Below, piece by piece: positions 1 through 64,000 of a stretch of DNA of 64,000 nt. The stretch is from Nitrospinaceae bacterium. GTDB taxonomy: Bacteria; UBA8248. The translations under genes were made by a program, and so were the position numbers. The DNA lies in assembly GCA_018669005.1 (NCBI GenBank), contig JABJAL010000034.1, positions 2,298 through 66,297 of the forward strand, in the 5' to 3' direction. The notes under the pieces are model-generated. The model worked only from the letters and a program-made list of their open reading frames with translations. It ran no database searches and was not told the origin of the DNA. Numbering within the stretch: position 1 is the first letter of the stretch; every line of letters begins with the position of its first letter.

Positions 1-225
1 CATAGTTTTTTCCCTCAAGGGAGACAACGCCGTTCCCTTCCATCACGTAAATCAGTTGATGGGAGCCCGATAGCGGCTCTGCCTCGAAGCGCTCTCCCTC
101 GCCCAGCCAGCGGAGATGGGCCGCCATTTGCTCGGCCCCGCACAGAGCTTTACTCACCACCTCGGCGGCCACGCCTTGCTCTGAATTTTTTCGCTCGCAA
201 GCCGCAGTATCGATAAAAGTAATCA
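1..225 (-). CDS. cupin domain protein (truncated by window edge)
   Basis: Minus-strand ATG at 225 reads MITFIDTAACERK...YVMEGNGVVSLEGKNY, a cupin-like beta-barrel, and runs off the window start. Confidence 0.4.
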
Positions 226-236
226 TGGTTTTCTCC

Positions 237-650
237 TTAGCTCTGGACCCAGATTTTGCCGTCGATTTTCTCCCAGCGCAGATCGTCGTCCGTGCCCTCG
301 AGAATGGTCGTCTTGAACAGGTTCGGCACCTGGCATTCGAAATGGGTGGAATCTGCGGTGGCCCGGAGGCGATGTTTTTCCTCTGCAGGGATGAACACGA
401 GGGTGCCCGGCGAGATGGGCGTCACGCCCTCGTCGGTTTCGACGGTGCCCTCGCCCTCTAGGAAGAAATAAAAATGCTCGCAATTCTCGTGGTAGTGAAG
501 GGGGGAGGCGGCCCCTTTTTTGTAGCGGATGATTCCGGCCAGCATCGCATCGGTGTTCGCCAGCTCTTGGCTGACGAAAAAGATGCGCTCGCGTCCCGGT
601 GTGACAGAAACCAACTTGGGCAGTTCGTCTTGGTGGAAAAGGTAGGCCAT
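237..650 (-). CDS. cupin domain protein
   Basis: 137 aa with HYHENCEHFYFFLEGEGTV...GTLVFIPAEEKH, a two-His cupin motif. In tandem with the partial cupin at 1-225. Confidence 0.6.
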   Translation of the reverse strand: MAYLFHQDELPKLVSVTPGRERIFFVSQELANTDAMLAGIIRYKKGAASPLHYHENCEHFYFFLEGEGTVETDEGVTPISPGTLVFIPAEEKHRLRATADSTHFECQVPNLFKTTILEGTDDDLRWEKIDGKIWVQS

Positions 651-798
651 GGTTGCGTTCCTCCTGTGAAAAAAAGGATAAGTGCCGATGGGAGGTGTGG
701 CAATAAAAGTTGACGCAAAAAGAATACCCCAGCCGCACGCGGATTCCCATACGTGACCAGAATAGAAGTGTATTTCGGATTTCAGTGGTTATTCAGGC

Positions 799-1866
799 TT
801 AAGCGCCATTCGCGGCGAGAAACGCCTCCATCTCGACGGCCTTGCCCGTTTCCATGCTCTCGACGGCGGCGAGAATCACAGCAAGTGTTTCGACGCCCGC
901 TCGTGGATTGGCATCCGAGGGGCGGCCATCGCGCACCCAGCTAACGAACTCCTTGATTTCCTCGACGATCATATTCCCGTGCGTGAGATCGACGCTCTCG
1001 GGCTCTGCCTGATCTTTCCAGTGGATATTTAAATCGGTGATCGAATCAGCGTCGAGCAGCTTGATCAGGTAATCCTTCACATCGCCCTGGGGGAGGCGCA
1101 GGTTAAGCATAGCGTTGCCTTCGGTGCCCAGGAGGTTCAGGTGCCACCTTCGGGGGCAGAAATAGTAGCAGCCCAGATATGTCGTCGCCCCGGAGGTGTG
1201 CTCTAATATCGCGCCGGTAATGTCGGGCACCTCGGCGTCGATCAGGCGGGTGGCGCCGATGGCTTTTACTTTTTTAATGGGGCCGAGAAGAAGCATGGCG
1301 TTGAAGACATGATGAATGCCGAGCTGCATGAGCGGCCCACCCGGGCAATTGGCCGCGTAATAGTTCCAGTCATCGGGCGTCAGGCGTATACCCAGATCAT
1401 GTGACCAGTTCACTTCGCAGGCTACCGGCTGGCCCAGGTGGCCCTCGTCGAGCAAACGCTTGATGTGCCGGACGCCCGCCATGCAACGGGTTTCGTAGCC
1501 CATCTGCATTATTAGGCCGGCCTCCTCGACTTTTTTGGCGATCTCCACACCCTCGGCGATAGTCGGGGTAATCGGTTTTTCCATGAACAGATGCTTCCCG
1601 GCATCGATGGCGGCAAAGGCCTGTCCGCCATGAACGGTGGTCGATGAGAGGATAGCCACCGCATCGACTCGGGGATGAGCGAGAAGGTCCTCATAGCTTC
1701 CGACTGGCTCGCAACCATAGCGCCGGGCAAAATCCTCTCGGTTCTCTTGCGTGCGTGTGTAGCAAGCAGTGATATCGATGCCCTCGGTGTCCCGAATTCC
1801 GGGTCCGATGACTTCTGCCCACTTGCCTAAGCCGACGATTCCGACGCCGATGGATTTGTTCGACAT
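799..1866 (-). CDS. Gfo/Idh/MocA family NAD(P)-dependent oxidoreductase
   Basis: N-terminal GVGIVGLGKW Rossmann motif. EKPI motif and C-terminal alpha/beta domain typical of the family. Confidence 0.75.
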   Translation of the reverse strand: MSNKSIGVGIVGLGKWAEVIGPGIRDTEGIDITACYTRTQENREDFARRYGCEPVGSYEDLLAHPRVDAVAILSSTTVHGGQAFAAIDAGKHLFMEKPITPTIAEGVEIAKKVEEAGLIMQMGYETRCMAGVRHIKRLLDEGHLGQPVACEVNWSHDLGIRLTPDDWNYYAANCPGGPLMQLGIHHVFNAMLLLGPIKKVKAIGATRLIDAEVPDITGAILEHTSGATTYLGCYYFCPRRWHLNLLGTEGNAMLNLRLPQGDVKDYLIKLLDADSITDLNIHWKDQAEPESVDLTHGNMIVEEIKEFVSWVRDGRPSDANPRAGVETLAVILAAVESMETGKAVEMEAFLAANGA

Positions 1867-1996
1867 GAAAAGTCTCTCATTTTGAAAGGGAGGGAGTGTT
1901 TTTTTGTCTCCGAAACGGATAACATAGCGTTCATCCGCTGTGTGTCAAGGGTGGCGGGCGCAACATTCACCATAAACGAACGCACAAGGATGGAAT

Positions 1997-2599
1997 ATGG
2001 CTTTTAAGCTCGAACAAGAAGTGAACGAACATTTTACTCCCTTTTATCCCTATGTCGCGGACGAGGTGTTGGCTCAATTTGGAGGCACTGGGGGTCGCGT
2101 TCTCGAAATTGGCCCCTACGGACCAGGCGTAACGCTTGCGCTGGCCGAGAAATGTCCTGATTTATCTTTTGTCTGTGGCGACGACAACGACGAGGCGCTT
2201 TCCTACTTTCGGAAATGCGTGCGCAACGTGAAAATGAGCCGGCGGGTGGAAATTCTCAACATCGACAAGTACAGCCTGCTTTTTGATGCCGATACCTTCG
2301 ATCTGGTGATCTTCCGGGGTGGCTTGTTCTTCTGGGATGAACAAGAAAAAATTCTTGCAGAGATGAACAGGGTCCTAAAGCCGGGAGGTGTTGGTGCCCA
2401 CGGCGGGGGCTTTGGCGCGGGCGCGCCCGATGAGCTAATCGAGTCTCTTCTGCCTAAGGCCCGTGAGCTGAACAGCAAGCTCGACAAAAAAAGGCTCTCC
2501 GAGGAAGATGTGAAAAGTATTGCGAAGAAGGCAAATATCAACTCTGATGTGCGCATCGCCCGTGAGCACGGGCTATGGGTTTACTGGAAAAAGAGCTAA
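1997..2599 (+). CDS. class I SAM-dependent methyltransferase
   Basis: VLEIGPYGPG glycine-rich SAM-binding motif and LKPGGV motif. 200 aa. Confidence 0.6.
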   Translation: MAFKLEQEVNEHFTPFYPYVADEVLAQFGGTGGRVLEIGPYGPGVTLALAEKCPDLSFVCGDDNDEALSYFRKCVRNVKMSRRVEILNIDKYSLLFDADTFDLVIFRGGLFFWDEQEKILAEMNRVLKPGGVGAHGGGFGAGAPDELIESLLPKARELNSKLDKKRLSEEDVKSIAKKANINSDVRIAREHGLWVYWKKS

Positions 2600-2627
2600 G
2601 AGAATAACTTGGCGGCAAGAATAATTT

Positions 2628-2945
2628 TTAAGCCGCCTCGTTTCCTGTGCCTCCGGGTGGGCTCGAGCCTTCGGGTGTGGGTGAGTTACCTCTTTCCTCT
2701 TGTCCCAAGATGATTCTCGCGGCGCTCTCAAAGTCCCTAGGCACCATGATGTCCACCTTGCCGAGACCTGTTGAAGAAAATCCGTAGATTGAACTGGCGG
2801 ATTCGTAGCTGAGGTGGACTGGTATGTCCTCTGCCTCAAGCCGCCCTTTGAGGATGATCGCCTCGACCTGCCCACCCACGGTTTTTATGATGGGTAAGGC
2901 GGGCGGCTCAAGATTATTTCCGAGCCGGAATATCTTCTTCCACAA
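2628..2945 (-). CDS. DUF2007-like small protein (putative signal-transducing protein)
   Basis: 105 aa. The hydrophobic/acidic pattern (GQVEAIILKGRLEAEDIPVHL...VDIMVPRDFESAARIIL) resembles DUF2007. Confidence 0.35.
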   Translation of the reverse strand: MWKKIFRLGNNLEPPALPIIKTVGGQVEAIILKGRLEAEDIPVHLSYESASSIYGFSSTGLGKVDIMVPRDFESAARIILGQEERGNSPTPEGSSPPGGTGNEAA

Positions 2946-3387
2946 TGGATTTTCCCTTGGGGCCTAGGTTAATCGTCACGCGTGTTCGAAGAAGCGCCGA
3001 GCGGACGAAAATGGTGGCCGTCCAGCCGGGCTTATCAAACGTTAGCGCAGCCTCTTCTCTTTCGATGCTGTTGATGAGCTTCCAGCCGTGCTCGGACATT
3101 CTCTCTCGGTAGAAGGCAACGGTATCGTGGTAGTTTTTAAAGCCCGTGTAGACGAGTGTTCCGGCACGGGTGCCCGGTGTCTCGAATATGAAAGAATCGG
3201 AGGAGGACAGCGACAGGCCATTGGGGACCGGAAGATCGGCGAACCGGAATTTCTTGGGGTCGAGTGGTTTTTGGTCGGCGAATGGGTTAATGCCGTCAAA
3301 TGTTGAGCACCCTCCGACGAGGACGAGTAGCACCAAGGGCAACAGGGTTATCCATTTTTTGAATTGGCGCATAACTGAAAACTCCAC
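2914..3387 (-). CDS. hypothetical lipoprotein
   Basis: Signal peptide with LVGGCS lipobox. No recognisable catalytic motifs. Confidence 0.5.
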   Translation of the reverse strand: MEFSVMRQFKKWITLLPLVLLVLVGGCSTFDGINPFADQKPLDPKKFRFADLPVPNGLSLSSSDSFIFETPGTRAGTLVYTGFKNYHDTVAFYRERMSEHGWKLINSIEREEAALTFDKPGWTATIFVRSALLRTRVTINLGPKGKSIVEEDIPARK

Positions 3388-3542
3388 CTCATGGGGGGGC
3401 GTATAATCTCATTTGGGCGGGTAGACTACAAAGTATCCCCACGCGAAAATTGGTGCAACCCCGTTTTCGGGAATAGTGATGGTTTGCACGTAATTGAAAT
3501 GCTACCTTGGAGCTGTCCCGATTGCGCCGAAGGTGAAAGTAA

Positions 3543-4418
3543 ATGATTCGAAAACAATTTCATGTCCCGATTTTCATCGTCGCCGCCTCGCTCGCGGTTT
3601 CAGTGGCGGCGCATGCCCAGCCGGGAAATGGGTTGAAGGTTGAGTCTAATGGGATCCCGCTTAAAGCAACCGGTCCCACTGCCGCCTCGCCGTTTATCCT
3701 CGCACTTGATGCTGGCCATGGTGGCCGCGATACAGGTAGCCGGGGATCCGGTGCACTTCTCGAAAAAGATGTCACCCTCCGGGTAGTTAAACTACTTGCC
3801 GAGCGGCTAGGCCGTCGTCCCGAGATCAAGGTGGTTCTCACGCGTGAGGCAGACGCCGAGATTAGTGCTGTTCGAAGGGCGGCCATCGCGAATCACAACG
3901 GCTCGGCCCTCATGCTCTCGATTCAGGCCGATGCCTCCTGGCGGCCCGATGCACGTAATCCCTCAATCATAGTCGCCGCACCACAGCGCCCGCCCCGTGT
4001 GGAGGGTGAGGGGGACGATGCCCTGGCCCTAAGGTGGCAGCGTGGCCAGAACATTAACCTGGCTGGTAGCCGTCGATTCGCTCGCGGGATTCAAAAGCGG
4101 TTCGCAAAACTTCGGGGCGGGGAGAAGCCCTCGATACGCTCGCTACTTCCGCGCTCGCTTGAGGGGGCCAGGATGCCGGCCGTCTACATCAGCCTTGGGG
4201 TGATTTCGACGCCCGAGGAGGAGGCCCGCCTTCGAGAGATGGATGAAAAAAGCCCCTACATCGCCGCCATTGAGGCCGAAGTCGTTCGCTATGCGGGCCT
4301 GCCTGAAAAACTGCCCGAACCAGCCGAACCAACCGGCTCAGAGGCGGTTAAAGAAAAAGCCGAGCCTGAGGCGCTCGACGAAAGCAACGCCTTCCGCCCA
4401 CCTGACGGAGGGAACTAA
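3543..4418 (+). CDS. amiC: N-acetylmuramoyl-L-alanine amidase (Amidase_3 / AmiC family)
   Basis: Signal peptide. LDAGHGGRDTGSRG Zn-binding motif of the Amidase_3 family. Confidence 0.75.
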   Translation: MIRKQFHVPIFIVAASLAVSVAAHAQPGNGLKVESNGIPLKATGPTAASPFILALDAGHGGRDTGSRGSGALLEKDVTLRVVKLLAERLGRRPEIKVVLTREADAEISAVRRAAIANHNGSALMLSIQADASWRPDARNPSIIVAAPQRPPRVEGEGDDALALRWQRGQNINLAGSRRFARGIQKRFAKLRGGEKPSIRSLLPRSLEGARMPAVYISLGVISTPEEEARLREMDEKSPYIAAIEAEVVRYAGLPEKLPEPAEPTGSEAVKEKAEPEALDESNAFRPPDGGN

Positions 4419-4419
4419 C

Positions 4420-5172
4420 ATGAACCGCTCCCGCCGCTGGTGGATTCTCATCGTCTTACTCATCGGCGTAGCGATGTCGATCTTTTACCAGAATTATCTC
4501 TTGGACTATGTTGGCGATTTAGTGGAGCGGGGTCGGCGGGCGACATTTGGCGATCCGAAAAAGGCGCCTACCCTGGCGCCGACAGTCAAGCAGGTGATTT
4601 TTTATATGAGCCCGAGGAGCGATAAACTTCTCCGTGTCGAGAGAGATGTCGAGGAGGGCGGCACCTCCATAAATTCGGTGCGACGCACACTTGAGACCCT
4701 TGTCGCGGGCCCCAGGGAAGAGGACGCCGCCGTTCCCGTCGTGCCGCCAGGGGTGAAAATCCGCACCCTCTTTCCGGGACCCGGCTCGATCCTATATGTC
4801 GATTTTGACCGCAAATTCCGAGAAAATCACCCTGGTGGCGCATGGAGTGAACTTCTTACCGCCCAGGCGGTGGCGAATACGGTGCTCGCAAATTTTGGGA
4901 AAGTTTATGAAAAAGTCATCTTGTTGATAGAGGGACAGCAGGCCGAAACTATCGCCGGGGCGCTCACTATAGCCGGACCGCTCAAGTTCCGAGATGATCT
5001 CGTTGAGGCCTCGATTACTGAAACTGCCACTGAAGCCGAGACAAAGCCTGCGGCCCCAGCTGCGTCTCCTGCGCCGGTGGGTGTTCCCGATGCGCCGGTC
5101 TCTCCTGTGGGGGTTCCTTCTCAGCAGGAAAAACCCATCGGCCCTGTCGGTGCACCTCAGGGCGGTCGCTAG
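4420..5172 (+). CDS. GerMN domain-containing protein
   Basis: N-terminal TM helix. The GerM-like region (IFYMSPRSDKLLRVERDV...TLETLVAGP...IRTLFPGPGSILYVDF) is followed by a Pro/Ala-rich tail. The start ATG at 4420 is coupled to the amiC stop. Confidence 0.55.
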   Translation: MNRSRRWWILIVLLIGVAMSIFYQNYLLDYVGDLVERGRRATFGDPKKAPTLAPTVKQVIFYMSPRSDKLLRVERDVEEGGTSINSVRRTLETLVAGPREEDAAVPVVPPGVKIRTLFPGPGSILYVDFDRKFRENHPGGAWSELLTAQAVANTVLANFGKVYEKVILLIEGQQAETIAGALTIAGPLKFRDDLVEASITETATEAETKPAAPAASPAPVGVPDAPVSPVGVPSQQEKPIGPVGAPQGGR

Positions 5173-6611
5173 GGAGACTCAGGTTTTTTCGTCACCTCCT
5201 GGATCGACTCGCCCACCACTCCAGCCATCCAGGCAATCTCGTCCTCGCTCACGCAATAAGGCGGCATGAGTACCAGCACATCTCCCAGCGGGCGAATTGC
5301 CAGCCCGCGCCGTCTGGCGGCGAGAATCACCTGCCGGCCCATTCGCGCCTCGGGTGGGTAGGGCGATTTTGTTTCCCGATCTGCGACAAGCTCGATACCA
5401 GCCATGAAGCCTAGCCCTCGAACATCGCCCACGGCGGGAATCTGGCGGAGTAGTTCCAACTCTTTCCAGAGGCGGATGATTTTGGGTGCGAGCGTGTCGA
5501 GGGTTTTCTCGTTTTCGAATATCGAGAGATTTGCCAAGGCTGCGGCGCAGGCAAGCGGGTTGCCGGTATAGGAGTGGCCGTGAAAAAAAGTCCTCCCCTC
5601 GGCGGGCGCTCCCCGGAAGGCATCAAAGATCTCCTCGGTGGTGAGTGTCGCGGCGAGCGGTAGATACCCCCCCGTGATTCCTTTGGCGAGGCAGAGAATA
5701 TCGGGCGCTACGTTTTCGTGCTCTGAGGCGAACATGCGCCCGGTGCGGCCAAAGCCAGTGGCCACTTCATCCGCGATGAGAAGCACCCCCGACCGCGTGC
5801 AGGCTTCCCGCACCCGTCTCAGAAAGCCCTTGGGTTGGGGAATAATTCCCGCCGCGCCCTGGATCATCGGCTCGACGATGACGGCGGCAACCTCATCTGC
5901 GTGCTCTGTGATCAGCTGCTCGATATCATCGCCCGTGCAAACCGGGCAAGGAGAGTCCACAGCTCCTCTCGGGCAACGGTAGCAGTAGGGCGCCTCGGCC
6001 CGGAGGGTTTCAAAAAGCAGGGGCCGAAAAATGTCGTGAAAAAGCTCGATGCCGCCCACACTCACCGAGCCCACCGTGTCGCCGTGATAGGCCCTGTTCA
6101 GCGCGATGAATTTAGATTTTTCGGGCCGTGCCGGGGTTTTTTGTTTTTGATATTGAAAGGCTATCTTGAGGGCGACCTCGACGGCGGTGGAGCCGCTGTC
6201 TGAGTAAAAAACGCGTGAGAGGCCGGGGGGGGTGATGGCGGCGAGCTTTTCGGCCAGTTCGATGGCGCTGTCCTGGCCCATGCCGAGCATCGTGCTGTGG
6301 GCAATGCGGTCGAGCTGATGGCGGATTGCCTCATCGATCTCGGCGCGCCGGTGGCCGTGGATGTTTACCCAGAGGGACGAGACCCCGTCGAGATAGCGCT
6401 TGCCCTCGACATCGATGAGATAGGCCCCCTCACCGCGCTCGATGATGAGCGGCGGATCTTCTCGTTCCCACTCGTCCATCGGTGTGAAGGGGTGCCACAG
6501 ATGGCGATGGTCGCTCTCGGCGAGGCGGCGGAGGCGTTGTTCATCCTCCTCAGAAGGGCGTCTCGTCATGTTGCTAGGCACGCTGGGCGAGGATGACGCC
6601 TTCGAGCTCAT
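5169..6611 (-). CDS. bioA: adenosylmethionine-8-amino-7-oxononanoate aminotransferase
   Basis: HLWHPFTPM N-terminus and class III PLP aminotransferase body (SDSGSTAVEVALK...). The alternative start at 6569 avoids overlap with the upstream gene. Confidence 0.8.
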   Translation of the reverse strand: MSSKASSSPSVPSNMTRRPSEEDEQRLRRLAESDHRHLWHPFTPMDEWEREDPPLIIERGEGAYLIDVEGKRYLDGVSSLWVNIHGHRRAEIDEAIRHQLDRIAHSTMLGMGQDSAIELAEKLAAITPPGLSRVFYSDSGSTAVEVALKIAFQYQKQKTPARPEKSKFIALNRAYHGDTVGSVSVGGIELFHDIFRPLLFETLRAEAPYCYRCPRGAVDSPCPVCTGDDIEQLITEHADEVAAVIVEPMIQGAAGIIPQPKGFLRRVREACTRSGVLLIADEVATGFGRTGRMFASEHENVAPDILCLAKGITGGYLPLAATLTTEEIFDAFRGAPAEGRTFFHGHSYTGNPLACAAALANLSIFENEKTLDTLAPKIIRLWKELELLRQIPAVGDVRGLGFMAGIELVADRETKSPYPPEARMGRQVILAARRRGLAIRPLGDVLVLMPPYCVSEDEIAWMAGVVGESIQEVTKKPESP

Positions 6612-7353
6612 CGAAGTAGAGCAAGCCTTCCTCGGTGCGGGGATTCATCCAGTAGCGTATTGCAGGCGTGGGCTCGGCAAGAAAGCGCCTGAGATCGTCA
6701 CGAGCGGCATCATCTAGATGCGGGCGGTTCACCCACTCCTCAAAATCCATGCGCTTGCGAATGGTCTCGGTATAAAGAATTTTAAGGCCCGCATCCTCGA
6801 ACATCTCAACCAGCGCGGGCAGCGAGTCGCACCGATTGTGGCTCGGGTCGCGTACCTCCTCAAAATCGTTGTAGCGCTTTGCCTCGGGAGGCTCCTCGGG
6901 AGCGATGTTGTCGATATATATGAGCCTGCCATCGGGTTTTAAGACGCGGCCCATCTCCGAAATGGCTTTGGGCACATCCGAGAAGTGGTGCGGCGCGATA
7001 CGCACCGAGACCGTATCCACCGAGGCGTCCTGGAGTGCGATGCCCTCTGAATCGGTGCAGAGAAGCCGTGTGTTTGTAATCCCCTTATCGGCTCCGTTCT
7101 TTCGTGTGGACTCAAGCATGCTCAAGGTCAGATCGGAGGCAATTACCCACGCACACTTAGGCGCCATCTGGTAGGCCGTGTGGCCCGCGCCGGTCGCCAC
7201 ATCGAGGTGCACCCCGCCCTCGGGCCGGAGAATTTCTGCCGCGCGGGTGAGCGAGCTACTCTTGGCGTGGGGGGTGCTCGTGATGTAGTAGTCTGAGTCC
7301 CCGCTATAGATTTTCTGTACCTTTTCGCGCTGCTTGGCTGCCTCGTCGGTCAT
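6574..7353 (-). CDS. class I SAM-dependent methyltransferase (Methyltransf_11-like; possible BioC-like)
   Basis: LDVATGAGH SAM-binding motif and VLKPDGRLIY. Immediately upstream of bioA. Confidence 0.55.
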   Translation of the reverse strand: MTDEAAKQREKVQKIYSGDSDYYITSTPHAKSSSLTRAAEILRPEGGVHLDVATGAGHTAYQMAPKCAWVIASDLTLSMLESTRKNGADKGITNTRLLCTDSEGIALQDASVDTVSVRIAPHHFSDVPKAISEMGRVLKPDGRLIYIDNIAPEEPPEAKRYNDFEEVRDPSHNRCDSLPALVEMFEDAGLKILYTETIRKRMDFEEWVNRPHLDDAARDDLRRFLAEPTPAIRYWMNPRTEEGLLYFDELEGVILAQRA

Positions 7354-7472
7354 TTTTTATCCCATGATTGGTGGGTAAATCCGCGTCGTCTGGGAAGTAA
7401 CGCGTGTCGGGAGAATATCGCCGAATCCCGCGCACCTCAACCGGGGAGTGTGCCTGCAACCATGGCCCAGAG

Positions 7473-8750
7473 CTAGGGAGTGCCCGTTAACCATCTGAGG
7501 GGCCCGAGGCTGAGGGAGGCGAAGTAGGTGATAAGCGCCAGCGCCCCGAGCCTGAGGATGAGGAAGGGCAGCGTTGTTCGCCAAATTTCGCTCAAAGGCT
7601 TGCCGAAGCGGTTGCTCGCGATGAAGAGATTTAGCCCCACGGGTGGGGTGATGTAGCCGATCTCAAGGTTGGCCAGAAAAATAATCCCCAGGTGAACGGG
7701 GTGGATGCCGAATTCTTTTGCGATGGGAACAATGAGGGGCACGATGACGACGATTGCCGAGAAGATGTCCATCATGCAGCCCACGGCGAGGAGAAAAAGA
7801 TTGAGGCCGAGGAGGAAGGTGTAGCGGCTCGTCGAGAAGGAGCGGACGGCCTCGAGTATACGCTGGGGCGCTTCCTGATCGACCAGGTAGTTCGTCAACC
7901 CGAGCGAGGCGCCGAGGATCACCAGGATCACCCCGACGAGGATCATGCTTTCTCTCGCGATGGTGGGCACCTCGTCCCACAGGTCGAGATCGTGGAAGAC
8001 CCAGACCTCGACGATGAGCACATATAGCGCCGCCACCACCGAGGCCTCCGCCGGGGTGTAGAGCCCGCCATAAATTCCGCCGAGGATGAGCGCTGGAAGG
8101 GGAAGCTCCCAGCCTGCCTCTTTCAGCGCCGCCGAGAACTCGGGACGGGAAAACGGGGTCCGGGGCGCCTCGGTGCTCGCGATTTTCATGCAATAGATCG
8201 ACAGGATCAGGATCAGGAGAAATCCCGGGACGATCCCTGCGATGAAAAGATGATCGATATTCACCCCGGCGACGACGCCGTAGAGAATAAGCGGAAGACT
8301 TGGCGGAAAGAGCAGGCCGAGCCCCCCGCCCGTAGTCACCAGCCCCAGAGAGAAGCGCTCGGAGTAGCCGTCCTGAGTGAGCGCGGCAAAGAGCAGCCCG
8401 CCCAGCGCAACGATGGTCGCCCCCGATGCGCCCGAGAACGCGGTGAAAAAGGCGCAGGTTGCCAGTGTTACCAGCGCGAGCCCGCCCGGCATCCACCCCA
8501 GTGCCGCACGAGCCAGCCGGGTGAGTCGCCCCGGTGTCCCAGCCTCGGCCATGAGGAAGCCCGCGAATGTGAAAAAGGGGATTGCCAGCAGGGTCGGCGC
8601 GTCGGTCATGCGGTAGAGCTCGATGATGAATGCGGCCGCGCTAATCTCCTCTTCCCAAAAACCCCAGAGCGCGATCGCCGCGATGACGGTGAAAAGCGGC
8701 GCGCCAAGAAGCGCGAATGCGGCGAGGCCCACGCCACCGAGCGCGGTCAA
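7473..8750 (-). CDS. dctM: TRAP transporter large permease subunit (DctM)
   Basis: 425 aa polytopic membrane protein with a typical DctM N-terminus (LGAPLFTVIAAIAL...PFFTFAGFLMAEAG). Confidence 0.8.
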   Translation of the reverse strand: MTALGGVGLAAFALLGAPLFTVIAAIALWGFWEEEISAAAFIIELYRMTDAPTLLAIPFFTFAGFLMAEAGTPGRLTRLARAALGWMPGGLALVTLATCAFFTAFSGASGATIVALGGLLFAALTQDGYSERFSLGLVTTGGGLGLLFPPSLPLILYGVVAGVNIDHLFIAGIVPGFLLILILSIYCMKIASTEAPRTPFSRPEFSAALKEAGWELPLPALILGGIYGGLYTPAEASVVAALYVLIVEVWVFHDLDLWDEVPTIARESMILVGVILVILGASLGLTNYLVDQEAPQRILEAVRSFSTSRYTFLLGLNLFLLAVGCMMDIFSAIVVIVPLIVPIAKEFGIHPVHLGIIFLANLEIGYITPPVGLNLFIASNRFGKPLSEIWRTTLPFLILRLGALALITYFASLSLGPLRWLTGTP

Positions 8751-9280
8751 CTTTTCGTCTCGCTTTTGTCGTCTGTCTTATCTGGGCGGCCCAGCAGCGA
8801 GGCGCCCAAAAATCGAGCGGCCATGACCGCGAATCCGACCGGAAGTATTAGTTGAAAAACCCAGGCCGGAAAAACACCCGCTATCCGGCTCCCCGCGTCG
8901 TATTCACCTATGAGGAAAAGTAGCGAGGCTCGCGCCAGCAGTGCGCAGACAAGGGCGGCGAAAAGGTCGGTCAGACGCCTGGCGGGTTTTGCCCAGTGGG
9001 GCGAAATGAGCCTTGAGACGATATCGATTTCAATGTGGCGCCCGGCCCCGCGTACGGCGAGCGATGCGCCCAGCAGACCAAGCCATAAAAGCCCTTGTCT
9101 TAAAAGAAGGTCGGCCCCGAGGATGCCGGTGTGAAACAGGTTGCGCAGAACAACCTGAATGAACCCGGTGATAAGCATGACGAAGAGAAGGGTGATGAGG
9201 GCGATGCCTTCCCATCCCGCCAGCGTGTCGTCAAACGACTCCCAGCGCTCGCGAATTGATGAGTATTTTCGGCCTTCCAC
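8747..9280 (-). CDS. dctQ: TRAP transporter small permease subunit (DctQ)
   Basis: 177 aa with 4 TM helices. Overlaps the dctM start by 4 nt. Confidence 0.7.
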   Translation of the reverse strand: MEGRKYSSIRERWESFDDTLAGWEGIALITLLFVMLITGFIQVVLRNLFHTGILGADLLLRQGLLWLGLLGASLAVRGAGRHIEIDIVSRLISPHWAKPARRLTDLFAALVCALLARASLLFLIGEYDAGSRIAGVFPAWVFQLILPVGFAVMAARFLGASLLGRPDKTDDKSETKS

Positions 9281-9289
9281 GGCTCAGAA

Positions 9290-10333
9290 TTACTTTCCGC
9301 CGCGCATTTTGGCGATGGCGCGCCCTGCGCGTTCGATGAGTTCGCGGGGAATGAGGGTGCCTGCGAGTTTTTCCCGCGCCTTTTCGCCCAAACGTTGCAT
9401 CGCCGCAAGCTCGGAGGCCTCCGGCTTTGGCGAGAGGGTGAGCCCGCGCTTTGTCATCGCCTTGATCGCGCGCTCGTTCTCGGAGCGGGTGAGGCGGCGA
9501 AGCTCAATCATGCGGGCCCGCGTCTTGTCGAGCAGGAGCGTTTGCTGGCCGGGCGTCATGCGCTTGAATCGCCGTTTGCTCATGATGAGGGCGCCGGTGA
9601 CGTTTGCCATCGGTACCTTGGAAATGTAGCGCACCTTGGTGAACCATTGGAGCGCAATCGCACCGAGCGGGCTGATGTAGACAGTGTCGATAAGCCCTGT
9701 CTGGAGCGATGTGAGAACGTCTGTTACTGCCAGTGGGATAGGCCGAACGCCGATGGCACTGAAATATGCCCGTGCGAGGGGGTCGCCCTCCCACATCCAC
9801 ACCTTTTGCCCCGCGAGGTCACGGCTGGCGACGATTGGATTTTTTGAGAAAAAATGGGCAAAACCCACTTCGGACCACCCCAGGAGAACCCAACCCTTTT
9901 TGCGGAATTCGGCTTCATACCAGGGGTCGAGCGCCTTGTGGACAGCGTCCACCTCCTCGTAGCTTTGAAAGAAAAATGGCAGCTCAAACAGACGCGCAGC
10001 GGGCAGAAGCTCCCCCAGCCCCACTCCGGTGAACCCGGCTGCGTGGAGCTGGCCTATGCGCAGCTTGCGCACAACATCCTTCTCGTTTCCCGAGACCCCG
10101 CCCGGATAAATGCGAAAGCGCACAGCCTTTTTCGTGGCCTTACGCATGTCTTTGTCCAGCTTGCGCATGATGCGCATCCAGGTCGTTCCCTCGGGGGCGA
10201 GGCTGGCGAATTTTATGACCTGTTTTTTCGCCGCAAGGACCGGTGGCGGCACAGCAAGCGTTATGAACGCGAGCAGCACAGCCGCGAGTAGCGCAAAAGG
10301 TTTTATAGATATTGATTTTCCAAGGTGCATCAA
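9290..10333 (-). CDS. dctP: TRAP transporter substrate-binding protein (DctP family)
   Basis: Signal peptide. IKFASLAPEGTTW...RIYPGG...LTSLQTGLIDTVY, the DctP signature. Confidence 0.8.
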   Translation of the reverse strand: MMHLGKSISIKPFALLAAVLLAFITLAVPPPVLAAKKQVIKFASLAPEGTTWMRIMRKLDKDMRKATKKAVRFRIYPGGVSGNEKDVVRKLRIGQLHAAGFTGVGLGELLPAARLFELPFFFQSYEEVDAVHKALDPWYEAEFRKKGWVLLGWSEVGFAHFFSKNPIVASRDLAGQKVWMWEGDPLARAYFSAIGVRPIPLAVTDVLTSLQTGLIDTVYISPLGAIALQWFTKVRYISKVPMANVTGALIMSKRRFKRMTPGQQTLLLDKTRARMIELRRLTRSENERAIKAMTKRGLTLSPKPEASELAAMQRLGEKAREKLAGTLIPRELIERAGRAIAKMRGGK

Positions 10334-11184
10334 AACAAATCCTCAACCTGTGCGCGAAGCGCTTTTGCGCGGCGGCGGGCCAGCGAATTGGCTAGCGCCT
10401 GATCGGGCAAAAGGCCCGGGTGCGTCGATTCAATTTCATCGAGCAGCTTGATGAACAGTTTTTTGTCTTGCACCCGGACGGCGTAGTGCCGTGCATAAAG
10501 AAACTTTGCCATTAAAAAGCGCCCGCCCGAGGCTTTGATGGCGCGAATGAAATGCGTTTTCGCTCGTTTGGGGTTGCCGCCCAGAAGGGGCGAGCGGCTG
10601 GCATAATATACGCCGAAGAATAGGTCGGAGCCGCCGAAGAAATATTTCGAATCGAGTTTGCGCACGCGCTCCATCATCGCGCTGGCGCGAGGGAGATCGG
10701 CTAGCGCATCCGGGTCCTGGCGGCTCAAGTTGATCCATCCGCTCCAGCAGTAGGCTGTCCAGAAGAGAAGGGGAAGGTCCTCTGGCCCGGTATGTTCGAG
10801 AAGCACCTCGAAGGGAATTCTCTTTTGGCCGGGGCGCGGCAACAGGATGCGCATCCCGTGGTCGCGGCCTCGCTTGAAAAGGCGCCTGGCGCGTTCGGGC
10901 TCAGAGTTTTCGAGGAAACCGAAGGCAAAACTACCGTAGGCCTGGGCGGCGGCGCGGCGAAGACCAGGGTTGTCCGGGTCGGCGCGGATGTAGCCCTCGA
11001 GCATGACGAGGAGCGTGGCGGCCGCCTCGCGGGCATGGTCAGGGTCGGACTCGGCGCTCAGGGCGCCCATTAAGTCGTCCAGAAGTGTGGCCGAGGATCG
11101 GACCACCACCTCTTTGAGGGAGCACCCGCCTAGCATCAGCACGAGCGCCGCAAGAATCGAGAAATGTTTAGCCGCGCGTTTCAT
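10330..11184 (-). CDS. tatT: TRAP transporter TatT component family lipoprotein (TPR-like)
   Basis: Lipobox LGGCS. 284 aa helical TPR-like protein immediately upstream of dctPQM. Resembles TatT of TatPT-type TRAP systems. Confidence 0.55.
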   Translation of the reverse strand: MKRAAKHFSILAALVLMLGGCSLKEVVVRSSATLLDDLMGALSAESDPDHAREAAATLLVMLEGYIRADPDNPGLRRAAAQAYGSFAFGFLENSEPERARRLFKRGRDHGMRILLPRPGQKRIPFEVLLEHTGPEDLPLLFWTAYCWSGWINLSRQDPDALADLPRASAMMERVRKLDSKYFFGGSDLFFGVYYASRSPLLGGNPKRAKTHFIRAIKASGGRFLMAKFLYARHYAVRVQDKKLFIKLLDEIESTHPGLLPDQALANSLARRRAKALRAQVEDLF

Positions 11185-11245
11185 CGGATCAGATTATGCC
11201 ACAGGGCGGTGTGTTGCGGGGCAAAGGTGTTCTGTTTTTGTTTCC

Positions 11246-12367
11246 TCAATCGTAGGCGATAACGCTTCGAGCCACTTCGCCCCGGAGGAGCGCGTCATAG
11301 GCCTCGTTGATTTGATCGAGTGGATACGAGCGCGTGAGCAAATCATCGAGGTTGAGCTTACCCGCCATATAGAGCTCAATCAGTCGCGGCACCATCTGGC
11401 GCGGCACCGAGGAGCCGTAGAGCGAGCCGACAAGCCGCTTTTCCTGGGTGACGAGGTCCAGGGTCGGTATCGCGGCGGTGGAGGTGGGGCTGGTGATGCC
11501 AATCATCACCGCCGTTCCCCCGCGCCGGACGGCGTTGAAGCATTGTGTCGTCACCTCGGTGTTGCCGATGGCCTCGATGGCATGATGCGCCCCCTGGCCG
11601 CCGGTTATTTCACGGATGCGCTCGACCGGGTCTTCGTCCGAGGCGTTGACGAAGTGGGTGGCCCCGAACTTTTTCGCCATATCGAGTTTGTTTTGCATAA
11701 TGTCGACCGCGATGATCGGCTCGGCTCCGGCAAGAAGGGCCCCCTGGATGGCGTTGAGGCCGATGCCGCCAGCACCGAAAACGGCGACACTCTCGCCAGG
11801 CCGGGCCTGGGCTGCGTTGATGACCGCGCCGACACCGGTGATCACCGCGCAACTGACCACGGCGGCCATGTCTAGCGGCATGTCGTCGCGAATCTTGAGT
11901 GCGGATTTCTCGCTCATCACCGAGTATTCGGCGAAGGTCGAAACCCCCAGATGGTGGCCAATTTCGGTGTTGCCTATTTTAAAGCGCCTCGTGCCGTCCG
12001 AGAGGCTGGCGTTCGTGCGCATGATGGCGCTCGTGGGGCATAGCTGGGGCCGGGCGATGAGGCAGTATTCGCAGGTTCCACATGCGTAGCGCCAGACACT
12101 CACTATGTGGTCGCCCGGCTTGAGGGAGGTGACACCGGGGCCCACCTCCTCGACGACGCCCGCGCCCTCGTGGCCCAAAATGACCGGGGTGGTGATGGGC
12201 ATCTCGCCCGTCATCGCGTGGTGGTCGCTGTGGCAAACGCCCGCCGCCGCCATTTTCACCAGTATCTCGCCCTCTTTTGGGGGCGAGACCTCAACCTCCT
12301 CGATGACCAGTGGTTTGTTCGGCTCATAGAAGACGGCTGCTTTCATGGCGGGCTCCTTATTAGCCAA
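11246..12367 (-). CDS. zinc-dependent alcohol dehydrogenase (class III / MDR family)
   Basis: GVCHSDHH...GHEGAGVV catalytic Zn motif, CGTCEYC structural Zn motif and GAGGIG Rossmann motif. Confidence 0.8.
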   Translation of the reverse strand: MANKEPAMKAAVFYEPNKPLVIEEVEVSPPKEGEILVKMAAAGVCHSDHHAMTGEMPITTPVILGHEGAGVVEEVGPGVTSLKPGDHIVSVWRYACGTCEYCLIARPQLCPTSAIMRTNASLSDGTRRFKIGNTEIGHHLGVSTFAEYSVMSEKSALKIRDDMPLDMAAVVSCAVITGVGAVINAAQARPGESVAVFGAGGIGLNAIQGALLAGAEPIIAVDIMQNKLDMAKKFGATHFVNASDEDPVERIREITGGQGAHHAIEAIGNTEVTTQCFNAVRRGGTAVMIGITSPTSTAAIPTLDLVTQEKRLVGSLYGSSVPRQMVPRLIELYMAGKLNLDDLLTRSYPLDQINEAYDALLRGEVARSVIAYD

Positions 12368-12520
12368 GCCAGGTGAGGGGCTCTCGAATTCGGCGGCTTT
12401 TCTTGTTTCGGCGCCGATATAGAAGTATGTTTCTCATTATTACCTGAAAAACGGCTCCGTTGCACTTCCATACACGGCTGGCCCAGGCGGGCTGGTGGTT
12501 CAATTCCAAAGGGGTTCAAA

Positions 12521-13105
12521 ATGCCTTTTATCAAAACAATTGACGAGGGTGATGCCGAGGGCGAGCTCAAGGCGTACTACGACAAGATGGGGGGACGCGT
12601 AGGAAATATCCAGAAGATATACAGCATCAAGCCCCCGCTGCTGCAGGCGTATCGCGATTTTTCCCGTGCCGTGACTTTCGGCGCCACCAGCCTTGGTCGG
12701 CGGCGCGAGGAAATATTGGCGGTGGCGATTTCCTCGATGATCAAGTGTAAGTACTGAACGGTCTCGCACGGAGAGTTTCTCCGTGAGGTGAGCGAGGGCG
12801 ACGCGACGCAGGACGCACTGGATTTGAAGGAGGATTTCAGAGAGGCCGACATTGCTCCCGAGGAGGTGGCGATGCTTGAGTACGCCGAGAAAATCACGCT
12901 TGCCCCCTGGACCGTAACCGAGGCGGATGTCGAGAATTTGCGGTCTCATGGCTTTGACGATGTGGCGATACTGGAAATTGCCACTGTTTCGGCTTACCGA
13001 AATTACATCGCCCGGGTGGCGAATGCCCTCGGGGTCGAGCTTGAGGATACAAAATTCGCGGATAACCCTGAGGCCCGTGCCACCATGATCGAGGGGCTCG
13101 TTTAA
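12521..13105 (+). CDS. AhpD-like / carboxymuconolactone decarboxylase-family selenoprotein (in-frame UGA = Sec at 12755-12757)
   Basis: ORFs 12521-12757 and 12788-13105 are in the same frame. The TGA falls at the second Cys of the AhpD CxxCxxxH motif, giving IKCKY-U-TVSHGEF. A hairpin follows about 10 nt downstream. Confidence 0.8.
12767..12785 (+). promoter_or_regulatory. bSECIS-like stem-loop downstream of the in-frame UGA
   Basis: cacggag-agttt-ctccgtg gives a 7-bp perfect stem with an AGUUU loop. It starts 10 nt after the TGA. Confidence 0.6.
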
Positions 13106-13171
13106 TCACGGTCGCATTCACCCAAAGCACACACGGATATAAAGAACGCATTAATAAGGTAAGGGAGAACC

Positions 13172-14176
13172 ATGAGCGATAAAGTGAGAATGGCGTTCGT
13201 CGGGCTGGGCAGGTGGTCAGGCATGGTCGCTGCGGGTGCCAGCAAAAGCAGCCGGGCCGAGGTGGCCGCCGGCCTGTCGCGATCGCCTGAGAAAATGGAT
13301 GCGTTTGCCGAGAACTTTGGCGGCATCCCGGCCAAATCCTGGGAGACGATTCTGGCTGATGAGAATATCGATGCGGTAGTGCTCACCACACCGAACAGCC
13401 TTCACAAGCCCCTGGCTATTGAGGCGGCCCGCGCTGGCAAGCACATCATTGTCGAGAAACCGATGGCGCTCTCTGCCGCCGAATGCAGGGAAATGATCGA
13501 GGCAGCCAAAGAGGCGGGCGTCGTATTGGCCGTGGGTCAGAACACCCGGCGCAGCCCCCGCTACCGGAAGGCTGAGGAACTTATTCGCTCGGGGGCGATT
13601 GGCGAGGTCGCCCTGGTCGAGGCCAACCAGACCAGACCCCAGAGCTATCGCATCGAGGGTCTCTGGCGGAATTCGCGGGTCGAGAGCCCGGGGGGACCAC
13701 TGGCGAGTTTTTCCATCCATCAGATAGATTCCATGAACCATCTTGTTGGACCCGTGCGGCGAGTATCAGCTTTCGTGAGCAAGCTCAACGGCCCGGCCGT
13801 GCCGGACGACGTGATGACGGCGGTGCTTGAATTCGAGAGCGGGGCGCTCGGCTACCTGGGCGGGACGATGATTACCCCCGACAGAAATTACTTTCAGGCC
13901 CACGGCACCGAGGGCGTCATCTATCTCGACGTGGACGGGGGCGAGTGCTCGATTAAGCGAAAAGATGCGGACACCTTCGAGAAATTGCCGATGCCGGATG
14001 CCGATGAGCAACTGGCTATTTCTCTCGCCGAGCAGATGGACGATTTTGCGGGCGCCATTCTTGAGGGTAGAGAGTCTGAAGTTTCGGGCGAGGTGGGTAT
14101 GGCAGCCGTCGCGGTTATGGAAGCCATTGTCCTCTCGGCCGAGGAGGGTCGGCCCGTTGAGCCAGGGAGCTTGTAG
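13172..14176 (+). CDS. Gfo/Idh/MocA family oxidoreductase
   Basis: MAFVGLGRW Rossmann N-terminus and EKPMA motif. Confidence 0.75.
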   Translation: MSDKVRMAFVGLGRWSGMVAAGASKSSRAEVAAGLSRSPEKMDAFAENFGGIPAKSWETILADENIDAVVLTTPNSLHKPLAIEAARAGKHIIVEKPMALSAAECREMIEAAKEAGVVLAVGQNTRRSPRYRKAEELIRSGAIGEVALVEANQTRPQSYRIEGLWRNSRVESPGGPLASFSIHQIDSMNHLVGPVRRVSAFVSKLNGPAVPDDVMTAVLEFESGALGYLGGTMITPDRNYFQAHGTEGVIYLDVDGGECSIKRKDADTFEKLPMPDADEQLAISLAEQMDDFAGAILEGRESEVSGEVGMAAVAVMEAIVLSAEEGRPVEPGSL

Positions 14177-14244
14177 GGCAGCCTTTTAAGCCCCTTTCCC
14201 CCCGATTGACACCCGAGGCCGGAGGGGTAATTATCGATGGGCAG

Positions 14245-14405
14245 TAGGACCTGCTAGGGGTGGGTATCTGAGAGCCTTGAGACCTGAGGCAACCCTTAGA
14301 ACCTGATCTGGGTAATTCCAGCGAAGGGAAGCGGGGCTGAAAGTTCGGAAAGAGTTTTTTCCGGCATTTAGAGCCGCTTCCCCCTGGGGGACAGCGGTTT
14401 TTTTG
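14245..14405 (+). promoter_or_regulatory. TPP (THI-box) riboswitch with intrinsic-terminator expression platform
   Basis: Conserved ggggtgg..CTGAGA..aaccc..gaACCTGATCTGGgTAATtCCAGCGaAGGGAA core. Hairpin 14374-14397 followed by a T7 run, upstream of thiS. Confidence 0.85.
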
Positions 14406-14426
14406 TTTTGATTTAAGGGCACTGGA

Positions 14427-14627
14427 ATGCAAATACAGGTGAACGGCGAGGCGAGGGAGGTCGAGGCGGGGAGCACGGTAGCTGCGCTTCTTGATGAACT
14501 CGGCCTCGATGTGAGCGGGCTCGCCGTTGCCGTTAACATGGACATCGTCCGCCGCGGTGATTACGCCGCGACAAAATTTTCCGAGGGCGATGAAATCGAA
14601 ATTGTGCGCGCCGTGGGTGGCGGCTAG
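14427..14627 (+). CDS. thiS: sulfur carrier protein ThiS
   Basis: 66 aa, MQIQVNGE..., ending in GG. Confidence 0.85.
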
Positions 14628-14661
14628 AGCCAGCCAGCGTCGCGAGAAGGAGAGGGGAATC

Positions 14662-15435
14662 ATGAGTAGCTACGAAATTGGGGGCAAAACGTTCACCTCC
14701 CGCCTCTGGGTGGGGTCTGGGAAATATCCGAGTTTTCACGTCATGCGCGATGCCATCGAGGCGAGCGGGGCCGAGATTGTCACCGTTGCCATCCGGCGCA
14801 CGGATCTGAACGACGATACCAAGGACGGTTTCTGGGCGAATTTCGACAAGGAGCGCTGCACCATCCTGCCGAACACGGCAGGATGTTTCGACGTGAAGAG
14901 CGCGGTGACGACGGCGCGGCTCGGCCGGGAGGCGACGGGCTCGGATTTTGTGAAGGTCGAGGTCATCGGCGATGACAAAACGCTGTTTCCCGACAACGAG
15001 GGTTTGCTTGAGGCGTGCAAGATTCTGCTCGACGATGGTTTTATCGTTCTTCCCTATTGCATCGATGACCCGATTGTCTGCAAAAAACTAGAAGATATGG
15101 GCTGCCACGCGGTTATGCCACTGGCGGCGCCAATTGGCTCAGGGATGGGCATTCGAAATCCCTATAATCTCAAGATCATCATGGAGCAAATTTCAATCCC
15201 CGTGGTTGTCGATGCCGGTGTGGGTACGGCCTCGGACGCTGCTGTGGCGCTAGAGCTTGGCTCGACGGCGGTGCTTATGCAGACGGCCATTGCGGGAGCT
15301 GACGATCCGGTAAAAATGGCACGGGCGATGCGCCTTGGCATCGAGGCGGGGCGGTTGGCCTACGAGGCGGGCCGGATTCCGATGAAACTCTACGCGACGG
15401 CCTCAAGCCCGCTTGAGGGCGTGGTCGGCTCATAG
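14662..15435 (+). CDS. thiG: thiazole synthase ThiG
   Basis: [11 protein letters not shown]...VLPYCIDDP...[11 protein letters not shown], the ThiG signature. Confidence 0.9.
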
Positions 15436-15457
15436 ACGCCGGGGAAAGGCGGGCCCT

Positions 15458-16087
15458 GTGAGCGGCGCTCTCGATTCCCTCTATCTCATCACTGACAGGA
15501 ATGCGCCCCCTTCGGGGGATTTGCTGGCGGCGCTCAAAAGCGCGCTTGAGGGCGGGGTGCGTCTTGTTCAGTTTCGGGAAAAAGATTTGCCTGCACCCAA
15601 GCGGCTGGCGCTGGGCCGCGAGGTGATGGCGCTGGCCAGGGCGTTAGGCGCGCGGATTATCGTCAATGGCGATCCAGCGCTGGCAGATGAACTTGGAGCG
15701 GCGGGCGTTCATCTTGGAAAATCTAGCTTGCCTGTTGGTGAGGTCCGCGCCACCTATAGCGGCCTTATCGGTTATTCGGCTCACAGCGGAGGCGAGGCGG
15801 CAGAGGCCTTCGCGGCGGGGGCTGATTTTGTCACGCTGAGTCCGGTTTTTCCGCCAACGAGCAAAGCGGCATCGGGCCCAATTTTAGGCCTTGAGGGATT
15901 TCGCTTTGACGTTCAGGCCTGCGGCGGACCCGTCTATGCGCTTGGCGGGGTTTCCGCCCGTAATGCTGCCGCCTGCATCGAGGCAGGGGCCCACGGGGTC
16001 GCACTGATAGGCGCCATTCTTGGCGCTCCCGACCCTGCGCGTGCCGCCGACGAAATTATCAGAGCGCTCGGTGTGAATTTTGGGTAA
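15458..16087 (+). CDS. thiE: thiamine-phosphate synthase ThiE
   Basis: LYLITD...VQFREKDL...SPVFPT motifs. GTG start at 15458. Confidence 0.8.
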   Translation: MSGALDSLYLITDRNAPPSGDLLAALKSALEGGVRLVQFREKDLPAPKRLALGREVMALARALGARIIVNGDPALADELGAAGVHLGKSSLPVGEVRATYSGLIGYSAHSGGEAAEAFAAGADFVTLSPVFPPTSKAASGPILGLEGFRFDVQACGGPVYALGGVSARNAAACIEAGAHGVALIGAILGAPDPARAADEIIRALGVNFG

Positions 16088-16248
16088 GTGCCCCGGTTGC
16101 CTCAATATTCCGGTTAAAGAAGTGACAAGAAGCTCATTGACTGTATATTTAGAGTAGAGAAGTTCGGGAGTGGTGAATTAATAGGATCGCTCCAGCATCG
16201 AGATTCACCGCATTGCTTATTCATTCCTAGATCGGGGGAACATACCAT

Positions 16249-18204
16249 ATGGTCGATTCCATGAAGTTCGATACCCTTTTGGTCGAAAACCGGGTTTTCA
16301 AGCCCCATAAAGAATTTTCAAAAAACGCACACATCAAGTCCATGGCCGCCTACCGGAAAATGTATAACGAGTCGGTCAAGTCTCCGGCGAAATTCTGGGG
16401 CAAGGTGGCGAACGAGTTCCATTGGTTCAAAAAATGGACGAAGGTTCTTGAGTGGAAGGAGCCCCACGCCAAATGGTTCGTGGGCGGGACGACGAACATC
16501 TCCTACAACTGCCTGGACCGCCATCTCACCACTTGGCGCAAAAACAAGGCGGCTATTATTTGGGAAGGGGAGCCGGGTGAATCACGCACCCTTACCTACC
16601 AGGAACTCCACCGCGAGGTGTGCAAGTTCGCCAATTCGATGAAAAATGTGGGCATCAAGAAGGGCGACCGGGTTCTCATTTACATGCCCCAGACGCCCGA
16701 GGCGGCAATCGCTATGCTCGCCTGCGCCCGGATTGGTGCACCGCATAGCGTTGTCTTCGCCGGCTTCAGCGCCATCTCGCTTAAAGATCGCATTCAGGAC
16801 GCCCAGGCGACTGCCGTGCTCACCGCCGACGGCGGCTGGCGTCGCGGAAATGTGGTCCCGCTCAAGGCGAGCACTGATGAGGCGATTGAGGATTGCCCGT
16901 CGGTTAAGCACGTCATCGTCCTGAAGCGGACTGGCACCGATGTTCCGATGAAAAAGGGCCGCGACCACTGGTGGCATGACCTGATGGAAAATGCTTCGAG
17001 CGATTGTCCGGCTGCAAAGCTTGATAGCGAGCACCCGCTCTACATCCTCTACACGAGCGGCACGACAGGAAAGCCAAAGGGCATCGTCCACACCACGGGC
17101 GGCTATATGTGCGGCACCTATCTGACCTCAAAATATGTTTTTGACCTGAAAGATGAGGACACATATTGGTGTACGGCGGACATCGGATGGGTGACCGGAC
17201 ACAGCTACATCGTCTATGGCCCGCTATTAAACGGTGCGACCTCTGTCATGTACGAGGGGGCGCCCAATCACCCGGGCCCCGGCCGCTTCTGGGAGATTGT
17301 CGAAAAGTACAAGGTCAATATCTTCTACACCGCGCCGACGGCCATCCGAGCATTTATGAAGTGGGGCGATGAGCATCCGAAAAGCTGCGATCTTTCATCC
17401 CTGCGCCTTCTTGGCACGGTGGGCGAGCCCATCAATCCCGAGGCCTGGATGTGGTACCACACCGTAATTGGAAATAAAAAATGCCCTATCGTTGATACCT
17501 GGTGGCAGACCGAGACGGGTGCAATCATGCTCACCCCATTGCCGGGTGCGACGCCCACCAAGCCGGGCACGGCAACACTGCCGTTCTTTGGTGTCGTTCC
17601 CGATGTGGTGACACCGGACGGAAAATCGGTTGGCCCCGAGGGGGGTGGGCTACTCGTCATCAAGAAACCATGGCCCTCGATGTTGAGAACGATTTGGGGC
17701 GATGACAAACGCTACCGCAAGACATACTGGAGTGACGTGAAGGGCTGCTACTTCACCGGAGACGGCGCCCGCAGGGACAAGGATGGCTACATCTGGATAA
17801 TGGGCCGGGTGGATGACGTGATTAACATTGCGGGCCACCGCCTTGGCACGATGGAGGTCGAAAGCGCTCTCGTGGCGCACCCGGATGTGGCCGAGGCCGC
17901 ATGCGTTGGCGTTCCGCACGAGATCAAGGGCGAGAGCATCGCTGCCTTTGTCACCATGAAGGGGGAGAACAAAAAGAACCCGGCTCTCGAAAAAGAGTTG
18001 GGCCAGTGGGTGGTCAAGCAGATAGGTGCGATTGCCCGTCCCGACTACATGCGCTTCACGGGGGCGCTCCCCAAGACGCGGAGCGGTAAGATCATGCGGC
18101 GCCTTTTGCGCGATATCGCCTCGGGAGCCGATCAGGTGGGCGACACCACCACGCTTGAGGACGTTTCTGTTCTTCAGAGCCTTCAGCAATATCAAGACGG
18201 GTAA
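16249..18204 (+). CDS. acs: acetyl-CoA synthetase (acetate--CoA ligase)
   Basis: 651 aa. [14 protein letters not shown]-binding motif, WWQTETG, and ACS-specific N-terminus. Confidence 0.9.
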
Positions 18205-18223
18205 AGTTTTTTAGCGAATCTGG

Positions 18224-18261
18224 AAAAGAGGCGATCCTCTCAAGGGTCGCCTCTTTTTTTT
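18224..18261 (+). terminator. rho-independent terminator after acs
   Basis: agaggcga...tcgcctct hairpin followed by a T8 run. Lies between convergent acs and the SGNH gene. Confidence 0.7.
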
Positions 18262-18278
18262 GGAACTATGGAGTGTCA

Positions 18279-19358
18279 CTAGCTTGCTCGCGCAAAAAAA
18301 CGGGTCAGCGGAGCGATAAGATTTTTCGAAATGATTTCGTTGCCTCGGGATGTGAGGTGCATGCCGTCGAAGGACAATTTTCGGTCTTTGAGGTCCACCG
18401 CCCGCCCAAGGTTGATGTGAAGGAGTCTGGGGTTATCGCCATAGCGCCGCCTCAGCATGTTGACTAAAGTTTTTTGTTGCTCGACATGTTTGTCGGAGAT
18501 ATATGGCTGGGTGACGATAGCGACAGGTAATCCATTATTAAGAGCGAAGTGTAGCGCTGGCTTGATTTCGCTGCAGTAAAATGTCCATCTCTCACCGCAA
18601 TCGGTGTCTCCTGCCATTATCTTAATTTGGCCTGGATTAGTTAGTCCTCCGAGTTGCTCTTCTAGCGAGAGAGCGATTTGCCCCCCTATATTCAGAGCGG
18701 TAGCTTTGGTTTGGTCCATGACGCTTGGTGTAAAGTTGGTTCGCCTCTTCCCGAGATTAATTTCGCCGATTCCGAGTCCGAACTGGAGGGTTTTGGCTTT
18801 GTCTAGCATCATCGTTGGTAGAAGGGGTAAATAGCCCGTCAACCGGAAAATGGGAGATTTGTGCCTGAAGACAGCGAGGTTTTTGCCTCCGAGGTCATTG
18901 TAGCCCGTGTAGATGATCACGGCATCGTAGTCCAGATAGGTGTAGTCTTTGAGGGTATGGATATAGGAATGCGCTCCCTCATTGTTCCAGGCAAGGTTGA
19001 CGATTTTGTAGGATTCGGGACCTCCCTTTCTCCGGGGATTTTTGTTGAATGCCCGCTCAAGATTGGCCGGAAATGAGTGACCCAAAGGTGTTCCGTAGCC
19101 GAGCGCTGAGCTTCCACCGAGGACAGCGATTCGAAATTCACCTTTCTTTTTCGGCCCGACTGATGACCCCCGATAGCCCCAAATGTTGTACATGCCCTTC
19201 GCTTGAAGCTTGTAGTGAAAGTACAGATCGCCTGCCAAGAATGTGGCGAGCAATGCTGCGGTGGAGATTATGACCACCAACACGGCGAATAGCGCGTATT
19301 TTCCCCCGCTCATCTTTTTCCTTCCCGATTCCCTGCTCATAAGCATCAATATAGTCAA
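18279..19358 (-). CDS. membrane-anchored SGNH/GDSL hydrolase family protein
   Basis: N-terminal TM helix, GGSSALGYG block I (Ser nucleophile), GYNDLGG and DGMHLTSRGNE (DxxH block V). GC about 50%, below the local background. Confidence 0.6.
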   Translation of the reverse strand: MTILMLMSRESGRKKMSGGKYALFAVLVVIISTAALLATFLAGDLYFHYKLQAKGMYNIWGYRGSSVGPKKKGEFRIAVLGGSSALGYGTPLGHSFPANLERAFNKNPRRKGGPESYKIVNLAWNNEGAHSYIHTLKDYTYLDYDAVIIYTGYNDLGGKNLAVFRHKSPIFRLTGYLPLLPTMMLDKAKTLQFGLGIGEINLGKRRTNFTPSVMDQTKATALNIGGQIALSLEEQLGGLTNPGQIKIMAGDTDCGERWTFYCSEIKPALHFALNNGLPVAIVTQPYISDKHVEQQKTLVNMLRRRYGDNPRLLHINLGRAVDLKDRKLSFDGMHLTSRGNEIISKNLIAPLTRFFARAS

Positions 19359-19559
19359 TTTTGGAGCCGGAAGGGAGGCGTATAAGCCATCGAATACGTG
19401 AGTCTGGCAGAGAACCTAATATCTGGCATGACGGTGGAAGCGCTCTACATAATATTGCAGAACTAAGATTTTAGTAATATAAAGGACTTTTAAGTCTTGA
19501 AATGGCCAGGATTTGGGTGCTTCCTATTCGGAATTAATTTTCTACGGGAGGGATTTTCG

Positions 19560-20405
19560 ATGTCCGGTGTGGAACTCGGTTTCATGGTGCCCCATCCATG
19601 GATAATGGTCGCGGGTGAATTAGAGGAGGGACATCACGCCCTGACCACCTCGGCCTATAGGCAGGTACGCGATCAGGTGGCCAAATTCGCCCCCGACGTC
19701 ATGATCGTCGCATCGCCCCACTGGCCGATACTGGGCAAATACCGCATCGGCGGTGCACCTCGGTATAAAGGCACGCTTGATACATTTCTTCCTCACATTA
19801 ATGAAGTTTTACCGCCAGAGCATCGCCGGGATCTACCCCCGGTGCCCTACGATTTTCCCGGCGATACGGAACTGGCCGGGTGTCTTTTTGACGCGGGCAA
19901 GGAGGCGGGTCTTGACGTTCAGTTCGAGTCCGAGCCAGAGGCCCTCGATCATGGCTCTATCGTGCCGATCATGTATTTAAATCCCGAGGGGCGTTTTCCT
20001 GTCGTGCTTATCTCGAACGAGGAGGGTTCCCATGAGCGGAGTCGCAAATGGGGGGAAGTTATCGAGCGTGAGATAGAGCGCATCGGTCGTCGCGCGGTGT
20101 TTATAGCGAGCGGAACACTTTCCCATCATTTCGTTTTCGATAGCCCGGACGCGCTTTGGCCAGACGGTGAGGTGTGGGACCGAAAGCTTCTCGATACTGT
20201 CACCAAGGGATGCCCCGAGGATATTTTCAGTTACACGGACACTGAAATTGCCGGTGGAGAGCTTGAGGCGGGCGGTCTGCATGGGCTTTATATGTTGCTA
20301 GGTGCCTTGGGGCCCAAGCCTTCGACAAAGGTGCTTAGCTACGAGGGCATCGTCGGGGTCGGCTCGCCCATCATTGAGTTTGAGCGAAAAATACTGGTTA
20401 GCTGA
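19560..20405 (+). CDS. class III extradiol ring-cleavage dioxygenase (LigB/DODA superfamily)
   Basis: Fold pattern with His-rich sites (HPW.., SPHWP, TLSHHF) typical of the LigB superfamily. Subfamily uncertain (DODA vs Memo-like). Confidence 0.5.
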   Translation: MSGVELGFMVPHPWIMVAGELEEGHHALTTSAYRQVRDQVAKFAPDVMIVASPHWPILGKYRIGGAPRYKGTLDTFLPHINEVLPPEHRRDLPPVPYDFPGDTELAGCLFDAGKEAGLDVQFESEPEALDHGSIVPIMYLNPEGRFPVVLISNEEGSHERSRKWGEVIEREIERIGRRAVFIASGTLSHHFVFDSPDALWPDGEVWDRKLLDTVTKGCPEDIFSYTDTEIAGGELEAGGLHGLYMLLGALGPKPSTKVLSYEGIVGVGSPIIEFERKILVS

Positions 20406-20442
20406 ATTTAGGCCCGATAATATTTTTGGCGGCAACCGGCAT

Positions 20443-21552
20443 TTATTTTTTGCACCCACTGCCGCGCGGCGGAATTTTGAGCAATTCGGCCGAGTCGAGG
20501 ACTTCGATGTCCGAGGCGCCGCCGACGATGAGCACCCTCCCATCGGGGAGCAGGGTCGCCGTGTGGAGCCTTCTCTCAAAGCGTAGCGATGAGCCCAGCG
20601 GTAAGAAACATTCCCCCTTTGGATCAAAAATCTCTCCGCTCAAAAGGGTTTTGCCCTTGCCCCAGCCCCCGATAATGAGCACTCGTCCGTCCGGGAGCCG
20701 TGTGGCGGTGTGTTGTTGCCGAGAGGTGTTCAGCTTTGCCTTGAGTAAATTAAACGAAGAAGCGCCCGGGTCATAAATTTCGGCGGTGTCGAGTGTTCCT
20801 GCTGGCCCGAGTCCACCGACAAGAAGCACCCGTCCTCCGGGCAGGCGTGTTGCCGTGTGACGGCTTCGCGAGATTGATAGCGCCTTTTTCACCAGCGTGG
20901 TCCGTTGCCGGGCTGGATGATAAATCTCGGCATAGCGCTCGCCGGGGCCGCGGGCACCGCCCACTATGAGTACGGTTCCATTTTCCAGCAGGGTGGCGGT
21001 GTGTTGCTGGCGTGCGGCATACAATGGGCGGGTGCTAGAAAACATGTTGCCCAGGGGCGAGAAAATTTCCATGTCGCGGACGGCGCGTTTAGAATCGTTT
21101 CCTCCAGCAATCAAAAAGCTGCCATCCTTGAGTGGAGTGATGGTGTGGTCAAAGCGCGCGGATTTCATTTTGAGGAGAATGGGAGTGCCTCCCGCCGGGG
21201 GAATTATCGCGGCCTCGCGCAGGGCGAGGTTACCGTGGGTCCATCCACCTGTGATGAGGATTTTCCCGTCCTTAAGTTTAGCTGCACGGTGCCAACCCCT
21301 CGGACTAAGGCCTGACACAGGGAGCGCCATAAATCGCTCCTCGACGATGCCGTAGAACTCGATTGAGCCGAGTGGGTCAGATTTTGTTAGGCCGGCTGCA
21401 ATAAAAACGCGTCCCGAGTCGAGAAGCGTGGCGGTGTGGCCGTGCCGGTTGGCGGTCATTGGGCCTGGGACTGAAGTGTCACCCTCGCCCGAGCATCCTG
21501 CGAGAAGAAGAACAAGAGCGAGATCTACTGCGAGGTTGCAAAATGTTTTCAT
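20443..21552 (-). CDS. Kelch-repeat beta-propeller lipoprotein
   Basis: Lipobox LAGCS. Roughly six repeats of a ...RxxHTATLLxDGRVLIxGG... Kelch motif. Confidence 0.7.
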   Translation of the reverse strand: MKTFCNLAVDLALVLLLAGCSGEGDTSVPGPMTANRHGHTATLLDSGRVFIAAGLTKSDPLGSIEFYGIVEERFMALPVSGLSPRGWHRAAKLKDGKILITGGWTHGNLALREAAIIPPAGGTPILLKMKSARFDHTITPLKDGSFLIAGGNDSKRAVRDMEIFSPLGNMFSSTRPLYAARQQHTATLLENGTVLIVGGARGPGERYAEIYHPARQRTTLVKKALSISRSRHTATRLPGGRVLLVGGLGPAGTLDTAEIYDPGASSFNLLKAKLNTSRQQHTATRLPDGRVLIIGGWGKGKTLLSGEIFDPKGECFLPLGSSLRFERRLHTATLLPDGRVLIVGGASDIEVLDSAELLKIPPRGSGCKK

Positions 21553-22217
21553 TCGGCATCTTTGGTTGGTTGATTTTCTTTTTCCAAACGAATTTTGAAT
21601 TGTTCTTTAATCTCTGGTGCGAGAGCGGAGATGCGCAATGCCCGCCTCGTTAATTCCAAATCACCTTCGCCGAAATTTCTAAGCCGGGCCATTTCTCGGA
21701 CAGTAATTTGCTCGGGTCCTGCCTCGATGCGCTCGATGGCGTCGCCAGCGCCGATTTCCCCTTCTTCGATAACGCGGAGATAAATTCCGAGCAACCCGCT
21801 ATTGAAAAATTTACCAACGAAGCTCTTGTCCGCCATTGAAATCCCGAGCTTAAAGCAAGGGTTTCGAGGCTGGCTCACCTCAGCCACCGCGCCCCCGATT
21901 CGAAAAATATCGCCAATGAATACTTCATCCTCAGTCATACCCTCAGTGGTAAGGTTTTCGCCAAACTGGCCAAAAGTAAAATCGTCTCGCCGGAGTTCTT
22001 TTTCCCAGTGCGCGTAGTTTTGGATGTCGTAGGTGTAGACAGCCTTGTATTCCCCGCCGTGATTTTTGAGGTCCGCCTGTCCGTCGCCGTCGATGTTAAG
22101 GCTTCGCATCATTGCGCGACCCTTGACGGGTATTTTGAAAATTCCGGTGTGGACAGGCTGATCATTGTGAAAAACCGCCCGGGGTTTAGCGACGTTGACG
22201 GAGAGAAGCTTCATCAT
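21549..22217 (-). CDS. MOSC domain-containing protein
   Basis: 222 aa with GQFGENLT...NPCxKL, a MOSC beta-barrel signature (YiiM-like). Confidence 0.65.
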   Translation of the reverse strand: MMKLLSVNVAKPRAVFHNDQPVHTGIFKIPVKGRAMMRSLNIDGDGQADLKNHGGEYKAVYTYDIQNYAHWEKELRRDDFTFGQFGENLTTEGMTEDEVFIGDIFRIGGAVAEVSQPRNPCFKLGISMADKSFVGKFFNSGLLGIYLRVIEEGEIGAGDAIERIEAGPEQITVREMARLRNFGEGDLELTRRALRISALAPEIKEQFKIRLEKENQPTKDAE

Positions 22218-23953
22218 TAAGCCGTAGTTTCAATCTTTCTTTTTCCAGCCTTTAGCATTTCCTCGGCGTGTTTGATGGCTGCTGCGGTCACTTCGAGTCC
22301 GGCGCCCATGCGCGCAATTTCCTCGATGCGGGCCTCTCCTTCAATTGGCTCGATAGAGGTGGCGGTGCGTCCCGAGGCGGTATGCTTTTCGATCCGGAAA
22401 TGTTGGTCGCCCAGGCAGGCAACCTGGGGAAGGTGGGTGATGACGAGGACTTGATGATCTGCAGAGACTTCCTGGAGCTTTCTGCCTACGACCTCGGCTA
22501 TTCCACCGCCGATGCCAGCGTCCACTTCATCGAAAATCAAGGTGGGTATCATGTCGCCGCGCCGGAGGACGGATTCGAGCGCAAGCATGAGGCGGGACAG
22601 CTCTCCGCCCGAGGCAATTCGTGCCAGCGGGCGCGGTGTCTCGCCTGCGTTCGGGGAGAAGAAGAACTCGCACATGTCGATGCCCCCCGAGCGCAGTTCG
22701 AACCGCTCGCCCTTGATCTCAACGGCCCCTTCGAGGGCGGCGTGTTGGGAAACCTTGGTCTCAAGAACTGCGTCGCTCAAGCCAAGATCGGCCATTGCTT
22801 TTTTCATCCCTTTATCGAGATCAGTCGAGGTTTTCTGGCGTTTTTGGGAGATGACATGGCATCGGCGAGAGACTTCGCTCCGCAATTTCTCGGACGCTTC
22901 TAGAAGGTGGGCCTCTGTGCCCTCTTCATCCGAAATGGCGGAAAGCTCCGAGCGGGCGTTATTTAGATATTCGAGACACTCTTCTTCATCGTTGCCGTAT
23001 TTACGTACGAGTTCGCGGAGAAGGGTTCGCCTGACTTCAAGGATTTCGAGGCGCTCGGGGTCGAGCTCGATACCGCCGAAATAATCTCGCACCGAGTCGG
23101 CAAGCGATTCCACTTCGGCCCGCGCGGAGGCGGCCATCTCTTGTAGAGGGGCCTGCGAGGGATCCAACTCGACAAGTTGCTCTAAATTTCGAATGGATTC
23201 ACCAAGTTGTTCGATGACCGAACCTTCTGCCCCATAAAGCATTTCATATATACCCTGGCCGAGGGCGCCGAGGCGCCCAGCGTTGCGAAGGCGGGGAAGC
23301 TCGGCTTCGATCTCTTCGAGTTCGCCTGACGAAATTGCGGCGCGATCAAGCTCCTCGACTTGAAATCGGAGAAGGTCGGCGCGCTGGGCACGCTCTCTTG
23401 CTCCTGTGCGGTGTGTCTCTAATTCGGCCTCCACTTCCCTAAGTTCGGCGGCAAGGTGCCCCAGAGCGGATCTCTCATCGGAGAGCCCAGCGAAATCGTC
23501 GAGAAGGCCCAAATGCGCCGAGGGTTTCAGGAGGGTTTGCTGGGCGTGCTGACCGTGGATGTTGACTAGAGCGTCGGCGATAGAGGAAAGCGTTGCGGCA
23601 GTCGAGAGGGCTCCGTTCAGATATATGCGACTCCTCCCGCTTGCAGAAATTTTTCGGCGCACGATCAATTCACCCTCTTTGGAAATGTCGATGCCAGCTT
23701 CCTCAAGTGTAGCGCGGGCAGCGGCCCCGCCGGGTGTGTCGGGAAGCTCGAAAAGACTCTCGACTACGGCGTCTTTTGCGCCCGAGCGGACGAGATCGGC
23801 GCTTGCCCTGCCGCCGAGGGTGAGGTGAAGGGCTTCGAATATGATTGATTTTCCCGCGCCGGTCTCGCCAGTAAGTACGTTCAGTCCCGCTCCGAAGCTC
23901 ACCTCAAGCGAGTCGATGATTGCGAAATCCGAGATTCGCATTAATCGAAGCAT
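22217..23953 (-). CDS. recN: DNA repair protein RecN
   Basis: N-terminal Walker A (LTGETGAGKS), long coiled coil, and C-terminal signature/Walker B region. Confidence 0.9.
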   Translation of the reverse strand: MLRLMRISDFAIIDSLEVSFGAGLNVLTGETGAGKSIIFEALHLTLGGRASADLVRSGAKDAVVESLFELPDTPGGAAARATLEEAGIDISKEGELIVRRKISASGRSRIYLNGALSTAATLSSIADALVNIHGQHAQQTLLKPSAHLGLLDDFAGLSDERSALGHLAAELREVEAELETHRTGARERAQRADLLRFQVEELDRAAISSGELEEIEAELPRLRNAGRLGALGQGIYEMLYGAEGSVIEQLGESIRNLEQLVELDPSQAPLQEMAASARAEVESLADSVRDYFGGIELDPERLEILEVRRTLLRELVRKYGNDEEECLEYLNNARSELSAISDEEGTEAHLLEASEKLRSEVSRRCHVISQKRQKTSTDLDKGMKKAMADLGLSDAVLETKVSQHAALEGAVEIKGERFELRSGGIDMCEFFFSPNAGETPRPLARIASGGELSRLMLALESVLRRGDMIPTLIFDEVDAGIGGGIAEVVGRKLQEVSADHQVLVITHLPQVACLGDQHFRIEKHTASGRTATSIEPIEGEARIEEIARMGAGLEVTAAAIKHAEEMLKAGKRKIETTA

Positions 23954-23960
23954 GGCGTCC

Positions 23961-24941
23961 TCATGACCCGTTTTTTCCGCCGCGCGGGTGCGTCTCCCAA
24001 AGGAGCTTGTCCCGGAGAATCTCGAAGAAGTCTGATCCCGACGGGCGCACCAGGCGAATAGGGTCCGGACTCAAGCTTACGTGAAGATAATCAGAAGAGC
24101 CAAGATTGCAACCGTGTTGTCCATCAATAGTAAGAAGTATTTCGCGGTCCTCATCATCGGCGTCGGTGAAGATCATCGCCTCCACGCTCGCCTCGGCCGG
24201 GACGACGAGCGGGCGGTTGCTTAACGTGTGCGGGCAAATGGGGTTGATGAGCATGACGTTGAGATCCGGCATCAGAAGGGGCCCCCCCGCCGAGAGCGAA
24301 TAGGCGGTCGAGCCAGTAGGGGTGGCGATTATTAGACCGTCCGCTCGGAATATACCAACCTGCTTTCCGTCCACCGAGATTTGAAATTCCACCATTCGCG
24401 CCAGAGGGCCGGAGGTGAGAACGACATCGTTCAGAACGTCCGTCAACGGTATGTTTGATCCATTTTTCTGGGCTGAAGGCCGAAGACGCATTCTCGTTTC
24501 GGTCACATAATTTCCTTTGATGAGAATGTCTTCAAGCGCGGGAATGGCGTCGGAGCCGGGAACGTCTGCTAGAAAACCAAGGTGGCCGGCATTGATGCCC
24601 AGAAGAGGTGGCGCATTTTTGCCTAGGAGATGAGCGGTTCTCAGCATCGAGCCGTCTCCGCCTACAACGATAATCAAGTCGGCGTCCGCGATAGCCTTTT
24701 GCTGGTCAAGGCCGCAGGAGGCACCTATTTGCCCGGCGGTTGCCTTGTCCAGGACGATTTCAAAATCCTTGTCTCGGAGCCAGTTTACGACAGAGGATAA
24801 ATCCACCTCCTGGGTAAGCGCAGTGGGCCATGTCATAAGCGCAATTTTTTGAAATGAATCGGCCACGATCCGGTGTCTCCCTTTTACATAATAAAGCCAA
24901 GGATCGAGAGTATCCCAATCTCGAGGGTGCGCCGCAACCAA
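23961..24941 (-). CDS. nadK: NAD+ kinase
   Basis: GGDGSML and NxGxLGFL motifs. The conserved ppnK-recN operon arrangement. Confidence 0.85.
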   Translation of the reverse strand: MVAAHPRDWDTLDPWLYYVKGRHRIVADSFQKIALMTWPTALTQEVDLSSVVNWLRDKDFEIVLDKATAGQIGASCGLDQQKAIADADLIIVVGGDGSMLRTAHLLGKNAPPLLGINAGHLGFLADVPGSDAIPALEDILIKGNYVTETRMRLRPSAQKNGSNIPLTDVLNDVVLTSGPLARMVEFQISVDGKQVGIFRADGLIIATPTGSTAYSLSAGGPLLMPDLNVMLINPICPHTLSNRPLVVPAEASVEAMIFTDADDEDREILLTIDGQHGCNLGSSDYLHVSLSPDPIRLVRPSGSDFFEILRDKLLWETHPRGGKNGS

Positions 24942-24951
24942 ATAACTGGGG

Positions 24952-25878
24952 TTAACGAATGGCGCCGCCTGCAGGAGCGGGGCGTTTGGGTTTTTGACGG
25001 GTTTTACGCCTTGATTCCCCTTGCCAATGGCGGCAGATGTCTTGAAGCGGGCATTCGGTGCAAATGCTTACATCCGGGCGGCTTGGGCAGTGACCCAGGA
25101 TGCCGAGGCGTGATATCGCGAAATCGTAGCGCGTCGGATCGTCGGGACACAGGAGCCTGAGGGAGTCTGTAATCTCTTCGGCCATTTTAAGGTTCGGTGT
25201 TTTTCGATCGGTCAGACCCAGGAGGCGACCGATTCTCGCGATATGGGTGTCGAGCGGAATGGTGAGCTGATCGGATCGTGGTCCCTTCCAGAGGCCAAGG
25301 TCCACTCCGTCTTCCTGTCGAATCATCCATTTCAAGAAAAGATTCATGCGCTTGCTTGCACCCCCTCTTGTGGGGTCGGGTAGGAGATAGGAAAAACCTT
25401 TTTTCGACGCGCCGCCGGGGGCAAGAGATAGTAGCCTCCCCCGGAAGGCAGCCAGCGCGCTCGCTAGCGTGGCCGCGCTGGAGTTGTAGTTGAGCATGAA
25501 TATGGTCTCGAGTGAGCCCCATTCTCGAAGCGCCTCTCCCGTCATGTGGGCAAAGCGAGATAGGTCGTCGGCACAGATCCAGCGGTGGACGATTCCCTTG
25601 AAAAGATTTCGGTTCTTTTCGATTTGAAAGCTGCGCAGGGTCTCGGCAGGTTGTTCACCAAGACGTTCATAAACACGGCCCAGGCTGGTTCGCACCGCCT
25701 TTGCATTCCCGAAGGCAAGCGCCTGCGCGATGAAAGCGGCAACTTCGCGGTCATCCCTGCGTGGATAGCGATGCACTAGTCCAAGGGGGTCTGAGTCTAG
25801 GAAGAAGGGCCCATAGGTTTTCATCAGGGCATCGAGCCGGGATTTGACGGCGGACACATTTGCGGGACGAAGGGGCAT
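24952..25878 (-). CDS. TIGR02757/DUF2400 family protein
   Basis: 308 aa conserved hypothetical protein with a C-terminal Cys cluster (CPSRPDVSICTECPLQDIC). Family assignment from memory. Confidence 0.4.
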   Translation of the reverse strand: MPLRPANVSAVKSRLDALMKTYGPFFLDSDPLGLVHRYPRRDDREVAAFIAQALAFGNAKAVRTSLGRVYERLGEQPAETLRSFQIEKNRNLFKGIVHRWICADDLSRFAHMTGEALREWGSLETIFMLNYNSSAATLASALAAFRGRLLSLAPGGASKKGFSYLLPDPTRGGASKRMNLFLKWMIRQEDGVDLGLWKGPRSDQLTIPLDTHIARIGRLLGLTDRKTPNLKMAEEITDSLRLLCPDDPTRYDFAISRLGILGHCPSRPDVSICTECPLQDICRHWQGESRRKTRQKPKRPAPAGGAIR

Positions 25879-26327
25879 TAGAACGCCCCGCTCGAATCGA
25901 GTATCAGGGTAACGGGCCCATCGTTGATTAATTCAACATCCATCATGGCGCCAAATCTACCCGTGGCGGTGGTCACGCCGAGTTTTCCAACCTCGGCGAC
26001 GAATTGCTCGATCAACTTTTTTGCCAATTCAGGTGGAGCGGCGCCAGTGAAAGAGGGGCGTCTTCCTTTCCGGCAATCACCGTAGAGGGTGAACTGACTG
26101 ATGATGAGCATTTCGCCCCCTGAGTCGAGGAGCGAGCGGTTCATTTTGCCTCCCTCGTCAGGAAAGATTCGAAGATGGACGCTCTTATCGGCGAGGTAGT
26201 GCACCTCTTTTTCGGTGTCCTCGGGCCCCACCCCGATGAGAATCATAATGCCCGGCCCGATTTTGCCTACGACTTCGCCGGAGACGCTCACGCTGGAATT
26301 TCGGACACGTTGAATGACGGCCAGCAT
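25878..26327 (-). CDS. dtd: D-aminoacyl-tRNA deacylase
   Basis: MLAVIQRV...SQFTLYGD...NDGPVT, the canonical Dtd motifs. Confidence 0.85.
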
Positions 26328-26660
26328 AGGAATGCCTCTTTCTAGCAAGAATATTTTGAATTGCCAGATGATCTCAAGTGTTCCATTTTATCAAAGATTG
26401 AGGATTACATAAATTCATTTACCTCGATTTTTGATTGAATAGTTGATGATAGGGCTCAGGATAATTGAAAATTAAAGGAAAAAGAGCTCCGTTTAATTAT
26501 TTGAATTAATTAAATTTTTCCAGTTTCTAGTCTTTGGCCTCTTGAAACTGTCATGTTCAATCATGTAGTATAAGTCCAATGAAAAAAGGAATTTACAATT
26601 GAATTCCTAAAAACGGTAAGGTATCATTATCTTTACCATTTGTAGCTTGGGAGATTAAAG

Positions 26661-27272
26661 GTGGCAATTCCCGAAAAGTTGGCTTCGAAAAAAGCGTTTA
26701 CGACTTTTGAAGTGGCCGAGATATGTGATGTGACTCCTGTAACGATCCAAAACTGGATCGACAAAGAATGGCTCCGTGCCTACAGGACACCGGGTGGCCA
26801 TCGACGTGTTCTTCGTGAAGATCTCATGGCTTTCCTTGAGTCAAGGAATATCCCGCATATTTTCAACGAGCGCACTGGTCCGCCAAAGGTGCTTGTGGTC
26901 GATGATGAAAAGAATTTCACTGAGTTGATCCGGGATATCTTGCTTTTGGATAACTCAGAGTATGAAATTGAGATAGCTCACGATGGGTTCCGGGCCGGGT
27001 TGTTATATGCCAATAACAAACCCGATGTTGTTTTGCTCGACTTGATGCTTCCCGGAGTGGATGGTTTTGAGGTTTGCCGCCAGATTAAACAAAGTGGCGG
27101 CGGCTCGAATACAACGATAATTGCCATAACAGGCCTGGACGATCCCAGTCATAAAGAGCGGATCATGAACCTGGGCGCCTCGCACTTCCTCCAGAAGCCG
27201 GCCGATACGGCGCAAATCAGAGACTTGGTTCGCCAATCAGTGGAGTCAAGAGTTTCCGGGACCTCTTCCTAG
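26661..27272 (+). CDS. response regulator with N-terminal excisionase/MerR-type HTH and C-terminal receiver domain
   Basis: HTH_17-like FTTFEVAEICDVTPVTIQNWI...YRTPGGHRRV. REC domain (VLVVDDE...LLDLMLPGVDG...KP). GC about 49%. Preceded by a ~310-bp AT-rich region. Confidence 0.6.
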   Translation: MAIPEKLASKKAFTTFEVAEICDVTPVTIQNWIDKEWLRAYRTPGGHRRVLREDLMAFLESRNIPHIFNERTGPPKVLVVDDEKNFTELIRDILLLDNSEYEIEIAHDGFRAGLLYANNKPDVVLLDLMLPGVDGFEVCRQIKQSGGGSNTTIIAITGLDDPSHKERIMNLGASHFLQKPADTAQIRDLVRQSVESRVSGTSS

Positions 27273-27400
27273 GCAACCGTTTTAAGTATCGTGAGTTAAG
27301 GATTAGCGGGTTTTCTGCGCTTGGCGGTCTTTTCATAAAAAGCGACATACAAATTTCAGGATTATTTGTTGATTGTGGCAGGGTTTCCTGATTCAGAGAG

Positions 27401-28291
27401 TTAGTTGTCCTCGCCCGAATCTTTGCCTCGACCACGCTCGCGCAGAAACCGCTCGACCTCACGAGCTAGATCTTCTCCCGAGGGCAGGCCTCCCGAGGGG
27501 TCCTCATCCTCGTTCTCATCCTCGCTCCGGAGTTTGAGTTCCTCCACATACTCTTTTACTGCCTTGTTCGATTCGAGGGCCTGATCAACCTTATCGTCGA
27601 AATCGATGGAGCCCATTTCCAACTCAGAAACACTAACTTCGATTTGGAGAAATTCGTTCAGGCGGCGGACTAGGGCTAGAGCTGCCTTAGGATTTGGCGA
27701 AACGTTGACGTAGTGAGGGACGTTCGCCCAGACGCTCACGGCAGGCAGGTTCTCATCGCGGAACAGATTATTCAGGATGCCGACGATCCCGGTGGGGCCT
27801 TCATAGCCCGATCGTTTGAGGCCCAATCGGGTAGCGAGCTCGATATTGGTCGAGGAGCCGGTGATGCGTACCTCGCTTCTGTGATAGACGTCGGCGAGGA
27901 GCGCGCCCAATGTCACGGCCATCCTGACGTCGCACTTTTGTGCGAGGGAATGAATCATTCTCGTGAATAATTGCCACTGAAGATGAGGTTCGACTCCGAC
28001 AAAGAAGATTAAATCGTTTGCTAGTTGAGGGGTGCGGCAAGCATAAAATGTATTTGTGGGCCAGGTAATCTGGCGTTGTCCTTCAGCGTCCAAGCTCACC
28101 AAGGGACGAGCGTCTTGGAAATTGTGGAAATAATCAGAGTCGATGGAGGCGAACTCCGAGCCCCCAAGTTCCTCTGAGATATAGGTCGCTGCAGTTGTCG
28201 CGGCACTACTGGCGTCGTTCCACCCCGAAAAGGCTAGCACCAGGGTGGGGTTTCTGAGTTCCGGTATCTCTTGAATTTTAAGATATTCCAT
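27401..28291 (-). CDS. PAC2 (proteasome assembly chaperone-like) family protein
   Basis: LVLAFSGWNDASSAA N-terminal motif and an acidic C-terminal tail. Family call from memory of bacterial PAC2 proteins. Confidence 0.45.
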   Translation of the reverse strand: MEYLKIQEIPELRNPTLVLAFSGWNDASSAATTAATYISEELGGSEFASIDSDYFHNFQDARPLVSLDAEGQRQITWPTNTFYACRTPQLANDLIFFVGVEPHLQWQLFTRMIHSLAQKCDVRMAVTLGALLADVYHRSEVRITGSSTNIELATRLGLKRSGYEGPTGIVGILNNLFRDENLPAVSVWANVPHYVNVSPNPKAALALVRRLNEFLQIEVSVSELEMGSIDFDDKVDQALESNKAVKEYVEELKLRSEDENEDEDPSGGLPSGEDLAREVERFLRERGRGKDSGEDN

Positions 28292-28582
28292 CGGTCGTCC
28301 TCGGCGGCTGGGAAGGATTGGACAGAATTTCGAAACTAATCTTATGAGGATATTCTAAACTTCTAGGCGAGAGGATTCAAAGCCTAATTTTCAAACCTGC
28401 TGAAAAACCATTGTAATCGGCCCAAAGTTATTATAATTGATAGCTTAGCGCCCGGATGCTATAAACAGGGCAGCTAATCCGAGGAAGATTTTTTCGTGCT
28501 CGAGTGGGTATTTTATGACCCACGCTACATTAGTTCCCGCCTGTGTGATAAACCCCGCCGTTATAAACGGCGAAGGTAAGGT

Positions 28583-29383
28583 TTGCCAGTGAATACCTTG
28601 AATGAAACTGAATCGCATTTTCAGGGCAAGGTTGCTTTGATCACTGGTGCCTCGCGAGGTATTGGCGCGGCCGTGGCGAGATGCCTTGCCCGGGCGGGGG
28701 TGGATTTGGTGATCAATCACCGCGAGGGCCGGGGTCGCTCGGGTAAAATGGCCGAAGAGTTGTGCCGCGAAGCTGAGGCGGAGGGCGTACGCGCCATAGC
28801 GGTTCCTGCTGATATTGCAAAAAAAGATGCGGTCGAGGCCCTATTCACCAGGGCCGAAGAAGAATTTGGTCGCCTAGATTTTCTTGTGCTCAACGCCGCC
28901 CGCGCTCCTTTTAAGCCGTGGGAAAAACTTTTGGAGCGCGATCTCCGCCAACTGGTAGATACGAATTACTTGGGCAACGTTTTTTGCATGCAGAAGGCGA
29001 TTGCCCCTCTTTCCAGGCGGGGTGGGGCCGTTGTGTTTCTTTCGAGCCTGGGAAGCCGGTTTGTTAATCCGGACTATCCATTAGGCTCGATGAAGGCGGC
29101 GATGGAGTCAGCCGTGAAGTATTGGGCAGAAAGCTGGGGCGAGCAGGGCATTTCGGTGAACGCTGTTTGTGCCGGTCTGGTGATGACGGATTCGTTCAAG
29201 ACGCTCCGGATGGTGAACCCGGACCTGGAGAACCTGCCTGAGCGGTTTTTTCTATCGCCCGAGGAGGTTGCCGGGGTGGTCCAGTATCTGTTGGGGCCAG
29301 CGAGCGGGGTCATACGGGGGCAGACGGTGGTGGCCGACAAGGGTGTGAGCAACCGCCTACTCTGGCCATCCCCCCCAGGATGA
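28583..29383 (+). CDS. SDR family oxidoreductase (first gene of FAS/PKS-like operon)
   Basis: TGASRGIG Rossmann motif, NAA, and Y-x5-K (YPLGSMK). TTG start with aaggtaagg RBS. Confidence 0.7.
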   Translation: MPVNTLNETESHFQGKVALITGASRGIGAAVARCLARAGVDLVINHREGRGRSGKMAEELCREAEAEGVRAIAVPADIAKKDAVEALFTRAEEEFGRLDFLVLNAARAPFKPWEKLLERDLRQLVDTNYLGNVFCMQKAIAPLSRRGGAVVFLSSLGSRFVNPDYPLGSMKAAMESAVKYWAESWGEQGISVNAVCAGLVMTDSFKTLRMVNPDLENLPERFFLSPEEVAGVVQYLLGPASGVIRGQTVVADKGVSNRLLWPSPPG

Positions 29384-29537
29384 TGCATTCTTGCCTCCCC
29401 CGGTCCCGAAGTTGCACATTGCCGGGCAGAGCGTTTTAATGCAGGTCTAATGTCATGGTTGATATTGATATGGGGTCCGGGCGGTTGTCTTATCCCTTTG
29501 ATAATAGGACATTCATAAGAGGCACGAGGAGAAACAA

Positions 29538-30095
29538 ATGGCGCAGAACATGATCAGTGAAGAGCGGATCATGCAGGAAGTCTTCGACGCAATCGTTCAC
29601 ACCACCGGTGTGGACAAGGACACGATTACCCCGGATAGCTCGCTTGTGGAAGATCTGGATGTCCTGTCTCTTGATTTTCTCGATGTGAATTTTCGGCTAG
29701 AGCAGGTCTTCGGTATCAAAATGGCCCGCAGCTTTGTTCTTGAGCATGTCGAGGAAATGTTTGGCGAGGGTGTGGCAATAGATGAGAACAACGATGTCAC
29801 TGAAAAGGGTGTCGAAATTCTAAAGTTGCGCCTGACTGAGGCGGCGAACGATCTCGATCCGGGAACCCCTGTCGATGAACTTCCGGCCCTCGTTACCTCC
29901 CGAACGCTTGCAGCGGGTGTTGGTGACATTCTTGCCCACTTGCCGGACAAGAGCCCTGCCGGGGTGGACTGGAAAACGGAGGACGGCACTCACATTGTCT
30001 GCTCTGAAACCGGCAAAGCCCCTGTGTTGCCCAGCGGCGATGATGTGATCCAGAACTGGCTGAAATCTCTCCAGGAAGAAAAACAAATCTTCTAG
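29538..30095 (+). CDS. acyl carrier protein with ~100-aa C-terminal extension
   Basis: ACP core aligns to the canonical pattern (LDVLSLDFLDV vs LGADSLDTVEL), with the Ser conserved. Followed by a non-ACP C-terminal half. 185 aa. Confidence 0.55.
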   Translation: MAQNMISEERIMQEVFDAIVHTTGVDKDTITPDSSLVEDLDVLSLDFLDVNFRLEQVFGIKMARSFVLEHVEEMFGEGVAIDENNDVTEKGVEILKLRLTEAANDLDPGTPVDELPALVTSRTLAAGVGDILAHLPDKSPAGVDWKTEDGTHIVCSETGKAPVLPSGDDVIQNWLKSLQEEKQIF

Positions 30096-30125
30096 TTCAC
30101 TCGCCGCCCTGTTTTACCTCGGGAG

Positions 30126-31445
30126 TTGCCCTCGATGGCACGGCCCCAAAAACGTGTCGTAGTTACCGGCTACGGGATGATGACTCCCCTCGGGGGAGAT
30201 GTTGCCTCCAGTTTCGATGCGGCGCGCGAGGGAAAATCCGGCATCGACTATATCCGCCTTTTCGACCCGGCGAAGCTGCCCTGTCAAATTGCTGGTGAAG
30301 TGGACGACGCCTGGATTGAGGCACGCGAGGTGCCCTCCCACCGCAAACTTCTAAAATTTGCCACGCGTGGCGTCCGGATGATGCTTACAGCTACGGGAGA
30401 GTCCGCGAGCCACGCTCGCCTTAGCGAGATTGCTGATCGCTCTCGCATTGGGGTCGCGATCGGATCGCATGGCGAGCACCCTGATATTCCCCAGATGATT
30501 CAACTATTCCGCCAGTGGCGCCCGGGTGGTGGCTCCCCCTGGGAGGGCCATTGGGACTTCAGCGAGCTATTTAATTCGGGTGGCTACGATTTCCTTCAGT
30601 TCTATCGGCGAAAAATAGATGTGGCCACTTCTGTAGTGGCGACAGGGTTTGATGCCCAAGGACCGACGATTTCGGTTTGCTCGGCCTGCGCGGCGGGTGG
30701 GCAGGCAGTGGGCGAGGCACTTCGCTTGATTCGCGACGGGAAGGCGGATGCGATGATCGCGGGTGGTTGTGAATCTGCGATCTCCTATGCCGGTTTTTTT
30801 GGTTTCGTTCTCCTGACAGCGCTTGTTGAAAAGTACGAAACGCCACAGATGGCCTCGCGCCCCTTCGACCGGCGGCGAAACGGTTTTGTCATGTCTGAGG
30901 GCGCTGGCTCTTTAGTGCTTGAGGAACTTGAACACGCGCTGGCACGAAAAGCGCCAATTTTGGGCGAGGTGCTAGGCTACGGCGATTCGGCTGATGCTTT
31001 TCGCATTACTGACATGCACCCCAAGGGAGCCGGAGCCGTTCTTGCGATGCGTGGGGCGCTCGCTGATGCAGGCATTTCTATCGAAGATGTGGATTACATT
31101 AATGCGCACGGTACATCGACTCCTAAAAATGATCTCACCGAAACGACTGCGATTAAACAAGTGTTCGGCGATAGGGCGAGTAGCATTCCGATAAGTTCGA
31201 ACAAATCAATGGTCGGGCACACTATTGGAGCGGCGGGCGCAGTTGAGGCAATCTTCTCTCTTGAAGGAATGCGCCGCTCGGAGATTCTTCCCACAATTAA
31301 CTACGAGAACCCGGACCCGAAGTGCGATCTGGATTATGTTCCTAATGAAATGCGTCCCTCCGAGCACCGGGTTGTCTTGTCGAACAGCTTTGGTTTCGGC
31401 GGACAAAATGCCTCGCTTTGCTTTGGCCGCTACGAGGGTGAGTGA
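30126..31445 (+). CDS. beta-ketoacyl-ACP synthase (KS alpha-like, FabF family)
   Basis: Active-site Cys (SVCSACAAGG) and both His motifs (NAHGTSTPKND, VGHTIGAAG). Confidence 0.85.
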   Translation: MPSMARPQKRVVVTGYGMMTPLGGDVASSFDAAREGKSGIDYIRLFDPAKLPCQIAGEVDDAWIEAREVPSHRKLLKFATRGVRMMLTATGESASHARLSEIADRSRIGVAIGSHGEHPDIPQMIQLFRQWRPGGGSPWEGHWDFSELFNSGGYDFLQFYRRKIDVATSVVATGFDAQGPTISVCSACAAGGQAVGEALRLIRDGKADAMIAGGCESAISYAGFFGFVLLTALVEKYETPQMASRPFDRRRNGFVMSEGAGSLVLEELEHALARKAPILGEVLGYGDSADAFRITDMHPKGAGAVLAMRGALADAGISIEDVDYINAHGTSTPKNDLTETTAIKQVFGDRASSIPISSNKSMVGHTIGAAGAVEAIFSLEGMRRSEILPTINYENPDPKCDLDYVPNEMRPSEHRVVLSNSFGFGGQNASLCFGRYEGE

Positions 31446-32689
31446 ACTCGATGTCTACTACTTTTGCCGTCACAGGAGGCGGAATAGTCTCTGCGGCGGG
31501 AAGAGGTGTGGACGTCGCATGGGAGTCGCTTTGTAAGGGTGAAAGTTTTCTCGCCCTGGATGTTGATCCCGGCCTCTCGGGTTTTGCGCCGATAGCCTCG
31601 GCGCGATGTGCTGCCATTGACCCTGAGGAACTTGGTGCTGATCGACGCGCCGCACGAATCATGGGGCATCAAACCCACATGTTGCTCGCTACGGTATCCG
31701 AGGCGATTAAAAAATCAGGTAAAGACATTGGCGGCGAGGAGACAGCTTTTTTTGCCGGAATGGATTCGGTAGACCCTGAGGAGGGCGATCTCGTTTCCGC
31801 TGCGCTGTCCGCGCGCAAGGAGGGCGGCGTTGATTTGGATAAATTTTATGACGAGGGGATGGCGCAAATTCCGCCGCTCTGGCCGCTCGGAATGCTCAAT
31901 GCCATTGGGTTCTGTCAGGTGGCGATTCAGTTCGATTTGCGGGGCGAGAACGGAACATTCAGCCCGGGACCTGAGGCCGCTAGTCGGGCCTTGATTGAGG
32001 CAGCCGAGTCCTTGCGAGAGGAAAAGGCGGGGGTCGCGCTGGCCGCCGGGGTGAGCCCATCTGTTTCGGCTCGCTCCGTTGCCCGCTATATCAATCGTGG
32101 ATTCTTGCCTGTATCAGGTGATGGTCAATTTCCCCGTCCTTTTTCGGGTGCTGGTGTCGCTGCACTGGGAGAGGGCGCAGGCGTTTTGTTGATTGAGTCC
32201 GGGAAGGCCGCAGCGGCGAGAGGGGCTGCTAGCATGGGATTTTTGAGAGGGTGGGGTCGAGCCACCGCTCTCGATGAAGGTGCAGGGCTCAAAGAGGCGA
32301 TTAAGGATTCGATTGGCGTGGCGCTAGGATCGGCTGGATTAAGCCCTGGCGATGTGGACCTCGTGGTGGTTCACGGTGCGGGACATCCCGATGAGGATGA
32401 GGCCGAGGCTGCGGCGTTGTTAAGTGTATTTGGCGCGCGCCGCCCGTACGCACTTGCGACAAAGGGCGCCCTTGGTCATCTTTTAGGGGCCTCGCCAATT
32501 GTGGATTTGTTGCTGGCGCTCCGAGCGCTGGGTGAGGGTGTTGTATTGCCGAGCCCGGGGGTGGGCGAGATGGGGCAGGATGCCCTTGAGTTTTCGGATG
32601 TTCCCGTGGCCGCCGAAATGAAAAGGGCGCTAGTTTTGTCGAGAGGATTTGAGGGCTCATGTGCGGCGTTTTGTGCTAGCGCGGCATGA
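31442..32689 (+). CDS. ketosynthase-like chain-length-factor (KS beta/CLF) paralog lacking active-site Cys
   Basis: KS fold throughout, but the active-site Cys position reads LRGENGTFSPGP. Overlaps the upstream KS by 4 nt. Confidence 0.65.
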   Translation: MNSMSTTFAVTGGGIVSAAGRGVDVAWESLCKGESFLALDVDPGLSGFAPIASARCAAIDPEELGADRRAARIMGHQTHMLLATVSEAIKKSGKDIGGEETAFFAGMDSVDPEEGDLVSAALSARKEGGVDLDKFYDEGMAQIPPLWPLGMLNAIGFCQVAIQFDLRGENGTFSPGPEAASRALIEAAESLREEKAGVALAAGVSPSVSARSVARYINRGFLPVSGDGQFPRPFSGAGVAALGEGAGVLLIESGKAAAARGAASMGFLRGWGRATALDEGAGLKEAIKDSIGVALGSAGLSPGDVDLVVVHGAGHPDEDEAEAAALLSVFGARRPYALATKGALGHLLGASPIVDLLLALRALGEGVVLPSPGVGEMGQDALEFSDVPVAAEMKRALVLSRGFEGSCAAFCASAA

Positions 32690-32728
32690 AACGATTATCT
32701 GGTCATTGTTTTATCCGAGGAGAGAGAT

Positions 32729-33190
32729 TTGCGGTTCCTCTACTTTGATCGCATCACCGAGGTTGAGAGCGGAAAGCGAGTCAGCGGGGTAAAGACGTTC
32801 CCGTTGTCCGAGGCCTATCTCAAGGGGCATTTTACCCGAGCGCCTCTGATTCCGGGCTCGATTCTGATCGAAGCCATGGCTCAGATCACGGGCTGGCTCA
32901 TTGTCTATACCCACAAATGTGAGACGGCCTGCGTAATTTCGCTTATCAACAACGTCAAGGTGCCCATCGACCTTCGGGCGGGGACGACGGTGGATATTCA
33001 CGGTGAAATACTCGACACCGATAAACGCTGGAGCCGGTGCCGTGCGTGGGTGGAGCGCGATGGCGAGACGATTGCGAGCGCGGATCGATTTTTGTTTCCA
33101 CATTTCAAAGAGCCATATCCTGAGGAAACGGCCCAACGGTTTCGCCATTTGGGCTGGCTTGAGCCCCGCTGGGACTGGGAGGCATCGTGA
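32729..33190 (+). CDS. FabZ/FabA-like 3-hydroxyacyl-ACP dehydratase (hotdog)
   Basis: LKGHFTRAPLIPGSILIEAMAQ matches the FabZ catalytic motif. Confidence 0.75.
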   Translation: MRFLYFDRITEVESGKRVSGVKTFPLSEAYLKGHFTRAPLIPGSILIEAMAQITGWLIVYTHKCETACVISLINNVKVPIDLRAGTTVDIHGEILDTDKRWSRCRAWVERDGETIASADRFLFPHFKEPYPEETAQRFRHLGWLEPRWDWEAS

Positions 33191-34458
33191 GCGAAGTTCA
33201 CATCACCGGTATGGGCATGGTGACAGCCCTCGGTTCAGATTTGGAGACCGCATGGAGCAAAGCGCTTCGGGGTGAATCTGGTGCGCGAGCGGTTTCTTCT
33301 TTCGAGGCCGGGCGTCTTCCCATCGCGGGGGCGGGCGAGGTGTCGCTGGAGGAACTCGCCGCTCTCAAAGAGCGGCTTCCGGAGGAATACGCTGGCGAGG
33401 GGGAGCGGCGTGTGCTGTTCGCCCTCGATGCCGCGCAGAGTGCACTTGAGGATGCGGGATTGGCACTAGGAGAGGCAGATCCTGTGCGCTCGGGCGTGCT
33501 GATGGGAACCGGATTAAGTTCCTATCGCCTAGAGGATTTTGCTGCCTGGATTGGCGAGGATGATAAATTTGATACTACCCGTTTTGCGGTCGAGATCGAG
33601 AAGACCCATCCAGCGGGATATTTTCGAAATCCGCCAGAGCGGGCCACCTCGCTGATTTCTAAGTGGGCCGGCTTCAGAGGCCCATCGGCTACGATGACTT
33701 CAGCTTGCGCAGCAGCCGGGCAGGCCATTGGCCTTGGCATGCGTATGATTCGCCGGGGAGAGGCCGACGTTATCCTCTGCGGCGGGGCGGACTCGATGAT
33801 CCATCCTGTCGGGATGGCGATTTTTCTACTCCTTGGCGCAGCGACGACCACCGACGCCCCACCTGAGAATCTTTGTCGCCCCTTTGACAGGAGACGCTCG
33901 GGCCTGGTGGTTGGCGAGGGGGCCGGGGTGCTGGTTCTTGAGTCAGCCGAGCATGCCTCTCGGCGCGGGGCGAGGGTCTATGCCAAACTGTCTGGCTACG
34001 GGTCGAGCATGGATGCCTATCAGGTGACAGCGCCCGATCCAAAGGGAAGGGGCGCTGCACGCTCGATGAGTGAGGCGCTTCGTGATGCTGGGATGGCCCC
34101 CGAGGATATCGCTTATGTAAATGCCCATGGGACGGGAACGAAGCTTAATGATCCAGCCGAGACGCTGGCGATTAAAGAGGTGTTCGGCCCTTGGGCGGAA
34201 AAACTCGCTATCAGTTCGAGCAAGTCGATGATTGGCCATCTTATTGCGGCCTGCGGTGCGCCCGAGTTGATATTCACCACGCTCAGCGTGGCTCGCGATG
34301 AAGTGCATCCCACTCTGAATCTGGAAAACCCTGATCGCAAGTGCGATCTTGATTATGTCCCGAACGAGTCACGCAAGATGGCGGTTCCCGCCGCGATATC
34401 GAACTCGTTTGGTTTTGGTGGCCAGAACGTGACTCTCGTTGTCAGAAAGGCGGCATAG
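33187..34458 (+). CDS. beta-ketoacyl-ACP synthase (FabB/FabF family)
   Basis: MTSACAAAGQA active-site Cys, NAHGTGTKLND and IGHLIAACGA His motifs. Confidence 0.85.
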   Translation: MSEVHITGMGMVTALGSDLETAWSKALRGESGARAVSSFEAGRLPIAGAGEVSLEELAALKERLPEEYAGEGERRVLFALDAAQSALEDAGLALGEADPVRSGVLMGTGLSSYRLEDFAAWIGEDDKFDTTRFAVEIEKTHPAGYFRNPPERATSLISKWAGFRGPSATMTSACAAAGQAIGLGMRMIRRGEADVILCGGADSMIHPVGMAIFLLLGAATTTDAPPENLCRPFDRRRSGLVVGEGAGVLVLESAEHASRRGARVYAKLSGYGSSMDAYQVTAPDPKGRGAARSMSEALRDAGMAPEDIAYVNAHGTGTKLNDPAETLAIKEVFGPWAEKLAISSSKSMIGHLIAACGAPELIFTTLSVARDEVHPTLNLENPDRKCDLDYVPNESRKMAVPAAISNSFGFGGQNVTLVVRKAA

Positions 34459-35211
34459 ATGAACATTGATTTGAGCGGAAAGGTGGCGCTTGTAACCGGA
34501 GGCGGGCGCGGCATAGGGCGTGCGTGCGCTCTGGCGCTCGCGGCGTCGGGCGCACAGGTGGCGATCAACTACAGCGCCTCGCAAGAAGCGTCCGAGGAGG
34601 TGAAGGCCGAAATTGAAAAGGCCGGTGGCCGGGCCGAGTGCTATCAGGCGGATGTCTCCTCATTCGAGCAGGTCGAGGCCATGTTCGAGAAGGTGAAGGA
34701 GGATTTTGGCACGCTGGATATTCTGGTGAACAACGCAGGTGTCATCAAGGACACGCTTTTGCTACGTATGAAGCCTGCCGACTGGGATAAAGTTATCGGG
34801 GTGAGCCTGAATGGCGTTTACAACTGCACGAAAATGGCGGCCGAGATTATGATGCGCGCGCGCACAGGGTGTGTCGTGAATATTTCCTCGATCATTGGAA
34901 TCATGAGTGGTGGCGGGCAGACGAACTATGCCGCCGCCAAGGCGGGGGTGATTTCATTCACACGGGCCTGCGCGGCTGAAATGAGCGGGCGCGGGCTGCG
35001 CTTCAACGCCGTTTTGCCCGGTATGATTGAAACCGACATGAGCGAGGTTGCCCGAAAACACGCGGGCGATAAAATTATGGAGCGAATTCCTTCGAAACGG
35101 TTCGGGCAGCCAGAAGATATTGCCGGTATTGTCGTATTTCTCTCCTCGTCGGCGTCGAGCTACATCAATGGCGAGGCGATTACAGTTGACGGCGGCATGC
35201 ACATCGGTTGA
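34459..35211 (+). CDS. fabG: 3-oxoacyl-ACP reductase FabG
   Basis: TGGGRGIG, NNAG, and S...Y-AAAK catalytic tetrad (NYAAAKAG). Confidence 0.85.
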   Translation: MNIDLSGKVALVTGGGRGIGRACALALAASGAQVAINYSASQEASEEVKAEIEKAGGRAECYQADVSSFEQVEAMFEKVKEDFGTLDILVNNAGVIKDTLLLRMKPADWDKVIGVSLNGVYNCTKMAAEIMMRARTGCVVNISSIIGIMSGGGQTNYAAAKAGVISFTRACAAEMSGRGLRFNAVLPGMIETDMSEVARKHAGDKIMERIPSKRFGQPEDIAGIVVFLSSSASSYINGEAITVDGGMHIG

Positions 35212-35227
35212 GGAGCGGAGAATTAGA

Positions 35228-35635
35228 GTGCGTTTGTATCAGGGCGTTGATTTAATAGAGATTGATCGGATTAAGGTGGCGCATGATCGCCAAGGGGCTT
35301 TCGGAAAAGATATTTTTACGGAGGCCGAACTGGCATATTGCAATTCTCGGCCCGATCCGTATCCGCATTTAGCTGGGCGCTTTGCGGCCAAGGAGGCATG
35401 CCTCAAAGCCTTCGGGGTGGGAATGGGTGGATTCGGCGCCATCGGTCGTTTTCAGGAGATTGAAGTGGAATCCACGCCCTCGGGCAAACCTACTCTCCTT
35501 CTGCACGGGTCGATGGAGAAAATGCGAATGCGGCTCAAGATTGATCAGGTGACGGTTTCGATTAGCCACGCCGATAGTTTCGCTGTAGCGACGGTGATGA
35601 TGCTAGGCGCAGCCGCGGGCGTTGAGGAAGAATAA
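35228..35635 (+). CDS. acpS: holo-ACP synthase (4'-phosphopantetheinyl transferase AcpS)
   Basis: GVDLIEIDRI N-terminus, FAAKEAxxKA and SISH motifs. GTG start. 136 aa. Confidence 0.75.
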   Translation: MRLYQGVDLIEIDRIKVAHDRQGAFGKDIFTEAELAYCNSRPDPYPHLAGRFAAKEACLKAFGVGMGGFGAIGRFQEIEVESTPSGKPTLLLHGSMEKMRMRLKIDQVTVSISHADSFAVATVMMLGAAAGVEEE

Positions 35636-35650
35636 CAATGCGGGAGGAGC

Positions 35651-36106
35651 ATGATGCGCTATTTGCTGGTTGATCGCGTGACTTCATGGGAGCGCGGAGC
35701 CACCATGGTAGGCGTCAAGAACGTCACCATGAGCGAGGATTTCTTGGAATTTCACTTTCCGCGCTTTCCTGTGATGCCTGGCTCGATGATTCTTGAGGCG
35801 CTCGTTCAACTAACAGGATGGCTTGAGGCGGCGAGTTCTGATTTTTCCAGATGGTTTCTTCTTGAGCAGGTTAAGACGGTTAAATATTACGGTTTCGCCC
35901 TGCCGGGCGACCAGATTGAACTCAGAGTCGAGGCAGCCGGGGAAGATGAAGGGCTTGCTCTCTACAAGGGTCTTGCCCAGGTAGAGGGCGAGCGAAAAGT
36001 GGTGGTAGATTTTGCCGGTAGGATGGTTGATCTCAAAGACTATGAAGATCCTGCTGAGCAGGCGCACCTTTTTAAAATATTAAATCGAGAAATAACACTC
36101 TCTTAA
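35651..36106 (+). CDS. second FabZ-like hotdog dehydratase
   Basis: FLEFHFPRFPVMPGSMILEALVQ hotdog catalytic motif. Confidence 0.7.
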   Translation: MMRYLLVDRVTSWERGATMVGVKNVTMSEDFLEFHFPRFPVMPGSMILEALVQLTGWLEAASSDFSRWFLLEQVKTVKYYGFALPGDQIELRVEAAGEDEGLALYKGLAQVEGERKVVVDFAGRMVDLKDYEDPAEQAHLFKILNREITLS

Positions 36107-36119
36107 AAGAGCGGTTGAT

Positions 36120-37415
36120 ATGATGGAAGGCAGGGAAGTCTGGATTACGGGTGCCGGGATGCTCTCCCCTCTTGGGGCTGGCGTCGATGCGAATTGGGAG
36201 GGGCTTCGGTCCGGGCGGCGCGGCGTCGTTCGACAGCCTCAGCAGAATGCGGCCCCGTTTCCCGATAACTTTCTCTATTTCGGCACGGTGGCAGGTCATG
36301 AAGAGCCGCCAGAGGTGCCGCCCAATCTCAACAGCCAGAGGAAATTTCTGAACCGCTCCTCGATCCTTGGGCTCCACGCGGCCGCAGAGGCGATTGAGAG
36401 CGCAGGTGTTGATTTGCTGTCCATGCCGCCTGAGCGAAAATCGCTTTATGTCGGCTCTGGTGACTACACACGTCTTGAGTATCTCGATTTTTACCAGTCC
36501 TTTGCCGAGACCGCTGGTCCCTATTGGGGTCTTCCCGATCCAGAGGAGTTGAACGAGGTGGCGCTACATCAGGTGAACCCGTTTTATCTGCTGGAAGGGC
36601 TGGCGAATAATCTTTTCAGCTTCCTAACGGCGAGCTACGAAATTATGGGCACGAACGGGAGCATTGCGAGCCTGTCCTCGTGTGGTGCGCAAGCTCTTGA
36701 GGGTTGTGATCGGGCTCTTCGCTGGGGGAAGGCGGATCTCGGCCTGGTGGTGGGTTGCGGGTGCTGGATCAGCGCGTTGATTCGTTTCGAACTTGACGGA
36801 CTGGGAATACTTTCCAGAGCCCACGATGGAGTCGACTCGTTCAGGCCACTGGACAGGCGGCGCGATGGGTTTTTCCCGTCCGAGGGGGCTGCTGCTCTGG
36901 TGCTAGAGGTGGCGGAGGTTGCAGAGGCGCGAGGCGCAAAACCAATTGGAAGAATACTGGGCACGGGAAATTTTCAGGAAGTTTCGTCGGGTGCCCATAT
37001 CTCGGTGCCAGGCGATTCTGTCAGCCGAGCGAGCCGGGCGGCGATGGGCGAGGGCGATAAGTCCCCCACCGACCTTTCTTTTGTCCTTCCGCATGGGAGC
37101 GGCACCAAAAAGGGAGATCGCGCCGAAATGCGGGCGCTCAAGGAATTTCTGAGCGGGAGCGAAGTGCCCCTTGCAGCCTGGAAACCCCATACGGGCCACA
37201 TGGGTTCGGCTAGTGATGTGGGTGAAATGATTCTCGGTCTCAAGGCGCTCCGGGAGGGTGCTCTTCCACCTACCCTGGGCTTCGAGACGGCTGAAAAAGA
37301 ATTCGACAATCTCGATATCGCTGCCGAGGAAAGAGTGATCGAGGGGGACTCGTTTCTTTCGCTGAGTCATGGCCTTGGCGGCCAGTCTTCCGCCACACTT
37401 TTATCGGCACCGTGA
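36120..37415 (+). CDS. third beta-ketoacyl synthase-family protein
   Basis: KS N-terminus (VWITGAGMLSPLG), Cys (SSCGAQ), and His motifs (LPHGSGTKKGD, TGHMGSASD). Divergent from FabF/FabB. Confidence 0.7.
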   Translation: MMEGREVWITGAGMLSPLGAGVDANWEGLRSGRRGVVRQPQQNAAPFPDNFLYFGTVAGHEEPPEVPPNLNSQRKFLNRSSILGLHAAAEAIESAGVDLLSMPPERKSLYVGSGDYTRLEYLDFYQSFAETAGPYWGLPDPEELNEVALHQVNPFYLLEGLANNLFSFLTASYEIMGTNGSIASLSSCGAQALEGCDRALRWGKADLGLVVGCGCWISALIRFELDGLGILSRAHDGVDSFRPLDRRRDGFFPSEGAAALVLEVAEVAEARGAKPIGRILGTGNFQEVSSGAHISVPGDSVSRASRAAMGEGDKSPTDLSFVLPHGSGTKKGDRAEMRALKEFLSGSEVPLAAWKPHTGHMGSASDVGEMILGLKALREGALPPTLGFETAEKEFDNLDIAAEERVIEGDSFLSLSHGLGGQSSATLLSAP

Positions 37416-38434
37416 GTCCGGTAGTCGGGCGGGCCGCGAAGCCCCGCAAAAAACGACGCCGTAGCAAGGATAAAAGCCCCCTTCAGCAGAATGCTGAATT
37501 TTTCGCTGTCTTTGGTGCCCTCTCGATCATTCGATGGATCCCGCTCTGGTTGTGTAATATCCTCGCCAGACTTGTCGGGGCTGCTGTTTTCCAGCTAGCT
37601 CCACGTCGCCGAAAAATTCTTCTGAATAATCTTGAAATCGCATTTCCAGACATGAGCGAGGACGAGCGGGCCCGTATGGCGCGGGCGAGTTGTCGCTCGT
37701 TTGTGCTGACCGGGCTTGAAAGCGTCAAGTATCTCTACCGTTTTCGAATCGATGACGCGGAAAAGGAAGTTCGCCGGATGATCGATGGGGTGGAGTCTGT
37801 TTTCGATCAAGCGAGGCAGCTGCACGATGAGGCGGGTGGGTGCATTTTCGTAGTGCCTCATTTGGGTAACTGGGAGCTTATCGTGCACGGTGCCACAATT
37901 GCGCGAATACCAGTGACGGTTGTTGTGAGACCTCTCGACAATCCGAAACTAGAAAAACATCTATTCGAGATGCGCTCAGGTTCAGGGCAAGAGATTCTTG
38001 CAAAGCGAAATGCGCTCTTCTACCTCAGGACAGCACTACGAAAGGGAAGATCGGTTGGTCTGCTGGCGGATCAGCATGCCGGGATGAAGGGAATCGACGT
38101 GCCGTTTTTCGGGAAACCAGCGAGCACCACGACGGGACCTGCTGCCCTCGCCATTTCCTTTGGTCGCCCGATTATGCTGGTTGCTTGTGTGCGAAAGCCT
38201 GGAGGAGGAGCATATGAGGTGCTTTTGAGCGACCCGATTGTGCCCGACACAGAGGCGGAATCGCTTGTTGAGATCGAGCGGCTGACGACGCTTATGAACG
38301 TAGAGATTGAAAAGTTTGTCCGTAAATGCCCGGATCAATATTTGTGGCTGCACGATCGCTGGAAGCTAACGAAACTTTGGGGGCGATCGGCAGAATTTCT
38401 TGCGGAAAAAGAAAAAGAAGAAAAAAACGATTAA
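37412..38434 (+). CDS. LpxL/HtrB/MsbB-family lysophospholipid (lipid A-type) acyltransferase
   Basis: N-terminal TM helix, HLGNWE (HX4E/D) catalytic motif, and C-terminal QYLWLHDRWK signature. Confidence 0.75.
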   Translation: MSPVVGRAAKPRKKRRRSKDKSPLQQNAEFFAVFGALSIIRWIPLWLCNILARLVGAAVFQLAPRRRKILLNNLEIAFPDMSEDERARMARASCRSFVLTGLESVKYLYRFRIDDAEKEVRRMIDGVESVFDQARQLHDEAGGCIFVVPHLGNWELIVHGATIARIPVTVVVRPLDNPKLEKHLFEMRSGSGQEILAKRNALFYLRTALRKGRSVGLLADQHAGMKGIDVPFFGKPASTTTGPAALAISFGRPIMLVACVRKPGGGAYEVLLSDPIVPDTEAESLVEIERLTTLMNVEIEKFVRKCPDQYLWLHDRWKLTKLWGRSAEFLAEKEKEEKND

Positions 38435-38447
38435 GCTGGTATTTTTG

Positions 38448-38840
38448 CTATTTTTTTAATGCTGTGAAAAAACGGTTGTCCATGACTTCAAGCTTTCCCT
38501 CAAGCTTTTCAGTGCACTCACAGCTTCCGCAACTAGGATAGCCTTCGCATTTTTCGAGCGTCGTGGTGTAGCGAATGTCGAAATCCTCGAAATATTCTCG
38601 CCAATAGGGAAGCTCCTCTAGTAGCTCTCCGCCGGGGCCGAACGCCTCTCGGCAATAACAAGGCTCTATCCAGCGTACCTGACCGTTATCCAAGAGGCGT
38701 GCGCTCTTCATGCATTTGATGTAGGTGGGGTAGGCGATGGAGCCCTTGCCCAGAGAGCCTGACTCGACCGCCTCAAGCAGTGCCCGCTCTTTGCCTTTTA
38801 TGACGAAAGCCCTGACGAGATAGCGCACCAGAAACCTCAA
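38448..38840 (-). CDS. hypothetical cysteine-rich protein
   Basis: 130 aa with CYC and CEGYPSCGSCEC clusters. No confident family. Confidence 0.35.
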   Translation of the reverse strand: MRFLVRYLVRAFVIKGKERALLEAVESGSLGKGSIAYPTYIKCMKSARLLDNGQVRWIEPCYCREAFGPGGELLEELPYWREYFEDFDIRYTTTLEKCEGYPSCGSCECTEKLEGKLEVMDNRFFTALKK

Positions 38841-39035
38841 ACAAAAAAATAGGTCTGATTTAACTTACATAATTTTATCATAGATGGTGGGTGTTCTCGT
38901 CCGAAAATTCATTCCGTAGGTGGACGAAATGCCGGGGAAGGCGGATAATTCTATCATCTGGAAAAGTCCAACCGAATTTTTATATTTGTTCCGGTCGATG
39001 GTTTTAGGCTGGAGGTCTCTTGCAAGGAGCTAGAA

Positions 39036-40703
39036 ATGACTGAAATGTCAGGTGCGCGGTATTTGTGTGAAATTATGAAAGCCTACGGTGTGAGCACGTA
39101 TTTTTTCATGCCCTCGATGCTGAGCCACACGCTGGCGCTTATGGATGACTATCCTATCCGGCGGATTATGACCCACGGAGAGAAGGCTGCTGTTTATATG
39201 GCGGACGGCTATGCACGCGCTTCGGGCAAACCTGGTATCTGTGGAGCCCAGGCGATTGGGGCCTCGAACCTCGCTGCCGGGCTCAGAGACGCCCATATGG
39301 CGCACAGCCCGGTCATCTCCCTCGTTGGTGGGCGCTTTTCCGAGCAGAAATATCGCTTCCCCTATCAAGAGATTGATGATTTTTCGATGTTCGAGTGCAC
39401 AACCAAGGCGAACTATCAGATTGATACTGCAGATCGCATCCCCGATATGATGCGGCAGGCTTTCCGTGAGGCGACATCGGGAAACCCGGGTCCGGTTAAC
39501 CTTCAGTTCTACGGCAACCACGGCGAGATCGAGCGCGATATTATCGATCAAGAAGTCATCGTCGAGGAGCGCCACACGAGCATTCCCGCCTACCGGCCCC
39601 GACCTGACATAGCGGATGTCGAAAAAGTGGCCGAGCGCCTCCAGGCGGCCGCAAGACCGATTATCGTGGCTGGCGGCGGTGCCCGGGTGTCGGGCGCGGG
39701 AGCCGAGATCACTGCACTCGCAGAGAAGCTTCAGATTCCCATCTTGAATTCAACCGGTGCGATGGCGCTCACCCCGGAGAACCATCCGCTCTATTGCGGT
39801 GTGCCGGGTACGTATTCGAGAAGCTGCTCGAATAAAGCAATGCTCGCCTCAGATTTGGTGCTGTTCATTGGTTCCGAGGTAGGAGGTCAGCTTACCCATT
39901 TTTGGAAGCTGCCCAAGCCTGGTACCGAAATAATTCAAATTGGCATCGACGCGAACGATCTTGGGCGCAACTACCCGAACTCGGTTTCGGTTTTGGGTGA
40001 TGCGAAAGTGACGGTTGAGGCTCTGGTTGGCGCAGTGAATAAGAGAGAGGCGGGTTCCTGGGTGGCCGAGGTGCAGAAGATGGTGGCCGACTGGCGGGCC
40101 GAGATTGAGCCGTATCGAAACTCTGACGCCACACCGATGCGCCCGGAGCGTGTCCTCAAAGAGCTTAGCGATTGCCTGCCCGAGGATGTTTTGGTCGTTA
40201 GCGATACCGGACACTCGGCGATGTGGCTTTCCCAGCAGTTGTGGATGGACTCCACGAAATGGGACATCATCCGATGCGCAGGCTCTCTTGGCTGGGGCTT
40301 TCCTGCCTCGCTCGGGGCCAAGTGTGCTTTCCCGGATAGGCCGGTCGTCTGTTTCACCGGCGACGGCGGCTATTGGTATCACCTCCAGGAGATGGAAACG
40401 GCCGTGCGCTTCGGAATCAACTCGGTGACGGTTGTGAACAACAACAAATCGATGAATCAGGAGATCGGCGTTTACACGAAAGCCTACGATGGGAATCCCT
40501 CGGATCAGTGGGGTACGATGTGGAAGTTCACAGACGTTAACCTCACTAAAATTGCCGAGGACATGGGTGCCTTTGCCATTCGCGTGGAAAAACCTGAGGA
40601 CATTGCGCCAGCGATGGACAAGGCTTTTGCCGCAGGAAGGCCCGCCCTCGTCGAGGTTATGACTGACATCGACGCTCTTTCGCCGGGCGCATCGCTGAGT
40701 TAG
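39036..40703 (+). CDS. thiamine pyrophosphate-dependent enzyme (acetolactate synthase large subunit / 2-keto-acid decarboxylase superfamily)
   Basis: 555 aa with TPP_N, central and TPP_C domains (GDG...NN TPP-binding motif region FTGDGGYWY...VVNNN). Confidence 0.7.
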   Translation: MTEMSGARYLCEIMKAYGVSTYFFMPSMLSHTLALMDDYPIRRIMTHGEKAAVYMADGYARASGKPGICGAQAIGASNLAAGLRDAHMAHSPVISLVGGRFSEQKYRFPYQEIDDFSMFECTTKANYQIDTADRIPDMMRQAFREATSGNPGPVNLQFYGNHGEIERDIIDQEVIVEERHTSIPAYRPRPDIADVEKVAERLQAAARPIIVAGGGARVSGAGAEITALAEKLQIPILNSTGAMALTPENHPLYCGVPGTYSRSCSNKAMLASDLVLFIGSEVGGQLTHFWKLPKPGTEIIQIGIDANDLGRNYPNSVSVLGDAKVTVEALVGAVNKREAGSWVAEVQKMVADWRAEIEPYRNSDATPMRPERVLKELSDCLPEDVLVVSDTGHSAMWLSQQLWMDSTKWDIIRCAGSLGWGFPASLGAKCAFPDRPVVCFTGDGGYWYHLQEMETAVRFGINSVTVVNNNKSMNQEIGVYTKAYDGNPSDQWGTMWKFTDVNLTKIAEDMGAFAIRVEKPEDIAPAMDKAFAAGRPALVEVMTDIDALSPGASLS

Positions 40704-40853
40704 AGAACTCGTTCGGGCGGACTCTTGAAGTAAGGTGTTTTTTTGAGAAAAAGCCGAGTAGTAGCGACATAGTCTTTGCTGAATACGCCAGGTATATGTT
40801 CGGATGAATATTTTAATATGCTTGGGGAAAGCGTGGGTTTAGTCTTAAGGCGC

Positions 40854-40899
40854 AGGAAGGATGGTGGTGCGATGGCCACCATCCTTCCTGTTTTTTTTT
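40854..40899 (+). terminator. rho-independent terminator
   Basis: 14-bp perfect stem aggaaggatggtgg/ccaccatccttcct followed by a T9 run. Confidence 0.8.
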
Positions 40900-40910
40900 A
40901 AGAGTAGTGT

Positions 40911-41786
40911 TTACTTGTCTTTGCCTTCGTATACCTCAAAGACGCGGGCGGCATCGTCCTTGCCCCATCCGGCAGCTTCTGCGCGCTGGAACATTTTTCG
41001 AGCCGCAGGGACGACCTGGAGTTCCACACCGTTTTCTTTCGCCAGATCAATGGCAAGGCCCATGTCCTTAACGAATATTTCGACCGCGCCACGAGCTTCC
41101 CAATCGCGGTTCATAATTCGAGGAGCGGCATTTTCCAGCATCGTGCCCTTTACGGTGCTTGCCCGCAGGCACTCCATCATCGCATCGTCATCAAGACCTG
41201 CTCGCCGACCGGTCAAAAGCATTTCGCATATCAAGGCCGTGCAGGAATTAACAAATAAATTGGTGACGACCTTCATGGTCGCGCCTTTGCCGTTTTCTCC
41301 CATGTGGACAACGCTTGAGGTGATCGAGTCGAGTATCGGATATACTCGGTCAAAGGCCTCTTTAACCCCACCCACCATCATCGAAATCTGGCGTGAGGCC
41401 ACGCGGGGATGAGAACCTGATATCGGTGCGTCAAGCATTTTGATGCCCGTGGTGGCGAGACGCTTGCCCATATCTGCCTGAAAGGCGGGTTTCATGGTGC
41501 TCATTTCGACGTGAATTAAACCCTTCTTTCCGGCCGCGACGATACCATTTGGCCCGAACGTATTTTCCTCGATGTGGGCTTCCTTCAGGAGAATTGAGAA
41601 GGTGATGTCGCACTGTTCGGCAATTTCTTTGGCCGATGCGGCGCGTTTCCCGCCCAGCCCCTCGAGCATTTTCATCCGGCCCTCATCAACGTCGTAGCCG
41701 AGCATCTCGTGTCCGTCTGCAAGAAACTCCTTTGAGAGCGCAAGGCCCATTTTCCCTAATCCGATCATTCCAAGTTTCTCGCCCAC
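40911..41786 (-). CDS. NAD(P)-dependent oxidoreductase, 3-hydroxyisobutyrate/tartronate-semialdehyde dehydrogenase family
   Basis: GMIGLGKMG Rossmann motif and 6PGDH-like NAD-binding domain signature. Confidence 0.75.
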   Translation of the reverse strand: MGEKLGMIGLGKMGLALSKEFLADGHEMLGYDVDEGRMKMLEGLGGKRAASAKEIAEQCDITFSILLKEAHIEENTFGPNGIVAAGKKGLIHVEMSTMKPAFQADMGKRLATTGIKMLDAPISGSHPRVASRQISMMVGGVKEAFDRVYPILDSITSSVVHMGENGKGATMKVVTNLFVNSCTALICEMLLTGRRAGLDDDAMMECLRASTVKGTMLENAAPRIMNRDWEARGAVEIFVKDMGLAIDLAKENGVELQVVPAARKMFQRAEAAGWGKDDAARVFEVYEGKDK

Positions 41787-41851
41787 CTCAATAGCTCCTT
41801 ATAATTTAGTTCAAGGTTTTACAGTTAATTTCCAATTGATGGTTCTTTGTT

Positions 41852-42910
41852 CTAAAGGGTGACGGCTTTACCCTCCTTAACCGAACGATCCGAGGCCATT
41901 GTCAGTTCGAGTACTTGCCGGGCGTCTGCCCCGGTGCAGAGGCCAACTCCGCCGATGCCCAGGACGTGGCGGATGAAGGCATCGGATTCTTCTTTCATCG
42001 GCCCAAAGAATTCGCCCAGCATGAAATCGCCTGGCATTGCCGAGCCGAGGAAGGCGACGTTTACTTCGTGCTCCGGGGTGTAGGGGCAGGGGATTGGTTG
42101 GCCCGTTGCAAGAACAACGTCCCGGTGCGCATCGTCGATGTTGAGCGTTCCCTCAGTCCCCTGAAGGTCGATTTCCATCGATGCTGTGTAAGCAGGCCAG
42201 TGATGAGGAGGCAGCCAGCTTGTCCCCAGGGTGGCGACGCTCCCGTCGTCAAAGGTAACGATCAGCCACTGGAAATCATCTCGGTTGTAGGGTTTGAAAA
42301 CAAAGCTCGCCGCCTTGGCATAGACTTCGACCGGTTTTTTCCCCTCCATGTACCAAAGGATAAGATCAACCATGTAGGTCAGGGTGTTGATTGACGGCGT
42401 GGTGTTTGGTGAACGGCGGGCGACGGCCTCGCCGACGGCGCGGGTGACGTAGATTTTTCCCATCGCCATGACAATGTTGCCAAGCTGTCCCGACATGGCG
42501 GCCTGTTTGGCGTGTAGGTAGCGGCGGCGGAAGCGCTGGGTGTAGCCCACGAAAATCTCGGCGCCGCTTTTTTCGGCTTTGGCCAAAATGTCGTCTGCCT
42601 CGTCTAGATCAAGAACAAATGGTTTTTCGATCAGGACAGGCTTGCCGAGTTCGGCCGCAAGGGCGGCCGGGGCGTGATGGTATTCCTCATCGGTTGATAT
42701 AATGACCGCGCCCACGCGATCGCTTCGAATGGCCTCCTCGAAATTTGTTGTTGCCATGTCCGCACCGACGGCCTCAGAGAGAGTGTCGAGTTTTTCGGGC
42801 ACCTTGTCGCAGATGGCCAGGTAATCGACCTGGGGTATCTGAGAGCATGAGTGGGCCCTGAGTGTGCCGATCCCGCCCGCTCCGATGACTGCTACGCCTG
42901 TGGATTCCAT
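41852..42910 (-). CDS. Gfo/Idh/MocA family oxidoreductase
   Basis: VAVIGAGGIG N-terminus and EKPF motif. Confidence 0.75.
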   Translation of the reverse strand: MESTGVAVIGAGGIGTLRAHSCSQIPQVDYLAICDKVPEKLDTLSEAVGADMATTNFEEAIRSDRVGAVIISTDEEYHHAPAALAAELGKPVLIEKPFVLDLDEADDILAKAEKSGAEIFVGYTQRFRRRYLHAKQAAMSGQLGNIVMAMGKIYVTRAVGEAVARRSPNTTPSINTLTYMVDLILWYMEGKKPVEVYAKAASFVFKPYNRDDFQWLIVTFDDGSVATLGTSWLPPHHWPAYTASMEIDLQGTEGTLNIDDAHRDVVLATGQPIPCPYTPEHEVNVAFLGSAMPGDFMLGEFFGPMKEESDAFIRHVLGIGGVGLCTGADARQVLELTMASDRSVKEGKAVTL

Positions 42911-42966
42911 GTTTCTCCCCTATAAAATGAAAGTGATTAGTTCGGTTCATCGGACTGCCAGTCATG

Positions 42967-43737
42967 TCATTCTGGTTTGCGCTTTTTAAAAAAAGCCGCG
43001 ATGCCCTCCTTCGCATCCTCTGATTCGAGAAGATTGGGCATGAGTTTGCTCATGAGGCGAACGGCTTTGTTGTACTCGATTCCCTCGATTTCATAAAACG
43101 CCCGCTTGCCCATCTGAACGGCATACGGGCTTGTCTCGGCGATCTGGGTGGCGAAGGCGGTTAGTTCGTCCTCGAATTGCCCGGCTGGCGTGGTCTTAGT
43201 CACAAGGCCCATGGCGACGGCCTCCGCCGCGCCGAAGCGGCGACCTGTGACGAATAACTCATACGCCCGGCGCGCACCCACGGCGCGAATCACCGGGGGC
43301 ATGATGGTGCAGGGCCAGAAGCCAAGCTTAATCTCGGGAACGCCGAATAAGGCTTCCTCCTCGGCGACAGCAAAGTCTGCCGCCGCCGTCAGCGCTGTTC
43401 CGCCGCCTAGCGCGTAGCCCTGGGGGGCCGCAATAACAGGTTTGCTGATCTGGGAGAAGGCCAGGAAAAAATCGGCGGTGTAGCCGAAGTGGCGTTCCCG
43501 CTCGGGCCCGGATTTGTCACCAAATGAACTCACGTCAGAGCCCGCGCAGAAAGTGGGTCCCTCACCGCGGACAATAATCACCCGCACCTCGGGCGACTCG
43601 TCCAACGTAAAAAGCCAGCGCCGCATTCCTCTATACATGGTGTCGGTCATCGCGTTTCGCTTCTCGGGCCGGTCGATGGTGAGTGTGGCGATGTGGTCGC
43701 TGATGTCCCAACTTAGGTTATCGACGGGTTCGAGCAT
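42967..43737 (-). CDS. enoyl-CoA hydratase/isomerase (crotonase family)
   Basis: ITLNRPEKRNA-like N-terminus and the crotonase-fold oxyanion motifs (CAGSD, ALGGG). Confidence 0.8.
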   Translation of the reverse strand: MLEPVDNLSWDISDHIATLTIDRPEKRNAMTDTMYRGMRRWLFTLDESPEVRVIIVRGEGPTFCAGSDVSSFGDKSGPERERHFGYTADFFLAFSQISKPVIAAPQGYALGGGTALTAAADFAVAEEEALFGVPEIKLGFWPCTIMPPVIRAVGARRAYELFVTGRRFGAAEAVAMGLVTKTTPAGQFEDELTAFATQIAETSPYAVQMGKRAFYEIEGIEYNKAVRLMSKLMPNLLESEDAKEGIAAFFKKRKPE

Positions 43738-43995
43738 TTAGGTGCCTTTTCGTTGCGAGAAAAGTGCCTGCGGGCCGGAAATCGGCAACCATCGAGGGCG
43801 TGCCAGCCAGCAGAGGTGTCAGGAACGAAGCGGTTTCCCGGAATGAGAAAATTGTATCGGGTATTTGGCATAGGTCAAGACTCGGAAGTCTCTTGATTCT
43901 GGCGTTAATTTTATGTTTGCGCGGCATCCCGAAGAGACCGATAATCTGGGGGGAACCCGGAAAATCCGATCTTATCTTGAATTCAGGAGACCGAT

Positions 43996-44973
43996 ATGCG
44001 CATTGATGTCCAGACGCACCATATGCCGGACGGTTATGTGAAGGCCCTTGCCGAACGTTCAGATTATCCCTTCTTCGAGCGGGAGGGCGATAGCTGGTTT
44101 GCCCAGGGCACCACGCATGCCCGGCTGCCGATGGCCCCCTCGATACTGGATATCGGGCTTAAAATTGAAGAGATGGATGCGCATAATATCGATTTGGCAT
44201 TGATCAGCCTCAATATTCCGGGCCCCGATCTCGCGGCGGACCCCAAGGACGCCGACGAGCTGGCGCGCATCGGAAATGACGGCATCGCCGAGGCCGTTGC
44301 GAAGCACCCGGATCGCTTCAAAGGATTTGCCAACCTTGGTTTTGGCGACATCGACGCGACCTGCCGGGAGCTTGAGCGATGCATCGACGAACTAGGTTTC
44401 ATCGCCCTTCAGGTATTCGCCTTCATCGGTGGAAAGCGCCCCCTCGACGATCCCGCCTTCGCCCCCGTCTGGGCGTTGTTGGCCGAGCGCAATGTCCCGC
44501 TCGTTCTGCATCCGGGGCCCTCGCCCGCTGGTGCCGTTTATGCGGACTACTGGCTAGGACCCCTGGTTGGATTTCTCTTCGATGAAAGCATCGCCGCGCT
44601 TCGGCTCATTTTCTCGGGCATCATGGAGTGCCACCCCAGGCTCAAGGTGCTCCTGCCTCACGGCGGGGCAACGCTGCCGCTTCTCATTGGCCGGGTGGAC
44701 CGTCTTTCGAGCAACCGCCCGGGCCCACGGGACAACATCTCCCATGCACCGAGTCATTATTTCGAGCGCATTCACACTGATGCCGTAGCACATTCCACAA
44801 CGGCGCTCAGCCTCGCGCTTCAGGAAATGGGTGCCGACCGGCTCATGTTTGCCTCGGACGCCCCCTGGGTGCCCGTTGAGGCGCATGTGAAGATTGTCGG
44901 GGAGTTGGGACTCTCAGAGCCCGACGCCGATAAAATCTGGAGTGGTACGGCGAAAAAGTTTTTCGAAATCTAG
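43996..44973 (+). CDS. amidohydrolase-2 family metal-dependent hydrolase/decarboxylase
   Basis: MRIDVQTHH metal-binding start and TIM-barrel amidohydrolase_2 pattern. Confidence 0.65.
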   Translation: MRIDVQTHHMPDGYVKALAERSDYPFFEREGDSWFAQGTTHARLPMAPSILDIGLKIEEMDAHNIDLALISLNIPGPDLAADPKDADELARIGNDGIAEAVAKHPDRFKGFANLGFGDIDATCRELERCIDELGFIALQVFAFIGGKRPLDDPAFAPVWALLAERNVPLVLHPGPSPAGAVYADYWLGPLVGFLFDESIAALRLIFSGIMECHPRLKVLLPHGGATLPLLIGRVDRLSSNRPGPRDNISHAPSHYFERIHTDAVAHSTTALSLALQEMGADRLMFASDAPWVPVEAHVKIVGELGLSEPDADKIWSGTAKKFFEI

Positions 44974-44983
44974 GCGGCGGCGT

Positions 44984-45442
44984 TTAAACAGATTTTTCGC
45001 GAAGAACCATTCGTTTTACATCGTACTCAAGCACAACCTCGCCCGTTTGGTTGATGACTCTCTGGTGGCTGGCGACAACGCCCCTGTCGGGGCGGCTCGT
45101 GGAGGCTTTGGTCTCGTTGACTTCCACCTCGACGCGCAGGGTGTCGCCCGCATAAACCGGGGCCCGGGCGACGAGATTGTCTATTCCCAATAACGCCACG
45201 GCGTAGTTGTGCAGGATGCCCGTCTGGATGATGAGTGCGTCGGCTATCCCGGCGGTTAAAAGCGCTGGCGCCATGCGCCTGTCGTGTCCCTTTTCGCGCA
45301 AATATTCCATGTCGAGAAAGAGGCTCTCTGTGTAGCCCACCGTATTTACGTAGTTGACGATATCCGTCTCGGCGATGGTTCGCCCGCGAGTCGTAATTTT
45401 TTGTCCAACGACCCAGTCCTCTAAAGGAATCCCGCTCTGCAC
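44984..45442 (-). CDS. MaoC-family dehydratase (hotdog fold)
   Basis: 152 aa. The tIAETDIVNYVNTVG...D motif region is typical of MaoC R-hydratases. Confidence 0.7.
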   Translation of the reverse strand: MQSGIPLEDWVVGQKITTRGRTIAETDIVNYVNTVGYTESLFLDMEYLREKGHDRRMAPALLTAGIADALIIQTGILHNYAVALLGIDNLVARAPVYAGDTLRVEVEVNETKASTSRPDRGVVASHQRVINQTGEVVLEYDVKRMVLREKSV

Positions 45443-45706
45443 GCTTTTCTCCCTATAGGTAAACTTTATTTTGTCATGTGTCAGTGCTTGCTAAATTCTA
45501 GTCGATTCTTTAGTTGGAGACTAGAGGGGGGCGAGCTATTTTCTTTGTAAGTAATTGAAATAAAAATACTTGTATTGTTTTCTTTGAAGGTGAATCGAAA
45601 TGGGAACCCGCCGCGTCCAAAACGGCAGCAATGAAGTTTTGCACTTTTTTGGCTATTGGCGATATGGGCGACCGGAAGAGAGTCCAACAATCCGGGAGAT
45701 TACGAA

Positions 45707-46390
45707 ATGAAAAGATTTATGGTGATAGCGCTGGCGGGAATCATGGGCGGGGCGCTCTTTTTCACAGGCAGCGCCGATGCTTGGCACGGAGACAGACATT
45801 TTAGAGCGCGCCACATCCGCTCTCGGCATTTTCGTCCTCGTCACTTTCGACCCCCTATATTTTATTCGGGCTTTTATGGCCACCATTGGGGACACCGCCA
45901 CGTTCATCGTGAGCCTGTTTATGTTGAGCGTGTTTATCAGCCGGTAGGGACCACCACTACATATTCCACATACGAGCGCGCGGAAAATTCGAGCCAGGTG
46001 CTCGGTGCCATTCTCGGCGGCATCGGTGGCGGTGTCATCGGATCGCGAATTGGCGGGGGCAGGGGAAAGGTAGTTGCCACCGTCGCGGGCTCGATCATCG
46101 GTCTTTTGGCCGGAGGCGAGATTGGCAAGCAACTTGACGAGCGCCAGCAGCTTATTCTTGCGAGTACGACGAACCGTACCCTAGAGACATCCCGCTCGGA
46201 GACCGAAGTGCCCTGGCGCGACCCGGACTCAAATGCCCACGGTACAGTGATCCCGAAGCCCGCCTATCAAAATGCTCAAGGTCGCTACTGCCGTGAGTAC
46301 ACCCAGACCGTCGTCATCGATGGCAAGAGCAAACGTGCCTACGGAACCGCCTGTCGCCAGCCAGATGGAAGCTGGAACGTCGTCAATTAA
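45707..46390 (+). CDS. glycine-zipper 2TM / 17-kDa surface-antigen-like outer-membrane protein with His/Arg-rich N-terminal repeats
   Basis: Signal peptide. RHFRARHIRSRHFRPRHFRP repeats. Gly-zipper (GAILGGIGGGVIGSRIGGG). C-terminal YCREY...ACRQPDGSW. Confidence 0.55.
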   Translation: MKRFMVIALAGIMGGALFFTGSADAWHGDRHFRARHIRSRHFRPRHFRPPIFYSGFYGHHWGHRHVHREPVYVERVYQPVGTTTTYSTYERAENSSQVLGAILGGIGGGVIGSRIGGGRGKVVATVAGSIIGLLAGGEIGKQLDERQQLILASTTNRTLETSRSETEVPWRDPDSNAHGTVIPKPAYQNAQGRYCREYTQTVVIDGKSKRAYGTACRQPDGSWNVVN

Positions 46391-46407
46391 GCGCTACGAA
46401 ACAATAA

Positions 46408-46446
46408 AACGCCCCCACGGTTTGAAAATCGTGGGGGCGTTTATTG
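46408..46446. terminator. bidirectional rho-independent terminator
   Basis: acgcccccacgg/ccgtgggggcgt stem with T/A-rich flanks on both strands, between convergent genes. Confidence 0.8.
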
Positions 46447-46467
46447 TTCAGACTTAAAAGGCGATAT

Positions 46468-47517
46468 TTATCCGGCGACCATTATGGCGGCGCGTCCCAT
46501 AACCTCACCCTTTTCAAGACGCTCATGGACAAGCTCGGCGTCTCCAATGTTGAAGCCGTATTTTTCGGTAACAAGTGGCCAGACATCTCCCCGCGCCACA
46601 ATATCCAGCGTGTCGCTGACCTCCTGGCGCGTGCAGTAGCGGCTGCCCATGATGTTGAGTTCCTTGCCCGAGAGTTCGCCGCCCACGGCCTCGAAGGGTG
46701 TTTTGGAGCCGCCCCCGCCCAGCGTGGCGAGCCGGCCCCCGCGCCCGAGCGATCTGACGCCATCGGTGAGCGTTTTCTCGTTCGAGACGAAGTCCACCAC
46801 GACATCCACCCCATCTCCACCTGTCAGGTCCATCAACGCCTCTACCATTTTGCCGTCAGAGGCGTTCACCGTTTCGCTCGCGCCAATCTCGCGGCATTTC
46901 TCGAGTTTTTCGGGAACAACGTCCACTGCAATAACCCTAGCGCGCGCCCAGTGAGCCATCATCACCATATGGATGCCCAGGCCGCCGCCTGCACCAATGA
47001 CGGCGACAGTGTCAATCGGAGCGATTTGGGCCCGCCTGATAACTTTATAAGGCGTGGCCAGGGCGTCGGCGATGACGCCCACCTCCGCCGGGCGGCCCCT
47101 CCAGTCGAGGCTCTCTGGGATCTTGATGTAGTTGCGCTCGGGCATCTTGATGTATTCGGCGTAGCCGCCGTCGATCTGGCGGCCAACATGCCCGGCCAGG
47201 TTCGAGCAAAGCGTCGGCCTGTTGTTCAGGCACCATTTGCAGTGGCCGCAATCGAGGTAGAAATAGCATGTAACCGGGTCGCCTACCTTAAGGTTGTTCA
47301 CTCCGGTACCGGTCTCGACAATCTCGCCCGTGATCTCGTGGCCGATGATGACGGGATAGTTCGCGCCATGGTTGCGCCCAACGCGGGTGTGTTGAATTGT
47401 GAGGCCCGAGCCACAGGCCAGCACCCTAGCCACCGCTTCACCGGGACCGGGTTTCGGGTCCGGGCGCTCCTCCATCACAAAAGGCTCTCCAGGCCCAGGT
47501 AATACTATCGCTTGCAC
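46468..47517 (-). CDS. zinc-binding alcohol dehydrogenase (MDR family)
   Basis: GHEITGEIVETG and CGHCKWC zinc motifs, and GAGGGLG Rossmann motif. Confidence 0.8.
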   Translation of the reverse strand: MQAIVLPGPGEPFVMEERPDPKPGPGEAVARVLACGSGLTIQHTRVGRNHGANYPVIIGHEITGEIVETGTGVNNLKVGDPVTCYFYLDCGHCKWCLNNRPTLCSNLAGHVGRQIDGGYAEYIKMPERNYIKIPESLDWRGRPAEVGVIADALATPYKVIRRAQIAPIDTVAVIGAGGGLGIHMVMMAHWARARVIAVDVVPEKLEKCREIGASETVNASDGKMVEALMDLTGGDGVDVVVDFVSNEKTLTDGVRSLGRGGRLATLGGGGSKTPFEAVGGELSGKELNIMGSRYCTRQEVSDTLDIVARGDVWPLVTEKYGFNIGDAELVHERLEKGEVMGRAAIMVAG

Positions 47518-47552
47518 AACGGCTCCCCCTCTTTAGGATTGTTTGACGGTTG

Positions 47553-48833
47553 TCATGGAAGACGGCGGAGCGCTTTGGCGCCGATGTCTTTCCGGTAATA
47601 CGCATCGTCCCAATGAATCAGCCCGGCGGCCTCGTAGGCTCGCCCGAGCGCGGTTTTGATGTCGGGGCCTCGCGCCGTGATGCCGAGAACGCGCCCCCCA
47701 GATGTGGCGGCCTGGCCCTGCTCATCTTCCGAGGTTCCGGCGTGAAAAACATACGCGCCCCCGATGGCATTGGCCTCATTAAGCCCGCTAATCACGTCGC
47801 CCTTTCGATAGTCGCCCGGATAGCCCCCCGCAGCCATGACGACACAAGCTGCAGGTTCCACCGAGAACGAGACCACAGCATTGGCCAGGTTGCCCGTCGC
47901 ACAGGCGATAAGAACGGGCAATAGATCCGAGTCCATCCGCATTAAAAGCGGTTGGCACTCCGGGTCCCCGAAGCGGCAATTGAACTCCAGGACTTTAAAA
48001 TCTCCGTCCTTGATCATTAGCCCGGCATAGAGAATCCCCTTATAGGGTGTGCCAAGCTTGGCCAGTGCGCGCACCGTGGGTTCGATAACCTCGCGCATCG
48101 CGCGCGCCTCTAACTCGGGCGTCATTACCGGGGCAGGCGAATAGGCTCCCATGCCGCCCGTGTTGGGGCCGGTATCGCCCTCGCCTATGGGTTTGTGGTC
48201 CTGGGCCGAGGGCATGAGTACGGCAGTCTCGCCGTCCACAAAGGCAAGCAGGCTCGCTTCCTCGCCTTCGAGAAACTCCTCTACTACACATCGCTCGCCC
48301 GCCTCGCCGAAGGCGCGATTTTCCATGATCTCGGATATGGCGAGCTCGGCCGAGGCCGGATCCGGGCAGATGAGCACCCCCTTGCCAGCCGCAAGACCAT
48401 CCGCCTTAACGGCCCATCCGCCGCCGCGCTGTCTCACAAAGCTTTTCGCCTCATCAGGATTTTCGAACACCCCGAACGCGGCTGTCGGAATGCCCGCCTC
48501 CTGCATCAACTCTTTTGAAAATGCTTTGCTCGCCTCAAGGCGTGCGGCGCCCTTTTTGGGGCCAAAGGCTGTGATGCCTTCAGCCTCAAGCCGGTCGGCG
48601 AGTCCCATTGCCAAAGGGGCCTCGGGCCCGATGACGACAAGACCGGCCCCCTCGGCTTTTGCGAGTGTGACGATGCCCTCGATGTCCTCGGCACTGGTGG
48701 GCACATTGCGGCCAATTGTGGCCGTTCCCGCATTGCCGGGCGCGCAGATAATTTCCTCGGCCTCCGGGCTCTGGGCCAGTTTCCAGGCCAGCGCATGCTC
48801 GCGTCCGCCTCCGCCGACAATAATGACTTTCAT
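47553..48833 (-). CDS. purD: phosphoribosylamine--glycine ligase
   Basis: MKVIIVGGGGREHALAWKL N-terminus and ATP-grasp body. Confidence 0.9.
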   Translation of the reverse strand: MKVIIVGGGGREHALAWKLAQSPEAEEIICAPGNAGTATIGRNVPTSAEDIEGIVTLAKAEGAGLVVIGPEAPLAMGLADRLEAEGITAFGPKKGAARLEASKAFSKELMQEAGIPTAAFGVFENPDEAKSFVRQRGGGWAVKADGLAAGKGVLICPDPASAELAISEIMENRAFGEAGERCVVEEFLEGEEASLLAFVDGETAVLMPSAQDHKPIGEGDTGPNTGGMGAYSPAPVMTPELEARAMREVIEPTVRALAKLGTPYKGILYAGLMIKDGDFKVLEFNCRFGDPECQPLLMRMDSDLLPVLIACATGNLANAVVSFSVEPAACVVMAAGGYPGDYRKGDVISGLNEANAIGGAYVFHAGTSEDEQGQAATSGGRVLGITARGPDIKTALGRAYEAAGLIHWDDAYYRKDIGAKALRRLP

Positions 48834-48946
48834 CAGATGCTCCTAAGCCTGAATGATTCAGCGTGGTGTGATTTTAGGTAAGAGAAGATTGCACCCGAGG
48901 CGGCGGGGCGTCAATCCGCATGGATAAATGTTTACTTGAACAATTC

Positions 48947-48981
48947 ACCAAAAAGAAAACCCCCGTAGAGTCGCGGGGGTC
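48947..48981 (-). terminator. rho-independent terminator after rsmE
   Basis: On the minus strand, a cccccgcgactctacggggg hairpin is followed by ttttctttttgg. Confidence 0.6.
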
Positions 48982-49064
48982 TTACTTCAAGTCCCCGGCT
49001 TATACGGGCCGGGGCGCACGCCTGTTGGAATGATTATCCGGGTAAGTGCACCTGGCTGTCAAAA

Positions 49065-49838
49065 TCAGGCCATGTCACCGAGAGCGGCCTGAAGCATCGT
49101 GACCAGCACGACGGGTGCGGTGTCGGCCCTCAATACGCGGGGGCCCATGTCCACCGGGATAAAGCCTGCCGCGCATGCCGCCTCGACTTCCTCGGGCGTG
49201 AGGTCGCCCTCGGGACCAAGGATGAGGGCGGCGCTTATTTGGGCATCCTCCTTTTTCGTTGCCCTGGTCTCGGCGATGACCTCCGTGGCCATGAGGCGAC
49301 CCTCTCCGAGCCAGGCGATGAGCTTAAGGTCCGCGTCCTTGGTATTAGAGAGAAAATCATCCAGCGGTGCGGGGCCCAATACCAGGGGCGGGGGTATGCG
49401 CCCGCACTGCTTGGCTGCCTCGCGGGCGATGCGCTCCCAGCGGGTGGTGCGCGCGTCGGCTTTGTTTGCGGGGATTTTCACTTCACACCGAGAAAGCGCG
49501 AGCGGGCGAAAGGCGGTCACGCCAAGCTCGGTGGTTTTCTCAAGAGCCCACTCAAATCGCTCGCCCTTGATGAGCGGCAGACCCAGAGTGACTAAAAGTG
49601 GCGGGGGAGGGCGCCTACCAAGCCGCTCGATGATTTTTGCGCTTACCTCTTTAGGTGAAACATTGGAAATCTCAGCAATGAATTCATCGCCCGCCTCGGT
49701 GGCGAGGCGGCACTGCTCGCCCGGTTTCATGCGGAGCGCTCGCACGAGATGGGCGGCTTCATCACCTGTTATCAGCGCCTCATCGCCTGTGATTTGCGAT
49801 GCCTCGGTATAAAAAAGACGGAGCCGATCGGCACTCAT
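49065..49838 (-). CDS. rsmE: 16S rRNA (uracil1498-N3)-methyltransferase
   Basis: RLFY...GDE..HL N-terminal PUA-like domain and SPOUT C-terminal domain (ILGPEGD). Confidence 0.8.
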   Translation of the reverse strand: MSADRLRLFYTEASQITGDEALITGDEAAHLVRALRMKPGEQCRLATEAGDEFIAEISNVSPKEVSAKIIERLGRRPPPPLLVTLGLPLIKGERFEWALEKTTELGVTAFRPLALSRCEVKIPANKADARTTRWERIAREAAKQCGRIPPPLVLGPAPLDDFLSNTKDADLKLIAWLGEGRLMATEVIAETRATKKEDAQISAALILGPEGDLTPEEVEAACAAGFIPVDMGPRVLRADTAPVVLVTMLQAALGDMA

Positions 49839-50710
49839 GGTTTTTCAATCTCGACCGCAGCCCATTCGTCATGATATTTTTTGCCGCTTACGGTGAGTCC
49901 CGCCGCCTCGACAATTTCGGCCAGGGCGTCTGCCTGCTCATAGCCGATGCCGCTCAAGATGCCTCGGCCCCCCGAGGCCAGCACTCCAAACATCAATGGC
50001 GCAAGCTCTCTTAAAGGGTTGAGAAAAATGTTCGCGGCGAGCATGTCCACCCGCCCCCACCAATCGCCTGCAGTAGTAGGTTCAAGCGTTCCGGTGAGTA
50101 TCCGCATGTGGCCTGTAAGATCATTTTCTTTTGCGAGCTTGAGGGCGGTGTCCGCTGCTTCCGGATCGAGATCGAGCGCTAGGGCCTGGCCTGCCCCGAG
50201 TTTAAGGGCCGCCGCGCTGAGGATTCCCGAGCCGCAGCCAATGTCGAGAAATCGTTCAGGCGCCCCGGCGGCGCACATTCGATCAATGGCCTCGAGGCAC
50301 AGCGTTGTCGAGGGGTGGCGTCCGGTTCCGAAGGCGAGCGAGGGCTCAAGGATAATTTCCTGGCGGCCCTCGGGCGCGCCGGGCGCATCCCAGGGCGGGC
50401 GCACCCAGAGGCGCTCCCCGTAGGGCCGGGCCGTGAAACTTTCACGTGAGCGGGTAACCCAATCGACTTCCTCGATGTTGCGCACGGCAATGGCGCTAGG
50501 TGGGATTCCGATATCGGCGAGCGCGGCCTCTGAGGCCCGCAGTTTTTGGGTTGCCCCTGCCTCAAGGAGAAAATGGGTGATCAACAGACAGACGCCGGGC
50601 TGCGTGTCCCGTGTCTCAACTGCGGAGGCCCCCGCTTCAATCAAACGGGCCGAGGCTTCCTCGGCGAGCTCTCCGGATACCTGGGCGAGAAGCTCCATCC
50701 ATGCGGGCAT
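49835..50710 (-). CDS. prmA: ribosomal protein L11 methyltransferase
   Basis: LDIGCGSGILSAAALKLGA SAM motif and PrmA N-terminal domain. Confidence 0.85.
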   Translation of the reverse strand: MPAWMELLAQVSGELAEEASARLIEAGASAVETRDTQPGVCLLITHFLLEAGATQKLRASEAALADIGIPPSAIAVRNIEEVDWVTRSRESFTARPYGERLWVRPPWDAPGAPEGRQEIILEPSLAFGTGRHPSTTLCLEAIDRMCAAGAPERFLDIGCGSGILSAAALKLGAGQALALDLDPEAADTALKLAKENDLTGHMRILTGTLEPTTAGDWWGRVDMLAANIFLNPLRELAPLMFGVLASGGRGILSGIGYEQADALAEIVEAAGLTVSGKKYHDEWAAVEIEKP

Positions 50711-50999
50711 CAGGGGTCTTCCTTTAGGTGATAGCTGCCCGAAGGGCTAGCCTTTGAGCGGTAATATGACTTCGGCCGAGCCGGAGCTTGCCGCTTCGTC
50801 GAATTGATTGGTCCCGGTGAACTCAATGGAGATCGAGCTGCCCTCGCCTTTGCCAGTGACCTTGCCGGTCAGCTCGCGTGATTGGATACGAATTCCTCGA
50901 TTCTTGCCTCGGCATCGCTTGTCATTGGATTTTCTCCTTCAGATGAAGAATAAAGACTACAGATTAGAGCACTTTAAGTGGGGCGCTTCGATTCGGCAA

Positions 51000-52106
51000 T
51001 CAGCGCAGGAAGGCCTTTACTTTGTCGAGAAGGCGCTTGGCGAGCGGGTGGGTCGAGGCGGTGGAGAAGCGCTGGAACTCCCTTAGGAGCTCCCGTAGTT
51101 TTTTGTTGAGGCGAATGGGGGTCTCGACGGTGACGGTGACGAGCTGGTCGCCTGTGGTGCGCCCGCCCGCCGGGGAGAGTCCCTTTTCTTTGAGGCGAAA
51201 TATCTGACCTGTCTGGGTGCCAGCCGGTATGCGAACCTTCACCTGGCCCTCGAGGGTGGGGACGAGTATTTCATCACCCAGTGCCGCCTGGGTGAATGTG
51301 ATGGGCTGGTTGAAGAGGATATCGTTCCCCGTGCGCCCAAATATTTTGTGGGATTTTATCCGCACAGTGACGAGGAGATCGCCTGCCTCGTCTTCGCCTT
51401 CATCTCCCTTGCCGCGAACCCTGAGCTGGGTGCCTTCCTCCACGGCGGCGGGCACCTTTACGCGAATGCGCTCTCGCTCTCGCCTGCGACCTGCACCCCT
51501 GCAGGCGGCGCATTTCTCTCGGATGTGGACGCCCTCGCCCATACAGGTTGAGCAGGGAATCGAAACCTCGGCCAGCCCTTGCTTGAAGCGTACCTCGCCA
51601 GAGCCCCGGCAGTGGATGCATTCGGAGGGCTGGGCACCGGGGTCCACCCCTTTGCCCTGGCAGCTTTGGCACACAACTCGTCGATGCACTTCGATTTCCC
51701 TCCCCACGCCCGTTGCCGCCTCCTCGAGCGAAATCTCTAGTCGCGCTTGAAGATCGCCGCCGGGTGCTCGGAGGGGCGCGGCTTCCTTGCGTGGGTCTTC
51801 TCCGTCTCGCCGGGATTTGAAAATACGGGAGAAGAATTCTTCCCATTCGGGGCCGTAATCTCCTTGTTTGCCGCCGGTTCGCGATCCTCTTGGGGCTGAA
51901 TCGTGTGAGGCCCTCTTTTTGGGGTCCTTGAGGGTTTCGTAGGCGATGACAATCTCTTTGAAGCGGGTCTCGGCGTTTTTATCGTCCGGGTTTCGATCAG
52001 GGTGGTAGTCAAGCGCGAGTTTGCGGTAGGCCTTTTTGATTTCGGTGGCGCCGGCTCCCCGGGGAACACCTAGGACTTCATAGGCGTCTCGGGCCATTTG
52101 TGGCAC
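51000..52106 (-). CDS. dnaJ: molecular chaperone DnaJ
   Basis: J domain with HPD, G-rich linker, four CxxCxGxG zinc-finger repeats, and C-terminal domains. Confidence 0.9.
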
Positions 52107-52149
52107 GCCTCCGAATTTTGGGGGATTGATGAAAGAAAGGGAGCAGTCG

Positions 52150-53220
52150 CTACTTCGTCTCGGGCCTGTAGTCGCTGCTCGAAATATGGCGGCTCACGGC
52201 GTCGGCCGTCCACTCGACGAGGGAGACCACGCGGTCATAGTGCATCCGCTTGGGGCCGATGATGCCGATTGTGCCCAGCGGCCTGTCGTCGATGGAGTAG
52301 GAGCGCGCCACGACGCTGCATTCGTTCATGCCGTCGATATCGTTTTCGGCGCCTATGAAGACGGTGATGTCCTGGGAGTTGAGGCAACCGTCGAGCAGAC
52401 GAATGAGCCGGCCCTTATCCTCAAAAGCCTGGTAGAGGTTCTGTAGCTTGTCGAAATCATCGGCAAAGTCGGGCTGGGTGAAAACGCGCGATGCACCTTC
52501 GACGAAAAGCGCCTCGCCCCCCTCTTCCTCGTCATCGAGGAAGGTTCTGCGGCTGAGCTCCTCGGCCTGTTTATAGAGCCGGTCAAGATTGTCGCGCTCC
52601 TCGCCCATCCTTTTCAAAACGCGGACGCGAACCTCGCGGAGGGAGAGGCCGCCGAACTCCTCGTTCAGGTAGCTCGAAATGCGGTTGAGTTCCTCTTGCT
52701 CAAGATCCTCCCCGGCGGGGACGACGCGGTTCTGGATGACGCCGCTCTCCGAGACGATGACGACGAGGAGGTTTTCGCTGGACATGCGGATAAACTGAAT
52801 AGTCTGGAAGATGAGCTGATCGCGCCCCGGGAGGACGACGATGCCCGCTTGGTTTGTAAGTTCGGAGAGTATTCGTGAGGCCTGGGTGACGACCTGCTCG
52901 ACCTGGGCCATGCGGCGGGCGGTGCTCCCCTGAATGGACTCACGCTCCTCGGGGGTGATGTGGTGGACGTTCATCAGGGCATCGACGAAGACCCGGTAGC
53001 CCAAATCCGTGGGCAGCCTTCCGGCCGAAGCATGTGGCTTGGTGATGAATCCGGCATCCGCTAAATCGCTCATGATGTTGCGGATGGTCGCCGGGCTTAA
53101 GGAGATTGGAATCTTCTTCGAGAGGGTGCGACTGCCAACAGGCTCGCCGGTCTCAATAAACGTGTTCACAACCGTCCGGAGCACTTCTTGGGTTCGTGCC
53201 GAGAGAGTCGTATCGGTCAT
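52150..53220 (-). CDS. hrcA: heat-inducible transcription repressor HrcA
   Basis: [23 protein letters not shown] winged-helix N-terminus. 356 aa. Confidence 0.9.
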
Positions 53221-53257
53221 GATTTTTCGAGTCCCATGGCAGGGCGAACAAGTATGG

Positions 53258-53284
53258 TTAGCACTCTTGTAGGTGGAGTGCTAA
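53258..53284. promoter_or_regulatory. CIRCE operator (HrcA binding site)
   Basis: TTAGCACTC-ttgtaggtg-GAGTGCTAA, a perfect 9-bp inverted repeat with N9 spacer, 38 bp upstream of hrcA. Confidence 0.9.
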
Positions 53285-53452
53285 CCTTATTAATGGAGCT
53301 TAAACAGGGGGGGAGAGGCTGTCAAGAAATTTTGTTTCATGCAATTTCCCCTTTGCACTATATGTTAGTTCTATGCACCCCTTCTATATTCTGAAATTTT
53401 CTTCATAAACTTTTGAATATGATATCATTAATCGTTTTGTAGGGTATGTCAG

Positions 53453-55594
53453 ATGGTGGAAAGAGCGATGGCCGCGCAAAATGTAACCAAAGAGCCCGTT
53501 AATGGCGAGAACTCCGGTATTCAAGAATCCCGCCGGGTGAACCGCCGATTCCAGTATTTCGTTGTCCTGGGCGTGACGGCGGTGTTGATCGTTTTAATTA
53601 CCATCTCACTCAAAATCCATTCCGGTGCCACAAGAGATATCGAATACCAGTTCAACCGCCAGCAGCTTCTGATCGCCGATCAGGCTAGCGGTAGAATAGC
53701 CTCTTTTCTAGATGAGCTTTCCGCAAGTCTTAGGTATAGCGCTCGGTTTCTCAGAACGGTTGGTCCTGATCATCCAGGGCGGATGAGTTCCATCGCGGGT
53801 CTGTTCGAGCGCCTCGGGGGGCGGCTCCGCGTCAGCGAGGTCGGCTATCTGAGTGAAAATTCAGGCTCCCTCGATCTGACGAACCAAGAGTATGCTGCCC
53901 TCCTGTCGCAATGTTCCTCGCGTGTCCGATTTTGTTTCCTGATTGTCCGAAAGAACGGCAAGCCGAAATATATCTTTGACGCCGCCCCGGTCGGGGGTGG
54001 AGACTGGCTTTACGTCAAGGTGACGCTTGATGATCTGGGCACCTCTTTTGTCGATCCTGTTCAGTCGGGATTGAAAGGCCGTGCCTGGCTTTTAGATGCC
54101 TCTGGACGAATTCTCTTCGCGCCCGGTTTCCGGATGTTTGAGGGAAAACGAATCGGAGATATTGCCGAGCGCCTCGGGGATGAGCGTCTCAAGCGAATTG
54201 CGGTCCAGATGCGCCAGGGAGGTCGCGGTTTTGAGTGGCATCATGATTTTCGACCGGGAAAGGTAACGCGCCGGGGCCGAACCCTAACGGCATTTTCGCC
54301 GATTCTCGTCGGGCAAGAGCAATGGACCTTGGCCGTCACGGCGTCCTCGTCCGAGGTGGGCGATCTGGTTCGGCGGGTGTTCCGAAAAAGTTTTATTCTG
54401 ACCAGCTTTGGTTTTGTTGTGATAGTTGTGGCCGCCCTGCTCCTCCTTGATCGCGAGCGTCGCCGCATCCGGATGGAGAATCGTCTCCATTGGTCGGGCC
54501 AGGTTCTTGAGAGCAAAACGCGCCTTCAGGCCCTTTTCGATGGTATTACTGACAGCATCTGTATCCTGGATAAGAATTTTAAGATCCTCACGGTGAATCG
54601 GGAGATGAGCCGTTTTCTTGGCTGTGAGATCGCCGATTTGCTATATCGCACTTGGAGCGGGGAGGGGGATGGGGTTTTTCCTGAAGGCCTGGCAGACCAC
54701 AATGTTGTTGAGCATACTTTTGAGAGTGGTCAGCGAGGATTTGCCGATCGCTCTGTCCTGATGCCCGATGGGAAAAGGCGAGACATAGAGCTTTATAGCT
54801 ACCCGATTTTTAGTAGCGAGGGGCCGGTCAGGCAGGTCATTCTCTACATCAAGGACGTGACTGAGCGGCGTGAGCTGGAGCAGCAACTTCTTCAGCAAGA
54901 GCGGCTCTCCATCGTGGGCAAGATGAGCGCCCAGGTTGCCCATGAGATACGCAATCCACTTTCCGCCATTAATTTGAATTCCGAGTTGCTCGGAGATGAA
55001 TTGGGCGCTTTCGACGATGAGAAGACCTCCGAGGCGTGGGCTCTTCTCCGCTCGATTCGGCACGAAGTGGATATTCTTCGGCAGGTGACGGATGATTATC
55101 TCAAGTTCGTACGGATGCCGCGCTCGGAGCGGCGGGTAGGATTCATCAACGATGTGTTCGATGAACTTTTGAGTTTTTACAGCGAGGAGGCGTCGAGCCG
55201 AAAGATACGAATTGAGCGGGAGCTGTCCCTCGATGCGCCAGAGGTTGAATTCGACGAGACGCAGATTCGCCTGGCGCTTCAAAATCTCATTCTCAACGCC
55301 TTTGACGCCATGCCCAATGGCGGCAGGCTTACGGTTCGCACCCGCCCAGGCCCAGAGGGTGGTGTGGGTATCGATGTCGAGGACGAAGGGGTGGGAATCC
55401 CCGCCGGGGAGCAGGCGTTTTTGTTCACCCCGTTTTTTACGACAAAGGCGAGTGGTACTGGGCTCGGTCTTGTTTTGACGCAGCAGATTCTGACCGAGCA
55501 TCGGGCCTCCATCCGCTTTTCAAGCCAGGAGGGAGCGGGGACCACTTTCCATATTGAATTTCCGGCGGTGGCGCCGGTGGAGACTAAGGCATGA
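53453..55594 (+). CDS. sensor histidine kinase (TM, periplasmic sensor, PAS, HisKA, HATPase_c)
   Basis: Two TM segments flank a ~260-aa sensor. PAS region (LFDGITDSICILD). H-box (VAHEIRNPL). N, G1 and G2 boxes. Confidence 0.85.
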   Translation: MVERAMAAQNVTKEPVNGENSGIQESRRVNRRFQYFVVLGVTAVLIVLITISLKIHSGATRDIEYQFNRQQLLIADQASGRIASFLDELSASLRYSARFLRTVGPDHPGRMSSIAGLFERLGGRLRVSEVGYLSENSGSLDLTNQEYAALLSQCSSRVRFCFLIVRKNGKPKYIFDAAPVGGGDWLYVKVTLDDLGTSFVDPVQSGLKGRAWLLDASGRILFAPGFRMFEGKRIGDIAERLGDERLKRIAVQMRQGGRGFEWHHDFRPGKVTRRGRTLTAFSPILVGQEQWTLAVTASSSEVGDLVRRVFRKSFILTSFGFVVIVVAALLLLDRERRRIRMENRLHWSGQVLESKTRLQALFDGITDSICILDKNFKILTVNREMSRFLGCEIADLLYRTWSGEGDGVFPEGLADHNVVEHTFESGQRGFADRSVLMPDGKRRDIELYSYPIFSSEGPVRQVILYIKDVTERRELEQQLLQQERLSIVGKMSAQVAHEIRNPLSAINLNSELLGDELGAFDDEKTSEAWALLRSIRHEVDILRQVTDDYLKFVRMPRSERRVGFINDVFDELLSFYSEEASSRKIRIERELSLDAPEVEFDETQIRLALQNLILNAFDAMPNGGRLTVRTRPGPEGGVGIDVEDEGVGIPAGEQAFLFTPFFTTKASGTGLGLVLTQQILTEHRASIRFSSQEGAGTTFHIEFPAVAPVETKA

Positions 55595-56985
55595 GGTCTA
55601 ACAGCGAAATTCAGGTCATGGTTGTTGATGACAAGCGCGGTAGCCGCGAGGCGCTCGAGAAGATGATCGCCAAGGAGGACTACCGCGTTTCCTTTGCTCA
55701 TGATGCCGAAACGGCCCTTGAGATTTTCGAAACCGAGCCCGCACATCTGGTCATAACGGATCTCAAGATGCCTGGTATGGATGGGATATCGCTCCTCAAG
55801 GAGTTGAAGCGTAAAAGCCCCGAGACAGAGGTGATTCTTATCTCGGGGCACGGCACCGTCGAGACCGCTGTTGAGGCCATGCGCGAGGGTGCCTACGATT
55901 TCATCACCAAGCCGCTTGAGCGTGTTGTTGTTCTGAAGGCGATTTCCAAGGCGCGCGAAAAGCAAGACCTTATCCGGGAGAACGCAGATCTTCGCGCGAA
56001 GCTTCAAAATCTGACTGACTCGCACGGCATCATTGGCAATAGCGCGGCCATTCACGAGGTTAAGGAATTAATTCGGCAGGTGGCGCCGACCTCGGCCAAT
56101 GTTCTCATTCTCGGGGAAAGCGGCACAGGTAAAGAGCTTGTAGCCAACGCCATTCACAAATCGAGCGAGCAGGTAGAGGGGCCGTTTATCAAGGTCAACT
56201 GTGCGGCCCTGCCGGAAAATCTGCTTGAGAGTGAATTGTTCGGCTACGAGCGCGGGGCGTTCACGGGCGCTGTCTCTCGAAAGGAGGGGCGCTTTTTTCT
56301 CGCAGACAAAGGGATGCTTTTTCTCGATGAAATTGGGGATATGCCGATGCCGCTTCAGGCGAAAATTCTCCGTGTACTCCAGGAGGGCGAGTTCGAGCGC
56401 CTCGGCGGCAACGAGACTATCAAGGTGGATGTTCGCATCGTTGCGGCGACGAATCAGGATCTTGCCCTGGCCATTGCCGAGCGCCGCTTTCGAGAGGACC
56501 TCTACTATCGCTTAAACGTGATCAGCATCAATTTGCCGCTGCTTCGAGATCGGCGGAGCGATATCCCGCTTCTGGTCGAACATTTCATTCAGCGTTTTTC
56601 GGCCAAGAACAACCAGCAGGTAAGCGGTTTTTCGCGTGATGCGGTTGAGGCGATGACGAACTACGATTGGCCGGGGAATATTCGCGAGCTCGAAAATACG
56701 GTGGAGCGCGCCATTGTGCTGGGCAGAAGCGAGGTGTTGACTCTCGATGATTTGCCGCCGGCAATCACCAAGGGGGGTGTGTCTGACGAAACCGAGGCGG
56801 TCGAGGCCGGTGTCCCCATCATTAGTATCCCGGTGGGAACGCCTTTGGCCGAGGTCGAGCACCGGGTAATTCTTGAAACTCTCAGAAGCACGGGGGGGGA
56901 CAAAAGCGCCGCTGCCCGCCGGCTGGGTATTGCCACCCGAACGATCTACCGCAAACTGGATCAAGCCGAGCAACTCAAGAACTGA
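55591..56985 (+). CDS. sigma-54-dependent Fis-family response regulator (NtrC-like)
   Basis: REC domain (DLKMPGMDG). AAA+ domain with GESGTGKE and GAFTGA. C-terminal Fis HTH. Confidence 0.9.
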   Translation: MRSNSEIQVMVVDDKRGSREALEKMIAKEDYRVSFAHDAETALEIFETEPAHLVITDLKMPGMDGISLLKELKRKSPETEVILISGHGTVETAVEAMREGAYDFITKPLERVVVLKAISKAREKQDLIRENADLRAKLQNLTDSHGIIGNSAAIHEVKELIRQVAPTSANVLILGESGTGKELVANAIHKSSEQVEGPFIKVNCAALPENLLESELFGYERGAFTGAVSRKEGRFFLADKGMLFLDEIGDMPMPLQAKILRVLQEGEFERLGGNETIKVDVRIVAATNQDLALAIAERRFREDLYYRLNVISINLPLLRDRRSDIPLLVEHFIQRFSAKNNQQVSGFSRDAVEAMTNYDWPGNIRELENTVERAIVLGRSEVLTLDDLPPAITKGGVSDETEAVEAGVPIISIPVGTPLAEVEHRVILETLRSTGGDKSAAARRLGIATRTIYRKLDQAEQLKN

Positions 56986-57045
56986 TTGATTATAAGAGCG
57001 GTGTGATAGGCTTTGGGCCTGAATCAAGAGCCGCTCATTTGCCCA

Positions 57046-57726
57046 ATGCACCTGAAATTTGGAGGCAGTAATTTGCCGGGCCGATTCATTACTTTCGAGG
57101 GTTCCGAGGGGGCGGGAAAATCCACCCAATTGGGCCTTTTGCATGAGTGGATGAAAAGCGTGGGCCTTGGCGTCCGGGTGACGAGAGAGCCGGGCGGCAC
57201 TGAACTCGGGGCCGGTGTAAGAGAGGTACTGCTTACTCCCCGAGATGAGGAGGTATCACCTCTCGCTGAGTTGTTGCTTTATGAGGCGGATCGGGCGCAG
57301 CACGTTAGCCGGGTGATTCGGCCGACGCTTGAGGCGGGCGATCATGTTCTTTGTGATCGGTTCTATGATTCGACGACGGCATATCAGTCTTACGGGCGCG
57401 GGCTTTCTCTGGAACTTGTTGAGGAAATGAACGTTCGTGCGACTGAAGGCTTGGTGCCCGATATGACACTTTTGCTCGAAGCTTCGCCGGAGGAGGGTCT
57501 TCGCCGCGCACGGGGCGGGGCCGAGGGAGATCGGCTTGAGGGCGAAAGCTTGGCTTTTCACGAGCGTGTTTGGCAGGGATTCATTGAAATTGCACGCCGG
57601 GAGCCTGATCGATTTCGGTTAATTCCGACGGGCACCATTGAGGAAGTGCATACCCGTATACTCGATACAGTAACGAAGGCATTCGGATGGACTGGAGATT
57701 CCTTCAAGGTCAAGACACTGCCGTAG
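57046..57726 (+). CDS. tmk: thymidylate kinase
   Basis: FITFEGSEGAGKSTQ P-loop, DRF motif, and LID region. Confidence 0.85.
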   Translation: MHLKFGGSNLPGRFITFEGSEGAGKSTQLGLLHEWMKSVGLGVRVTREPGGTELGAGVREVLLTPRDEEVSPLAELLLYEADRAQHVSRVIRPTLEAGDHVLCDRFYDSTTAYQSYGRGLSLELVEEMNVRATEGLVPDMTLLLEASPEEGLRRARGGAEGDRLEGESLAFHERVWQGFIEIARREPDRFRLIPTGTIEEVHTRILDTVTKAFGWTGDSFKVKTLP

Positions 57727-58709
57727 ACTCGCTCCAGCGGGATCTTGCGGCGAGCCGTGTGGCGGGCGCCTATGCCTTCTGGGGCCCGGAGGGGTGCGGC
57801 AAGGCGACGGCAGCGTCGATTTTCGCACGTGCACTCCAGTGTGGTGGGGATTCGCCTCCATGCGGAACATGTCAGGCTTGCGAGAAGGTGGAGCGCGGCT
57901 CGCACCCGGATGTGATTCAGGTCGTTCCCGAGAAAGGTAAGAAATCGATTGGTATCGAGGCCGTTCGCGATCAGGTGCTGGAGCGGGCCTATCAGCGGCC
58001 TCAGGAGGGCCGCCGCATGGTGTTCATCGTGGACGATGCCCACCGGGTGACGACTCAGGCGTTCAACGCTTTTTTGAAGACGCTTGAGGAGCCTGCCCAG
58101 GATGCAGTGTTCATTCTTGTCACGCCCAATCTGCATGCCTTGCCGCCCACGGTTCTCTCTCGGTGTCGCCAACTCAGGTTCAGGGCGCTTGGTCGCGATG
58201 AGCAGCGCCAGATTCTTTCTGCGCATCTGGCGGATGAGGCGGTGGATTTCGACAAGCTGATTTCGCTGAGCATGGGACGGCTAGGAAAAGCCTTTGGTGC
58301 TGATCAGAGTGCACTTGAGGAGCGGCGCGAGGCGGCGCTTTCCTTTCTCAACGGGCTATCGGCACCGCCGGGAAAGGCAGATGAGGCGGGCCTTCTCGGG
58401 CTTGCGGCCAGCCAGGCAGGGGGCGGGTCGAGCCGGGCCGATGTTCTTGAGTTTCTTGAAATGCTTTTAGGTCTACTTCGGGATATACTGATTCTTGAGG
58501 TGGCCCCGGATGCCGTGGAGCCCTGGAACGCAGATGTGGTTGAGGCGCTTCGGGCGATAGGCGGCAGGTGGGGGGTACCCGGCTTGATCCGTTCGGTGGA
58601 TTGGGTCCAGGAAGCGACCCGGGATGTTGGGGTGATCAACACGAATCCTTCCCTGACACTCGAATCTTTGGTTATATCGCTGCGCGGCACCGTGGGCGCG
58701 GCTGGATGA
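57687..58709 (+). CDS. holB: DNA polymerase III subunit delta'
   Basis: FWGPEGCGK degenerate P-loop, CGTCQAC zinc module, and SRCRQLRF sensor motif. Confidence 0.8.
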   Translation: MDWRFLQGQDTAVDSLQRDLAASRVAGAYAFWGPEGCGKATAASIFARALQCGGDSPPCGTCQACEKVERGSHPDVIQVVPEKGKKSIGIEAVRDQVLERAYQRPQEGRRMVFIVDDAHRVTTQAFNAFLKTLEEPAQDAVFILVTPNLHALPPTVLSRCRQLRFRALGRDEQRQILSAHLADEAVDFDKLISLSMGRLGKAFGADQSALEERREAALSFLNGLSAPPGKADEAGLLGLAASQAGGGSSRADVLEFLEMLLGLLRDILILEVAPDAVEPWNADVVEALRAIGGRWGVPGLIRSVDWVQEATRDVGVINTNPSLTLESLVISLRGTVGAAG

Positions 58710-58719
58710 GGGTTATATT

Positions 58720-59631
58720 ATGATTGAAAACGCTAGCGAGGGTGGAAGTTCAGCTGTCCGACTATACCCTGATGAAAATCAGGCTCCCGAAAAGATAAAA
58801 ATCGTCCCGATAGTGTCGCGCTTTGACCCGAAGCCCATTTTTCATCTTGCGAGCGATGTGCGCCTCATAGCGGGAACGCGGGTGGTCATCAAGACTATCG
58901 ATGGCTACGAGGAGGCGGGTGTCGTTGCTGACGCTCCCCGGTTTATGGAGGCGCGCTACCACAAGGCTCCGCTTCCGAAGGTGATGCGCAAGTTCACCGA
59001 AGAGGACGAAAAGAACAGCGTTTCTATCGAGGGCCTTGAGAATCGGGCTTTCAATGTGGCCGAAAAGAAAATTGTCGAATTGAAATTGCCGATGAAATTG
59101 ACGAATGTGAAGTACGCCTTCTCGAAGAAAAAGGGCACGTTTTTCTTCTCGGCAGATGGTCGGGTGGATTTTCGGCGGCTTGTGAAGGCGCTTTCTGAGA
59201 ATTTTTCGATTCGTGTCGAAATGCGCCAGATCGGGGTGCGCGATGATGCGGCACTCAAGGGCGGCTGCGGGGATTGCGGGCGGGAGTTGTGCTGCAGCAG
59301 CTACATGAAGAATTTTGATCCCGTTTCCGTCCGGATGGCTAAGGATCAAAATCTGAGTTTGAACCCAACGAAGCTTTCGGGGGCTTGCGGTCGGCTGAAG
59401 TGTTGCCTTCGCTTTGAGCACGCCCACTATGTAGAAGTGAAAAAGCGGCTGCCGGCGCCCAAAAAACGGGTGGGCGGATGCAACGTCCCCGCCATGGTGA
59501 TCCGGCAGGATATCCTCGCCGAGGAAGTGACCTTGGCCCTTGAGGGCGGCGAGCGGATGACAGTTCATGCCGATGGGCTTGAGCGCATGGCCAATGGCCA
59601 GTACACCCTAAAGAATCCTATCGGCGGCTAG
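58720..59631 (+). CDS. PSP1 domain protein (RicT/YaaT family)
   Basis: PSP1 C-terminal domain with Cys cluster (GGCGDCGRELCCSSY...GACGRLKCC). Confidence 0.8.
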   Translation: MIENASEGGSSAVRLYPDENQAPEKIKIVPIVSRFDPKPIFHLASDVRLIAGTRVVIKTIDGYEEAGVVADAPRFMEARYHKAPLPKVMRKFTEEDEKNSVSIEGLENRAFNVAEKKIVELKLPMKLTNVKYAFSKKKGTFFFSADGRVDFRRLVKALSENFSIRVEMRQIGVRDDAALKGGCGDCGRELCCSSYMKNFDPVSVRMAKDQNLSLNPTKLSGACGRLKCCLRFEHAHYVEVKKRLPAPKKRVGGCNVPAMVIRQDILAEEVTLALEGGERMTVHADGLERMANGQYTLKNPIGG

Positions 59632-59671
59632 CGCCCCCTTAACCAATAACAGAGGCAGTTTTGAAGTCGCT

Positions 59672-61675
59672 ATGAGCGGTAAACCTTTTTACGTCACGAC
59701 GCCAATCTACTACGTTAACGACAAGCCCCACCTGGGCCACGCCTATACGACCGTGGCCACGGATGCCAAGGCGCGCTTTCATCGCTTGAGGGGGGAGGCT
59801 GCGCGGATGCTCACCGGCACCGACGAGCACGGCCAGAAATTAGAACAGGCCGCCCTCGATGCCGGAAAAGACACCCTCGCCTTTGCAACCGAGAACAGCG
59901 AAAAGTTTCGCGCCCTATGGAAAAAACTCAATATCCAGTGCGACGACTACATCCGAACAACAGAGGAGCGCCACAAGCGGGGTGTCCAGGAGATATGGCG
60001 GCGGGTGAGCAAGGCCGGGGACATCTATAAAGACGAGTACGAGGGCAAGTATTGTGTCTCGTGCGAGAACTTCCTCACCGATCTCCAGCTTGATGACGGC
60101 AAGTGTCCCGATTGCGGGCGCCCGGCGGAGTCTGTGCGCGAGGAGAGCTATTTCTTTCGCTTGAGTAAATTCCAGGAGCCTCTTCTGGCGTACTACGAGA
60201 AGCATCCGGAATTCATCCAACCCGAGGGGCGACGTAAAGAGATTATAAGCTTTGTCGCGGGGGGGCTTCGCGATTTGTCGGTGAGCCGGACGAGTTTTAA
60301 GTGGGGAATCCCGGTGCCTGATGACCCGGCGCATGTCATCTACGTGTGGTTCGATGCGCTGAGCAACTATGCGACCGCTGCCGGATTCGGTGCCGAGGGC
60401 GTGGGTGAGGACGGCTTCCCGGAGGGCACCGCTTGGCCTGCCGATCAGCATTTCATCGGTAAGGACATTCTCCGATTTCACTCGGTTTACTGGCCCGCTT
60501 TCTTGATGTCGGCGGGCCTCCCGCTTCCCGGCCAGGTGTTCAGCCACGGTTGGTGGACGATAGAGGGCCAGAAGATGTCCAAGAGCCTGGGCAACGCTGT
60601 GGACCCCCACTGGCTCATCGAGGAATACGGGGTGGACGCTTTCCGCTATTTCATCCTTCGCGAGATTCCCTTTGGCTCGGATGGCGATTTTTCACACGCC
60701 CATCTCATCGACCGGATCAACAGCGACCTGGCCAATGATTTGGGTAATCTCCTTTACCGCACCCTCAATATGGTCAAACGCTATCGCGGAGGGAAAATAG
60801 GCCGGGGAGACGCCGCGCTCGACACCGAGATTGAAAAAACGCTTGCCTCAACTACTCAAAATGCCGCCCAGCGCTATGAGTCAGAGATGGAGGCGACTGA
60901 TCTTCAGGCGGGACTTCGCGCCACCTGGGAGATTATTTCTGCGGCCAATAAATATATTGATGCTGCCGCCCCCTGGGCGCTCGCAAAGAGCGGGCCCGAG
61001 GAGCGGCTCGATTCGGTGCTCTATCATGCCGGGGCGGCTCTTCGAGTAGTTGCCGCCATGATTTCACCCGTTATGCCCGAGACGGCGGACAGCATCGCGC
61101 TCCAGCTTGGCTTGGGCGATGATTGGCTCGCAGCGACGTTCGGGACGCTGGTGGATCTGTACGCTTTGCCTGAGGCCCTTGAAACGAAACTGGGCAAGCC
61201 CCTGTTTCCCAGAATTGAAGAGGACGCGCGGGCCGCGCTTGAGGAAAAAGTGGCGGCGCGGATATCGGAGGGCGAGAGCGACGGAGAGGCCGCTCCCAAG
61301 GAAAAATCTTCCGGGAAGAAAAAGGAAAAAGGAGGCGACACCGAAAGCGCAGGTCTCATCACCATCGACGATTTTCGCCGTGTGGAGTTGCGGGTCGCCA
61401 AGGTTGAGGCCGCCGAAAATATACCCAAGTCGAAAAACCTGTTGAAGCTAGAAGTCTCAATTGGCGAGGAGCGCCGCACGATTGTTGCCGGGGTCGCTAA
61501 GTTTTATGAGCCCGCCGAGCTCATCGGTCGCACCGTAGTTGTCGTGGCGAATCTTGAGCCAGTAAAACTCATGGGTGTTGAATCCCAAGGGATGTTGCTT
61601 GCCGCCAAGGATGATAATGGCCTCAAGCTTGTTGGCATCCCGGATGGTATCTCCTCGGGAAGCCGCGTCAGTTGA
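59672..61675 (+). CDS. metG: methionine--tRNA ligase
   Basis: HLGHAYT (HIGH) and KMSKS motifs, CPDCG zinc knuckle, and C-terminal EMAP-like tRNA-binding domain. Confidence 0.9.
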   Translation: MSGKPFYVTTPIYYVNDKPHLGHAYTTVATDAKARFHRLRGEAARMLTGTDEHGQKLEQAALDAGKDTLAFATENSEKFRALWKKLNIQCDDYIRTTEERHKRGVQEIWRRVSKAGDIYKDEYEGKYCVSCENFLTDLQLDDGKCPDCGRPAESVREESYFFRLSKFQEPLLAYYEKHPEFIQPEGRRKEIISFVAGGLRDLSVSRTSFKWGIPVPDDPAHVIYVWFDALSNYATAAGFGAEGVGEDGFPEGTAWPADQHFIGKDILRFHSVYWPAFLMSAGLPLPGQVFSHGWWTIEGQKMSKSLGNAVDPHWLIEEYGVDAFRYFILREIPFGSDGDFSHAHLIDRINSDLANDLGNLLYRTLNMVKRYRGGKIGRGDAALDTEIEKTLASTTQNAAQRYESEMEATDLQAGLRATWEIISAANKYIDAAAPWALAKSGPEERLDSVLYHAGAALRVVAAMISPVMPETADSIALQLGLGDDWLAATFGTLVDLYALPEALETKLGKPLFPRIEEDARAALEEKVAARISEGESDGEAAPKEKSSGKKKEKGGDTESAGLITIDDFRRVELRVAKVEAAENIPKSKNLLKLEVSIGEERRTIVAGVAKFYEPAELIGRTVVVVANLEPVKLMGVESQGMLLAAKDDNGLKLVGIPDGISSGSRVS

Positions 61676-61709
61676 CCACGGCGCATGAAGGATAACGAAA
61701 GAGGCGAGA

Positions 61710-63527
61710 ATGGATAGTCCAAAAGAACCAAGCAAACCCGAGAATGGATCTCCTGCGCCGGGTGGTAACACACGCGGCAAACGAAGGCGACGAGGCCGGG
61801 GGAGACCGAATCGGAATCGAGCAGGAGCGCCTCGTTCGGATTCGGGCCAGCAAAACCCGGATAAACAAGGCTCACCCCAGCAAGGTGCGTCCCAGGAAGG
61901 CCAACCGCGTGAAGGTCAGCCTCAGGGAGGTCAGCCTCGGGGAGGTCAGCCTCGGGGAGGTCAGCCTCGTGCGGGGAGCCCGGGAGAGGGCGCGGGAAGC
62001 GGCCGTCCCAGACGGAGGCGTCGTGGGCGCGGACCCCAATCTCAGAATCGGACTCCCTCCCCGCAGCCGCCGAGGGATGTCCCCGAAAAAAAATTAGAAC
62101 TCGCCGATCCGGCTGCACTTGAAGGTATCGCCCTTGAGGGAGGAGCCCTTCTGGTTGATTCACATGCGCACATCGACAACGGCGCATACGATAGCGATCG
62201 CCGGCGTGTTCTCGACCTTGCCTTCTCAAAGGGCATCGGCGCCATCATCGCCGTCGGCTCGGATCTCGACTCTAGTCGAAAAGCGCTCGACATCACCAAA
62301 TCGTTCGAGGGTGTATACGCCGCCGTTGGTGTGCATCCCCACGAGGCAAAAGCGTTCGCTAATAAATCCTCAGGACCCATCAAATCGCTTGCTGAGAATG
62401 AAAAGGTTGTCGCGATCGGCGAGATCGGGCTTGACTACCACTACAACCTATCGCCTCAAAAACTCCAGAAACATTGGTTCCGGGAGCAGATTCGCCTGGC
62501 CGTGAAAATCGGCAAGCCGGTTATTGTCCACAACAGGGAGTCCGATGAGGATTTGTATCAAATACTTGAAGAAGAAAAGGTCTGGCGTGTCGGTGGCGTG
62601 GTGCACTGTTTTAGCTCCGATGCCGAGATGGCGAAAAAATTTCTTGGCCTCGACCTTCACCTGGGTGCCGCCGGGCCAATAACTTTTGAGAAATCAGACG
62701 AGCTAAGGGCCGTTTTCGCCGACGTGCCCATCGAGCGGATTCTTGTCGAGACCGATAGTCCCTACATGACCCCGCCTCCCAACCGCGGCAAGCGCAATGA
62801 GCCCGCCTATACAATTCAGGTGGCGCAAAAGCTCGCTGAGGTGAAGGGCCTTAGCCTTGAGGAAGTGGCCAGAGCTACATCGATGAACGTGCGCCGCCTG
62901 TTCAAAATTGGCCCCGAGCCCGTGGCGGGCACTATTGCCTACGCGCTGGGCGGCAAGCTTTATCTCAACATCACCAATCGCTGCAACAACGCGTGTTTCT
63001 TCTGCGGGCTACTAAGCGACAAGGTGTTTATGGGCCACGACCTCACACTTGAGAGCGAGCCGGACGCGGCGGCTATTATCGCAGCGGCGGGCGATCCTTC
63101 CGGGTACGATGAAGTCGTATTTAGCGGCTACGGCGAGCCAACGTTGCGGCTCGATGAACTAAAGGAGGTTGCCTGGGCGCTTAAGGAAAAAGGTGCGCGC
63201 CGCATCCGCCTTGTGACGAACGGGCTGGGAAGCCGCGTGAATAGCAGGAGTATTATTGCGGAGCTCTCTGGCCTTGTTGATGCCGTGTCGATCAGTCTTC
63301 AGGCCGAGAGCCCAGAGGCCTACGAGAAAGTTTGCAAGACAAAGGATATTGAGAACCCCTATCCCTCCATTAAGGAATTCATCTCCGAGGCGAAAACCCA
63401 GTTCAGCGACGTTGAGGTTACCGCCGTGGACATGCCGGGGCTCATCGACATCGAGGCCTGCGAGCAGGTCGCCCGCGAGGAGTTGAACGTCCCCTTCCGC
63501 CGCCACACCTTTGCACTCGCGGATTAA
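61710..63527 (+). CDS. TatD-family hydrolase fused to a TatD-associated radical-SAM domain, with Arg/Gly/Pro/Gln-rich disordered N-terminus
   Basis: Residues ~150-400 are TatD (LVDSHAHID...GEIGLDY...VHNRES). The C-terminus has CNNACFFC (CxxxCxxC) and SGYGEPTL. The N-terminal 140 aa is low-complexity RGG/QPR repeats. Confidence 0.7.
   Translation: MDSPKEPSKPENGSPAPGGNTRGKRRRRGRGRPNRNRAGAPRSDSGQQNPDKQGSPQQGASQEGQPREGQPQGGQPRGGQPRGGQPRAGSPGEGAGSGRPRRRRRGRGPQSQNRTPSPQPPRDVPEKKLELADPAALEGIALEGGALLVDSHAHIDNGAYDSDRRRVLDLAFSKGIGAIIAVGSDLDSSRKALDITKSFEGVYAAVGVHPHEAKAFANKSSGPIKSLAENEKVVAIGEIGLDYHYNLSPQKLQKHWFREQIRLAVKIGKPVIVHNRESDEDLYQILEEEKVWRVGGVVHCFSSDAEMAKKFLGLDLHLGAAGPITFEKSDELRAVFADVPIERILVETDSPYMTPPPNRGKRNEPAYTIQVAQKLAEVKGLSLEEVARATSMNVRRLFKIGPEPVAGTIAYALGGKLYLNITNRCNNACFFCGLLSDKVFMGHDLTLESEPDAAAIIAAAGDPSGYDEVVFSGYGEPTLRLDELKEVAWALKEKGARRIRLVTNGLGSRVNSRSIIAELSGLVDAVSISLQAESPEAYEKVCKTKDIENPYPSIKEFISEAKTQFSDVEVTAVDMPGLIDIEACEQVAREELNVPFRRHTFALAD
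61911..61970 (+). repeat. 4 x 15-nt in-frame tandem repeat (ggaggtcagcctcgg) encoding GGQPR units
   Basis: Direct tandem copies at 61911, 61926, 61941 and 61956, with degenerate copies just upstream. Confidence 0.85.
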
Positions 63528-64000
63528 GGGTACAGTGGGCTCCGCCCTTTGATGGCCGCTCGGGCCAGTTGGGAATCAATTTCTTTGGTGGCGGTGGTTA
63601 TTGGTTCTGGAAGCCGCTCAAATCTGAAATCCATCTTCCATTCTTTTAGAGAATGAAAATCTGCTAATCCTTTATCAAGCATGTTCTCCAACCACCGCAT
63701 GTTGTGGTCGGTGTAATAATCTTTCGGTGCCAGCACCTTAAGGTGAATGTGTTCTGCTTCTAAAATTTCCTTGCCGCTGTCCGAATATCCAAGGTTGCTT
63801 AAGTGGTTCATGGTGAAGTGATAGATCATCCCATAACCGATGATTTCGATTGCGGCGTATAGAGGTTGGTTCGAATGTATTTTCAGCTCTATGAATTCGA
63901 ATTCTTTTTTGTTGCTCTTAAACACCATGTCGATCTTCGTATGCTTGTTGGCATCAGGTCCGAGAAGGCCGGATGATGTAGGGACTTGGTTAGCCCATAG
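63524..64000 (-). CDS. hypothetical protein (5' end beyond window), GC-poor
   Basis: ORF open to the window edge. GC is roughly 40-45% against ~60% background. No recognisable motifs. Confidence 0.35.
   Translation of the reverse strand, partial: LWANQVPTSSGLLGPDANKHTKIDMVFKSNKKEFEFIELKIHSNQPLYAAIEIIGYGMIYHFTMNHLSNLGYSDSGKEILEAEHIHLKVLAPKDYYTDHNMRWLENMLDKGLADFHSLKEWKMDFRFERLPEPITTATKEIDSQLARAAIKGRSPLYP

Follow-up and report, generated by a model that had tools for sequence, protein, structure and literature searches.

An in-frame UGA in an AhpD-like gene of Nitrospinaceae-labelled genomes as a predicted selenocysteine codon

The window analysed here, by which we mean the whole 64-kb stretch of DNA, contains two neighbouring open reading frames (ORFs) that raise the question of whether the TGA between them ends a protein or is a codon within a single gene. 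The ORF at 12521–12757 (78 aa) terminates with this TGA, the ORF at 12788–13105 (105 aa) starts with GTG, and both share a common frame. When translated, 12521–13105 on the forward strand is one frame of 194 codons that contains a single internal stop, the TGA at 12755–12757, and ends with a TAA at 13103–13105. The peptide around the TGA reads SSMIKCKY-[TGA]-TVSHGEFL and follows the pattern C76-x-x-[TGA]79-x-x-x-H83. The first-pass annotation had proposed one gene whose two ORFs are parted by the TGA, which agrees with the coordinates and the translation, and had placed the TGA at the second Cys of a C-x-x-C-x-x-x-H signature, which we found as C76-K-Y-[TGA]-T-V-S-H83. Judging from sequence comparisons, we consider it very probable that 12521–13105 encodes one 194-residue AhpD-like thiol/selenol oxidoreductase (TIGR01926, COG2128) with a predicted selenocysteine (Sec) at residue 79. 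The features of the reading frame are the following:

12521–13105, forward strand: complete coding sequence of the predicted AhpD-like (TIGR01926) selenoprotein, 194 codons including the predicted Sec79, with the TAA at 13103–13105.
12510–12514, forward strand: Shine-Dalgarno-like AGGGG, located 6 nt 5' of the ATG at 12521, read from the sequence and putatively functional.
12746–12748, forward strand: TGT codon of Cys76, the first residue of the C-x-x-U redox motif, a Cys retained in nearly all homologs compared.
12755–12757, forward strand: in-frame UGA, predicted Sec79, which falls into the column of the second CxxC Cys in the homolog alignment.

Gene callers split the gene into the 78-aa and the 105-aa piece in every assembly seen, as had been expected of automated callers. 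In GenBank, the two pieces are named MBT3352478.1 ('hypothetical protein', 78 aa) and MBT3352477.1 ('peroxidase', 105 aa) and belong to 'Nitrospinaceae bacterium' MAGs. This public annotation as two proteins is most likely wrong, and there is one gene. In practical terms, reading the locus as one gene sets right an annotation error that recurs systematically, in at least four GenBank MAGs as well as in JGI and ENA assemblies, and it marks Nitrospinaceae-labelled marine MAGs as probable selenocysteine users.

To assign the protein to a family, we searched with the read-through product in which Cys was substituted at the TGA. The profile TIGR01926 (TIGR01926.1, NCBIfam 'peroxidase-related enzyme') scored 114.4 bits compared to a cut-off of 81.8, and the match qualifies as full-length: residues 2–174 correspond to profile positions 1–175 of 178, on both sides of the TGA. 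The Pfam family CMD (PF02627) matched residues 38–92 with 28.3 bits (gathering score 23); this match identifies only the fold, and no decarboxylase activity follows from it. Together, the two matches uphold the earlier assignment to the AhpD-like/CMD family. Other profiles scored lower. The AhpD core-domain model TIGR00778 stayed below its threshold (22.5 bits vs a cut-off of 27.8), as did NF041238 AhpD_rel_CFYUT (60.5 bits vs an equivalog cut-off of 175) and the NF053654 YciW-related (seleno)proteins (23.2 bits vs a cut-off of 310). Membership in NF041238 or NF053654 was rejected because the scores are far under the cut-offs, and a canonical AhpD, that is, an AhpC reductase, was rejected because TIGR00778 is below its cut-off and no ahpC is adjacent. 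Among the called genes of the window and its flanks, we found no peroxiredoxin genes of the AhpC-TSA or Redoxin families.

The read-through product also matched five solved homologs, namely 3c1l (E = 1.8e-25), 6k40, 2pfx, 2oyo and 2prr, with E-values from 1.8e-25 to 6e-19. The alignments to 3c1l and 6k40 span both halves, and in these two the motif CxYC stands against C76-K-Y-[TGA]79. Since the sequence matches five solved single-domain structures of about 190 residues, both halves are expected to lie in one domain.

The match extends to the residues of the active site. In AhpD of Mycobacterium tuberculosis, the proton relay consists of Glu118/Cys130/His132/Cys133/His137, and in PA0269 it consists of Glu36/Cys48/Tyr50/Cys51/His55 (PMC3141380). 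The window protein has E64, C76, Y78, U79 and H83, a relay spacing that is identical to E36/C48/Y50/C51/H55 of PA0269, with the predicted Sec in place of the second Cys. Glu64 is invariant in our alignment of homologs (alignment A2). Two further features of the gene are thus named by comparison to these relays:

12710–12712, forward strand: GAA codon of Glu64, which precedes the first Cys by 12 residues and corresponds to the Glu of the proton relay (Glu118 of M. tuberculosis AhpD, Glu36 of PA0269).
12767–12769, forward strand: CAC codon of His83, the motif His (His137 of M. tuberculosis AhpD), kept in the homologs listed; the codon doubles as the first 3 nt of the 5' arm of the hairpin described below.

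Which residue do homologs carry at the position of the TGA? Among full-length proteins in the databases, the closest two (P0001 and P0002, 54–56% identical) have Cys in this column, as does P0004. We then scanned for homologous loci, retaining one genome per species, which resulted in 59 loci. A TGA occurs at exactly the same column (CxYU) in 22 of the 59 loci and Cys in about 33; the window gene brings the total of Sec-type loci to 23. The TGA-type loci come from MAGs labelled Binatia, Deltaproteobacteria, Syntrophobacteraceae, Acidobacteriota, Acidimicrobiales, Promineifilaceae, Gemmatimonadota, Planctomycetota and Anaerolineales, among others. An alignment to Cys-containing AhpD-like homologs had been suggested as a check of the locus, and its outcome is consistent throughout: the TGA corresponds to the second Cys of CxxC in P0001, P0002 and P0004, in the approximately 33 Cys-type loci and in 3c1l and 6k40.

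The scan also revealed some unusual family members. At the second position of the motif, two loci have a residue other than Sec or Cys: an Alphaproteobacteria MAG (L013:3001–3630) has CGYA and a Latescibacterota chromosome (L017:3001–3528) has CDYG. Both are nested among Sec and Cys forms on a rough neighbour-joining tree and might be variants that are redox-inactive or work with one Cys. An uncultured deltaproteobacterial MAG (L010) contains three tandem AhpD-like genes (31–676, approximately 2350–2906 and 3001–3600), each with an in-frame TGA in CxxU (CLFU, CSYU and CSYU) and with a hairpin that matches our covariance model R1 (see below). A Thermodesulfobacteriota MAG (L012) contains two such TGA/CxxU genes (1336–1888 and 3001–3597), and the genes in these two MAGs form a small cluster of paralogous selenoprotein genes. 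Finally, one database protein (P0006, 254 aa, encoded on a 1311-bp ENA contig) combines an N-terminal ABC-ATPase part with an AhpD-like part in the last ~50 residues, where it is 76% identical to the window protein; this combination probably stems from chimeric assembly or from rearrangement of the locus.

In bacteria, Sec insertion at a UGA would depend on a SECIS element just downstream, and a hairpin is found at this position:

12767–12785, forward strand: SECIS-like hairpin, starting 9 nt past the UGA, with an 8-bp stem CACGGAGA/UCUCCGUG and the loop GUU at 12775–12777, as folded by RNAfold.

The arms cacggag/ctccgtg start at 12767, and RNAfold adds one A-U pair, which results in the 8-bp structure CACGGAGA-GUU-UCUCCGUG. 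We compared this hairpin to what might occur by chance. The fold of 66 nt has a z-score of -0.63 compared to shuffled sequences, and a stem of at least 8 bp follows 4.0% of the 2020 TGA trinucleotides in the window. When only those hairpins count as SECIS-like that start 7–15 nt downstream, have 8 bp or more in the stem and no more than 5 nt in the loop, and show a G among the first two loop bases, 13 of the 2020 TGAs in the window (0.64%) have one, and among these only the TGA at 12755 is in frame inside a coding sequence. Taken singly, the hairpin is at most mildly unusual and is not statistically exceptional. As the evidence from the single sequence is weak, the significance of the hairpin rests on the comparison of homologs. 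Searching the whole window against Rfam at gathering thresholds returned a TPP riboswitch only and no family for the hairpin, and a permissive Rfam search of 12650–12900 found nothing relevant.

When comparing the homologs, we find that the hairpin distinguishes Sec-type from Cys-type genes. A perfect stem of 5–10 bp that starts 7–15 nt after the UGA is present in all 23 Sec-type loci, and its 3–4-nt loop begins with G in 22 of them, whereas Cys-type genes have nothing consistent at this position. For the best stem of each locus, the median is 7 bp among Sec loci compared to 4 bp among Cys loci (Mann-Whitney p = 2.6e-8, which is indicative only as the samples are phylogenetically related). Local fold energies are -12.4 kcal/mol for the window and -10.3 kcal/mol for its ortholog L006, compared to -3.7 and -0.9 kcal/mol for the two closest Cys homologs. 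Furthermore, we built a covariance model (R1) from 11 Sec-type hairpins; among 60 sources, it matches only Sec-type genes, it finds 16 of the 23 Sec-type genes, and it uncovered extra tandem paralogs. In the alignment fitted to the model, 94.7% of the cells are paired compared to 31–57% when the partners are slid, and none of 500 shuffles reaches the observed values. Changes on both sides of the stem occur in 8 cells of this alignment, and covariation within this subset is modest; the larger compensatory stem differences fall between subfamilies. The hairpin just past the UGA that the first-pass annotation had judged fit for a bacterial SECIS is thus present at 12767, conserved, and specific to Sec-type genes.

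The sequence of the stem varies with the subfamily (GGAGA/UCUCC, GGAGC/GCUCC, GCGGAG/CUCCGC, GGAGAA/UUCUCC, CCGGCGC/GCGCCGG and CGACGC/GCGUCG). In an ungapped codon alignment of window positions 12755–12802 and 22 loci (alignment A3), the hairpins are placed in four or more registers with respect to the codons. The peptides after the catalytic His also differ with the subfamily (HGEFL, HHGAGL, HHGEGLL and HHRRGLRR), and the RNA structure seems to limit which residues the protein has in this part.

Conservation of the coding sequence bears on whether both halves are translated. Compared to seven orthologs, differences fall mostly on third codon positions, with many synonymous changes on both sides of the TGA; for instance, relative to L006, the part before the TGA has 30 synonymous and 27 non-synonymous changes, and the part after the TGA has 36 and 32, respectively. 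Such a pattern indicates that purifying selection acts on the two halves in this frame. In the stretch of 10 codons that separates the UGA from the GTG at 12788, 5–8 codons are identical, compared to about 30% elsewhere, and this high identity just after the UGA fits a combined constraint on protein and RNA.

A point against the prediction concerns the machinery for Sec insertion. Among the Pfam-labelled called genes of the 64-kb window and of 10 kb past each end, selA, selB and selD do not occur, and ARAGORN detected no tRNA genes in the window, tRNA-Sec included. We also searched the window for other selenoprotein genes, using TGA-joined ORF pairs, gene extensions across TGA and TGAs with a SECIS-like hairpin, and found none that is convincing. 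One same-frame ORF pair, at 32687, was rejected as a split selenoprotein since it consists of two distinct FAS-type genes. On the level of the lineage, BSepDB lists MAGs named Nitrospinaceae or Nitrospinota (GTDB phylum UBA8248) among the ten most selenoprotein-rich bacteria, with 48–54 genes each (PMC13326102); this richness is no more than suggestive of Sec use in the genome studied here.

How else could the TGA be explained? If it were a genuine stop, the locus would be a pseudogene or a split gene with a product of 78 aa and another of 105 aa that starts at GTG 12788. Such a reading would agree with the two pieces annotated by gene callers and GenBank, with the in-frame GTG 11 codons past the TGA, and with the lack of Sec machinery in the window and 10 kb on each side. 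It is nevertheless very unlikely: 22 homologs spread over many phyla have a TGA in this column, their two halves being conserved and in frame with each other, and both halves show purifying selection. In addition, the 10 codons from the TGA to the GTG would go untranslated, yet they hold His83 and keep TVSHGEFL. The solved homologs fold as a single domain across both halves, and neither fragment by itself carries the complete E-C-x-x-C-x-x-x-H site. A sequencing or assembly error is hardly credible: although a one-base change would restore a Cys codon (TGC or TGT), the 585 nt of the gene, TGA included, are identical in five assemblies from different samples (four NCBI MAGs and one ENA assembly), and the same TGA is found in 22 other species.

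The UGA might instead be read through without selenium, either by a near-cognate Cys- or Trp-tRNA or in a code that uses UGA as a sense codon. Sec insertion is a prediction here, and the same lack of machinery in the window and 10 kb on each side would be in line with this alternative. However, the stops of the 47 other mapped genes of the window are TGA in 16 cases, TAG in 17 and TAA in 14; as TGA ends 16 of the 47 genes, the code is standard and UGA is not globally reassigned. Moreover, the TGA at 12755 is the only one in the window that lies both in frame in a gene and before a SECIS-like hairpin, a G-loop hairpin that is specific to TGA-type homologs is the signature of SelB-dependent decoding, and the family is an established selenoprotein family. 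We thus see only a slim chance for read-through without selenium, and a slightly slimmer one for a genome that lacks Sec machinery and decodes UGA in some other way. Reading the in-frame UGA as selenocysteine, as was first proposed, is supported by the alignment to the Cys column, the 22 TGA homologs, the hairpin specific to Sec-type genes and the selection on both halves.

For the predicted selenoprotein, we infer the standard bacterial mechanism of Sec insertion. The ribosome would meet the UGA at 12755–12757 with the hairpin at 12767–12785 downstream. SelB, together with GTP and Sec-tRNA(Sec), would bind the hairpin, whose G-containing apical loop is situated about 18 nt downstream of the UGA, and would deliver Sec in place of termination by release factor 2, so that translation would run on to the TAA at 13103. 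In the protein, Sec79 and Cys76 would form a selenenylsulfide/selenol-thiol redox couple, with Glu64, Tyr78 and His83 at the presumed positions of the AhpD proton relay. The Sec would occupy the place of the second motif Cys. The equivalent residue in M. tuberculosis AhpD, Cys133, is reported to be exposed in the active-site cleft and to cross-link to Cys61 of AhpC (PMC6626918), and it is the residue by which the partner peroxiredoxin is attacked. Since Sec takes the place of this exposed Cys, the protein likely reduces an oxidised peroxiredoxin-type partner, or a hydroperoxide directly, and selenium would speed up the reaction. The Sec form of the TIGR01926 subfamily is a reasonable subject for enzymology; the window copy gives no special handle on the partner or the substrate.

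The genomic context was analysed as well. Upstream of the gene lies a divergent zinc-ADH gene; 67 nt downstream lies a Gfo/Idh/MocA oxidoreductase gene, which is followed by a TPP riboswitch and thiS-thiG-thiE. The riboswitch (RF00059, 65.7 bits) is located at 14246–14346 on the forward strand, upstream of thiS (14427–14627), thiG and a TMP-TENI (thiE-like) gene, and a sigma-70-like promoter match occurs near it at 14206–14234. To assess synteny of the neighbourhood, six neighbour proteins were compared by tblastn to the homologous loci L006–L064, with zero matches in the closest orthologs (L006–L012), and the gene order is not shared with them. Genes for cytochrome c oxidase subunits II and I lie at L067:12284–14438, about 2.3–4.4 kb beyond the start of the window; given these genes, the organism is probably aerobic or microaerobic, which fits a need for peroxide defence.

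Elsewhere in the window, a same-strand cluster at approximately 28589–38434 (forward strand) contains four ketoacyl-synthase genes, two short-chain dehydrogenase/ketoreductase genes and two FabA-type dehydratase genes, one of them ApeI-like. According to its Pfam labels, the cluster further encodes a phosphopantetheinyl transferase and a lipid-A-type acyltransferase, and its make-up resembles that of a dedicated type II FAS or aryl-polyene-like lipid pathway. Comparing the assemblies to each other, we observed that gene coordinates carried over from L066 (GCA_018663145.1) are off by one base for the eight genes mapped to approximately 44985–53221, and this offset suggests that the MAG and the window differ by a 1-nt indel in the range of approximately 53221–53453. 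The methionyl-tRNA synthetase is one ORF of 667 aa at 59672–61675 of the window and is split into 418 and 219 aa in an ENA assembly (L071:7963–9966); this split probably reflects variation between strains or faulty assembly and not a Sec site.

The distribution of Sec and Cys forms allows a tentative view of the history of the family. On the rough neighbour-joining tree, about five changes between Sec and non-Sec forms are needed. It is possible, although we would put the chance at rather less than even, that the family switched repeatedly between Sec and Cys and that the SECIS hairpin was rebuilt in different registers. If this is true, a single small family went through several gains or losses of Sec, and rebuilding the hairpin in different registers means that RNA structure dictates the protein sequence beside the active site. 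The approximately five switches on the rough tree agree with the published picture of a dynamic Sec/Cys exchange (PMC1794560).

Lastly, we compared the window gene to known systems. An 'AhpD-like protein, COG2128, CxxU' was described by Zhang, Fomenko and Gladyshev in 2005 as a new selenoprotein family of the Sargasso Sea, with 27 sequences and with predicted bacterial SECIS elements whose apical loop carries a conserved G (PMC1088965). 'AhpD-like 1' ranked fourth in abundance among the families of the Global Ocean Sampling data, with 299 Sec sequences and 902 Cys homologs (PMC2398784), and a review from 2026 includes the 'AhpD-like protein, TIGR01926, CxxU' (PMC13188914). The window gene resembles this family in the HMM family above cut-off, in the Sec in place of the second Cys, in the G-loop hairpin after the UGA and in the marine metagenomic setting. 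It differs in nothing of substance; the window copy comes from Nitrospinaceae-labelled MAGs and is deposited as two GenBank proteins. As far as sequence can tell, the gene agrees with the AhpD-like CxxU family on every criterion.

The relay Glu-x11-Cys-x-(His/Tyr)-Cys-x3-His of M. tuberculosis AhpD and PA0269 is reproduced in the window protein. Unlike these two, the window protein has a predicted Sec, scores below the threshold of TIGR00778, has no ahpC or peroxiredoxin gene adjacent and belongs to the 'peroxidase-related' subfamily. The closest solved sequences are 3C1L (Mlr4105), 2PFX, 2OYO and 2PRR ('uncharacterized peroxidase-related') and the AhpD 6K40, all of them single-domain proteins. 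In contrast to the window protein, all five are Cys forms, and no structure of a Sec form is among the matches. NF041238 and NF053654 are related selenoprotein families of the CMD/AhpD fold that share the CxxU motif and match the window protein weakly, but the window protein is not a member of either. The gene is thus an ordinary further member of a selenoprotein family that has been known since 2005 and that is among the most abundant marine selenoprotein families; it brings no new biology, and the only mildly new point is how much the SECIS registers and the stem sequences vary among its members.

Follow-up and report, generated by a model that had tools for sequence, protein, structure and literature searches.

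In rhizobia (Alphaproteobacteria), the acpXL-lpxXL cluster (described in PMC11901934) brings together in one operon an ACP and a FabZ-like dehydratase, both dedicated, an active ketosynthase (KS) with a Cys-less KS partner (FabF1XL/FabF2XL) and a terminal LpxL-family acyltransferase, besides a Zn-ADH gene; AcpXL carries the very-long-chain fatty acid destined for lipid A. The mycobacterial FAS-II (AcpM, KasA/KasB, MabA, HadABC, InhA) is likewise a system dedicated to elongation; it has an ACP extended at its C-terminus, two ketosynthases, paired hotdog dehydratases, its own KR and an SDR-type enoyl reductase (ER), but its product is the meromycolate and not a lipid A acyl chain. The aryl-polyene (APE) cluster (ApeA-R, known from E. 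coli CFT073 and Xenorhabdus) is of type II too: it has a KS and a Cys-less CLF, a pair of hotdog dehydratases, a FabG-like KR, one or more dedicated carrier proteins and acyltransferases which anchor the product to a lipid, together with an adenylating starter enzyme, a thioesterase, a glycosyltransferase and LolA/MMPL export. The anammox "Cluster I" consists of amxACP, amxFabZ, amxFabF2/amxFabFmut, PDH and a B12 radical SAM enzyme; its active FabF and its catalytically dead FabF make up a KS/CLF-like heterodimer which can decarboxylate malonyl-ACP (bioRxiv 10.64898/2026.05.19.726425).

We analysed a window of 64,000 nucleotides from a Nitrospinaceae bacterium (the whole stretch of DNA, to which all positions refer) and verified in it eleven co-directional open reading frames between positions 28583 and 38434. 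They are given here with a convergent neighbour whose membership in the system is uncertain:

28583..29383, + strand: SDR, probable FabL-type enoyl-ACP reductase (start at 28589 according to gene callers)
29538..30095, + strand: long ACP, 185 aa, with an AcpXL-like core and a conserved C-terminal extension of ~100 residues
30126..31445, + strand: KS1, predicted active FabF-like ketosynthase (Cys-His-Lys-His)
31442..32689, + strand: CLF-like partner, a Cys-less KS homologue (PF00109 and PF02801 matches)
32729..33190, + strand: DH1, FabZ-like 3-hydroxyacyl-ACP dehydratase (PF07977)
33187..34458, + strand: KS2, predicted active FabF-like ketosynthase
34459..35211, + strand: FabG-type 3-oxoacyl-ACP reductase
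35228..35635, + strand: AcpS-type holo-ACP synthase, 135 aa
35651..36106, + strand: DH2, second FabZ-like dehydratase (PF07977, 69 bits)
36120..37415, + strand: KS3, KS-family protein (Ser-His-Lys-His)
37412..38434, + strand: LpxL-family (lipid A late) acyltransferase (PF03279, 178 bits)
38448..38840, - strand: Cys-rich protein, 126-130 aa, convergent neighbour

The genes and family assignments of the original prediction hold, except that KS3, which does belong to the KS family, is not a standard ketosynthase. The 4-base overlaps are found at DH1/KS2 and KS3/acyltransferase, and also at KS1/CLF given a GTG start. The AcpS gene is indeed embedded in the operon, with its true start near 35228 and not at 35048 (the start giving 135 aa was taken from gene calls on identical contigs). 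The operon is flanked by a divergent PAC2 gene and by a convergent small gene. We read it as a dedicated type II fatty-acid synthase which is self-contained and is coupled to a late acyltransferase of the lipid A type, and give this reading a probability of about 55%. The product is most likely a special fatty acid, built on the oversized ACP and attached to outer-membrane lipid A. Among known systems, the best reading of the operon is that of an analogue of the AcpXL/LpxXL pathway: it would correspond to the latter in its dedicated ACP, its FabZ-like dehydratase, its active KS with a Cys-less partner and its terminal LpxL-family acyltransferase, all in one operon. It differs in having its own FabG, FabL-like reductase and AcpS, besides one more dehydratase and one more KS/partner pair, in lacking the Zn-ADH gene, in an ACP twice as long as AcpXL, with a zinc-ribbon-type extension, and in its hosts (Nitrospinota, Nitrospirota and others).

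This operon, previously unstudied, is real and widely conserved in Nitrospinota (marine nitrite-oxidising bacteria). All 11 genes occur in the same order, with their catalytic residues conserved, in about 40 independent genomes, which is far beyond chance; these loci belong to Nitrospinota, Tectomicrobia, Thermodesulfovibrionia, NC10 and Chloroflexota. The long ACP is a marker of 220 species-level genomes, and the gene of the FabL-like SDR invariably accompanies it and KS1. Besides the full form, there are reduced clusters (in Syntrophobacteraceae and Binatia), from which the KS2 and CLF genes were lost together and in which KS3 and KS1 are retained together, and loci holding only the trio SDR-ACP-KS1. 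We also observed a locus (L010) with the FAS genes and no acyltransferase, a locus (L060) with a B12 radical SAM gene embedded in the cluster, and, in three phyla, a gene for a condensation-domain enzyme after the cluster; these hint at other or further chemistry.

The existence of full, reduced and trio-only forms indicates an accessory system. It is very improbable that we are dealing with the housekeeping fatty-acid synthase, merely arranged in an unusual way, despite the complete KS-KR-DH-ER cycle encoded here and the fact that KS1 and KS2 (427.6 and 403.7, for a cut-off of 387) as well as FabG (NF009466, 255 bits for a cut-off of 222) pass NCBIfam FabF and FabG subfamily cut-offs. The cluster contains no fabD, fabH, plsX or acc, in agreement with the earlier view of a specialised FAS-like type II operon distinct from the housekeeping fab cluster; its ACP, at 185 aa, reaches 32 bits with the AcpP equivalog (cut-off 70); an LpxL-type transferase ends it; and relatives have a separate fabZ in an lpxD-fabZ-lpxA operon, which in L045 shares its contig with the cluster.

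The ACP is closest to AcpXL by NCBIfam, by PDB sequence and by PDB fold. Its top NCBIfam match is the AcpXL model NF005079 (47.8 bits, below the cut-off of 83; PF00550 gives 21.1 bits), its top PDB sequence match is the specialised ACP RPA2022 (2kw2, E 1.6e-8), and the top fold matches of its AF2 model (pLDDT 91, pTM 0.86), 3lmo and 2kw2, extend over 123 aligned columns, compared to about 60 for ordinary ACPs. Shinella AcpXL picks the window ACP as its top match in a set including the E. coli FAS/Lpx and the Ape proteins. AcpM is among the better matches too, but the mycobacterial system shows no sequence-level orthology with the window and has neither Cys-less KS partners nor an LpxL-type transferase. 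All of the 88 sequences compared have the phosphopantetheine Ser. In the extension, 39 of 68 relatives carry a CxxC..CxxC zinc ribbon, which the clade of the window has lost. The AcpS (PF01648, 62 bits; TIGR00516, 82 bits for a cut-off of 59.8) is presumably dedicated to this long ACP.

KS1 and KS2 (435 and 416 bits with TIGR03150) keep the residues C/H/K/H and the gate Phe without exception, in 81 and 43 sequences respectively. The CLF is Cys-less, as originally predicted: Pro stands at the position of the catalytic Cys, which is A, P, S or G and never Cys in 50 relatives, and the Lys is retained while the His residues are partly lost. The "third KS" did not stand up so well. In all 40 members of the KS3 family the catalytic Cys is changed to Ser; His, Lys and His do not vary, and I, L or V takes the place of the gate Phe. 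In a library of 1.84 billion proteins, the 11 closest representatives are all S-H-K-H, and they are followed by a tier of Cys-less CLF-type proteins. KS3 probably does no condensing and acts as a partner, or else as a malonyl-ACP decarboxylase. This means that the operon would encode two active KS and two CLF-like partners. [quoted passage not shown]

A pair of active and inactive FabF, a special ACP and a FabZ-like dehydratase are also common to the anammox cluster, and B12 radical SAM genes lie in or beside some related loci, so that one may think of a ladderane-like pathway or of another lipid remodelled by radical SAM enzymes. We find this very improbable. Compared by gene set, the window cluster, like most of its relatives, lacks both a radical SAM gene and a phytoene-desaturase-like one; among the loci only 5 have radical SAM genes, and 3 of these 5 are copies of a single contig; and the anammox cluster lacks the LpxL-type acyltransferase, the KR, the ER and the AcpS.

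The first gene probably encodes a FabL-type enoyl-ACP reductase, to judge by its matches: the top NCBIfam match is the FabL equivalog (178 bits, cut-off 328), in the PDB, B. subtilis FabL (3oic, E 7.7e-34) comes first and the FabGs after it, and 80 family members share the non-classical Y-x5-K motif without exception. This FabL-like gene argues for a saturated chain and against an aryl-polyene. FabG (295.7 bits with TIGR01830, for a cut-off of 297.75) is 40% identical to E. coli FabG, which it matches with 199 bits, compared to 150 for ApeQ. DH1 matches FabZ NCBIfam models below their cut-offs, DH2 has FabZ structures as top PDB matches, and the catalytic His and Glu are retained in both families (52/52 and 50/50 sequences).

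The original prediction had placed the operon in an aryl-polyene frame. A type II PKS for an aryl-polyene-like or another polyene pigment, with a lipid-anchored product, would account for the KS with its Cys-less partner, the two hotdog dehydratases, the FabG-like KR, the dedicated ACP and the acyltransferase, as well as for a precomputed Pfam ApeI-like match on DH2 and for the 34 bits of the ACP with ApeF. Yet in a direct BLAST against the APE proteins of E. coli CFT073, every window protein scored higher on E. coli FabF, FabZ, FabG or LpxL than on its Ape counterpart, so that the scores reveal no orthology, and ApeC, ApeP and ApeD had no match at all. ApeD, the acyltransferase of the APE system, belongs to a different family from the window acyltransferase, and no Ape-named NCBIfam family is among the matches listed for either dehydratase or any KS. 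The genes for a CoA ligase, thioesterase, glycosyltransferase, LolA and MMPL, reported missing from the locus, are indeed not found within about 10 kb, nor is a methyltransferase gene found nearby; and a FabL-like reductase is invariably present. We therefore abandoned the aryl-polyene frame, and a polyene product seems to us quite unlikely.

The delivery of the product to a lipid acceptor by the LpxL-family enzyme is, as predicted, probable. The best family matches of this enzyme are all lipid A late acyltransferases, headed by the LpxXL model NF005120 (148.9 bits, cut-off 273), its HxxxxE motif (HLGNWE) is intact in 38/38 sequences, and Shinella LpxXL picks it as top match in the set described above. 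Its nearest out-group homologues are lpxL genes in waaA-lpxK-lpxL-heptosyltransferase operons. In 14 Nitrospirota loci, the SDR-ACP-KS1 unit adjoins bamA-skp-lpxD-fabZ-lpxA-lpxI-gnnA-gnnB, with an opposite-strand gene intervening between the cluster and the lipid A genes; in one of them (L045), at least the first seven cluster genes lie within the fetched stretch. In a Binatia genome the cluster is placed after lptD. The window itself has no such lipid A gene neighbourhood, which is seen in related Nitrospirota and therefore represents few independent events.

These matches and the LPS-gene neighbourhoods of Nitrospirota and Binatia favour lipid A over another acceptor (another glycolipid, an ornithine or lyso-lipid, a hopanoid conjugate) or an otherwise special chain ((omega-1)-hydroxylated, methylated, partly unsaturated) made by the same dedicated synthase. 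Such an outcome is possible, if doubtful: PF03279 includes non-lipid A enzymes, and the PIM acyltransferase model gives 93 bits on the window enzyme; two dehydratases and two KS/partner sets could add a double bond or keep a hydroxyl; and the L010 locus, the radical SAM gene of L060 and the condensation-domain genes point the same way, although the window cluster has neither a radical SAM nor a condensation gene.

Returning to a synthase serving lipid A, we propose the following pathway. The embedded AcpS would phosphopantetheinylate the 185-residue ACP, and malonyl groups would come from the housekeeping FabD, encoded outside the cluster. KS1 and KS2 would pair with the Pro-type CLF and with the Ser-type KS3 (Ser-His-His), probably as two KS/CLF-like heterodimers which set the chain length, and one of which may prime the synthesis by decarboxylating malonyl-ACP. 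Every cycle would be completed by FabG together with the FabL-like reductase and both FabZ-like dehydratases; the chain should therefore be saturated or nearly so. It is probably unusually long as well, a length which we infer and which cannot be read from the sequence. Once the chain is complete, the LpxL-family enzyme would take it over from the special ACP and attach it, as a secondary acyl chain, to lipid A. The pathway would have been assembled independently of the rhizobial one, with its own reductases and AcpS.

We also considered that the operon could be an orthologue of the AcpXL/LpxXL pathway, and rejected this. The ACP, KS and acyltransferase all fail to reach the equivalog cut-offs of AcpXL, FabF1XL and LpxXL (KS1 reaches 352.7 bits with the FabF1XL model NF005076). 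In NJ trees, the KS1 family is monophyletic (200/200 bootstraps) and joins FabF1XL in only 2/200, and the cluster acyltransferases join LpxXL in 0/200. Hence the likeness is one of analogy, or very distant.

Finally, the Cys-rich protein has no Pfam or NCBIfam match, and its gene directly follows the acyltransferase gene in 24 loci of Nitrospinota and Tectomicrobia.

The operon (28583-38434 of the window) consists of eleven closely spaced open reading frames on the + strand, and Pfam and NCBIfam bore out the families listed for them in the original prediction: an SDR, a long acyl carrier protein (ACP, 185 residues), a ketosynthase (KS1), a Cys-less KS homologue (CLF), a FabZ-like dehydratase (DH1), KS2, FabG, AcpS, a second dehydratase (DH2), KS3 and an LpxL-family acyltransferase. 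The start of AcpS lies near 35228 and not at 35048; DH1 and KS2, as well as KS3 and the acyltransferase, are joined by four-base overlaps. When the operon was scanned for promoters and terminators, the number of sites did not exceed that of shuffled sequence, and Rfam and tRNA scans found nothing within it. Several marine metagenome-assembled genomes (MAGs) carry identical copies of the operon. It is flanked on one side by a divergent PAC2 gene and on the other by a small convergent gene for a Cys-rich protein, beyond which come unrelated metabolic genes:

38448-38840, - strand: Cys-rich protein of 126-130 aa, without a family match, convergent and directly after the acyltransferase, kept in 24 Nitrospinota and Tectomicrobia loci

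39036-47517, 3' of the operon: TPP enzyme, HIBADH-like dehydrogenase, GFO/IDH/MocA oxidoreductase, enoyl-CoA hydratase, amidohydrolase_2, MaoC dehydratase and Zn-ADH

The metabolic block keeps its synteny in the closest MAGs and lies outside the conserved cluster in other phyla. A further feature was noted elsewhere in the window; thiS-thiG-thiE-like genes follow it at about 14.4-16.1 kb:

14246-14346, + strand: TPP riboswitch (RF00059, 65.7 bits, gathering score 54.3)

Catalytic residues were read from alignments in which the families were compared with FabF, FabZ, AcpP and LpxL of E. coli. The Cys-His-Lys-His set and the gate Phe are retained in every sequence of KS1 (81/81) and of KS2 (43/43). 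In CLF, the position of the catalytic Cys is occupied by Pro, Ala, Ser or Gly, never by Cys, and the His residues are lost in part. In KS3, the Cys is replaced by Ser in 40 of the 40 sequences, the His, Lys and His are invariant, and the gate Phe has become Ile, Leu or Val; according to a review, changing the gate Phe to Ala almost abolishes condensation (PMC9006962). An exhaustive HMMER search with KS3 gave Ser-His-Lys-His in all 11 nearest representatives, while the next tier was made of Cys-less CLF-type proteins, one of which is a KS-CLF fusion. The KS3 relative P0242 (878 aa) is a natural fusion of an active KS (C-H-K-H) with a Cys-less partner (G-H-K-H), which supports the reading of KS3 as a partner. 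Three KS had been counted in the original prediction: a third KS-family protein is indeed present, but its invariant Ser and the loss of its gate Phe rule it out as a third condensing enzyme. With its Cys-less CLF-type relatives, these two features argue for a partner- or decarboxylase-type protein. Judged by the residues, two of the four KS-family proteins are predicted to be active KS and the other two are Cys-less partners. Each of these four families is monophyletic in a neighbour-joining (NJ) tree (at least 194/200 bootstraps), the KS/partner pairings being putative.

The phosphopantetheine Ser of the long ACP is invariant in the alignment. A four-Cys zinc ribbon is found in 39 of its 68 relatives and is lost in the clade of the window. 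The best PDB match of this ACP is the specialised, AcpXL-type ACP RPA2022, which is also the best fold match of its AF2 model (pLDDT 91), over 123 columns vs about 60 for ordinary ACPs, with weak E-values. The FabZ His and Glu are retained in every DH1 and DH2 sequence. In the SDR, Y-x5-K is invariant; its best match is the enoyl-ACP reductase FabL, both in NCBIfam (178 bits, below the cut-off) and in PDB (3oic, E 7.7e-34), and its enoyl-reductase activity is putative. A FabL-like SDR is present in every related locus. Such a first gene argues for a reduced chain and against a polyene.

The original prediction had likened the operon to aryl-polyene (APE) systems, with an unclear product. We compared its proteins by BLAST with those of the APE cluster of CFT073 and with FAS and Lpx proteins of E. 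coli; every protein of the operon scores higher with FabF, FabZ, FabG or LpxL than with its Ape counterpart. KS1 and KS2 respectively gave 261 and 249 bits with FabF, 205 and 197 with ApeR, and 157 and 178 with ApeO. No protein of the operon, the CLF included, matched ApeC, and none matched ApeP or ApeD; the KS and CLF of the window are not orthologous to the APE pair (ApeO/ApeC, with the initiating ApeR). Nor do the two dehydratases form a pair of the ApeI/ApeP type: DH1 and DH2 gave 54 and 75 bits with E. coli FabZ, DH1 gave just 25 bits with ApeI and nothing was obtained with ApeP. No Ape family appeared among the NCBIfam matches; DH2 has a precomputed ApeI-like Pfam match, beneath a stronger FabA/FabZ match. 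As had been noticed from the start, the accessory genes are missing: the flanking sequence, about 10 kb to each side, contains no ApeH-type adenylating enzyme, thioesterase, glycosyltransferase or LolA/MMPL export gene, the sole AMP-binding gene (16249-18204) being of the acetyl-CoA-synthetase type and 10 kb off. The direct comparison with the CFT073 cluster, the absence of these genes nearby and the FabL-like SDR lead us to abandon the aryl-polyene reading. Genome-mining tools may label such an operon an aryl polyene or another specialised metabolite, which would be misleading.

Other known systems differ as well. The operon is not the housekeeping fab cluster, from which it had rightly been set apart: fabH, fabD and plsX are absent from the locus, the gene order is unlike the plsX-fabH-fabD-fabG-acpP-fabF order of the E. 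coli locus, and the ACP is not a canonical AcpP (32 bits on TIGR00517 vs a cut-off of 70). In aromatic type II PKS, the CLF has Gln at the Cys position, a residue never found there in the family of the window CLF, and no cyclase or aromatase gene is present in the locus. The anammox ladderane "Cluster I" has a B12 radical SAM gene and a phytoene-desaturase-like gene, neither of which occurs in the window or in most related loci; a B12 radical SAM gene occurs only in a few relatives of the operon.

The long ACP family was found in 220 species-level genomes, among them Nitrospinota, Tectomicrobia, Nitrospirota (Thermodesulfovibrionia), NC10, Binatia, Syntrophobacteraceae, Acidobacteriota and Chloroflexota. 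A MAG of a nitrite oxidiser from an oxygen-deficient zone and other Nitrospinota MAGs come closest to the window. Three architectures could be distinguished among 80 fetched loci. The complete set of eleven genes, in unchanged order, is seen in about 40 of them. In a reduced form (Syntrophobacteraceae and Binatia), CLF and KS2 are jointly absent, KS1 and KS3 being retained. This joint loss predicts KS1:KS3 and KS2:CLF as the pairs, whereas the adjacency of the genes points to KS1:CLF. Many Nitrospirota have at this site only the SDR, the ACP and KS1. In these last loci, KS1 is followed by 0.7-1.6 kb without a long open reading frame or any trace of cluster genes, and with a GC content of about 43% (11860-13477 in locus L008, 11861-12577 in locus L043); the 1.6 kb gap of L008 was checked for degraded cluster genes and none is present.

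The last gene of the operon suggests a link to lipid A. The acyltransferase passes PF03279 (LpxL/HtrB) with 178.3 bits vs a cut-off of 22.3; its HLGNWE is aligned to the HFLTLE of E. coli LpxL, and HxxxxE is retained in 38/38 sequences. Its next-closest homologues (at most 39% identity) are located in waaA-lpxK-lpxL-heptosyltransferase operons. Fourteen Nitrospirota loci have bamA-skp-lpxD-fabZ-lpxA-lpxI-gnnA-gnnB in front of the SDR-ACP-KS1 unit:

Upstream part (1-8800) of the fetched loci L008, L043, L045, L066, L072, L081 and others: Nitrospirota lipid A gene neighbourhood

One of the 14, L045, contains at least the first seven genes of the cluster, up to the end of the fetched stretch. This neighbourhood, with its gnnA/gnnB-like genes, implies that the lipid A of these Nitrospirota has a backbone of the GlcN3N type. 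In one Binatia genome the cluster follows lptD. These lipid A gene contexts amount to few independent events, none of them in the window itself.

In rhizobia and Brucella, lipid A receives a very long acyl chain from a dedicated pathway; this chain makes the outer membrane stiffer and influences both stress tolerance and immune recognition. The AcpXL/LpxXL system makes a C26-C34 (omega-1)-hydroxy fatty acid, which is joined to lipid A by an ester bond. The rhizobial cluster has been described (PMC11901934). As a reference we used the Shinella acpXL-fabZXL-fabF2XL-fabF1XL-lpxXL locus, taken from a chromosome-sized PLSDB record, whose proteins also served to identify the NCBIfam models of AcpXL (NF005079), LpxXL (NF005120), FabF1XL (NF005076) and FabF2XL (NF005084). 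The top NCBIfam match of the window ACP is the AcpXL model, with 47.8 bits, below the cut-off of 83 (Shinella AcpXL: 190). By sequence, this ACP is AcpXL-like and, by the curated threshold, not a member of the family. Similarly, the top match of the acyltransferase is the LpxXL model, with 148.9 bits, below the cut-off of 273 (Shinella LpxXL: 491). KS1 reached 352.7 bits on the FabF1XL model vs a cut-off of 629, and CLF and KS3 reached 24 and 48 bits on the FabF2XL model vs 320. In NJ trees with 200 bootstraps, KS1 grouped with FabF1XL in 2/200 and the cluster acyltransferases with LpxXL in 0/200, so that we rejected both orthologies; the Sinorhizobium KS was left out, as fabF1XL is apparently frameshifted in that record. 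The cluster acyltransferases group in a separate clade (193/200), which is closer to non-proteobacterial LpxL-like proteins than to LpxXL. In Shinella FabF2XL (3160-4365 of its locus), none of the four catalytic residues is left: Cys, His, Lys and His are replaced by Glu, Ser, Ser and Gln, so that it is a CLF-like partner of the active FabF1XL. This means that the rhizobial system too has a pair made of an active and a dead KS, of the same kind as the active and Cys-less pair of the window, although orthology is unsupported. Two PLSDB records labelled as plasmids, NZ_CP104127.1 (3.5 Mb) and NZ_CP069303.1 (4.6 Mb), are chromosome-sized and nearly unannotated, and bear a rhizobial acpXL-lpxXL locus; two other plasmid matches were lone lpxL-like genes with no cluster, and were discarded.

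Most likely, the operon is a dedicated FAS coupled to lipid A via an LpxL-type enzyme, working like AcpXL/LpxXL without belonging to that family. This self-contained FAS would build a special, reduced, probably very long acyl chain on its own ACP, and the LpxL-type enzyme would then hand the chain to lipid A; product, chain length and acceptor are predictions. To the full reading we give a probability of about 40%: an unrecognised FAS spanning phyla (Nitrospinota, Nitrospirota, Tectomicrobia, NC10 and Binatia), working with a zinc-ribbon ACP and with two KS/partner heterodimers, of which one has a conserved Ser-His-His site, would make de novo a very long or otherwise unusual chain for lipid A or a new outer-membrane lipid. 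It would have originated independently of rhizobial AcpXL/LpxXL and be a possible source of orphan long-chain hydroxy-fatty-acid biomarkers of oxygen-deficient waters, its radical SAM and condensation variants leading to further modified lipids. Our literature searches returned no description of the cluster, nor any mention of very-long-chain lipid A for these phyla, and a targeted search on the lipid A acyl chains of Nitrospinota, Nitrospirota and NC10 found nothing. No characterised precedent was found for the long ACP (with a zinc ribbon in relatives), the Ser-His-His KS homologue or the double KS/partner set; the first two are of enzymological interest. In the ocean, nitrite is oxidised mainly by Nitrospinota, and Nitrospirota and NC10 are key bacteria of the nitrogen and sulfur cycles; to our knowledge, little seems to be established about the envelopes of these three groups. 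If true, the reading predicts new lipid biomarkers for oxygen-deficient zones and, should these phyla have reached the same solution on their own, an example of convergent envelope engineering.

Finally, some related loci carry additional genes. In a Nitrospinota MAG, DH1 and KS2 are separated by a gene for a B12-binding radical SAM protein with DUF4070 (8684-9988 of locus L060), and another B12-binding radical SAM gene follows the SDR-ACP-KS1 trio in L008 (13477-15306); these may be variants which modify the acyl chain. In genomes of NC10, Binatia and Nitrospiraceae, the acyltransferase or KS3 is directly followed by a gene for a stand-alone protein of 430-446 aa with a Condensation domain of the NRPS type, which the window lacks:

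L082, 19224-20549: Condensation-domain protein

L053, 15268-16608: Condensation-domain protein

L046, 18115-19407: Condensation-domain protein

Follow-up and report, generated by a model that had tools for sequence, protein, structure and literature searches.

An expanded acyl carrier protein with a probable partner AcpS gene in an operon of a Nitrospinaceae bacterium

Closest described carrier systems

Few small proteins are known to be as strongly conserved as acyl carrier proteins (ACPs), and some specialized members of this group provide a basis for judging the protein described here. ACPx is an expanded ACP of 185 aa (pI 4.2), which is encoded at positions 29538-30095 of a 64,000-nucleotide stretch of Nitrospinaceae DNA (the window), within an operon of 11 genes (28583-38434) that, like all features discussed below, lies on the forward strand. 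Its length is approximately 2.4 times that of a normal ACP.

The closest known protein, both by sequence and by fold, is AcpXL, the specialized ACP on which rhizobia carry the C28 very-long-chain fatty acid of their lipid A. The AcpXL structures (2KW2/3LMO) matched ACPx with an E-value of 1.6e-8, which fell to 7.5e-12 when the ACPx family profile was compared with 2KW2, and they occupied ranks 1-3 in the fold comparison, aligning over 123 columns versus about 58-64 for ordinary ACPs. The best NCBIfam model was also that of AcpXL (PRK06508, NF005079, 93 positions), but the match was confined to positions 6-58 and, with 47.8 bits where 83 are required, fell short of equivalog level. The SLDFLD motif of helix II and the FGIK turn are common to both proteins, and both exceed the standard ACP length. 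On the other hand, AcpXL has only about 93 aa, keeps the DSL motif, and contains neither a zinc ribbon nor a 45-residue insertion. The rhizobial genes are arranged as acpXL-fabZXL-fabF2XL-fabF1XL-adhA2XL-lpxXL (PMC11901934). The ACPx operon likewise has FabZ-like and FabF-like genes and a gene for an acyltransferase of the LpxL family, but it additionally encodes FabG, AcpS, CLF-like subunits and a FabL-like reductase, and it lacks an adhA2XL-type dehydrogenase.

AcpM, the mycobacterial meromycolate-extension ACP (115 aa), also carries very long chains and continues C-terminally past the four-helix bundle, and it was among the top PDB matches of ACPx. The AcpM tail is a flexible segment of about 35 residues, whereas the extra module of ACPx is confidently folded even when modelled alone (pLDDT 92.7) and appears to include an insertion within the ACP fold.

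The ACPx gene and its additional residues

The ACPx open reading frame is intact, with an ATG start that is preceded at 7-8 nt by the ribosome-binding site GAGGAG, and the exact protein sequence is present in NCBI as MBT3350864.1 under the title 'hypothetical protein [Nitrospinaceae bacterium]'. Full-length ACPx is encoded in at least 196 species genomes from Nitrospinota, Tectomicrobia, Nitrospirota, NC10, Desulfobacterota and others. Nearly all of 107 homologues have 185-191 aa, and conservation is about equal throughout the protein (column identity of 0.60-0.69 in all regions). A literature search on zinc-ribbon ACPs, Nitrospina ACP and Nitrospina lipid A returned nothing relevant, and no paper describing ACPx was found; a widespread ACP family that has an additional folded part of about 120 residues and an apparently ancestral zinc ribbon seems to have gone unnoticed so far.

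An unusually long carrier of this kind might be an artefact, in which the C-terminal half arose from a frameshift, from a fused neighboring ORF or as a functionless disordered tail. Such a reading could draw on the weak single-sequence Pfam match, which covers residues 15-70 only, and on a few short C-terminal-only proteins found in the representative search, although the latter fit contig-end fragments. However, in all of the 80 genome loci listed the matches span at least residues 4-182, essentially the whole protein, and the 100 aligned homologues are likewise full-length. In 106 representative clusters the extra module always occupies approximately residues 65-185 of proteins of 175-205 aa. 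Moreover, residues 86-185 show a dN/dS of about 0.1, and AlphaFold modelled the complete 185-aa protein, for which the initial annotation had suggested such a prediction, as one compact fold (pLDDT 91, pTM 0.85) with no segment below a pLDDT of 50. The frameshift or split-homologue scenario that the initial annotation had kept in view is excluded by the 80 intact loci, the fixed architecture and the low dN/dS, and the artefact reading as a whole, ruled out by conservation, dN/dS and fold confidence, has a negligible chance of being correct. ACPx is a genuine, conserved, single carrier-protein gene with a large non-ACP part. An apparent ACPx fusion of 1187 aa (P0281) was rejected as a poly-Arg read-through junk ORF.

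The unmistakable ACP portion comprises helices I-II (residues 5-65; 29550-29732), with the LSLDFLD motif that contains Ser44. The Pfam model PF00550 (PP-binding) matched residues 15-70 only, with an E-value of 3.8e-4 and a score of 21.1 bits that lies just above the cut-off of 20.8, and hhalign placed residues 1-60 of a canonical ACP on residues 8-67 with a probability of 98.5%. By HMM, hhalign and Foldseek, the matches to ordinary ACPs cover helices I-II alone, and the sequence alignments to known ACPs all end at residue 63-67, where helix II stops. Residues 1-85 had been described as a four-helix core followed by a tail of about 100 residues; the large conserved non-ACP part and the alignment of helices I-II (to about residue 65) hold, but not the extension of the aligned core to residue 85.

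Instead of a simple tail, the approximately 120 extra residues probably represent an insertion between helices II and III together with a C-terminal extension. There is moderate support for the order of helices I-II, an insertion of about 45 residues, helices III-IV at about residues 112-132, and an extension of about 50 residues. According to the AlphaFold secondary structure, the insertion (residues 65-112; 29730-29873) consists of a helix at residues 67-75, a beta turn and a second helix at residues 89-103, and it contains LEHVEEMFGEG, the most conserved motif in the family. Probable ACP helices III-IV lie at residues 112-135 (DELPALVTSRTLAAGVGDIL; 29871-29942), followed by a beta hairpin (residues 136-160; 29943-30017) and by a linker with a C-terminal helix (residues 161-185; 30018-30092). 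The last segment carries a GD(D/E)...W motif, in which G167 and D168 never vary and W174 is found in at least 90% of the family, and which is kept even in remote members.

The long alignment with the AcpXL structures is consistent with this layout, as is the retention of an ITV-type helix IV cap in remote members. Splicing candidate helix III/IV segments onto residues 1-63 improved the scores against ACP models by only 2-9 bits, and since several different splices did so, the gains point to no single position. An alternative hhalign placement, with residues 40-75 of a canonical ACP on residues 91-130, was the best of its kind but non-significant (E 0.66); the preference of hhalign for residues 110-130 as the site of helices III/IV is likewise below significance.

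The initial annotation had reported no recognizable domain in the additional part. Indeed, residues 65-185 had no match in Pfam, NCBIfam, PDB sequences or PDB folds, and the module taken alone gave nothing significant against PDB sequences and folds. A profile of the module searched against 1.84 billion representatives recovered the same architecture only, plus fragments and one junk ORF. What that description missed is a Cys4 zinc ribbon, which is present in most relatives and degenerate here. The pattern CxxC...CxxC occurs at columns 139-158 in 60-62 of 100 relatives, and the Cys4 ribbon was found in 52 of 53 non-Nitrospinota loci versus none of 27 in the window's clade. At the four positions ACPx has S139, a deletion, C155 and T158, and with one Cys of four it is not classified as a zinc ribbon itself; among the Cys4 relatives, all matches to Pfam zinc ribbons were below threshold. 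Despite the Cys loss, the hairpin of ACPx, with Cys155 left, is still modelled at a pLDDT of 88-92. Judging from the alignment, three of the four Cys residues have disappeared in the window's clade, and its hairpin would be a derivative of an ancestral zinc ribbon that is predicted to bind zinc no longer. This may offer a clean evolutionary case in which a fold is kept and its zinc site is lost.

Small acidic carriers built around a Cys4 zinc ribbon are also known in the form of LysW/ArgW, and one Cys4 relative of ACPx gave a faint match to the Pfam family Zn_ribbon_LysW (E 0.2). However, LysW/ArgW bear their substrate on a C-terminal Glu and use no phosphopantetheine, and they show no significant similarity to ACPx, so that the resemblance is one of analogy only.

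The predicted phosphopantetheine serine and the in-operon AcpS

Ser44 (codon TCT, 29667-29669) is the predicted phosphopantetheine site. It is invariant in 100 of 100 family members, and Leu45 follows in at least 90%. The preceding residue is Leu in ACPx and E, L, Q or T in the family, with Asp in only one of the 100 members; the earlier reading of an LSL instead of a DSL context is therefore correct. ACPx resembles AcpP in this helix II Ser, in its acidity and in the equivalents of canonical D38, E41 and E47, which are D46, D49 and E55 and are invariant in the family. In contrast, the recognition surface of helix II is altered, as the Asp at position -1 is absent, Arg53 is present, and Gln/Val replace Glu48/49.

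A holo-ACP synthase of the AcpS type (135 aa, GTG start) is encoded inside the same operon at 35228-35635, as originally annotated, with scores above the cut-offs of both TIGR00516 (83.7 bits versus 59.8) and TIGR00556 (86.8 versus 45.35). It belongs to the trimeric type (group I PPTases), and its catalytic residues D8, E58 and K62 are 100% conserved. R14, R21 and R53 are also kept in this AcpS, whereas Arg24 is replaced by Ala and Arg28 by Asp; the numbering, which follows the B. subtilis and E. coli references, agrees with the published one. At the Arg28 position, Asp is found in 87% and 75% of the in-cluster AcpS sequences of two groups. Arg28, a conserved residue on the helix of AcpS that docks ACP, has been described as 'crucial for ACP-AcpS binding', and Asp35 of ACP, together with Asp38, contacts Arg14 of AcpS (PMC3447402). 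ACPx has no equivalent of Asp35. With docking residues altered in both partners, the in-operon AcpS seems to be adapted to ACPx.

The initial annotation had further proposed that the unusual carrier needs its own PPTase. A conserved link is supported by the changes in both partners and by the presence of AcpS in 38 of the 42 extended clusters described below, and both AcpS homologues sampled at about 50% identity sit inside the same cluster type; down to this level of identity, the AcpS clade is specific to the cluster. On the other hand, no AcpS is located within 10 kb of ACPx in 18 of 60 loci, which indicates that co-location is not obligatory. ACPx and AcpS may nevertheless be a naturally orthogonal pair of carrier and PPTase that could be useful in pathway engineering.

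Operon, gene neighborhood and candidate pathway

The operon begins with an SDR reductase (28583-29383; Pfam adh_short_C2, 1.4e-48), which is FabL-like and a putative enoyl-ACP reductase, although its FabL score of 178 bits is below the cut-off of 328. ACPx is followed by KS1 (30126-31445), a ketosynthase of the FabF type whose Cys-His-His triad is intact (PRK07314, 427.6 bits versus 387), and by a CLF-like ketosynthase homologue (31442-32689) with both the N- and C-terminal ketoacyl-synt domains of Pfam but without the active-site Cys, whose column holds Gly/Pro. KS2 (33187-34458) is a second FabF-type ketosynthase with an intact triad (PRK07314, 403.7 bits versus 387), whereas the ketosynthase homologue KS3 (36120-37415) is divergent; in the active-site alignment, Ser stands in its Cys column and a Cys follows two positions further on. 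There are two FabZ/FabA-like dehydratases, at 32729-33190 (Pfam FabA, 2.6e-12) and 35651-36106 (3.3e-19), both of which remain under the NCBIfam FabZ cut-off with 68.5 and 91 bits, respectively. A FabG-type 3-oxoacyl-ACP reductase (34459-35211) scored 295.7 bits against the TIGR01830 cut-off of 297.75 and 255 against 222 for PRK12826.1-2. The last gene (37412-38434) encodes an LpxL-family acyl-ACP-dependent acyltransferase (Lip_A_acyltrans, PF03279, 2.7e-52) that contains the motif HLGNWE (HX4E) and has a hydrophobic anchor at its N-terminus; its best NCBIfam model was PRK06553 (148.9 bits versus a cut-off of 273), and every NCBIfam cut-off was missed. A scan of the operon for promoters and terminators yielded sites no more numerous than expected by chance.

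Comparison of related loci from several phyla revealed a conserved trio of SDR, ACPx and KS1, with the SDR gene before ACPx in 71 of 72 loci and KS1 after it in 76 of 76. The extended cluster was identified in 42 of 60 loci, and an LpxL-family gene is present in 39 of those 42. In Nitrospirota that have the trio only, it lies directly downstream of all or part of lpxD-fabZ-lpxA-lpxI-gnnA-gnnB, as observed at 12 distinct loci.

The order SDR-ACP-FabF mimics fabG-acpP-fabF, which raises the question of whether ACPx is simply the housekeeping ACP, the trio a fabL/fabG-acpP-fabF core and the AcpS the sole general PPTase. The FabF subfamily scores of KS1 and KS2, a FabG at the equivalog threshold and the adjoining fabZ-lpxA genes in Nitrospirota would be compatible with this idea, and neither a canonical ACP nor a second AcpS was found in the window or in the related loci. 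With a coverage of about 20 kb per genome, however, the missing acpP is not evidence, and a canonical AcpP of about 80 aa is, to our knowledge, universal in bacteria with FAS II. A housekeeping role appears unlikely in view of the altered recognition surface of helix II, the absence of Arg28 from AcpS, the CLF-like subunits and LpxL-type transferase that share the operon, and the lack of fabH, fabD and plsX in it.

It is even less probable that the minimal trio serves cofactor synthesis, such as that of pimeloyl-ACP for biotin as in Desulfovibrio DVU2560-2563, with the larger operon as a later elaboration. A class I/II aminotransferase, possibly BioF-like, is encoded 3 kb downstream in one Magnetobacterium locus, but bio genes are absent from the window and from most loci, the window's operon holds four ketosynthase homologues and a lipid acyltransferase, and no Desulfovibrio relative is among the named ACPx matches.

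The reading that is favored here, with moderate confidence, is that ACPx serves as the dedicated carrier of a specialized type-II-FAS-like pathway, whose chain would be transferred by the LpxL-family enzyme to a glycolipid of the envelope, with lipid A as the likeliest acceptor; the product is probably an acyl chain of the outer membrane or of lipid A. The in-operon AcpS would move 4'-phosphopantetheine from CoA onto Ser44, and malonyl loading would presumably depend on housekeeping FabD, since the operon encodes no acyltransferase for this step. The acyl chain could then be built on ACPx by the pairs KS1/CLF and KS2/KS3, FabG, the two FabZ-like dehydratases and the FabL-like reductase, before the terminal acyltransferase shifts it from ACPx to the acceptor in a manner analogous to the rhizobial AcpXL/LpxXL very-long-chain system. 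The extra residues are predicted to pack with the ACP helices into a single compact body, and they may provide private docking surfaces for the pathway's own ketosynthases, reductase, acyltransferase and PPTase, which would make ACPx orthogonal to housekeeping AcpP, and/or a larger shelter for a long chain.

Two independent links point to lipid A, namely the terminal PF03279 acyltransferase and the position of the trio beside lpx genes in Nitrospirota. Against them stand the ACPx score below the AcpXL equivalog cut-off, an operon that differs from the acpXL cluster, and an acyltransferase that misses all NCBIfam cut-offs. The operon may point to an uncharacterized pathway for envelope lipids in Nitrospinaceae, which are the principal nitrite oxidizers of the sea, and in several poorly known phyla. 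A more speculative extension, which is offered only tentatively, is that ACPx represents an undescribed carrier class, in which a domain of about 20 kDa with a helical insertion and a zinc ribbon, served by a private, co-evolved and charge-reversed AcpS (Arg28Asp) and insulated from housekeeping FAS, would carry an unusual (very long or functionalized) chain for the lipid A or outer membrane of nitrite oxidizers and of many uncultured Nitrospirota, NC10 and Desulfobacterota. In the marine Nitrospinota clade a zinc-independent form would then have evolved, comparable to the C+/C- forms of ribosomal proteins.

A further possibility, with a limited though appreciable chance of being right, is that the operon makes another outer-membrane or secondary lipid (a polyene, an aryl-polyene-like pigment or an acylated lipid) and that the LpxL-family enzyme acylates a lysolipid; ACPx would still be a dedicated carrier. 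The gene set, with two dehydratases that are FabZ/ApeI-like, parallels that of aryl-polyene-type (APE) clusters, in which a stand-alone ACP and a ketosynthase with an inactive CLF-like partner likewise occur together with paired FabZ-like dehydratases, a KR and an acyltransferase of the LPLAT type, and the failure of the ACPx-operon acyltransferase to reach any lipid A equivalog cut-off would agree with such a product. However, APE ACPs have about 80 aa, and AcpXL is the nearest carrier to ACPx. The enoyl-reductase-type enzyme of the ACPx operon, the FabL-like reductase, suggests saturated chains, and the trio-only loci adjoin lipid A genes. Moreover, the hallmarks of APE clusters (an adenylating enzyme for the aryl-acid starter, a methyltransferase, a thioesterase, a glycosyltransferase and LolA/MMPL genes) were found neither in the operon nor in the window flanks. 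MlaC-MMPL-OEP lipid-export genes, which would suit this alternative, adjoin one related ACPx locus, the only one with MMPL beside it.

The expanded carrier protein and its operon

The gene at 29538-30095 (+) starts at an ATG behind a GAGGAG ribosome-binding site and has 185 codons; it encodes an expanded acyl carrier protein (ACPx; NCBI MBT3350864.1) of pI 4.2 that is acidic along its whole length. NCBI lists the identical sequence, from Nitrospinaceae MAGs, under the name 'hypothetical protein'. The gene is second in a compact operon (28583-38434) whose members share one strand; it is preceded by a FabL-like SDR (28583-29383) and followed by the ketosynthase KS1 (30126-31445), a CLF-like ketosynthase homologue (31442-32689), a FabZ-like dehydratase, KS2 (33187-34458), FabG, the holo-ACP synthase AcpS (35228-35635, GTG start), a second FabZ-like dehydratase, KS3 (36120-37415) and an LpxL-family acyltransferase. 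The flanking genes (PAC2, response regulator, NAD kinase and TPP enzyme) are unrelated. Immediately upstream lie the PAC2-family (proteasome-assembly-chaperone-like) protein on the opposite strand (27401-28291, -) and the response regulator (26661-27272, +), which has an N-terminal HTH_17/MerR-like domain.

When active-site columns were read against an E. coli FabF reference sequence, KS1 and KS2 were found to have an intact Cys-His-His triad, and both score above the FabF subfamily cut-off. At the canonical nucleophile column, the CLF-like protein has Gly/Pro and KS3 has Ser, neither having Cys there. The lack of the canonical Cys in two of the four homologues suggests two KS/CLF-like heterodimers. 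The Tyr-x5-Lys spacing of the SDR is unusual, longer than the Yx3K of classical SDRs and shorter than the Yx6K of FabI/FabL. FabL is the best NCBIfam match of this SDR, far under the cut-off.

By the basic sequence tests, ACPx would work like an ACP. The single sequence gives a borderline Pfam PP-binding match (residues 15-70, 21.1 bits, cut-off 20.8), and the 100-sequence family profile matches solved ACPs with an E-value of 7.5e-12. Using hhalign, residues 1-60 of canonical ACPs were placed on residues 8-67 with 98.5% probability. The phosphopantetheine Ser44 is invariant in the family, and the position before it is Leu in the window's protein, E/L/Q/T in the family and Asp in only 1 of 100 sequences. 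The initial annotation of a carrier with an LSL rather than a DSL attachment motif is borne out by the ORF, these profile matches and the invariant Ser.

It had also considered a sequencing frameshift or split homologues as a source of the additional residues. A total of 107 homologues were found, nearly all of 185-191 aa (37-94% identity), all 80 listed loci match ACPx over essentially its full length, and the protein is encoded in at least 196 genomes when each species is represented by a single genome. Column conservation of residues 65-185 equals that of the ACP part (0.60-0.69), and dN/dS against the nearest relatives is ~0.1 for residues 86-185. The proposed structure prediction of the full 185-aa protein (AlphaFold2) yielded a single confidently predicted unit (pLDDT 91 overall and at least 50 in every segment; pTM 0.85), and residues 65-185, the added module beyond helices I-II, reached pLDDT 92.7 and pTM 0.79 when modelled by themselves. 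A profile of this module against 1.84 billion representative proteins returned 106 clusters in which, except for contig-end fragments and one junk ORF, it occupies about residues 65-185 of 175-205-aa proteins. Together, these data exclude a frameshift or split gene, and the probability that the extra residues are an artefact is close to nil, since conservation and selection both refute it.

Domain layout and presumed loss of the zinc site

Residues 1-85 had been described as the four-helix core, which is not demonstrated, because all sequence matches to known ACPs end at residue 63-67, past helix II and the FGIK turn. Helices are predicted at residues 8-23, 44-58, 67-75, 89-103, 112-118, 121-132 and 167-182, with a beta turn between 75 and 89 and hairpin strands at 145-147 and 153-155. 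AcpXL structures align with the ACPx model over 123 columns and ordinary ACPs over 58-64, the best alternative hhalign placement puts canonical residues 40-75 on 91-130 (E 0.66, not significant), and remote family members retain at that position the 'ITV...' cap typical of helix IV. On these grounds, residues 112-132 (DELPALVTSRTLAAGVGDIL) are favoured as helices III-IV; splice-and-rescore tests gave an ambiguous outcome. With moderate confidence, the layout would therefore be helices I-II, a ~45-residue insertion, helices III-IV and a ~50-residue C-terminal extension. Extended ACPs such as AcpM (with a tail) and AcpXL (longer) are already known, but none that combines an internal insertion with a zinc ribbon was found described in PDB, Pfam, NCBIfam or the searchable literature. 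Orthology with AcpXL was rejected (47.8 bits against a cut-off of 83).

A CxxC...CxxC motif is present at residues 139-158 in 60-62 of 100 sequences, and the Cys4 sequences have many sub-threshold matches to zinc-ribbon Pfam families; judged by sequence, the C-terminal extension is a predicted zinc ribbon in most relatives. The loci split cleanly by clade: all 27 from the window's clade (Nitrospinota/Tectomicrobia) have LSL and none has Cys4, whereas all 53 others (Nitrospirota, NC10, Binatia and Desulfobacterota) have ESL and 52 have Cys4. The ribbon of the window's protein, in which Cys155 is the sole surviving ribbon Cys and the hairpin is still confidently modelled, is thus a degenerate and presumably zinc-free version. 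The earlier view that no recognisable domain follows the core overlooks the Cys4 ribbon of most relatives. The loss (29943-30017, residues 136-160) could represent a zinc-sparing variant in marine lineages, and the family offers a tidy example of zinc-site loss. Cys155 persists in 97 of 100 sequences, also in ones that have lost the other three, and the window's clade also changed ESL to LSL at the attachment site. Remote zinc-ribbon ACP members of ~200 aa (L086, 10001-11020; L088, 1266-5023; L089) retain ESLD, FGE, ITV, CxxC..CxxC and GD(D/E) and belong to other KS, FabH-like or SDR clusters; after one of them comes an additional ACP of ordinary type (96 aa).

Proposed pairing with the in-operon AcpS

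The holo-ACP synthase previously noted in the operon was confirmed, scoring above both TIGR AcpS cut-offs. Its best 120 homologues reach down to 46% identity, and both of two sampled at 49-50% sit in the same cluster type. Aligned to the AcpS of B. subtilis and E. coli (numbering in agreement with PMC3447402), in-cluster enzymes retain the catalytic Asp8, Glu58 and Lys62 as well as Arg21 and Arg53. Arg14 is likewise kept in the LSL group; the ESL group has mostly Lys at this position, possibly a sign of co-variation with the carrier. Arg24 is not retained (the window's group has Ala in 91%), and the B. subtilis Arg28 position is Asp in the window's enzyme and in 87% and 75% of two in-cluster groups. 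Arg28 is 'crucial for ACP-AcpS binding' according to PMC3447402, with reference to Parris et al. 2000, and the paper also states that contact of ACP Asp35/Asp38 with AcpS Arg14 orients Ser36. On the ACPx side, helix II has a near-invariant Arg53 and Gln/Val at the positions of AcpP Glu48/Glu49, and the Asp35 equivalent is absent. With AcpS Arg28 changed to Asp, ACPx Asp35 missing and ACPx Arg53 present, docking surfaces are altered in both partners, as would be expected of a private carrier/PPTase pair.

These altered surfaces, and the CLF and LpxL-type genes in the same operon, make it unlikely that ACPx is a housekeeping ACP, even though the gene order mimics fabG-acpP-fabF. Neither a second AcpS nor a canonical AcpP was found in the 64-kb window or fetched loci, a result uninformative for whole genomes, and 18 of 60 loci have no AcpS within 10 kb of ACPx. 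ACPx represents a solid, widespread and unannotated family with a putative, testable carrier/PPTase co-adaptation.

Genomic context and putative product

The SDR-ACPx-KS1 core trio is universal among the loci: KS1 comes after ACPx in 76/76 and the SDR before it in 71/72. Where at least 9 kb of downstream sequence was available (60 loci), 42 have an extended cluster with further operon genes, including AcpS (38/42) and the LpxL-family acyltransferase (39/42); the other 18, mostly Nitrospirota, have the trio only or a partial cluster. Twelve distinct loci with the trio alone have it directly downstream of all or part of the lipid A gene run lpxD-fabZ-lpxA-lpxI-gnnA-gnnB, in the same orientation. 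Two independent links thus join ACPx to lipid A genes: the terminal acyltransferase of extended clusters and lpx adjacency in trio-only loci.

We lean towards a mechanism in which Ser44 would be primed by the in-operon AcpS, a chain would be assembled on ACPx by the KS pairs, FabG, the dehydratases and the FabL-like reductase (malonyl loading depending on a FabD encoded elsewhere), and the LpxL-family enzyme (HX4E motif, membrane anchor) would pass the finished chain on to a glycolipid of the envelope, lipid A being the likeliest. What the added module does is more tentative; it might set the carrier apart from AcpP and/or shelter a longer chain. The rhizobial AcpXL/LpxXL system (gene cluster described in PMC11901934) is a parallel for the proposed acyl transfer to lipid A. 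A non-lipid-A outer-membrane lipid or polyene-type product is a lesser possibility: the operon gene set resembles APE clusters and MlaC-MMPL-OEP genes adjoin one related locus, but APE-specific accessory genes are all absent. A role of the trio in biotin or pimelate synthesis, by analogy with D. vulgaris DVU2560-2563 (PMC10102598), is highly improbable, bio genes being absent from the window and most loci.

Several individual loci show additional features. In Nitrospirota, the trio lies just downstream of skp-lpxD-fabZ-lpxA-lpxI-gnnA-gnnB in L002, L003 and L058 (1382-7092 and 13477-15306), three loci of one Nitrospira genome, and also in L031, L047, L051 and L067. In the former three the trio precedes a 609-aa B12-binding radical SAM protein that is BchE/HpnJ/ladderane-rSAM-like, every match being under the cut-off; L046 has a weaker homologue. 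In L084 (11284-16150), the MlaC, MMPL and OEP lipid-transport genes are divergent and adjoin the LpxL-family gene of the related cluster, and MlaC-like matches also occur in L033, L034, L061 and L078. In the MAG ODZ_NOB7a, ACPx occurs on two contigs (L004, L005), both copies sharing 83% identity with the window's protein; this could be due to assembly overlap, strain variants or true duplication. In Candidatus Magnetobacterium casense (L074, 11876-16085), genes for a Wzx-like flippase, an NAD-dependent epimerase/reductase and a class I/II aminotransferase come after the trio. The aminotransferase may be an alpha-oxoamine synthase of BioF/SPT-like type, which hints at a different fate of acyl-ACPx.

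Follow-up and report, generated by a model that had tools for sequence, protein, structure and literature searches.

The window, that is, the whole 64,000-nucleotide stretch of DNA analysed here, contains a conserved housekeeping cluster that ends in a gene encoding a basic tail, a TatD domain and a radical SAM (rSAM) domain (Table 1). Its neighbours tmk, holB, PSP1/RicT and metG are all nucleic-acid housekeeping genes, to which rsmA/ksgA is added in Clostridia. The order tmk-holB-PSP1-metG-tatD was also observed in a Nitrospinota locus (L010) and in Malonomonas rubra (L011), and metG lies directly 5′ of tatD in L003, L010, L011, L014 and L018–L021. No terminator-like site was found on the + strand between metG and the TatD-rSAM ORF, and the arrangement of the sequence suggests that the two are probably co-transcribed. 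Positions 57000–64000 gave no match to a structured RNA or leader in Rfam.

Table 1. Features of the TatD-rSAM gene and its upstream neighbours (positions in the window)
Feature	Position	Strand	Description
tmk, holB, PSP1/RicT-like genes	57013..59631	+	Pfam; with metG, a conserved housekeeping cluster ending in the TatD-rSAM gene
metG, methionyl-tRNA synthetase with C-terminal tRNA-binding domain	59672..61675	+	Pfam; 34 nt 5′ of the TatD-rSAM ORF
Shine-Dalgarno-like AGAGG	61700..61704	+	5 nt 5′ of the ATG; read from the sequence; Shine-Dalgarno and ATG also in locus L021
Complete ORF: basic tail, TatD and rSAM domain	61710..63527	+	605 aa, ATG start, TAA stop (ORF listing)
Intrinsically disordered polybasic tail, aa 1–145	61710..62144	+	Net charge +15, pI 11.7; pLDDT <50 over aa 1–144; no Pfam match
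Polybasic cluster 1, RGKRRRRGRGR, aa 22–32	61773..61805	+	Kept in L021 (GKRRRRGRGR)
15-nt tandem repeat, 3.8 copies, encoding GGQPR units, aa 73–87	61913..61969	+	Tandem Repeats Finder, 97% matches
Polybasic cluster 2, RRRRRGR, aa 101–107	62010..62030	+	Kept in P0002/L021 (RPRRNRRRGRG) and other Nitrospinota homologs
TatD domain, YcfH/YabD type, aa 148–399	62151..62906	+	TIGR00010, 267.9 bits (cutoff 206)
Inter-domain linker IGPEPVAG, aa 400–407	62907..62930	+	Gap between the two profile matches
rSAM domain, TIGR04038/IPR023821 TatD-associated, aa 408–600	62931..63509	+	211.8 bits (cutoff 129.7), model positions 1–190 of 192
CxxxCxxC motif CNNACFFC, predicted to bind [4Fe-4S], aa 425–432	62982..63005	+	C425, C429 and C432 invariant in alignments A1 and A2
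GYGEP, putative GGE-type SAM-binding motif, aa 473–477	63126..63140	+	G473, G475, E476 and P477 invariant
Extra Cys C542	63333..63335	+	Invariant in A1 and A2
Extra Cys C584	63459..63461	+	Invariant, with C542, in A2

The tailed ORF is a single gene

The initial annotation read the 605 aa as one continuous frame. The ORF listing agrees, and the two domain profiles are both matched over their full length, 8 residues apart. The TatD-rSAM junction, at which a frameshift had been considered, is continuous in the best 120 homologs, which come from independent assemblies and all contain both PF01026 and PF04055, and it is conserved as far as the Desulfuromonadales homologs. With the junction kept in over 100 independent sequences, a frameshift is excluded. 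In addition, a 100% identical protein has been deposited from a Nitrospinaceae MAG. The AlphaFold2 model of the full-length protein, which contains six Cys residues in total, had pLDDT >90 in both folded domains and a pTM of 0.73.

The GC3 of the tail (0.48) is below that of the neighbouring genes, which prompted us to check for an artefact in which a frameshift or misassembly fused two genes, or a wrong start codon made the tail. No support for this was found. The ATG at 61710 is the sole in-frame ATG, GTG or TTG from the stop at 61686 to the HxH motif of the TatD domain. When the tail was compared with that encoded at locus L021, the closest full-length relative, whose protein is 86% identical, the indels (15, 45, 3 and 24 nt) were all frame-preserving and the mismatches were biased to the third codon position (20/16/45 at the first, second and third positions). 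The sole start codon, the in-frame indels and the codon-position bias rule out a frameshift or an alternative start of the tailed ORF; together with the conserved junction, the closely spaced full-length profiles and the identical deposited protein, they leave the artefact with a negligible probability. Two minus-strand ORFs over the tail (61504–62229 and 61457–61780) were treated as shadow frames of GC-rich low-complexity coding sequence; conservation fits the + frame. These results indicate that the ORF is one real gene, from a Nitrospinaceae-like bacterium, with a three-part protein product. The identity of this protein as a basic tail followed by TatD and a TIGR04038 rSAM domain is near certain, judging from the profile cutoffs, the invariant catalytic residues in 41 homologs and the models.

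The N-terminal tail is basic, disordered and partly conserved

The tail (28 Gly, 23 Pro, 23 Arg and 15 Gln among its 145 residues) far exceeds in length any other basic low-complexity segment of the ~62 likely genes in the window; the others are short and lie at 4243–5172 and in the metG linker. A Tat signal peptide was rejected, as hydrophobic residues make up 5% of the tail and form no hydrophobic stretch. The sole start codon, the in-frame indels and the excess of third-codon-position substitutions indicate that the tail is translated and, judging from the comparison with L021, partly under purifying selection.

An RGG/QPR-type, Arg-rich disordered N-terminus had been proposed. The segment is indeed real, disordered and translated, but it holds no long RGG array: two RGG motifs only were found, inside the three GGQPR units (aa 73–87), besides polybasic runs of the RGR type. 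In L021, the RGG/GGQPR block is shorter by 45 nt, corresponding to three units, and the absence of these units indicates that the length of the block varies between strains. By comparison, the first ~35 residues of the tail and the polybasic clusters are conserved in L021, and R-runs comparable to cluster 1 are present in Nitrospinota homologs. From these alignments, the repeat block is strain-specific and the polybasic clusters are the conserved parts of the tail.

The tail could also be functionally neutral low-complexity sequence that arose by repeat slippage in a tolerant N-terminus and is uninformative about the substrate. Its fast length change, with four indels against a relative whose protein is so similar, and the 15-nt tandem repeat are consistent with such an origin, as are the Nitrospinota lineage L002, which has no basic tail, and the low-GC relatives, in which the net charge drops to about 0. 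However, both the polybasic clusters and the N-terminal ~35 residues are conserved, with substitutions in excess at the third codon position, each of the 67 long tails has three or more basic residues in a row at least once, and no other basic low-complexity segment in the window approaches this length. Moreover, a tail of similar composition was gained independently in Clostridia: it occurs in 119 rSAM proteins, and the net charge is at least +5 in 118 of these. We therefore regard neutrality as quite unlikely. A nucleic-acid-binding role of the tail is a reasonable reading.

The TatD domain belongs to the YcfH type

The TatD assignment was borne out by TIGR00010 and by a full-length match to Pfam TatD_DNase (PF01026; aa 149–399, profile positions 1–253 of 253, 272.7 bits against a cutoff of 27). 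Group II of the TatD class is defined by an N-terminal HxH motif (PMC10085689), which is found here at aa 152–154 within DSHAH. H152, H154, E238, H274, H299 and D349 do not vary among 41 homologs; assigned by homology, these are the putative metal ligands, and all are intact. The model of the domain consists of alternating strands and helices (pLDDT >90) and is a TIM-barrel for which YcfH-type enzymes are the nearest solved structures. Among PDB sequences, 1j6o (8e-63) and YcfH 6l25 (2e-61) matched best, followed by 2gzx and 1yix, and E. coli TatD proper (1xwy) gave a much weaker match (7.5e-38).

The stand-alone Group II TatDs YcfH (1yix, 6l25), Thermotoga TM0667 (1j6o) and S. aureus TatD (2gzx) align with the window domain over its full length (8e-63 to 5e-52) and have the HxH motif and all metal ligands in common with it. 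The window gene also occupies the housekeeping tatD position near holB and metG, as stand-alone tatD genes do. In contrast to the window protein, these three are single-domain proteins of ~260 aa with neither an rSAM domain nor a basic tail. YcfH is the closest characterised TatD type to the window domain; the E. coli enzyme is a 3′-exonuclease on ssDNA and an AP endonuclease on dsDNA, and loss of TatD paralogs makes cells sensitive to H2O2 (PMC10085689). In human TATDN2, as in the window protein, a Group II TatD domain follows an extended N-terminal region (PMC10085689), and TATDN2 is reported to act on RNA in R-loops (PMC10711561). TATDN2 differs in being eukaryotic, in having no rSAM domain and in carrying a nuclear localisation signal in its extension; nothing points to homology between this extension and the window tail.

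The radical SAM domain is TatD-associated

The designation of the C-terminal domain as a TatD-associated rSAM domain also held, with TIGR04038 (tatD_link_rSAM) scoring above its curated cutoff; the Pfam Radical_SAM match spans aa 419–558. On closer alignment the Fe-S motif, whose loss would have undermined the assignment, proved intact: its three Cys residues are invariant even in alignment A2, which takes in members of the sister family TIGR04100. GYGEP is presumably the SAM-binding motif, an assignment from general knowledge of radical SAM enzymes. Modelled alone, the domain reached pLDDT 90 and pTM 0.87. Foldseek searches returned NifB, RlmN, TYW1, viperin and MoaA at TM-scores of 0.56–0.70 and 15–21% identity, which corresponds to the radical SAM core fold; BlsE and anSME were further neighbours.

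Two properties of the domain speak against a nucleic-acid substrate. The folded core is acidic (net charge −12 and pI 4.7 for the rSAM domain), which is atypical of a nucleic-acid-binding surface, and the fold neighbours include small-molecule enzymes (MoaA, viperin and NifB) besides the RNA-modifying RlmN and TYW1.

Several other families were rejected. The sister family TIGR04100 scored 146.6 bits against a cutoff of 262; its members are stand-alone proteins with a genomic context that includes pyridoxal kinase and an ECF-S component. An apparent pairing of this sister family with a HAD hydrolase (P0292–P0294) involves only the last ~60 aa of the HAD protein at ~2–3x contig coverage and is probably a deletion chimera. 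After TIGR04038 and TIGR04100, MoaA and viperin-type proteins were the next-best characterised families in the profile search. MoaA (GTP 3′,8-cyclase) models gave 33–46 bits against cutoffs of 231–325, and the target-normalised TM-score to MoaA structures was only 0.43; the window domain ends after ~190 aa, with two Cys only outside CxxxCxxC and no second-cluster C-terminal domain. The viperin/pVip models scored 26.6 bits against 180 (NF038283) and 30 bits in a partial match (PADLOC pVip).

These matches bear on a scheme of small-molecule chemistry, in which the rSAM domain acts on a free nucleotide or nucleotide-like metabolite (cf. MoaA and viperin), TatD is a phosphohydrolase on the substrate or product, and the tail does no more than bring the enzyme to a site such as the ribosome or the nucleoid. 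Besides the ranking of MoaA and viperin-type families, the small size and acidity of the domain fit this scheme, as does the fact that the Foldseek neighbours MoaA, viperin and BlsE act on free nucleotides or nucleosides. However, the family scores are far under the cutoffs (~45 bits for MoaA), the matches at such low identity reflect the common core fold, and characterised YcfH-type TatD enzymes act on polymeric DNA or RNA. Two independent gains of a polybasic tail (see below) also fit a polyanionic substrate better. Small-molecule chemistry is thus an unlikely function.

An anti-phage defence module, combining a QatD-like TatD nuclease with a viperin-like rSAM enzyme, would account for weak PADLOC and NCBIfam matches to QatD (62–68 bits) and pVip (23–30 bits). 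The QatD model NF041926 nevertheless reached only 67.9 bits against a cutoff of 230, and viperin likewise fell far short, whereas the housekeeping TatD model gave 268 bits. No QatABC genes were found nearby: tmk, holB, PSP1 and metG lie upstream, and the downstream ORF has no PADLOC match. The gene belongs to a housekeeping cluster that is kept across phyla, whereas defence islands are variable. Scores and genomic context effectively refute a Qat or pVip function, and its probability is very remote.

The rSAM domain might instead be a maturase or activase that modifies a protein, either the attached TatD or a partner, in the manner of anaerobic sulfatase-maturing enzymes and glycyl-radical activases; the two active sites would then have no common substrate. 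The domain is as small as the activase type and weakly matches the NrdG activase (E = 1.3e-4), anSME is among its fold neighbours, and a tight physical tie to one specific hydrolase would fit a dedicated maturase. On the other hand, recombinant TatD enzymes, YcfH among them, need no such partner for their activity, and YcfH-type TatD occurs without a TIGR04038 rSAM in most bacteria. The invariant TatD residues include no target motif of the glycyl-radical or formylglycine type, and the basic tail would have no obvious role. A maturase function is accordingly highly unlikely.

Radical SAM chemistry on nucleotides that are part of a polymer has precedents in spore photoproduct lyase, RlmN/Cfr and TYW1. 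Two of these, RlmN and TYW1, rank high among the fold neighbours of the window domain, although at the level of the core fold only (17–19% identity). Spore photoproduct lyase, RlmN/Cfr and TYW1 use extra conserved Cys residues in catalysis, and two extra invariant Cys residues (C542 and C584) are likewise found in the window protein. None of these enzymes gave a family-level profile match to the window domain and none is known to be fused to a nuclease; the likeness is a functional analogy rather than membership. A literature search found no published characterisation of any TIGR04038/IPR023821 member or of a TatD and radical SAM pair.

Fused and split forms are both ordinary

According to the initial annotation, TatD-associated rSAM proteins are normally encoded by a separate gene. 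This was not supported by a census based on an exhaustive search of cluster representatives, in which 1,265 clusters at 50% identity matched a TIGR04038-type rSAM domain at E ≤ 0.001. In the best 150 of these 1,265 representatives, the domain was fused to TatD in 101, and at least 7 more were truncated fusions. A scan of GTDB genomes with a single-sequence query yielded 9 loci, not enough for a census. Fusions occur in Nitrospinota, Desulfuromonadales/Desulfobacteraceae and Ca. Sumerlaeaceae, with Malonomonas rubra DSM 5091 as a cultured host. NCBI types TIGR04038 as a ‘subfamily_domain’ and names the fused proteins ‘TatD family nuclease-associated radical SAM protein’. The split form, with adjacent tatD and rSAM genes, was found in Clostridia. 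For some stand-alone family members, no tatD was found alongside on the short contigs available. Because the fused form is common and the split form exists in Clostridia, both architectures are ordinary, and on these sequence data the fusion is a common, already catalogued architecture.

The fused relatives, such as those of M. rubra DSM 5091 (P0118, 462 aa) and Ca. Sumerlaeaceae (MCX7717408.1, 483 aa), match the window protein in their two domains and the order of these, in the conserved junction, in the invariant residues and in the slot after metG. The rSAM domain of the window protein is 46–50% identical to those of the Desulfobacterota fusions (L003, L004 and L011). What sets the window protein and the Nitrospinota-like block apart is an added disordered polybasic N-terminal tail of 60–145 aa, which the other fused lineages do not have. 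The rSAM domains of this tailed block are also more acidic than those of tail-less fusions (median net charge −8 versus 0). Charge compensation between a basic tail and an acidic rSAM domain was rejected as a general rule, the median in the Clostridial tailed lineage being 0.

Basic tails were gained twice

Basic tails were present in 67 of 174 complete fused homologs, all within the Nitrospinota-like block, and that of the window protein was the longest in the homologs compared. Since most family members are tail-less and Nitrospinota lineage L002 has a short acidic extension only, the tail is dispensable for the core function.

An analogous basic tail was found at the N-terminus of the separate rSAM protein in the Clostridial split form (metG-tatD-rSAM-ksgA; P0201 and P0394–P0512, loci L014 and L018–L020). 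In this form the same pair of catalytic modules follows metG and rsmA/ksgA lies downstream of the rSAM gene. The Clostridial tails (119 proteins; median length 94 aa, median net charge +14) are disordered and basic, rich in G/Q/N/P, and contain an early polybasic run such as GGGGKRRRRKKRKGGG. They differ from the window tail in position and composition: the two modules are separate genes with the tail lying between them, whereas the window tail is at the N-terminus of TatD, and the Clostridial tails are K/N/Q-rich whereas those of the window type are R/G/P-rich. Identity of the rSAM domain is 36% between the two tailed lineages but 44% between the Nitrospinota-like tailed proteins and tail-less fusions, and the nearest out-group of every member of both tailed groups is a tail-less protein. 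The low identity of ~36% between the tailed lineages indicates that the tails were gained independently. By these comparisons the Clostridial rSAM tail is a separate gain from the Nitrospinota-like one, which is a new observation here.

Discussion

Taken together, the three-part TatD-rSAM enzyme with a basic tail and a likely nucleic-acid substrate is the best overall explanation of the locus, and we give it an even chance of being right. Considered separately, a nucleic acid is a somewhat probable substrate; the two independent gains of a polybasic tail are more easily explained by a polyanion than by a small molecule. The activities of YcfH on DNA, the translated and strongly basic tail, and the nucleic-acid housekeeping genes around the locus also favour such a substrate. 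The coupling of the two activities is suggested by the fusion of TatD and rSAM in at least 101 of the 150 nearest cluster representatives and by the adjacency of their genes in Clostridia. Obligate coupling of a hydrolase with radical chemistry, as proposed initially, can fairly be drawn from the repeated occurrence of the two as fusions or neighbours, but the idea is not a new one.

An ordered scheme, with a radical step followed by hydrolysis on the same substrate, is a possible though not a probable course. The substrate would be RNA or single-stranded or damaged DNA, and the polybasic tail would capture this polyanion and raise its local concentration. The rSAM domain would reductively cleave SAM to generate a 5′-deoxyadenosyl radical, which may take a hydrogen atom from a nucleotide residue that, being damaged or modified, is beyond the reach of ordinary hydrolysis. 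The adjoining TatD site would then remove the converted residue by 3′–5′ exonucleolytic or AP-type phosphodiester cleavage.

Because the fusion is ordinary and already catalogued, the finding in its original form is no discovery. What is new is the basic disordered tail alone, which arose separately in two bacterial groups and hints at work on nucleic acids. TIGR04038 is a sizeable radical SAM family that is physically tied to a housekeeping TatD nuclease, and the addition of such tails twice, at different positions and in unrelated lineages, is a new and testable clue to a nucleic-acid substrate. The window protein, with the longest tail, offers a natural construct for comparing tailed and tail-less forms.

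More broadly, the TatD-rSAM pair might form a widespread housekeeping system in which RNA or DNA is itself the target of radical chemistry and the product is afterwards cut out, with tails recruited at least twice, independently, for substrate capture; we rate this as a low but appreciable possibility. If true, it would represent a second kind of radical SAM enzyme for nucleic-acid repair or processing, after spore photoproduct lyase, and, more speculatively, it may reverse or remove radical-induced lesions that are beyond hydrolytic enzymes. The bacterial YcfH/YabD TatD nucleases, long enigmatic, would thereby acquire a defined role in vivo.

The fusion and its prevalence

All the features described in the initial annotation, namely one ORF encoding an Arg-rich N-terminus, a TatD domain, a radical SAM (rSAM) domain and their motifs, were present in the window (Table). 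Pfam matched TatD_DNase over its full length at aa 149-399 of the window protein and Radical_SAM at aa 419-558, and NCBIfam assigned TIGR00010 (YchF/TatD exonuclease; aa 148-399, 267.9 bits, cutoff 206) and TIGR04038 (tatD_link_rSAM; aa 408-600, 211.8 bits, cutoff 129.7). In homolog alignments the TatD metal ligands H152, H154, E238, H274, H299 and D349 were invariant, as were the three cluster cysteines and the GxGEP motif; the Fe-S motif, which had been left to be checked, was thus in place. The protein contains only six cysteines. Two that lie outside CxxxCxxC, C542 (63333-63335) and C584 (63459-63461), were invariant in members of both TIGR04038 and its sister family TIGR04100, and are candidate catalytic or redox residues.

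Features of the window discussed in the text
Feature	Position	Strand	Remark
TatD-rSAM ORF	61710-63527	+	single frame, 605 aa
CNNACFFC	aa 425-432		window protein
GYGEP	aa 473-477		window protein
Polybasic run RGKRRRRGRGR	aa 22-32		window protein tail
Polybasic run RRRRRGR	aa 101-107		window protein tail
15-nt tandem repeat	61913-61969		encodes three GGQPR units of the tail
PAS/HisKA sensor kinase and sigma-54-dependent response regulator	53453-56985	+	directly upstream of tmk
Convergent ORF	63524-63928	-	134 aa; 4-nt overlap with the TatD-rSAM stop codon
Germane (sporulation/germination-type) domain protein	4243-5172	+	309 aa

The fusion itself had been regarded as unusual, which the database searches contradicted. 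PF01026 and PF04055 occurred together in 120/120 best matches to the whole window protein. When the rSAM domain alone was searched exhaustively (phmmer, 1.84 billion cluster representatives), 1,265 matches were obtained at E ≤ 0.001, and 101 of the best 150 were TatD fusions. The 49 'rSAM-only' entries among these 150 include at least 7 that open with TatD C-terminal sequence and are therefore truncated fusions, and about 31 appeared to be true stand-alone proteins. Because the best-150 sample leans to relatives of the query, we conclude that both architectures are common and do not claim that the fusion dominates family-wide. Fusions occurred in Nitrospinota, Desulfuromonadales (including cultured Malonomonas rubra DSM 5091), a Desulfobacteraceae MAG and Ca. 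Sumerlaeaceae. NCBI already names them 'TatD family nuclease-associated radical SAM protein' and types TIGR04038 (InterPro IPR023821) as 'subfamily_domain'. The window protein belongs to a family that is catalogued but uncharacterised, and its architecture is the commonest among its near relatives.

Reading frame and junction

Between the upstream stop at 61686 and the TatD HxH motif, the sole in-frame ATG, GTG or TTG was the ATG at 61710, with AGAGG 5 nt upstream. Because this is the only possible start, synthesis of the TatD domain requires that the tail be translated too. GC3 of the tail was odd (0.48). As a coding test, the window was aligned with locus L021, whose protein P0002 is the nearest full-length homolog (86% identity at the protein level). 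The SD sequence and ATG were common to both, the four indels within the tail (15, 45, 3 and 24 nt) were each divisible by three, mismatches at codon positions 1/2/3 numbered 20/16/45, and from the common ATG the L021 frame ran for 594 aa without a stop, indicating that the tail is coding in this frame. The single indel upstream of the ATG was 8 nt.

The TatD-rSAM junction (…FKIGPEPVAGTIAYALGGKLYLNITNRC…) was conserved in 120/120 best database matches and through to Desulfuromonadales homologs, which rules out a frameshift there. In addition, a 100% identical, partial protein is on deposit from a Nitrospinaceae MAG. An artefact of frameshift or wrong start is effectively excluded by the single start, the triplet indels and the codon-position bias.

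Genomic neighbourhood

Upstream in the window lie genes for a sensor kinase and a sigma-54 response regulator, then tmk, holB, a PSP1/RicT-like gene and metG. The order tmk-holB-PSP1-metG-[TatD-rSAM] was also found in a 2.9-Mb Nitrospinota contig (L010) and in Malonomonas rubra, and PSP1-metG-[TatD-rSAM] in the Desulfobacteraceae MAG. A sigma-54 regulator occupies the same place in L010. By sequence, the TatD domain belongs to the YcfH type: the top PDB matches were 1j6o, 6l25, 2gzx and 1yix (E 8e-63 to 5e-52), and E. coli TatD itself reached only 7.5e-38. A YcfH-type TatD following metG indicates that the fusion represents the housekeeping tatD in this lineage; the corresponding Bacillus gene is yabD. 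Only 34 nt separate metG from tatD, with no terminator-like site on the + strand, and an Rfam search of 57000-64000 returned no family matches.

The convergent ORF had no Pfam or PADLOC match and no counterpart 3′ of the homologous gene in L010, Malonomonas (L011) or L021. In L010 (7818-13202) a patatin-like gene and a gene for an Lhr-type helicase of 1441 aa (DNA repair-associated) come after the TatD-rSAM gene, an arrangement not kept in the close relative L021 or Malonomonas. Anti-phage defence was effectively excluded by NCBIfam and PADLOC searches.

Four stand-alone family members (L013, L015, L016 and L017) had no tatD on their short contigs. On the unrelated contigs L013 (674-1033) and L016 (4513-4914), a divergent DUF3792 gene stands beside the stand-alone TIGR04038-like rSAM gene, with an HMA-domain gene downstream in each; another DUF3792 gene (L020, 12232-12609) lies a few kb from a Clostridial tatD-rSAM pair. 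The DUF3792 neighbourhood may represent a second conserved context of the family without tatD.

A basic tail in two lineages

Residues 1-145 of the window protein include 28 Gly, 23 Pro, 23 Arg and 15 Gln (net charge +15, pI 11.7). Of 174 complete fused homologs, 67 were extended N-terminally by 40 aa or more, all within the Nitrospinota-like block (P0002-P0077), and the window protein had the longest extension, 145 aa; these lengths are lower bounds because called starts can be too short. The P0002 entry (540 aa), for example, begins at an internal GTG (L021 2839 versus 3001), whereas translation from the shared ATG 162 nt upstream, with its shared SD sequence, gives 594 aa and includes the conserved polybasic N-terminus. 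The other 107 homologs had essentially no extension. Median net charge of the 67 long tails was +10, and each had a stretch of three or more adjacent basic residues. Low-GC relatives carry Lys in place of Arg, with net charge dropping to about 0 in some, and one Nitrospinota lineage (L002) has a short acidic extension only.

A low-complexity screen of about 62 likely window genes identified the TatD-rSAM tail as the longest basic segment by far, and also flagged short stretches in the metG linker and the Germane protein (aa ~26-65, near the N-terminus). In the Desulfobacteraceae MAG (L003 47-1429), a PSP1/RicT homolog two genes upstream of a tail-less TatD-rSAM fusion ends in a basic tail of ~170 aa that is rich in P/Q/R/N.

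A second tailed group was found in Clostridia. P0201, a 336-aa rSAM protein of the family, lacks a TatD domain and begins with ~135 residues of basic, G/N/Q-rich sequence; at its locus metG precedes tatD (253 aa) and then rSAM, and the last two genes are 2 nt apart in different frames. Its rSAM domain as query retrieved 119 further proteins, nearly all of 278-354 aa, and the few with a named source were from Clostridia MAGs. Their extensions (median 94 aa, median net charge +14, at least +5 in 118/119) were about 62% G/P/Q/S/N and 4% hydrophobic, with a polybasic run such as GGGGKRRRRKKRKGGG in 103/119. Long Clostridial contigs showed metG - tatD - tailed rSAM - rsmA/ksgA; at one locus, tatD is separated from the tailed rSAM gene by a 146-aa ORF with no Pfam match (L020 5487-5927).

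Identity of the rSAM domain was 36% between Nitrospinota-like and Clostridial tailed proteins and 44% between Nitrospinota-like tailed proteins and tail-less fusions, and the nearest out-group was a tail-less protein for 77/77 Nitrospinota-like tailed and 119/119 Clostridial proteins. By these sequence comparisons, neither tailed lineage is sister to the other. In addition, the tail precedes TatD in the Nitrospinota-like lineage and rSAM in the Clostridial one. We conclude that the enzyme pair gained a basic disordered tail at least twice. Apparent charge compensation, in which the basic tail offsets an acidic rSAM domain in Nitrospinota, was absent when tested in Clostridia.

Structure and proposed function

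In the full-length AlphaFold2 model (pTM 0.73), aa 1-144 had pLDDT below 50 and most of both domains exceeded 90; the rSAM domain modelled alone gave pLDDT 90 and pTM 0.87. No solved or characterised close relative was found: the best match for the rSAM domain in a PDB sequence search had E = 0.02, and a literature search returned no study of the TIGR04038 family. In sister family TIGR04100, where the rSAM gene follows genes for pyridoxal kinase and an ECF-S component, in L005 too, three proteins (P0292-P0294; L023 2724-3482, L024 913-1671) end in the final ~60 aa of a Cof-type HAD hydrolase in place of the rSAM C-terminus. This apparent HAD link is probably a deletion chimera, because contig coverage was about 2-3x.

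The two-metal TatD site and the rSAM site are intact, their physical linkage is persistent, the polycationic disordered tail is translated, and the neighbourhood is one of nucleic-acid housekeeping. E. coli YcfH is a 3′-exonuclease on ssDNA and an AP-endonuclease on dsDNA, and cells without the three TatD paralogs are sensitive to H2O2 (PMC10085689). We infer that the TatD-rSAM pair acts on nucleic acid: the tail would capture the polyanion, the rSAM domain would convert a nucleotide residue via a 5′-deoxyadenosyl radical, and TatD would cleave the converted residue out.

Several observations speak against this scheme. Foldseek against the PDB recovered only the general radical SAM core (NifB, RlmN, TYW1, viperin and MoaA; TM 0.56-0.70, 15-21% identity) and hence no specific functional neighbour, and the four stand-alone members lack tatD on their short contigs. 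The folded core of the window protein is acidic and most family members are tail-less. Rival explanations are small-molecule nucleotide chemistry, a role as protein maturase and a neutral tail. The element undescribed so far is the polybasic disordered tail, together with its separate gain in Clostridia; it points, indirectly but in a testable way, to a nucleic-acid substrate of the TatD-rSAM pair.
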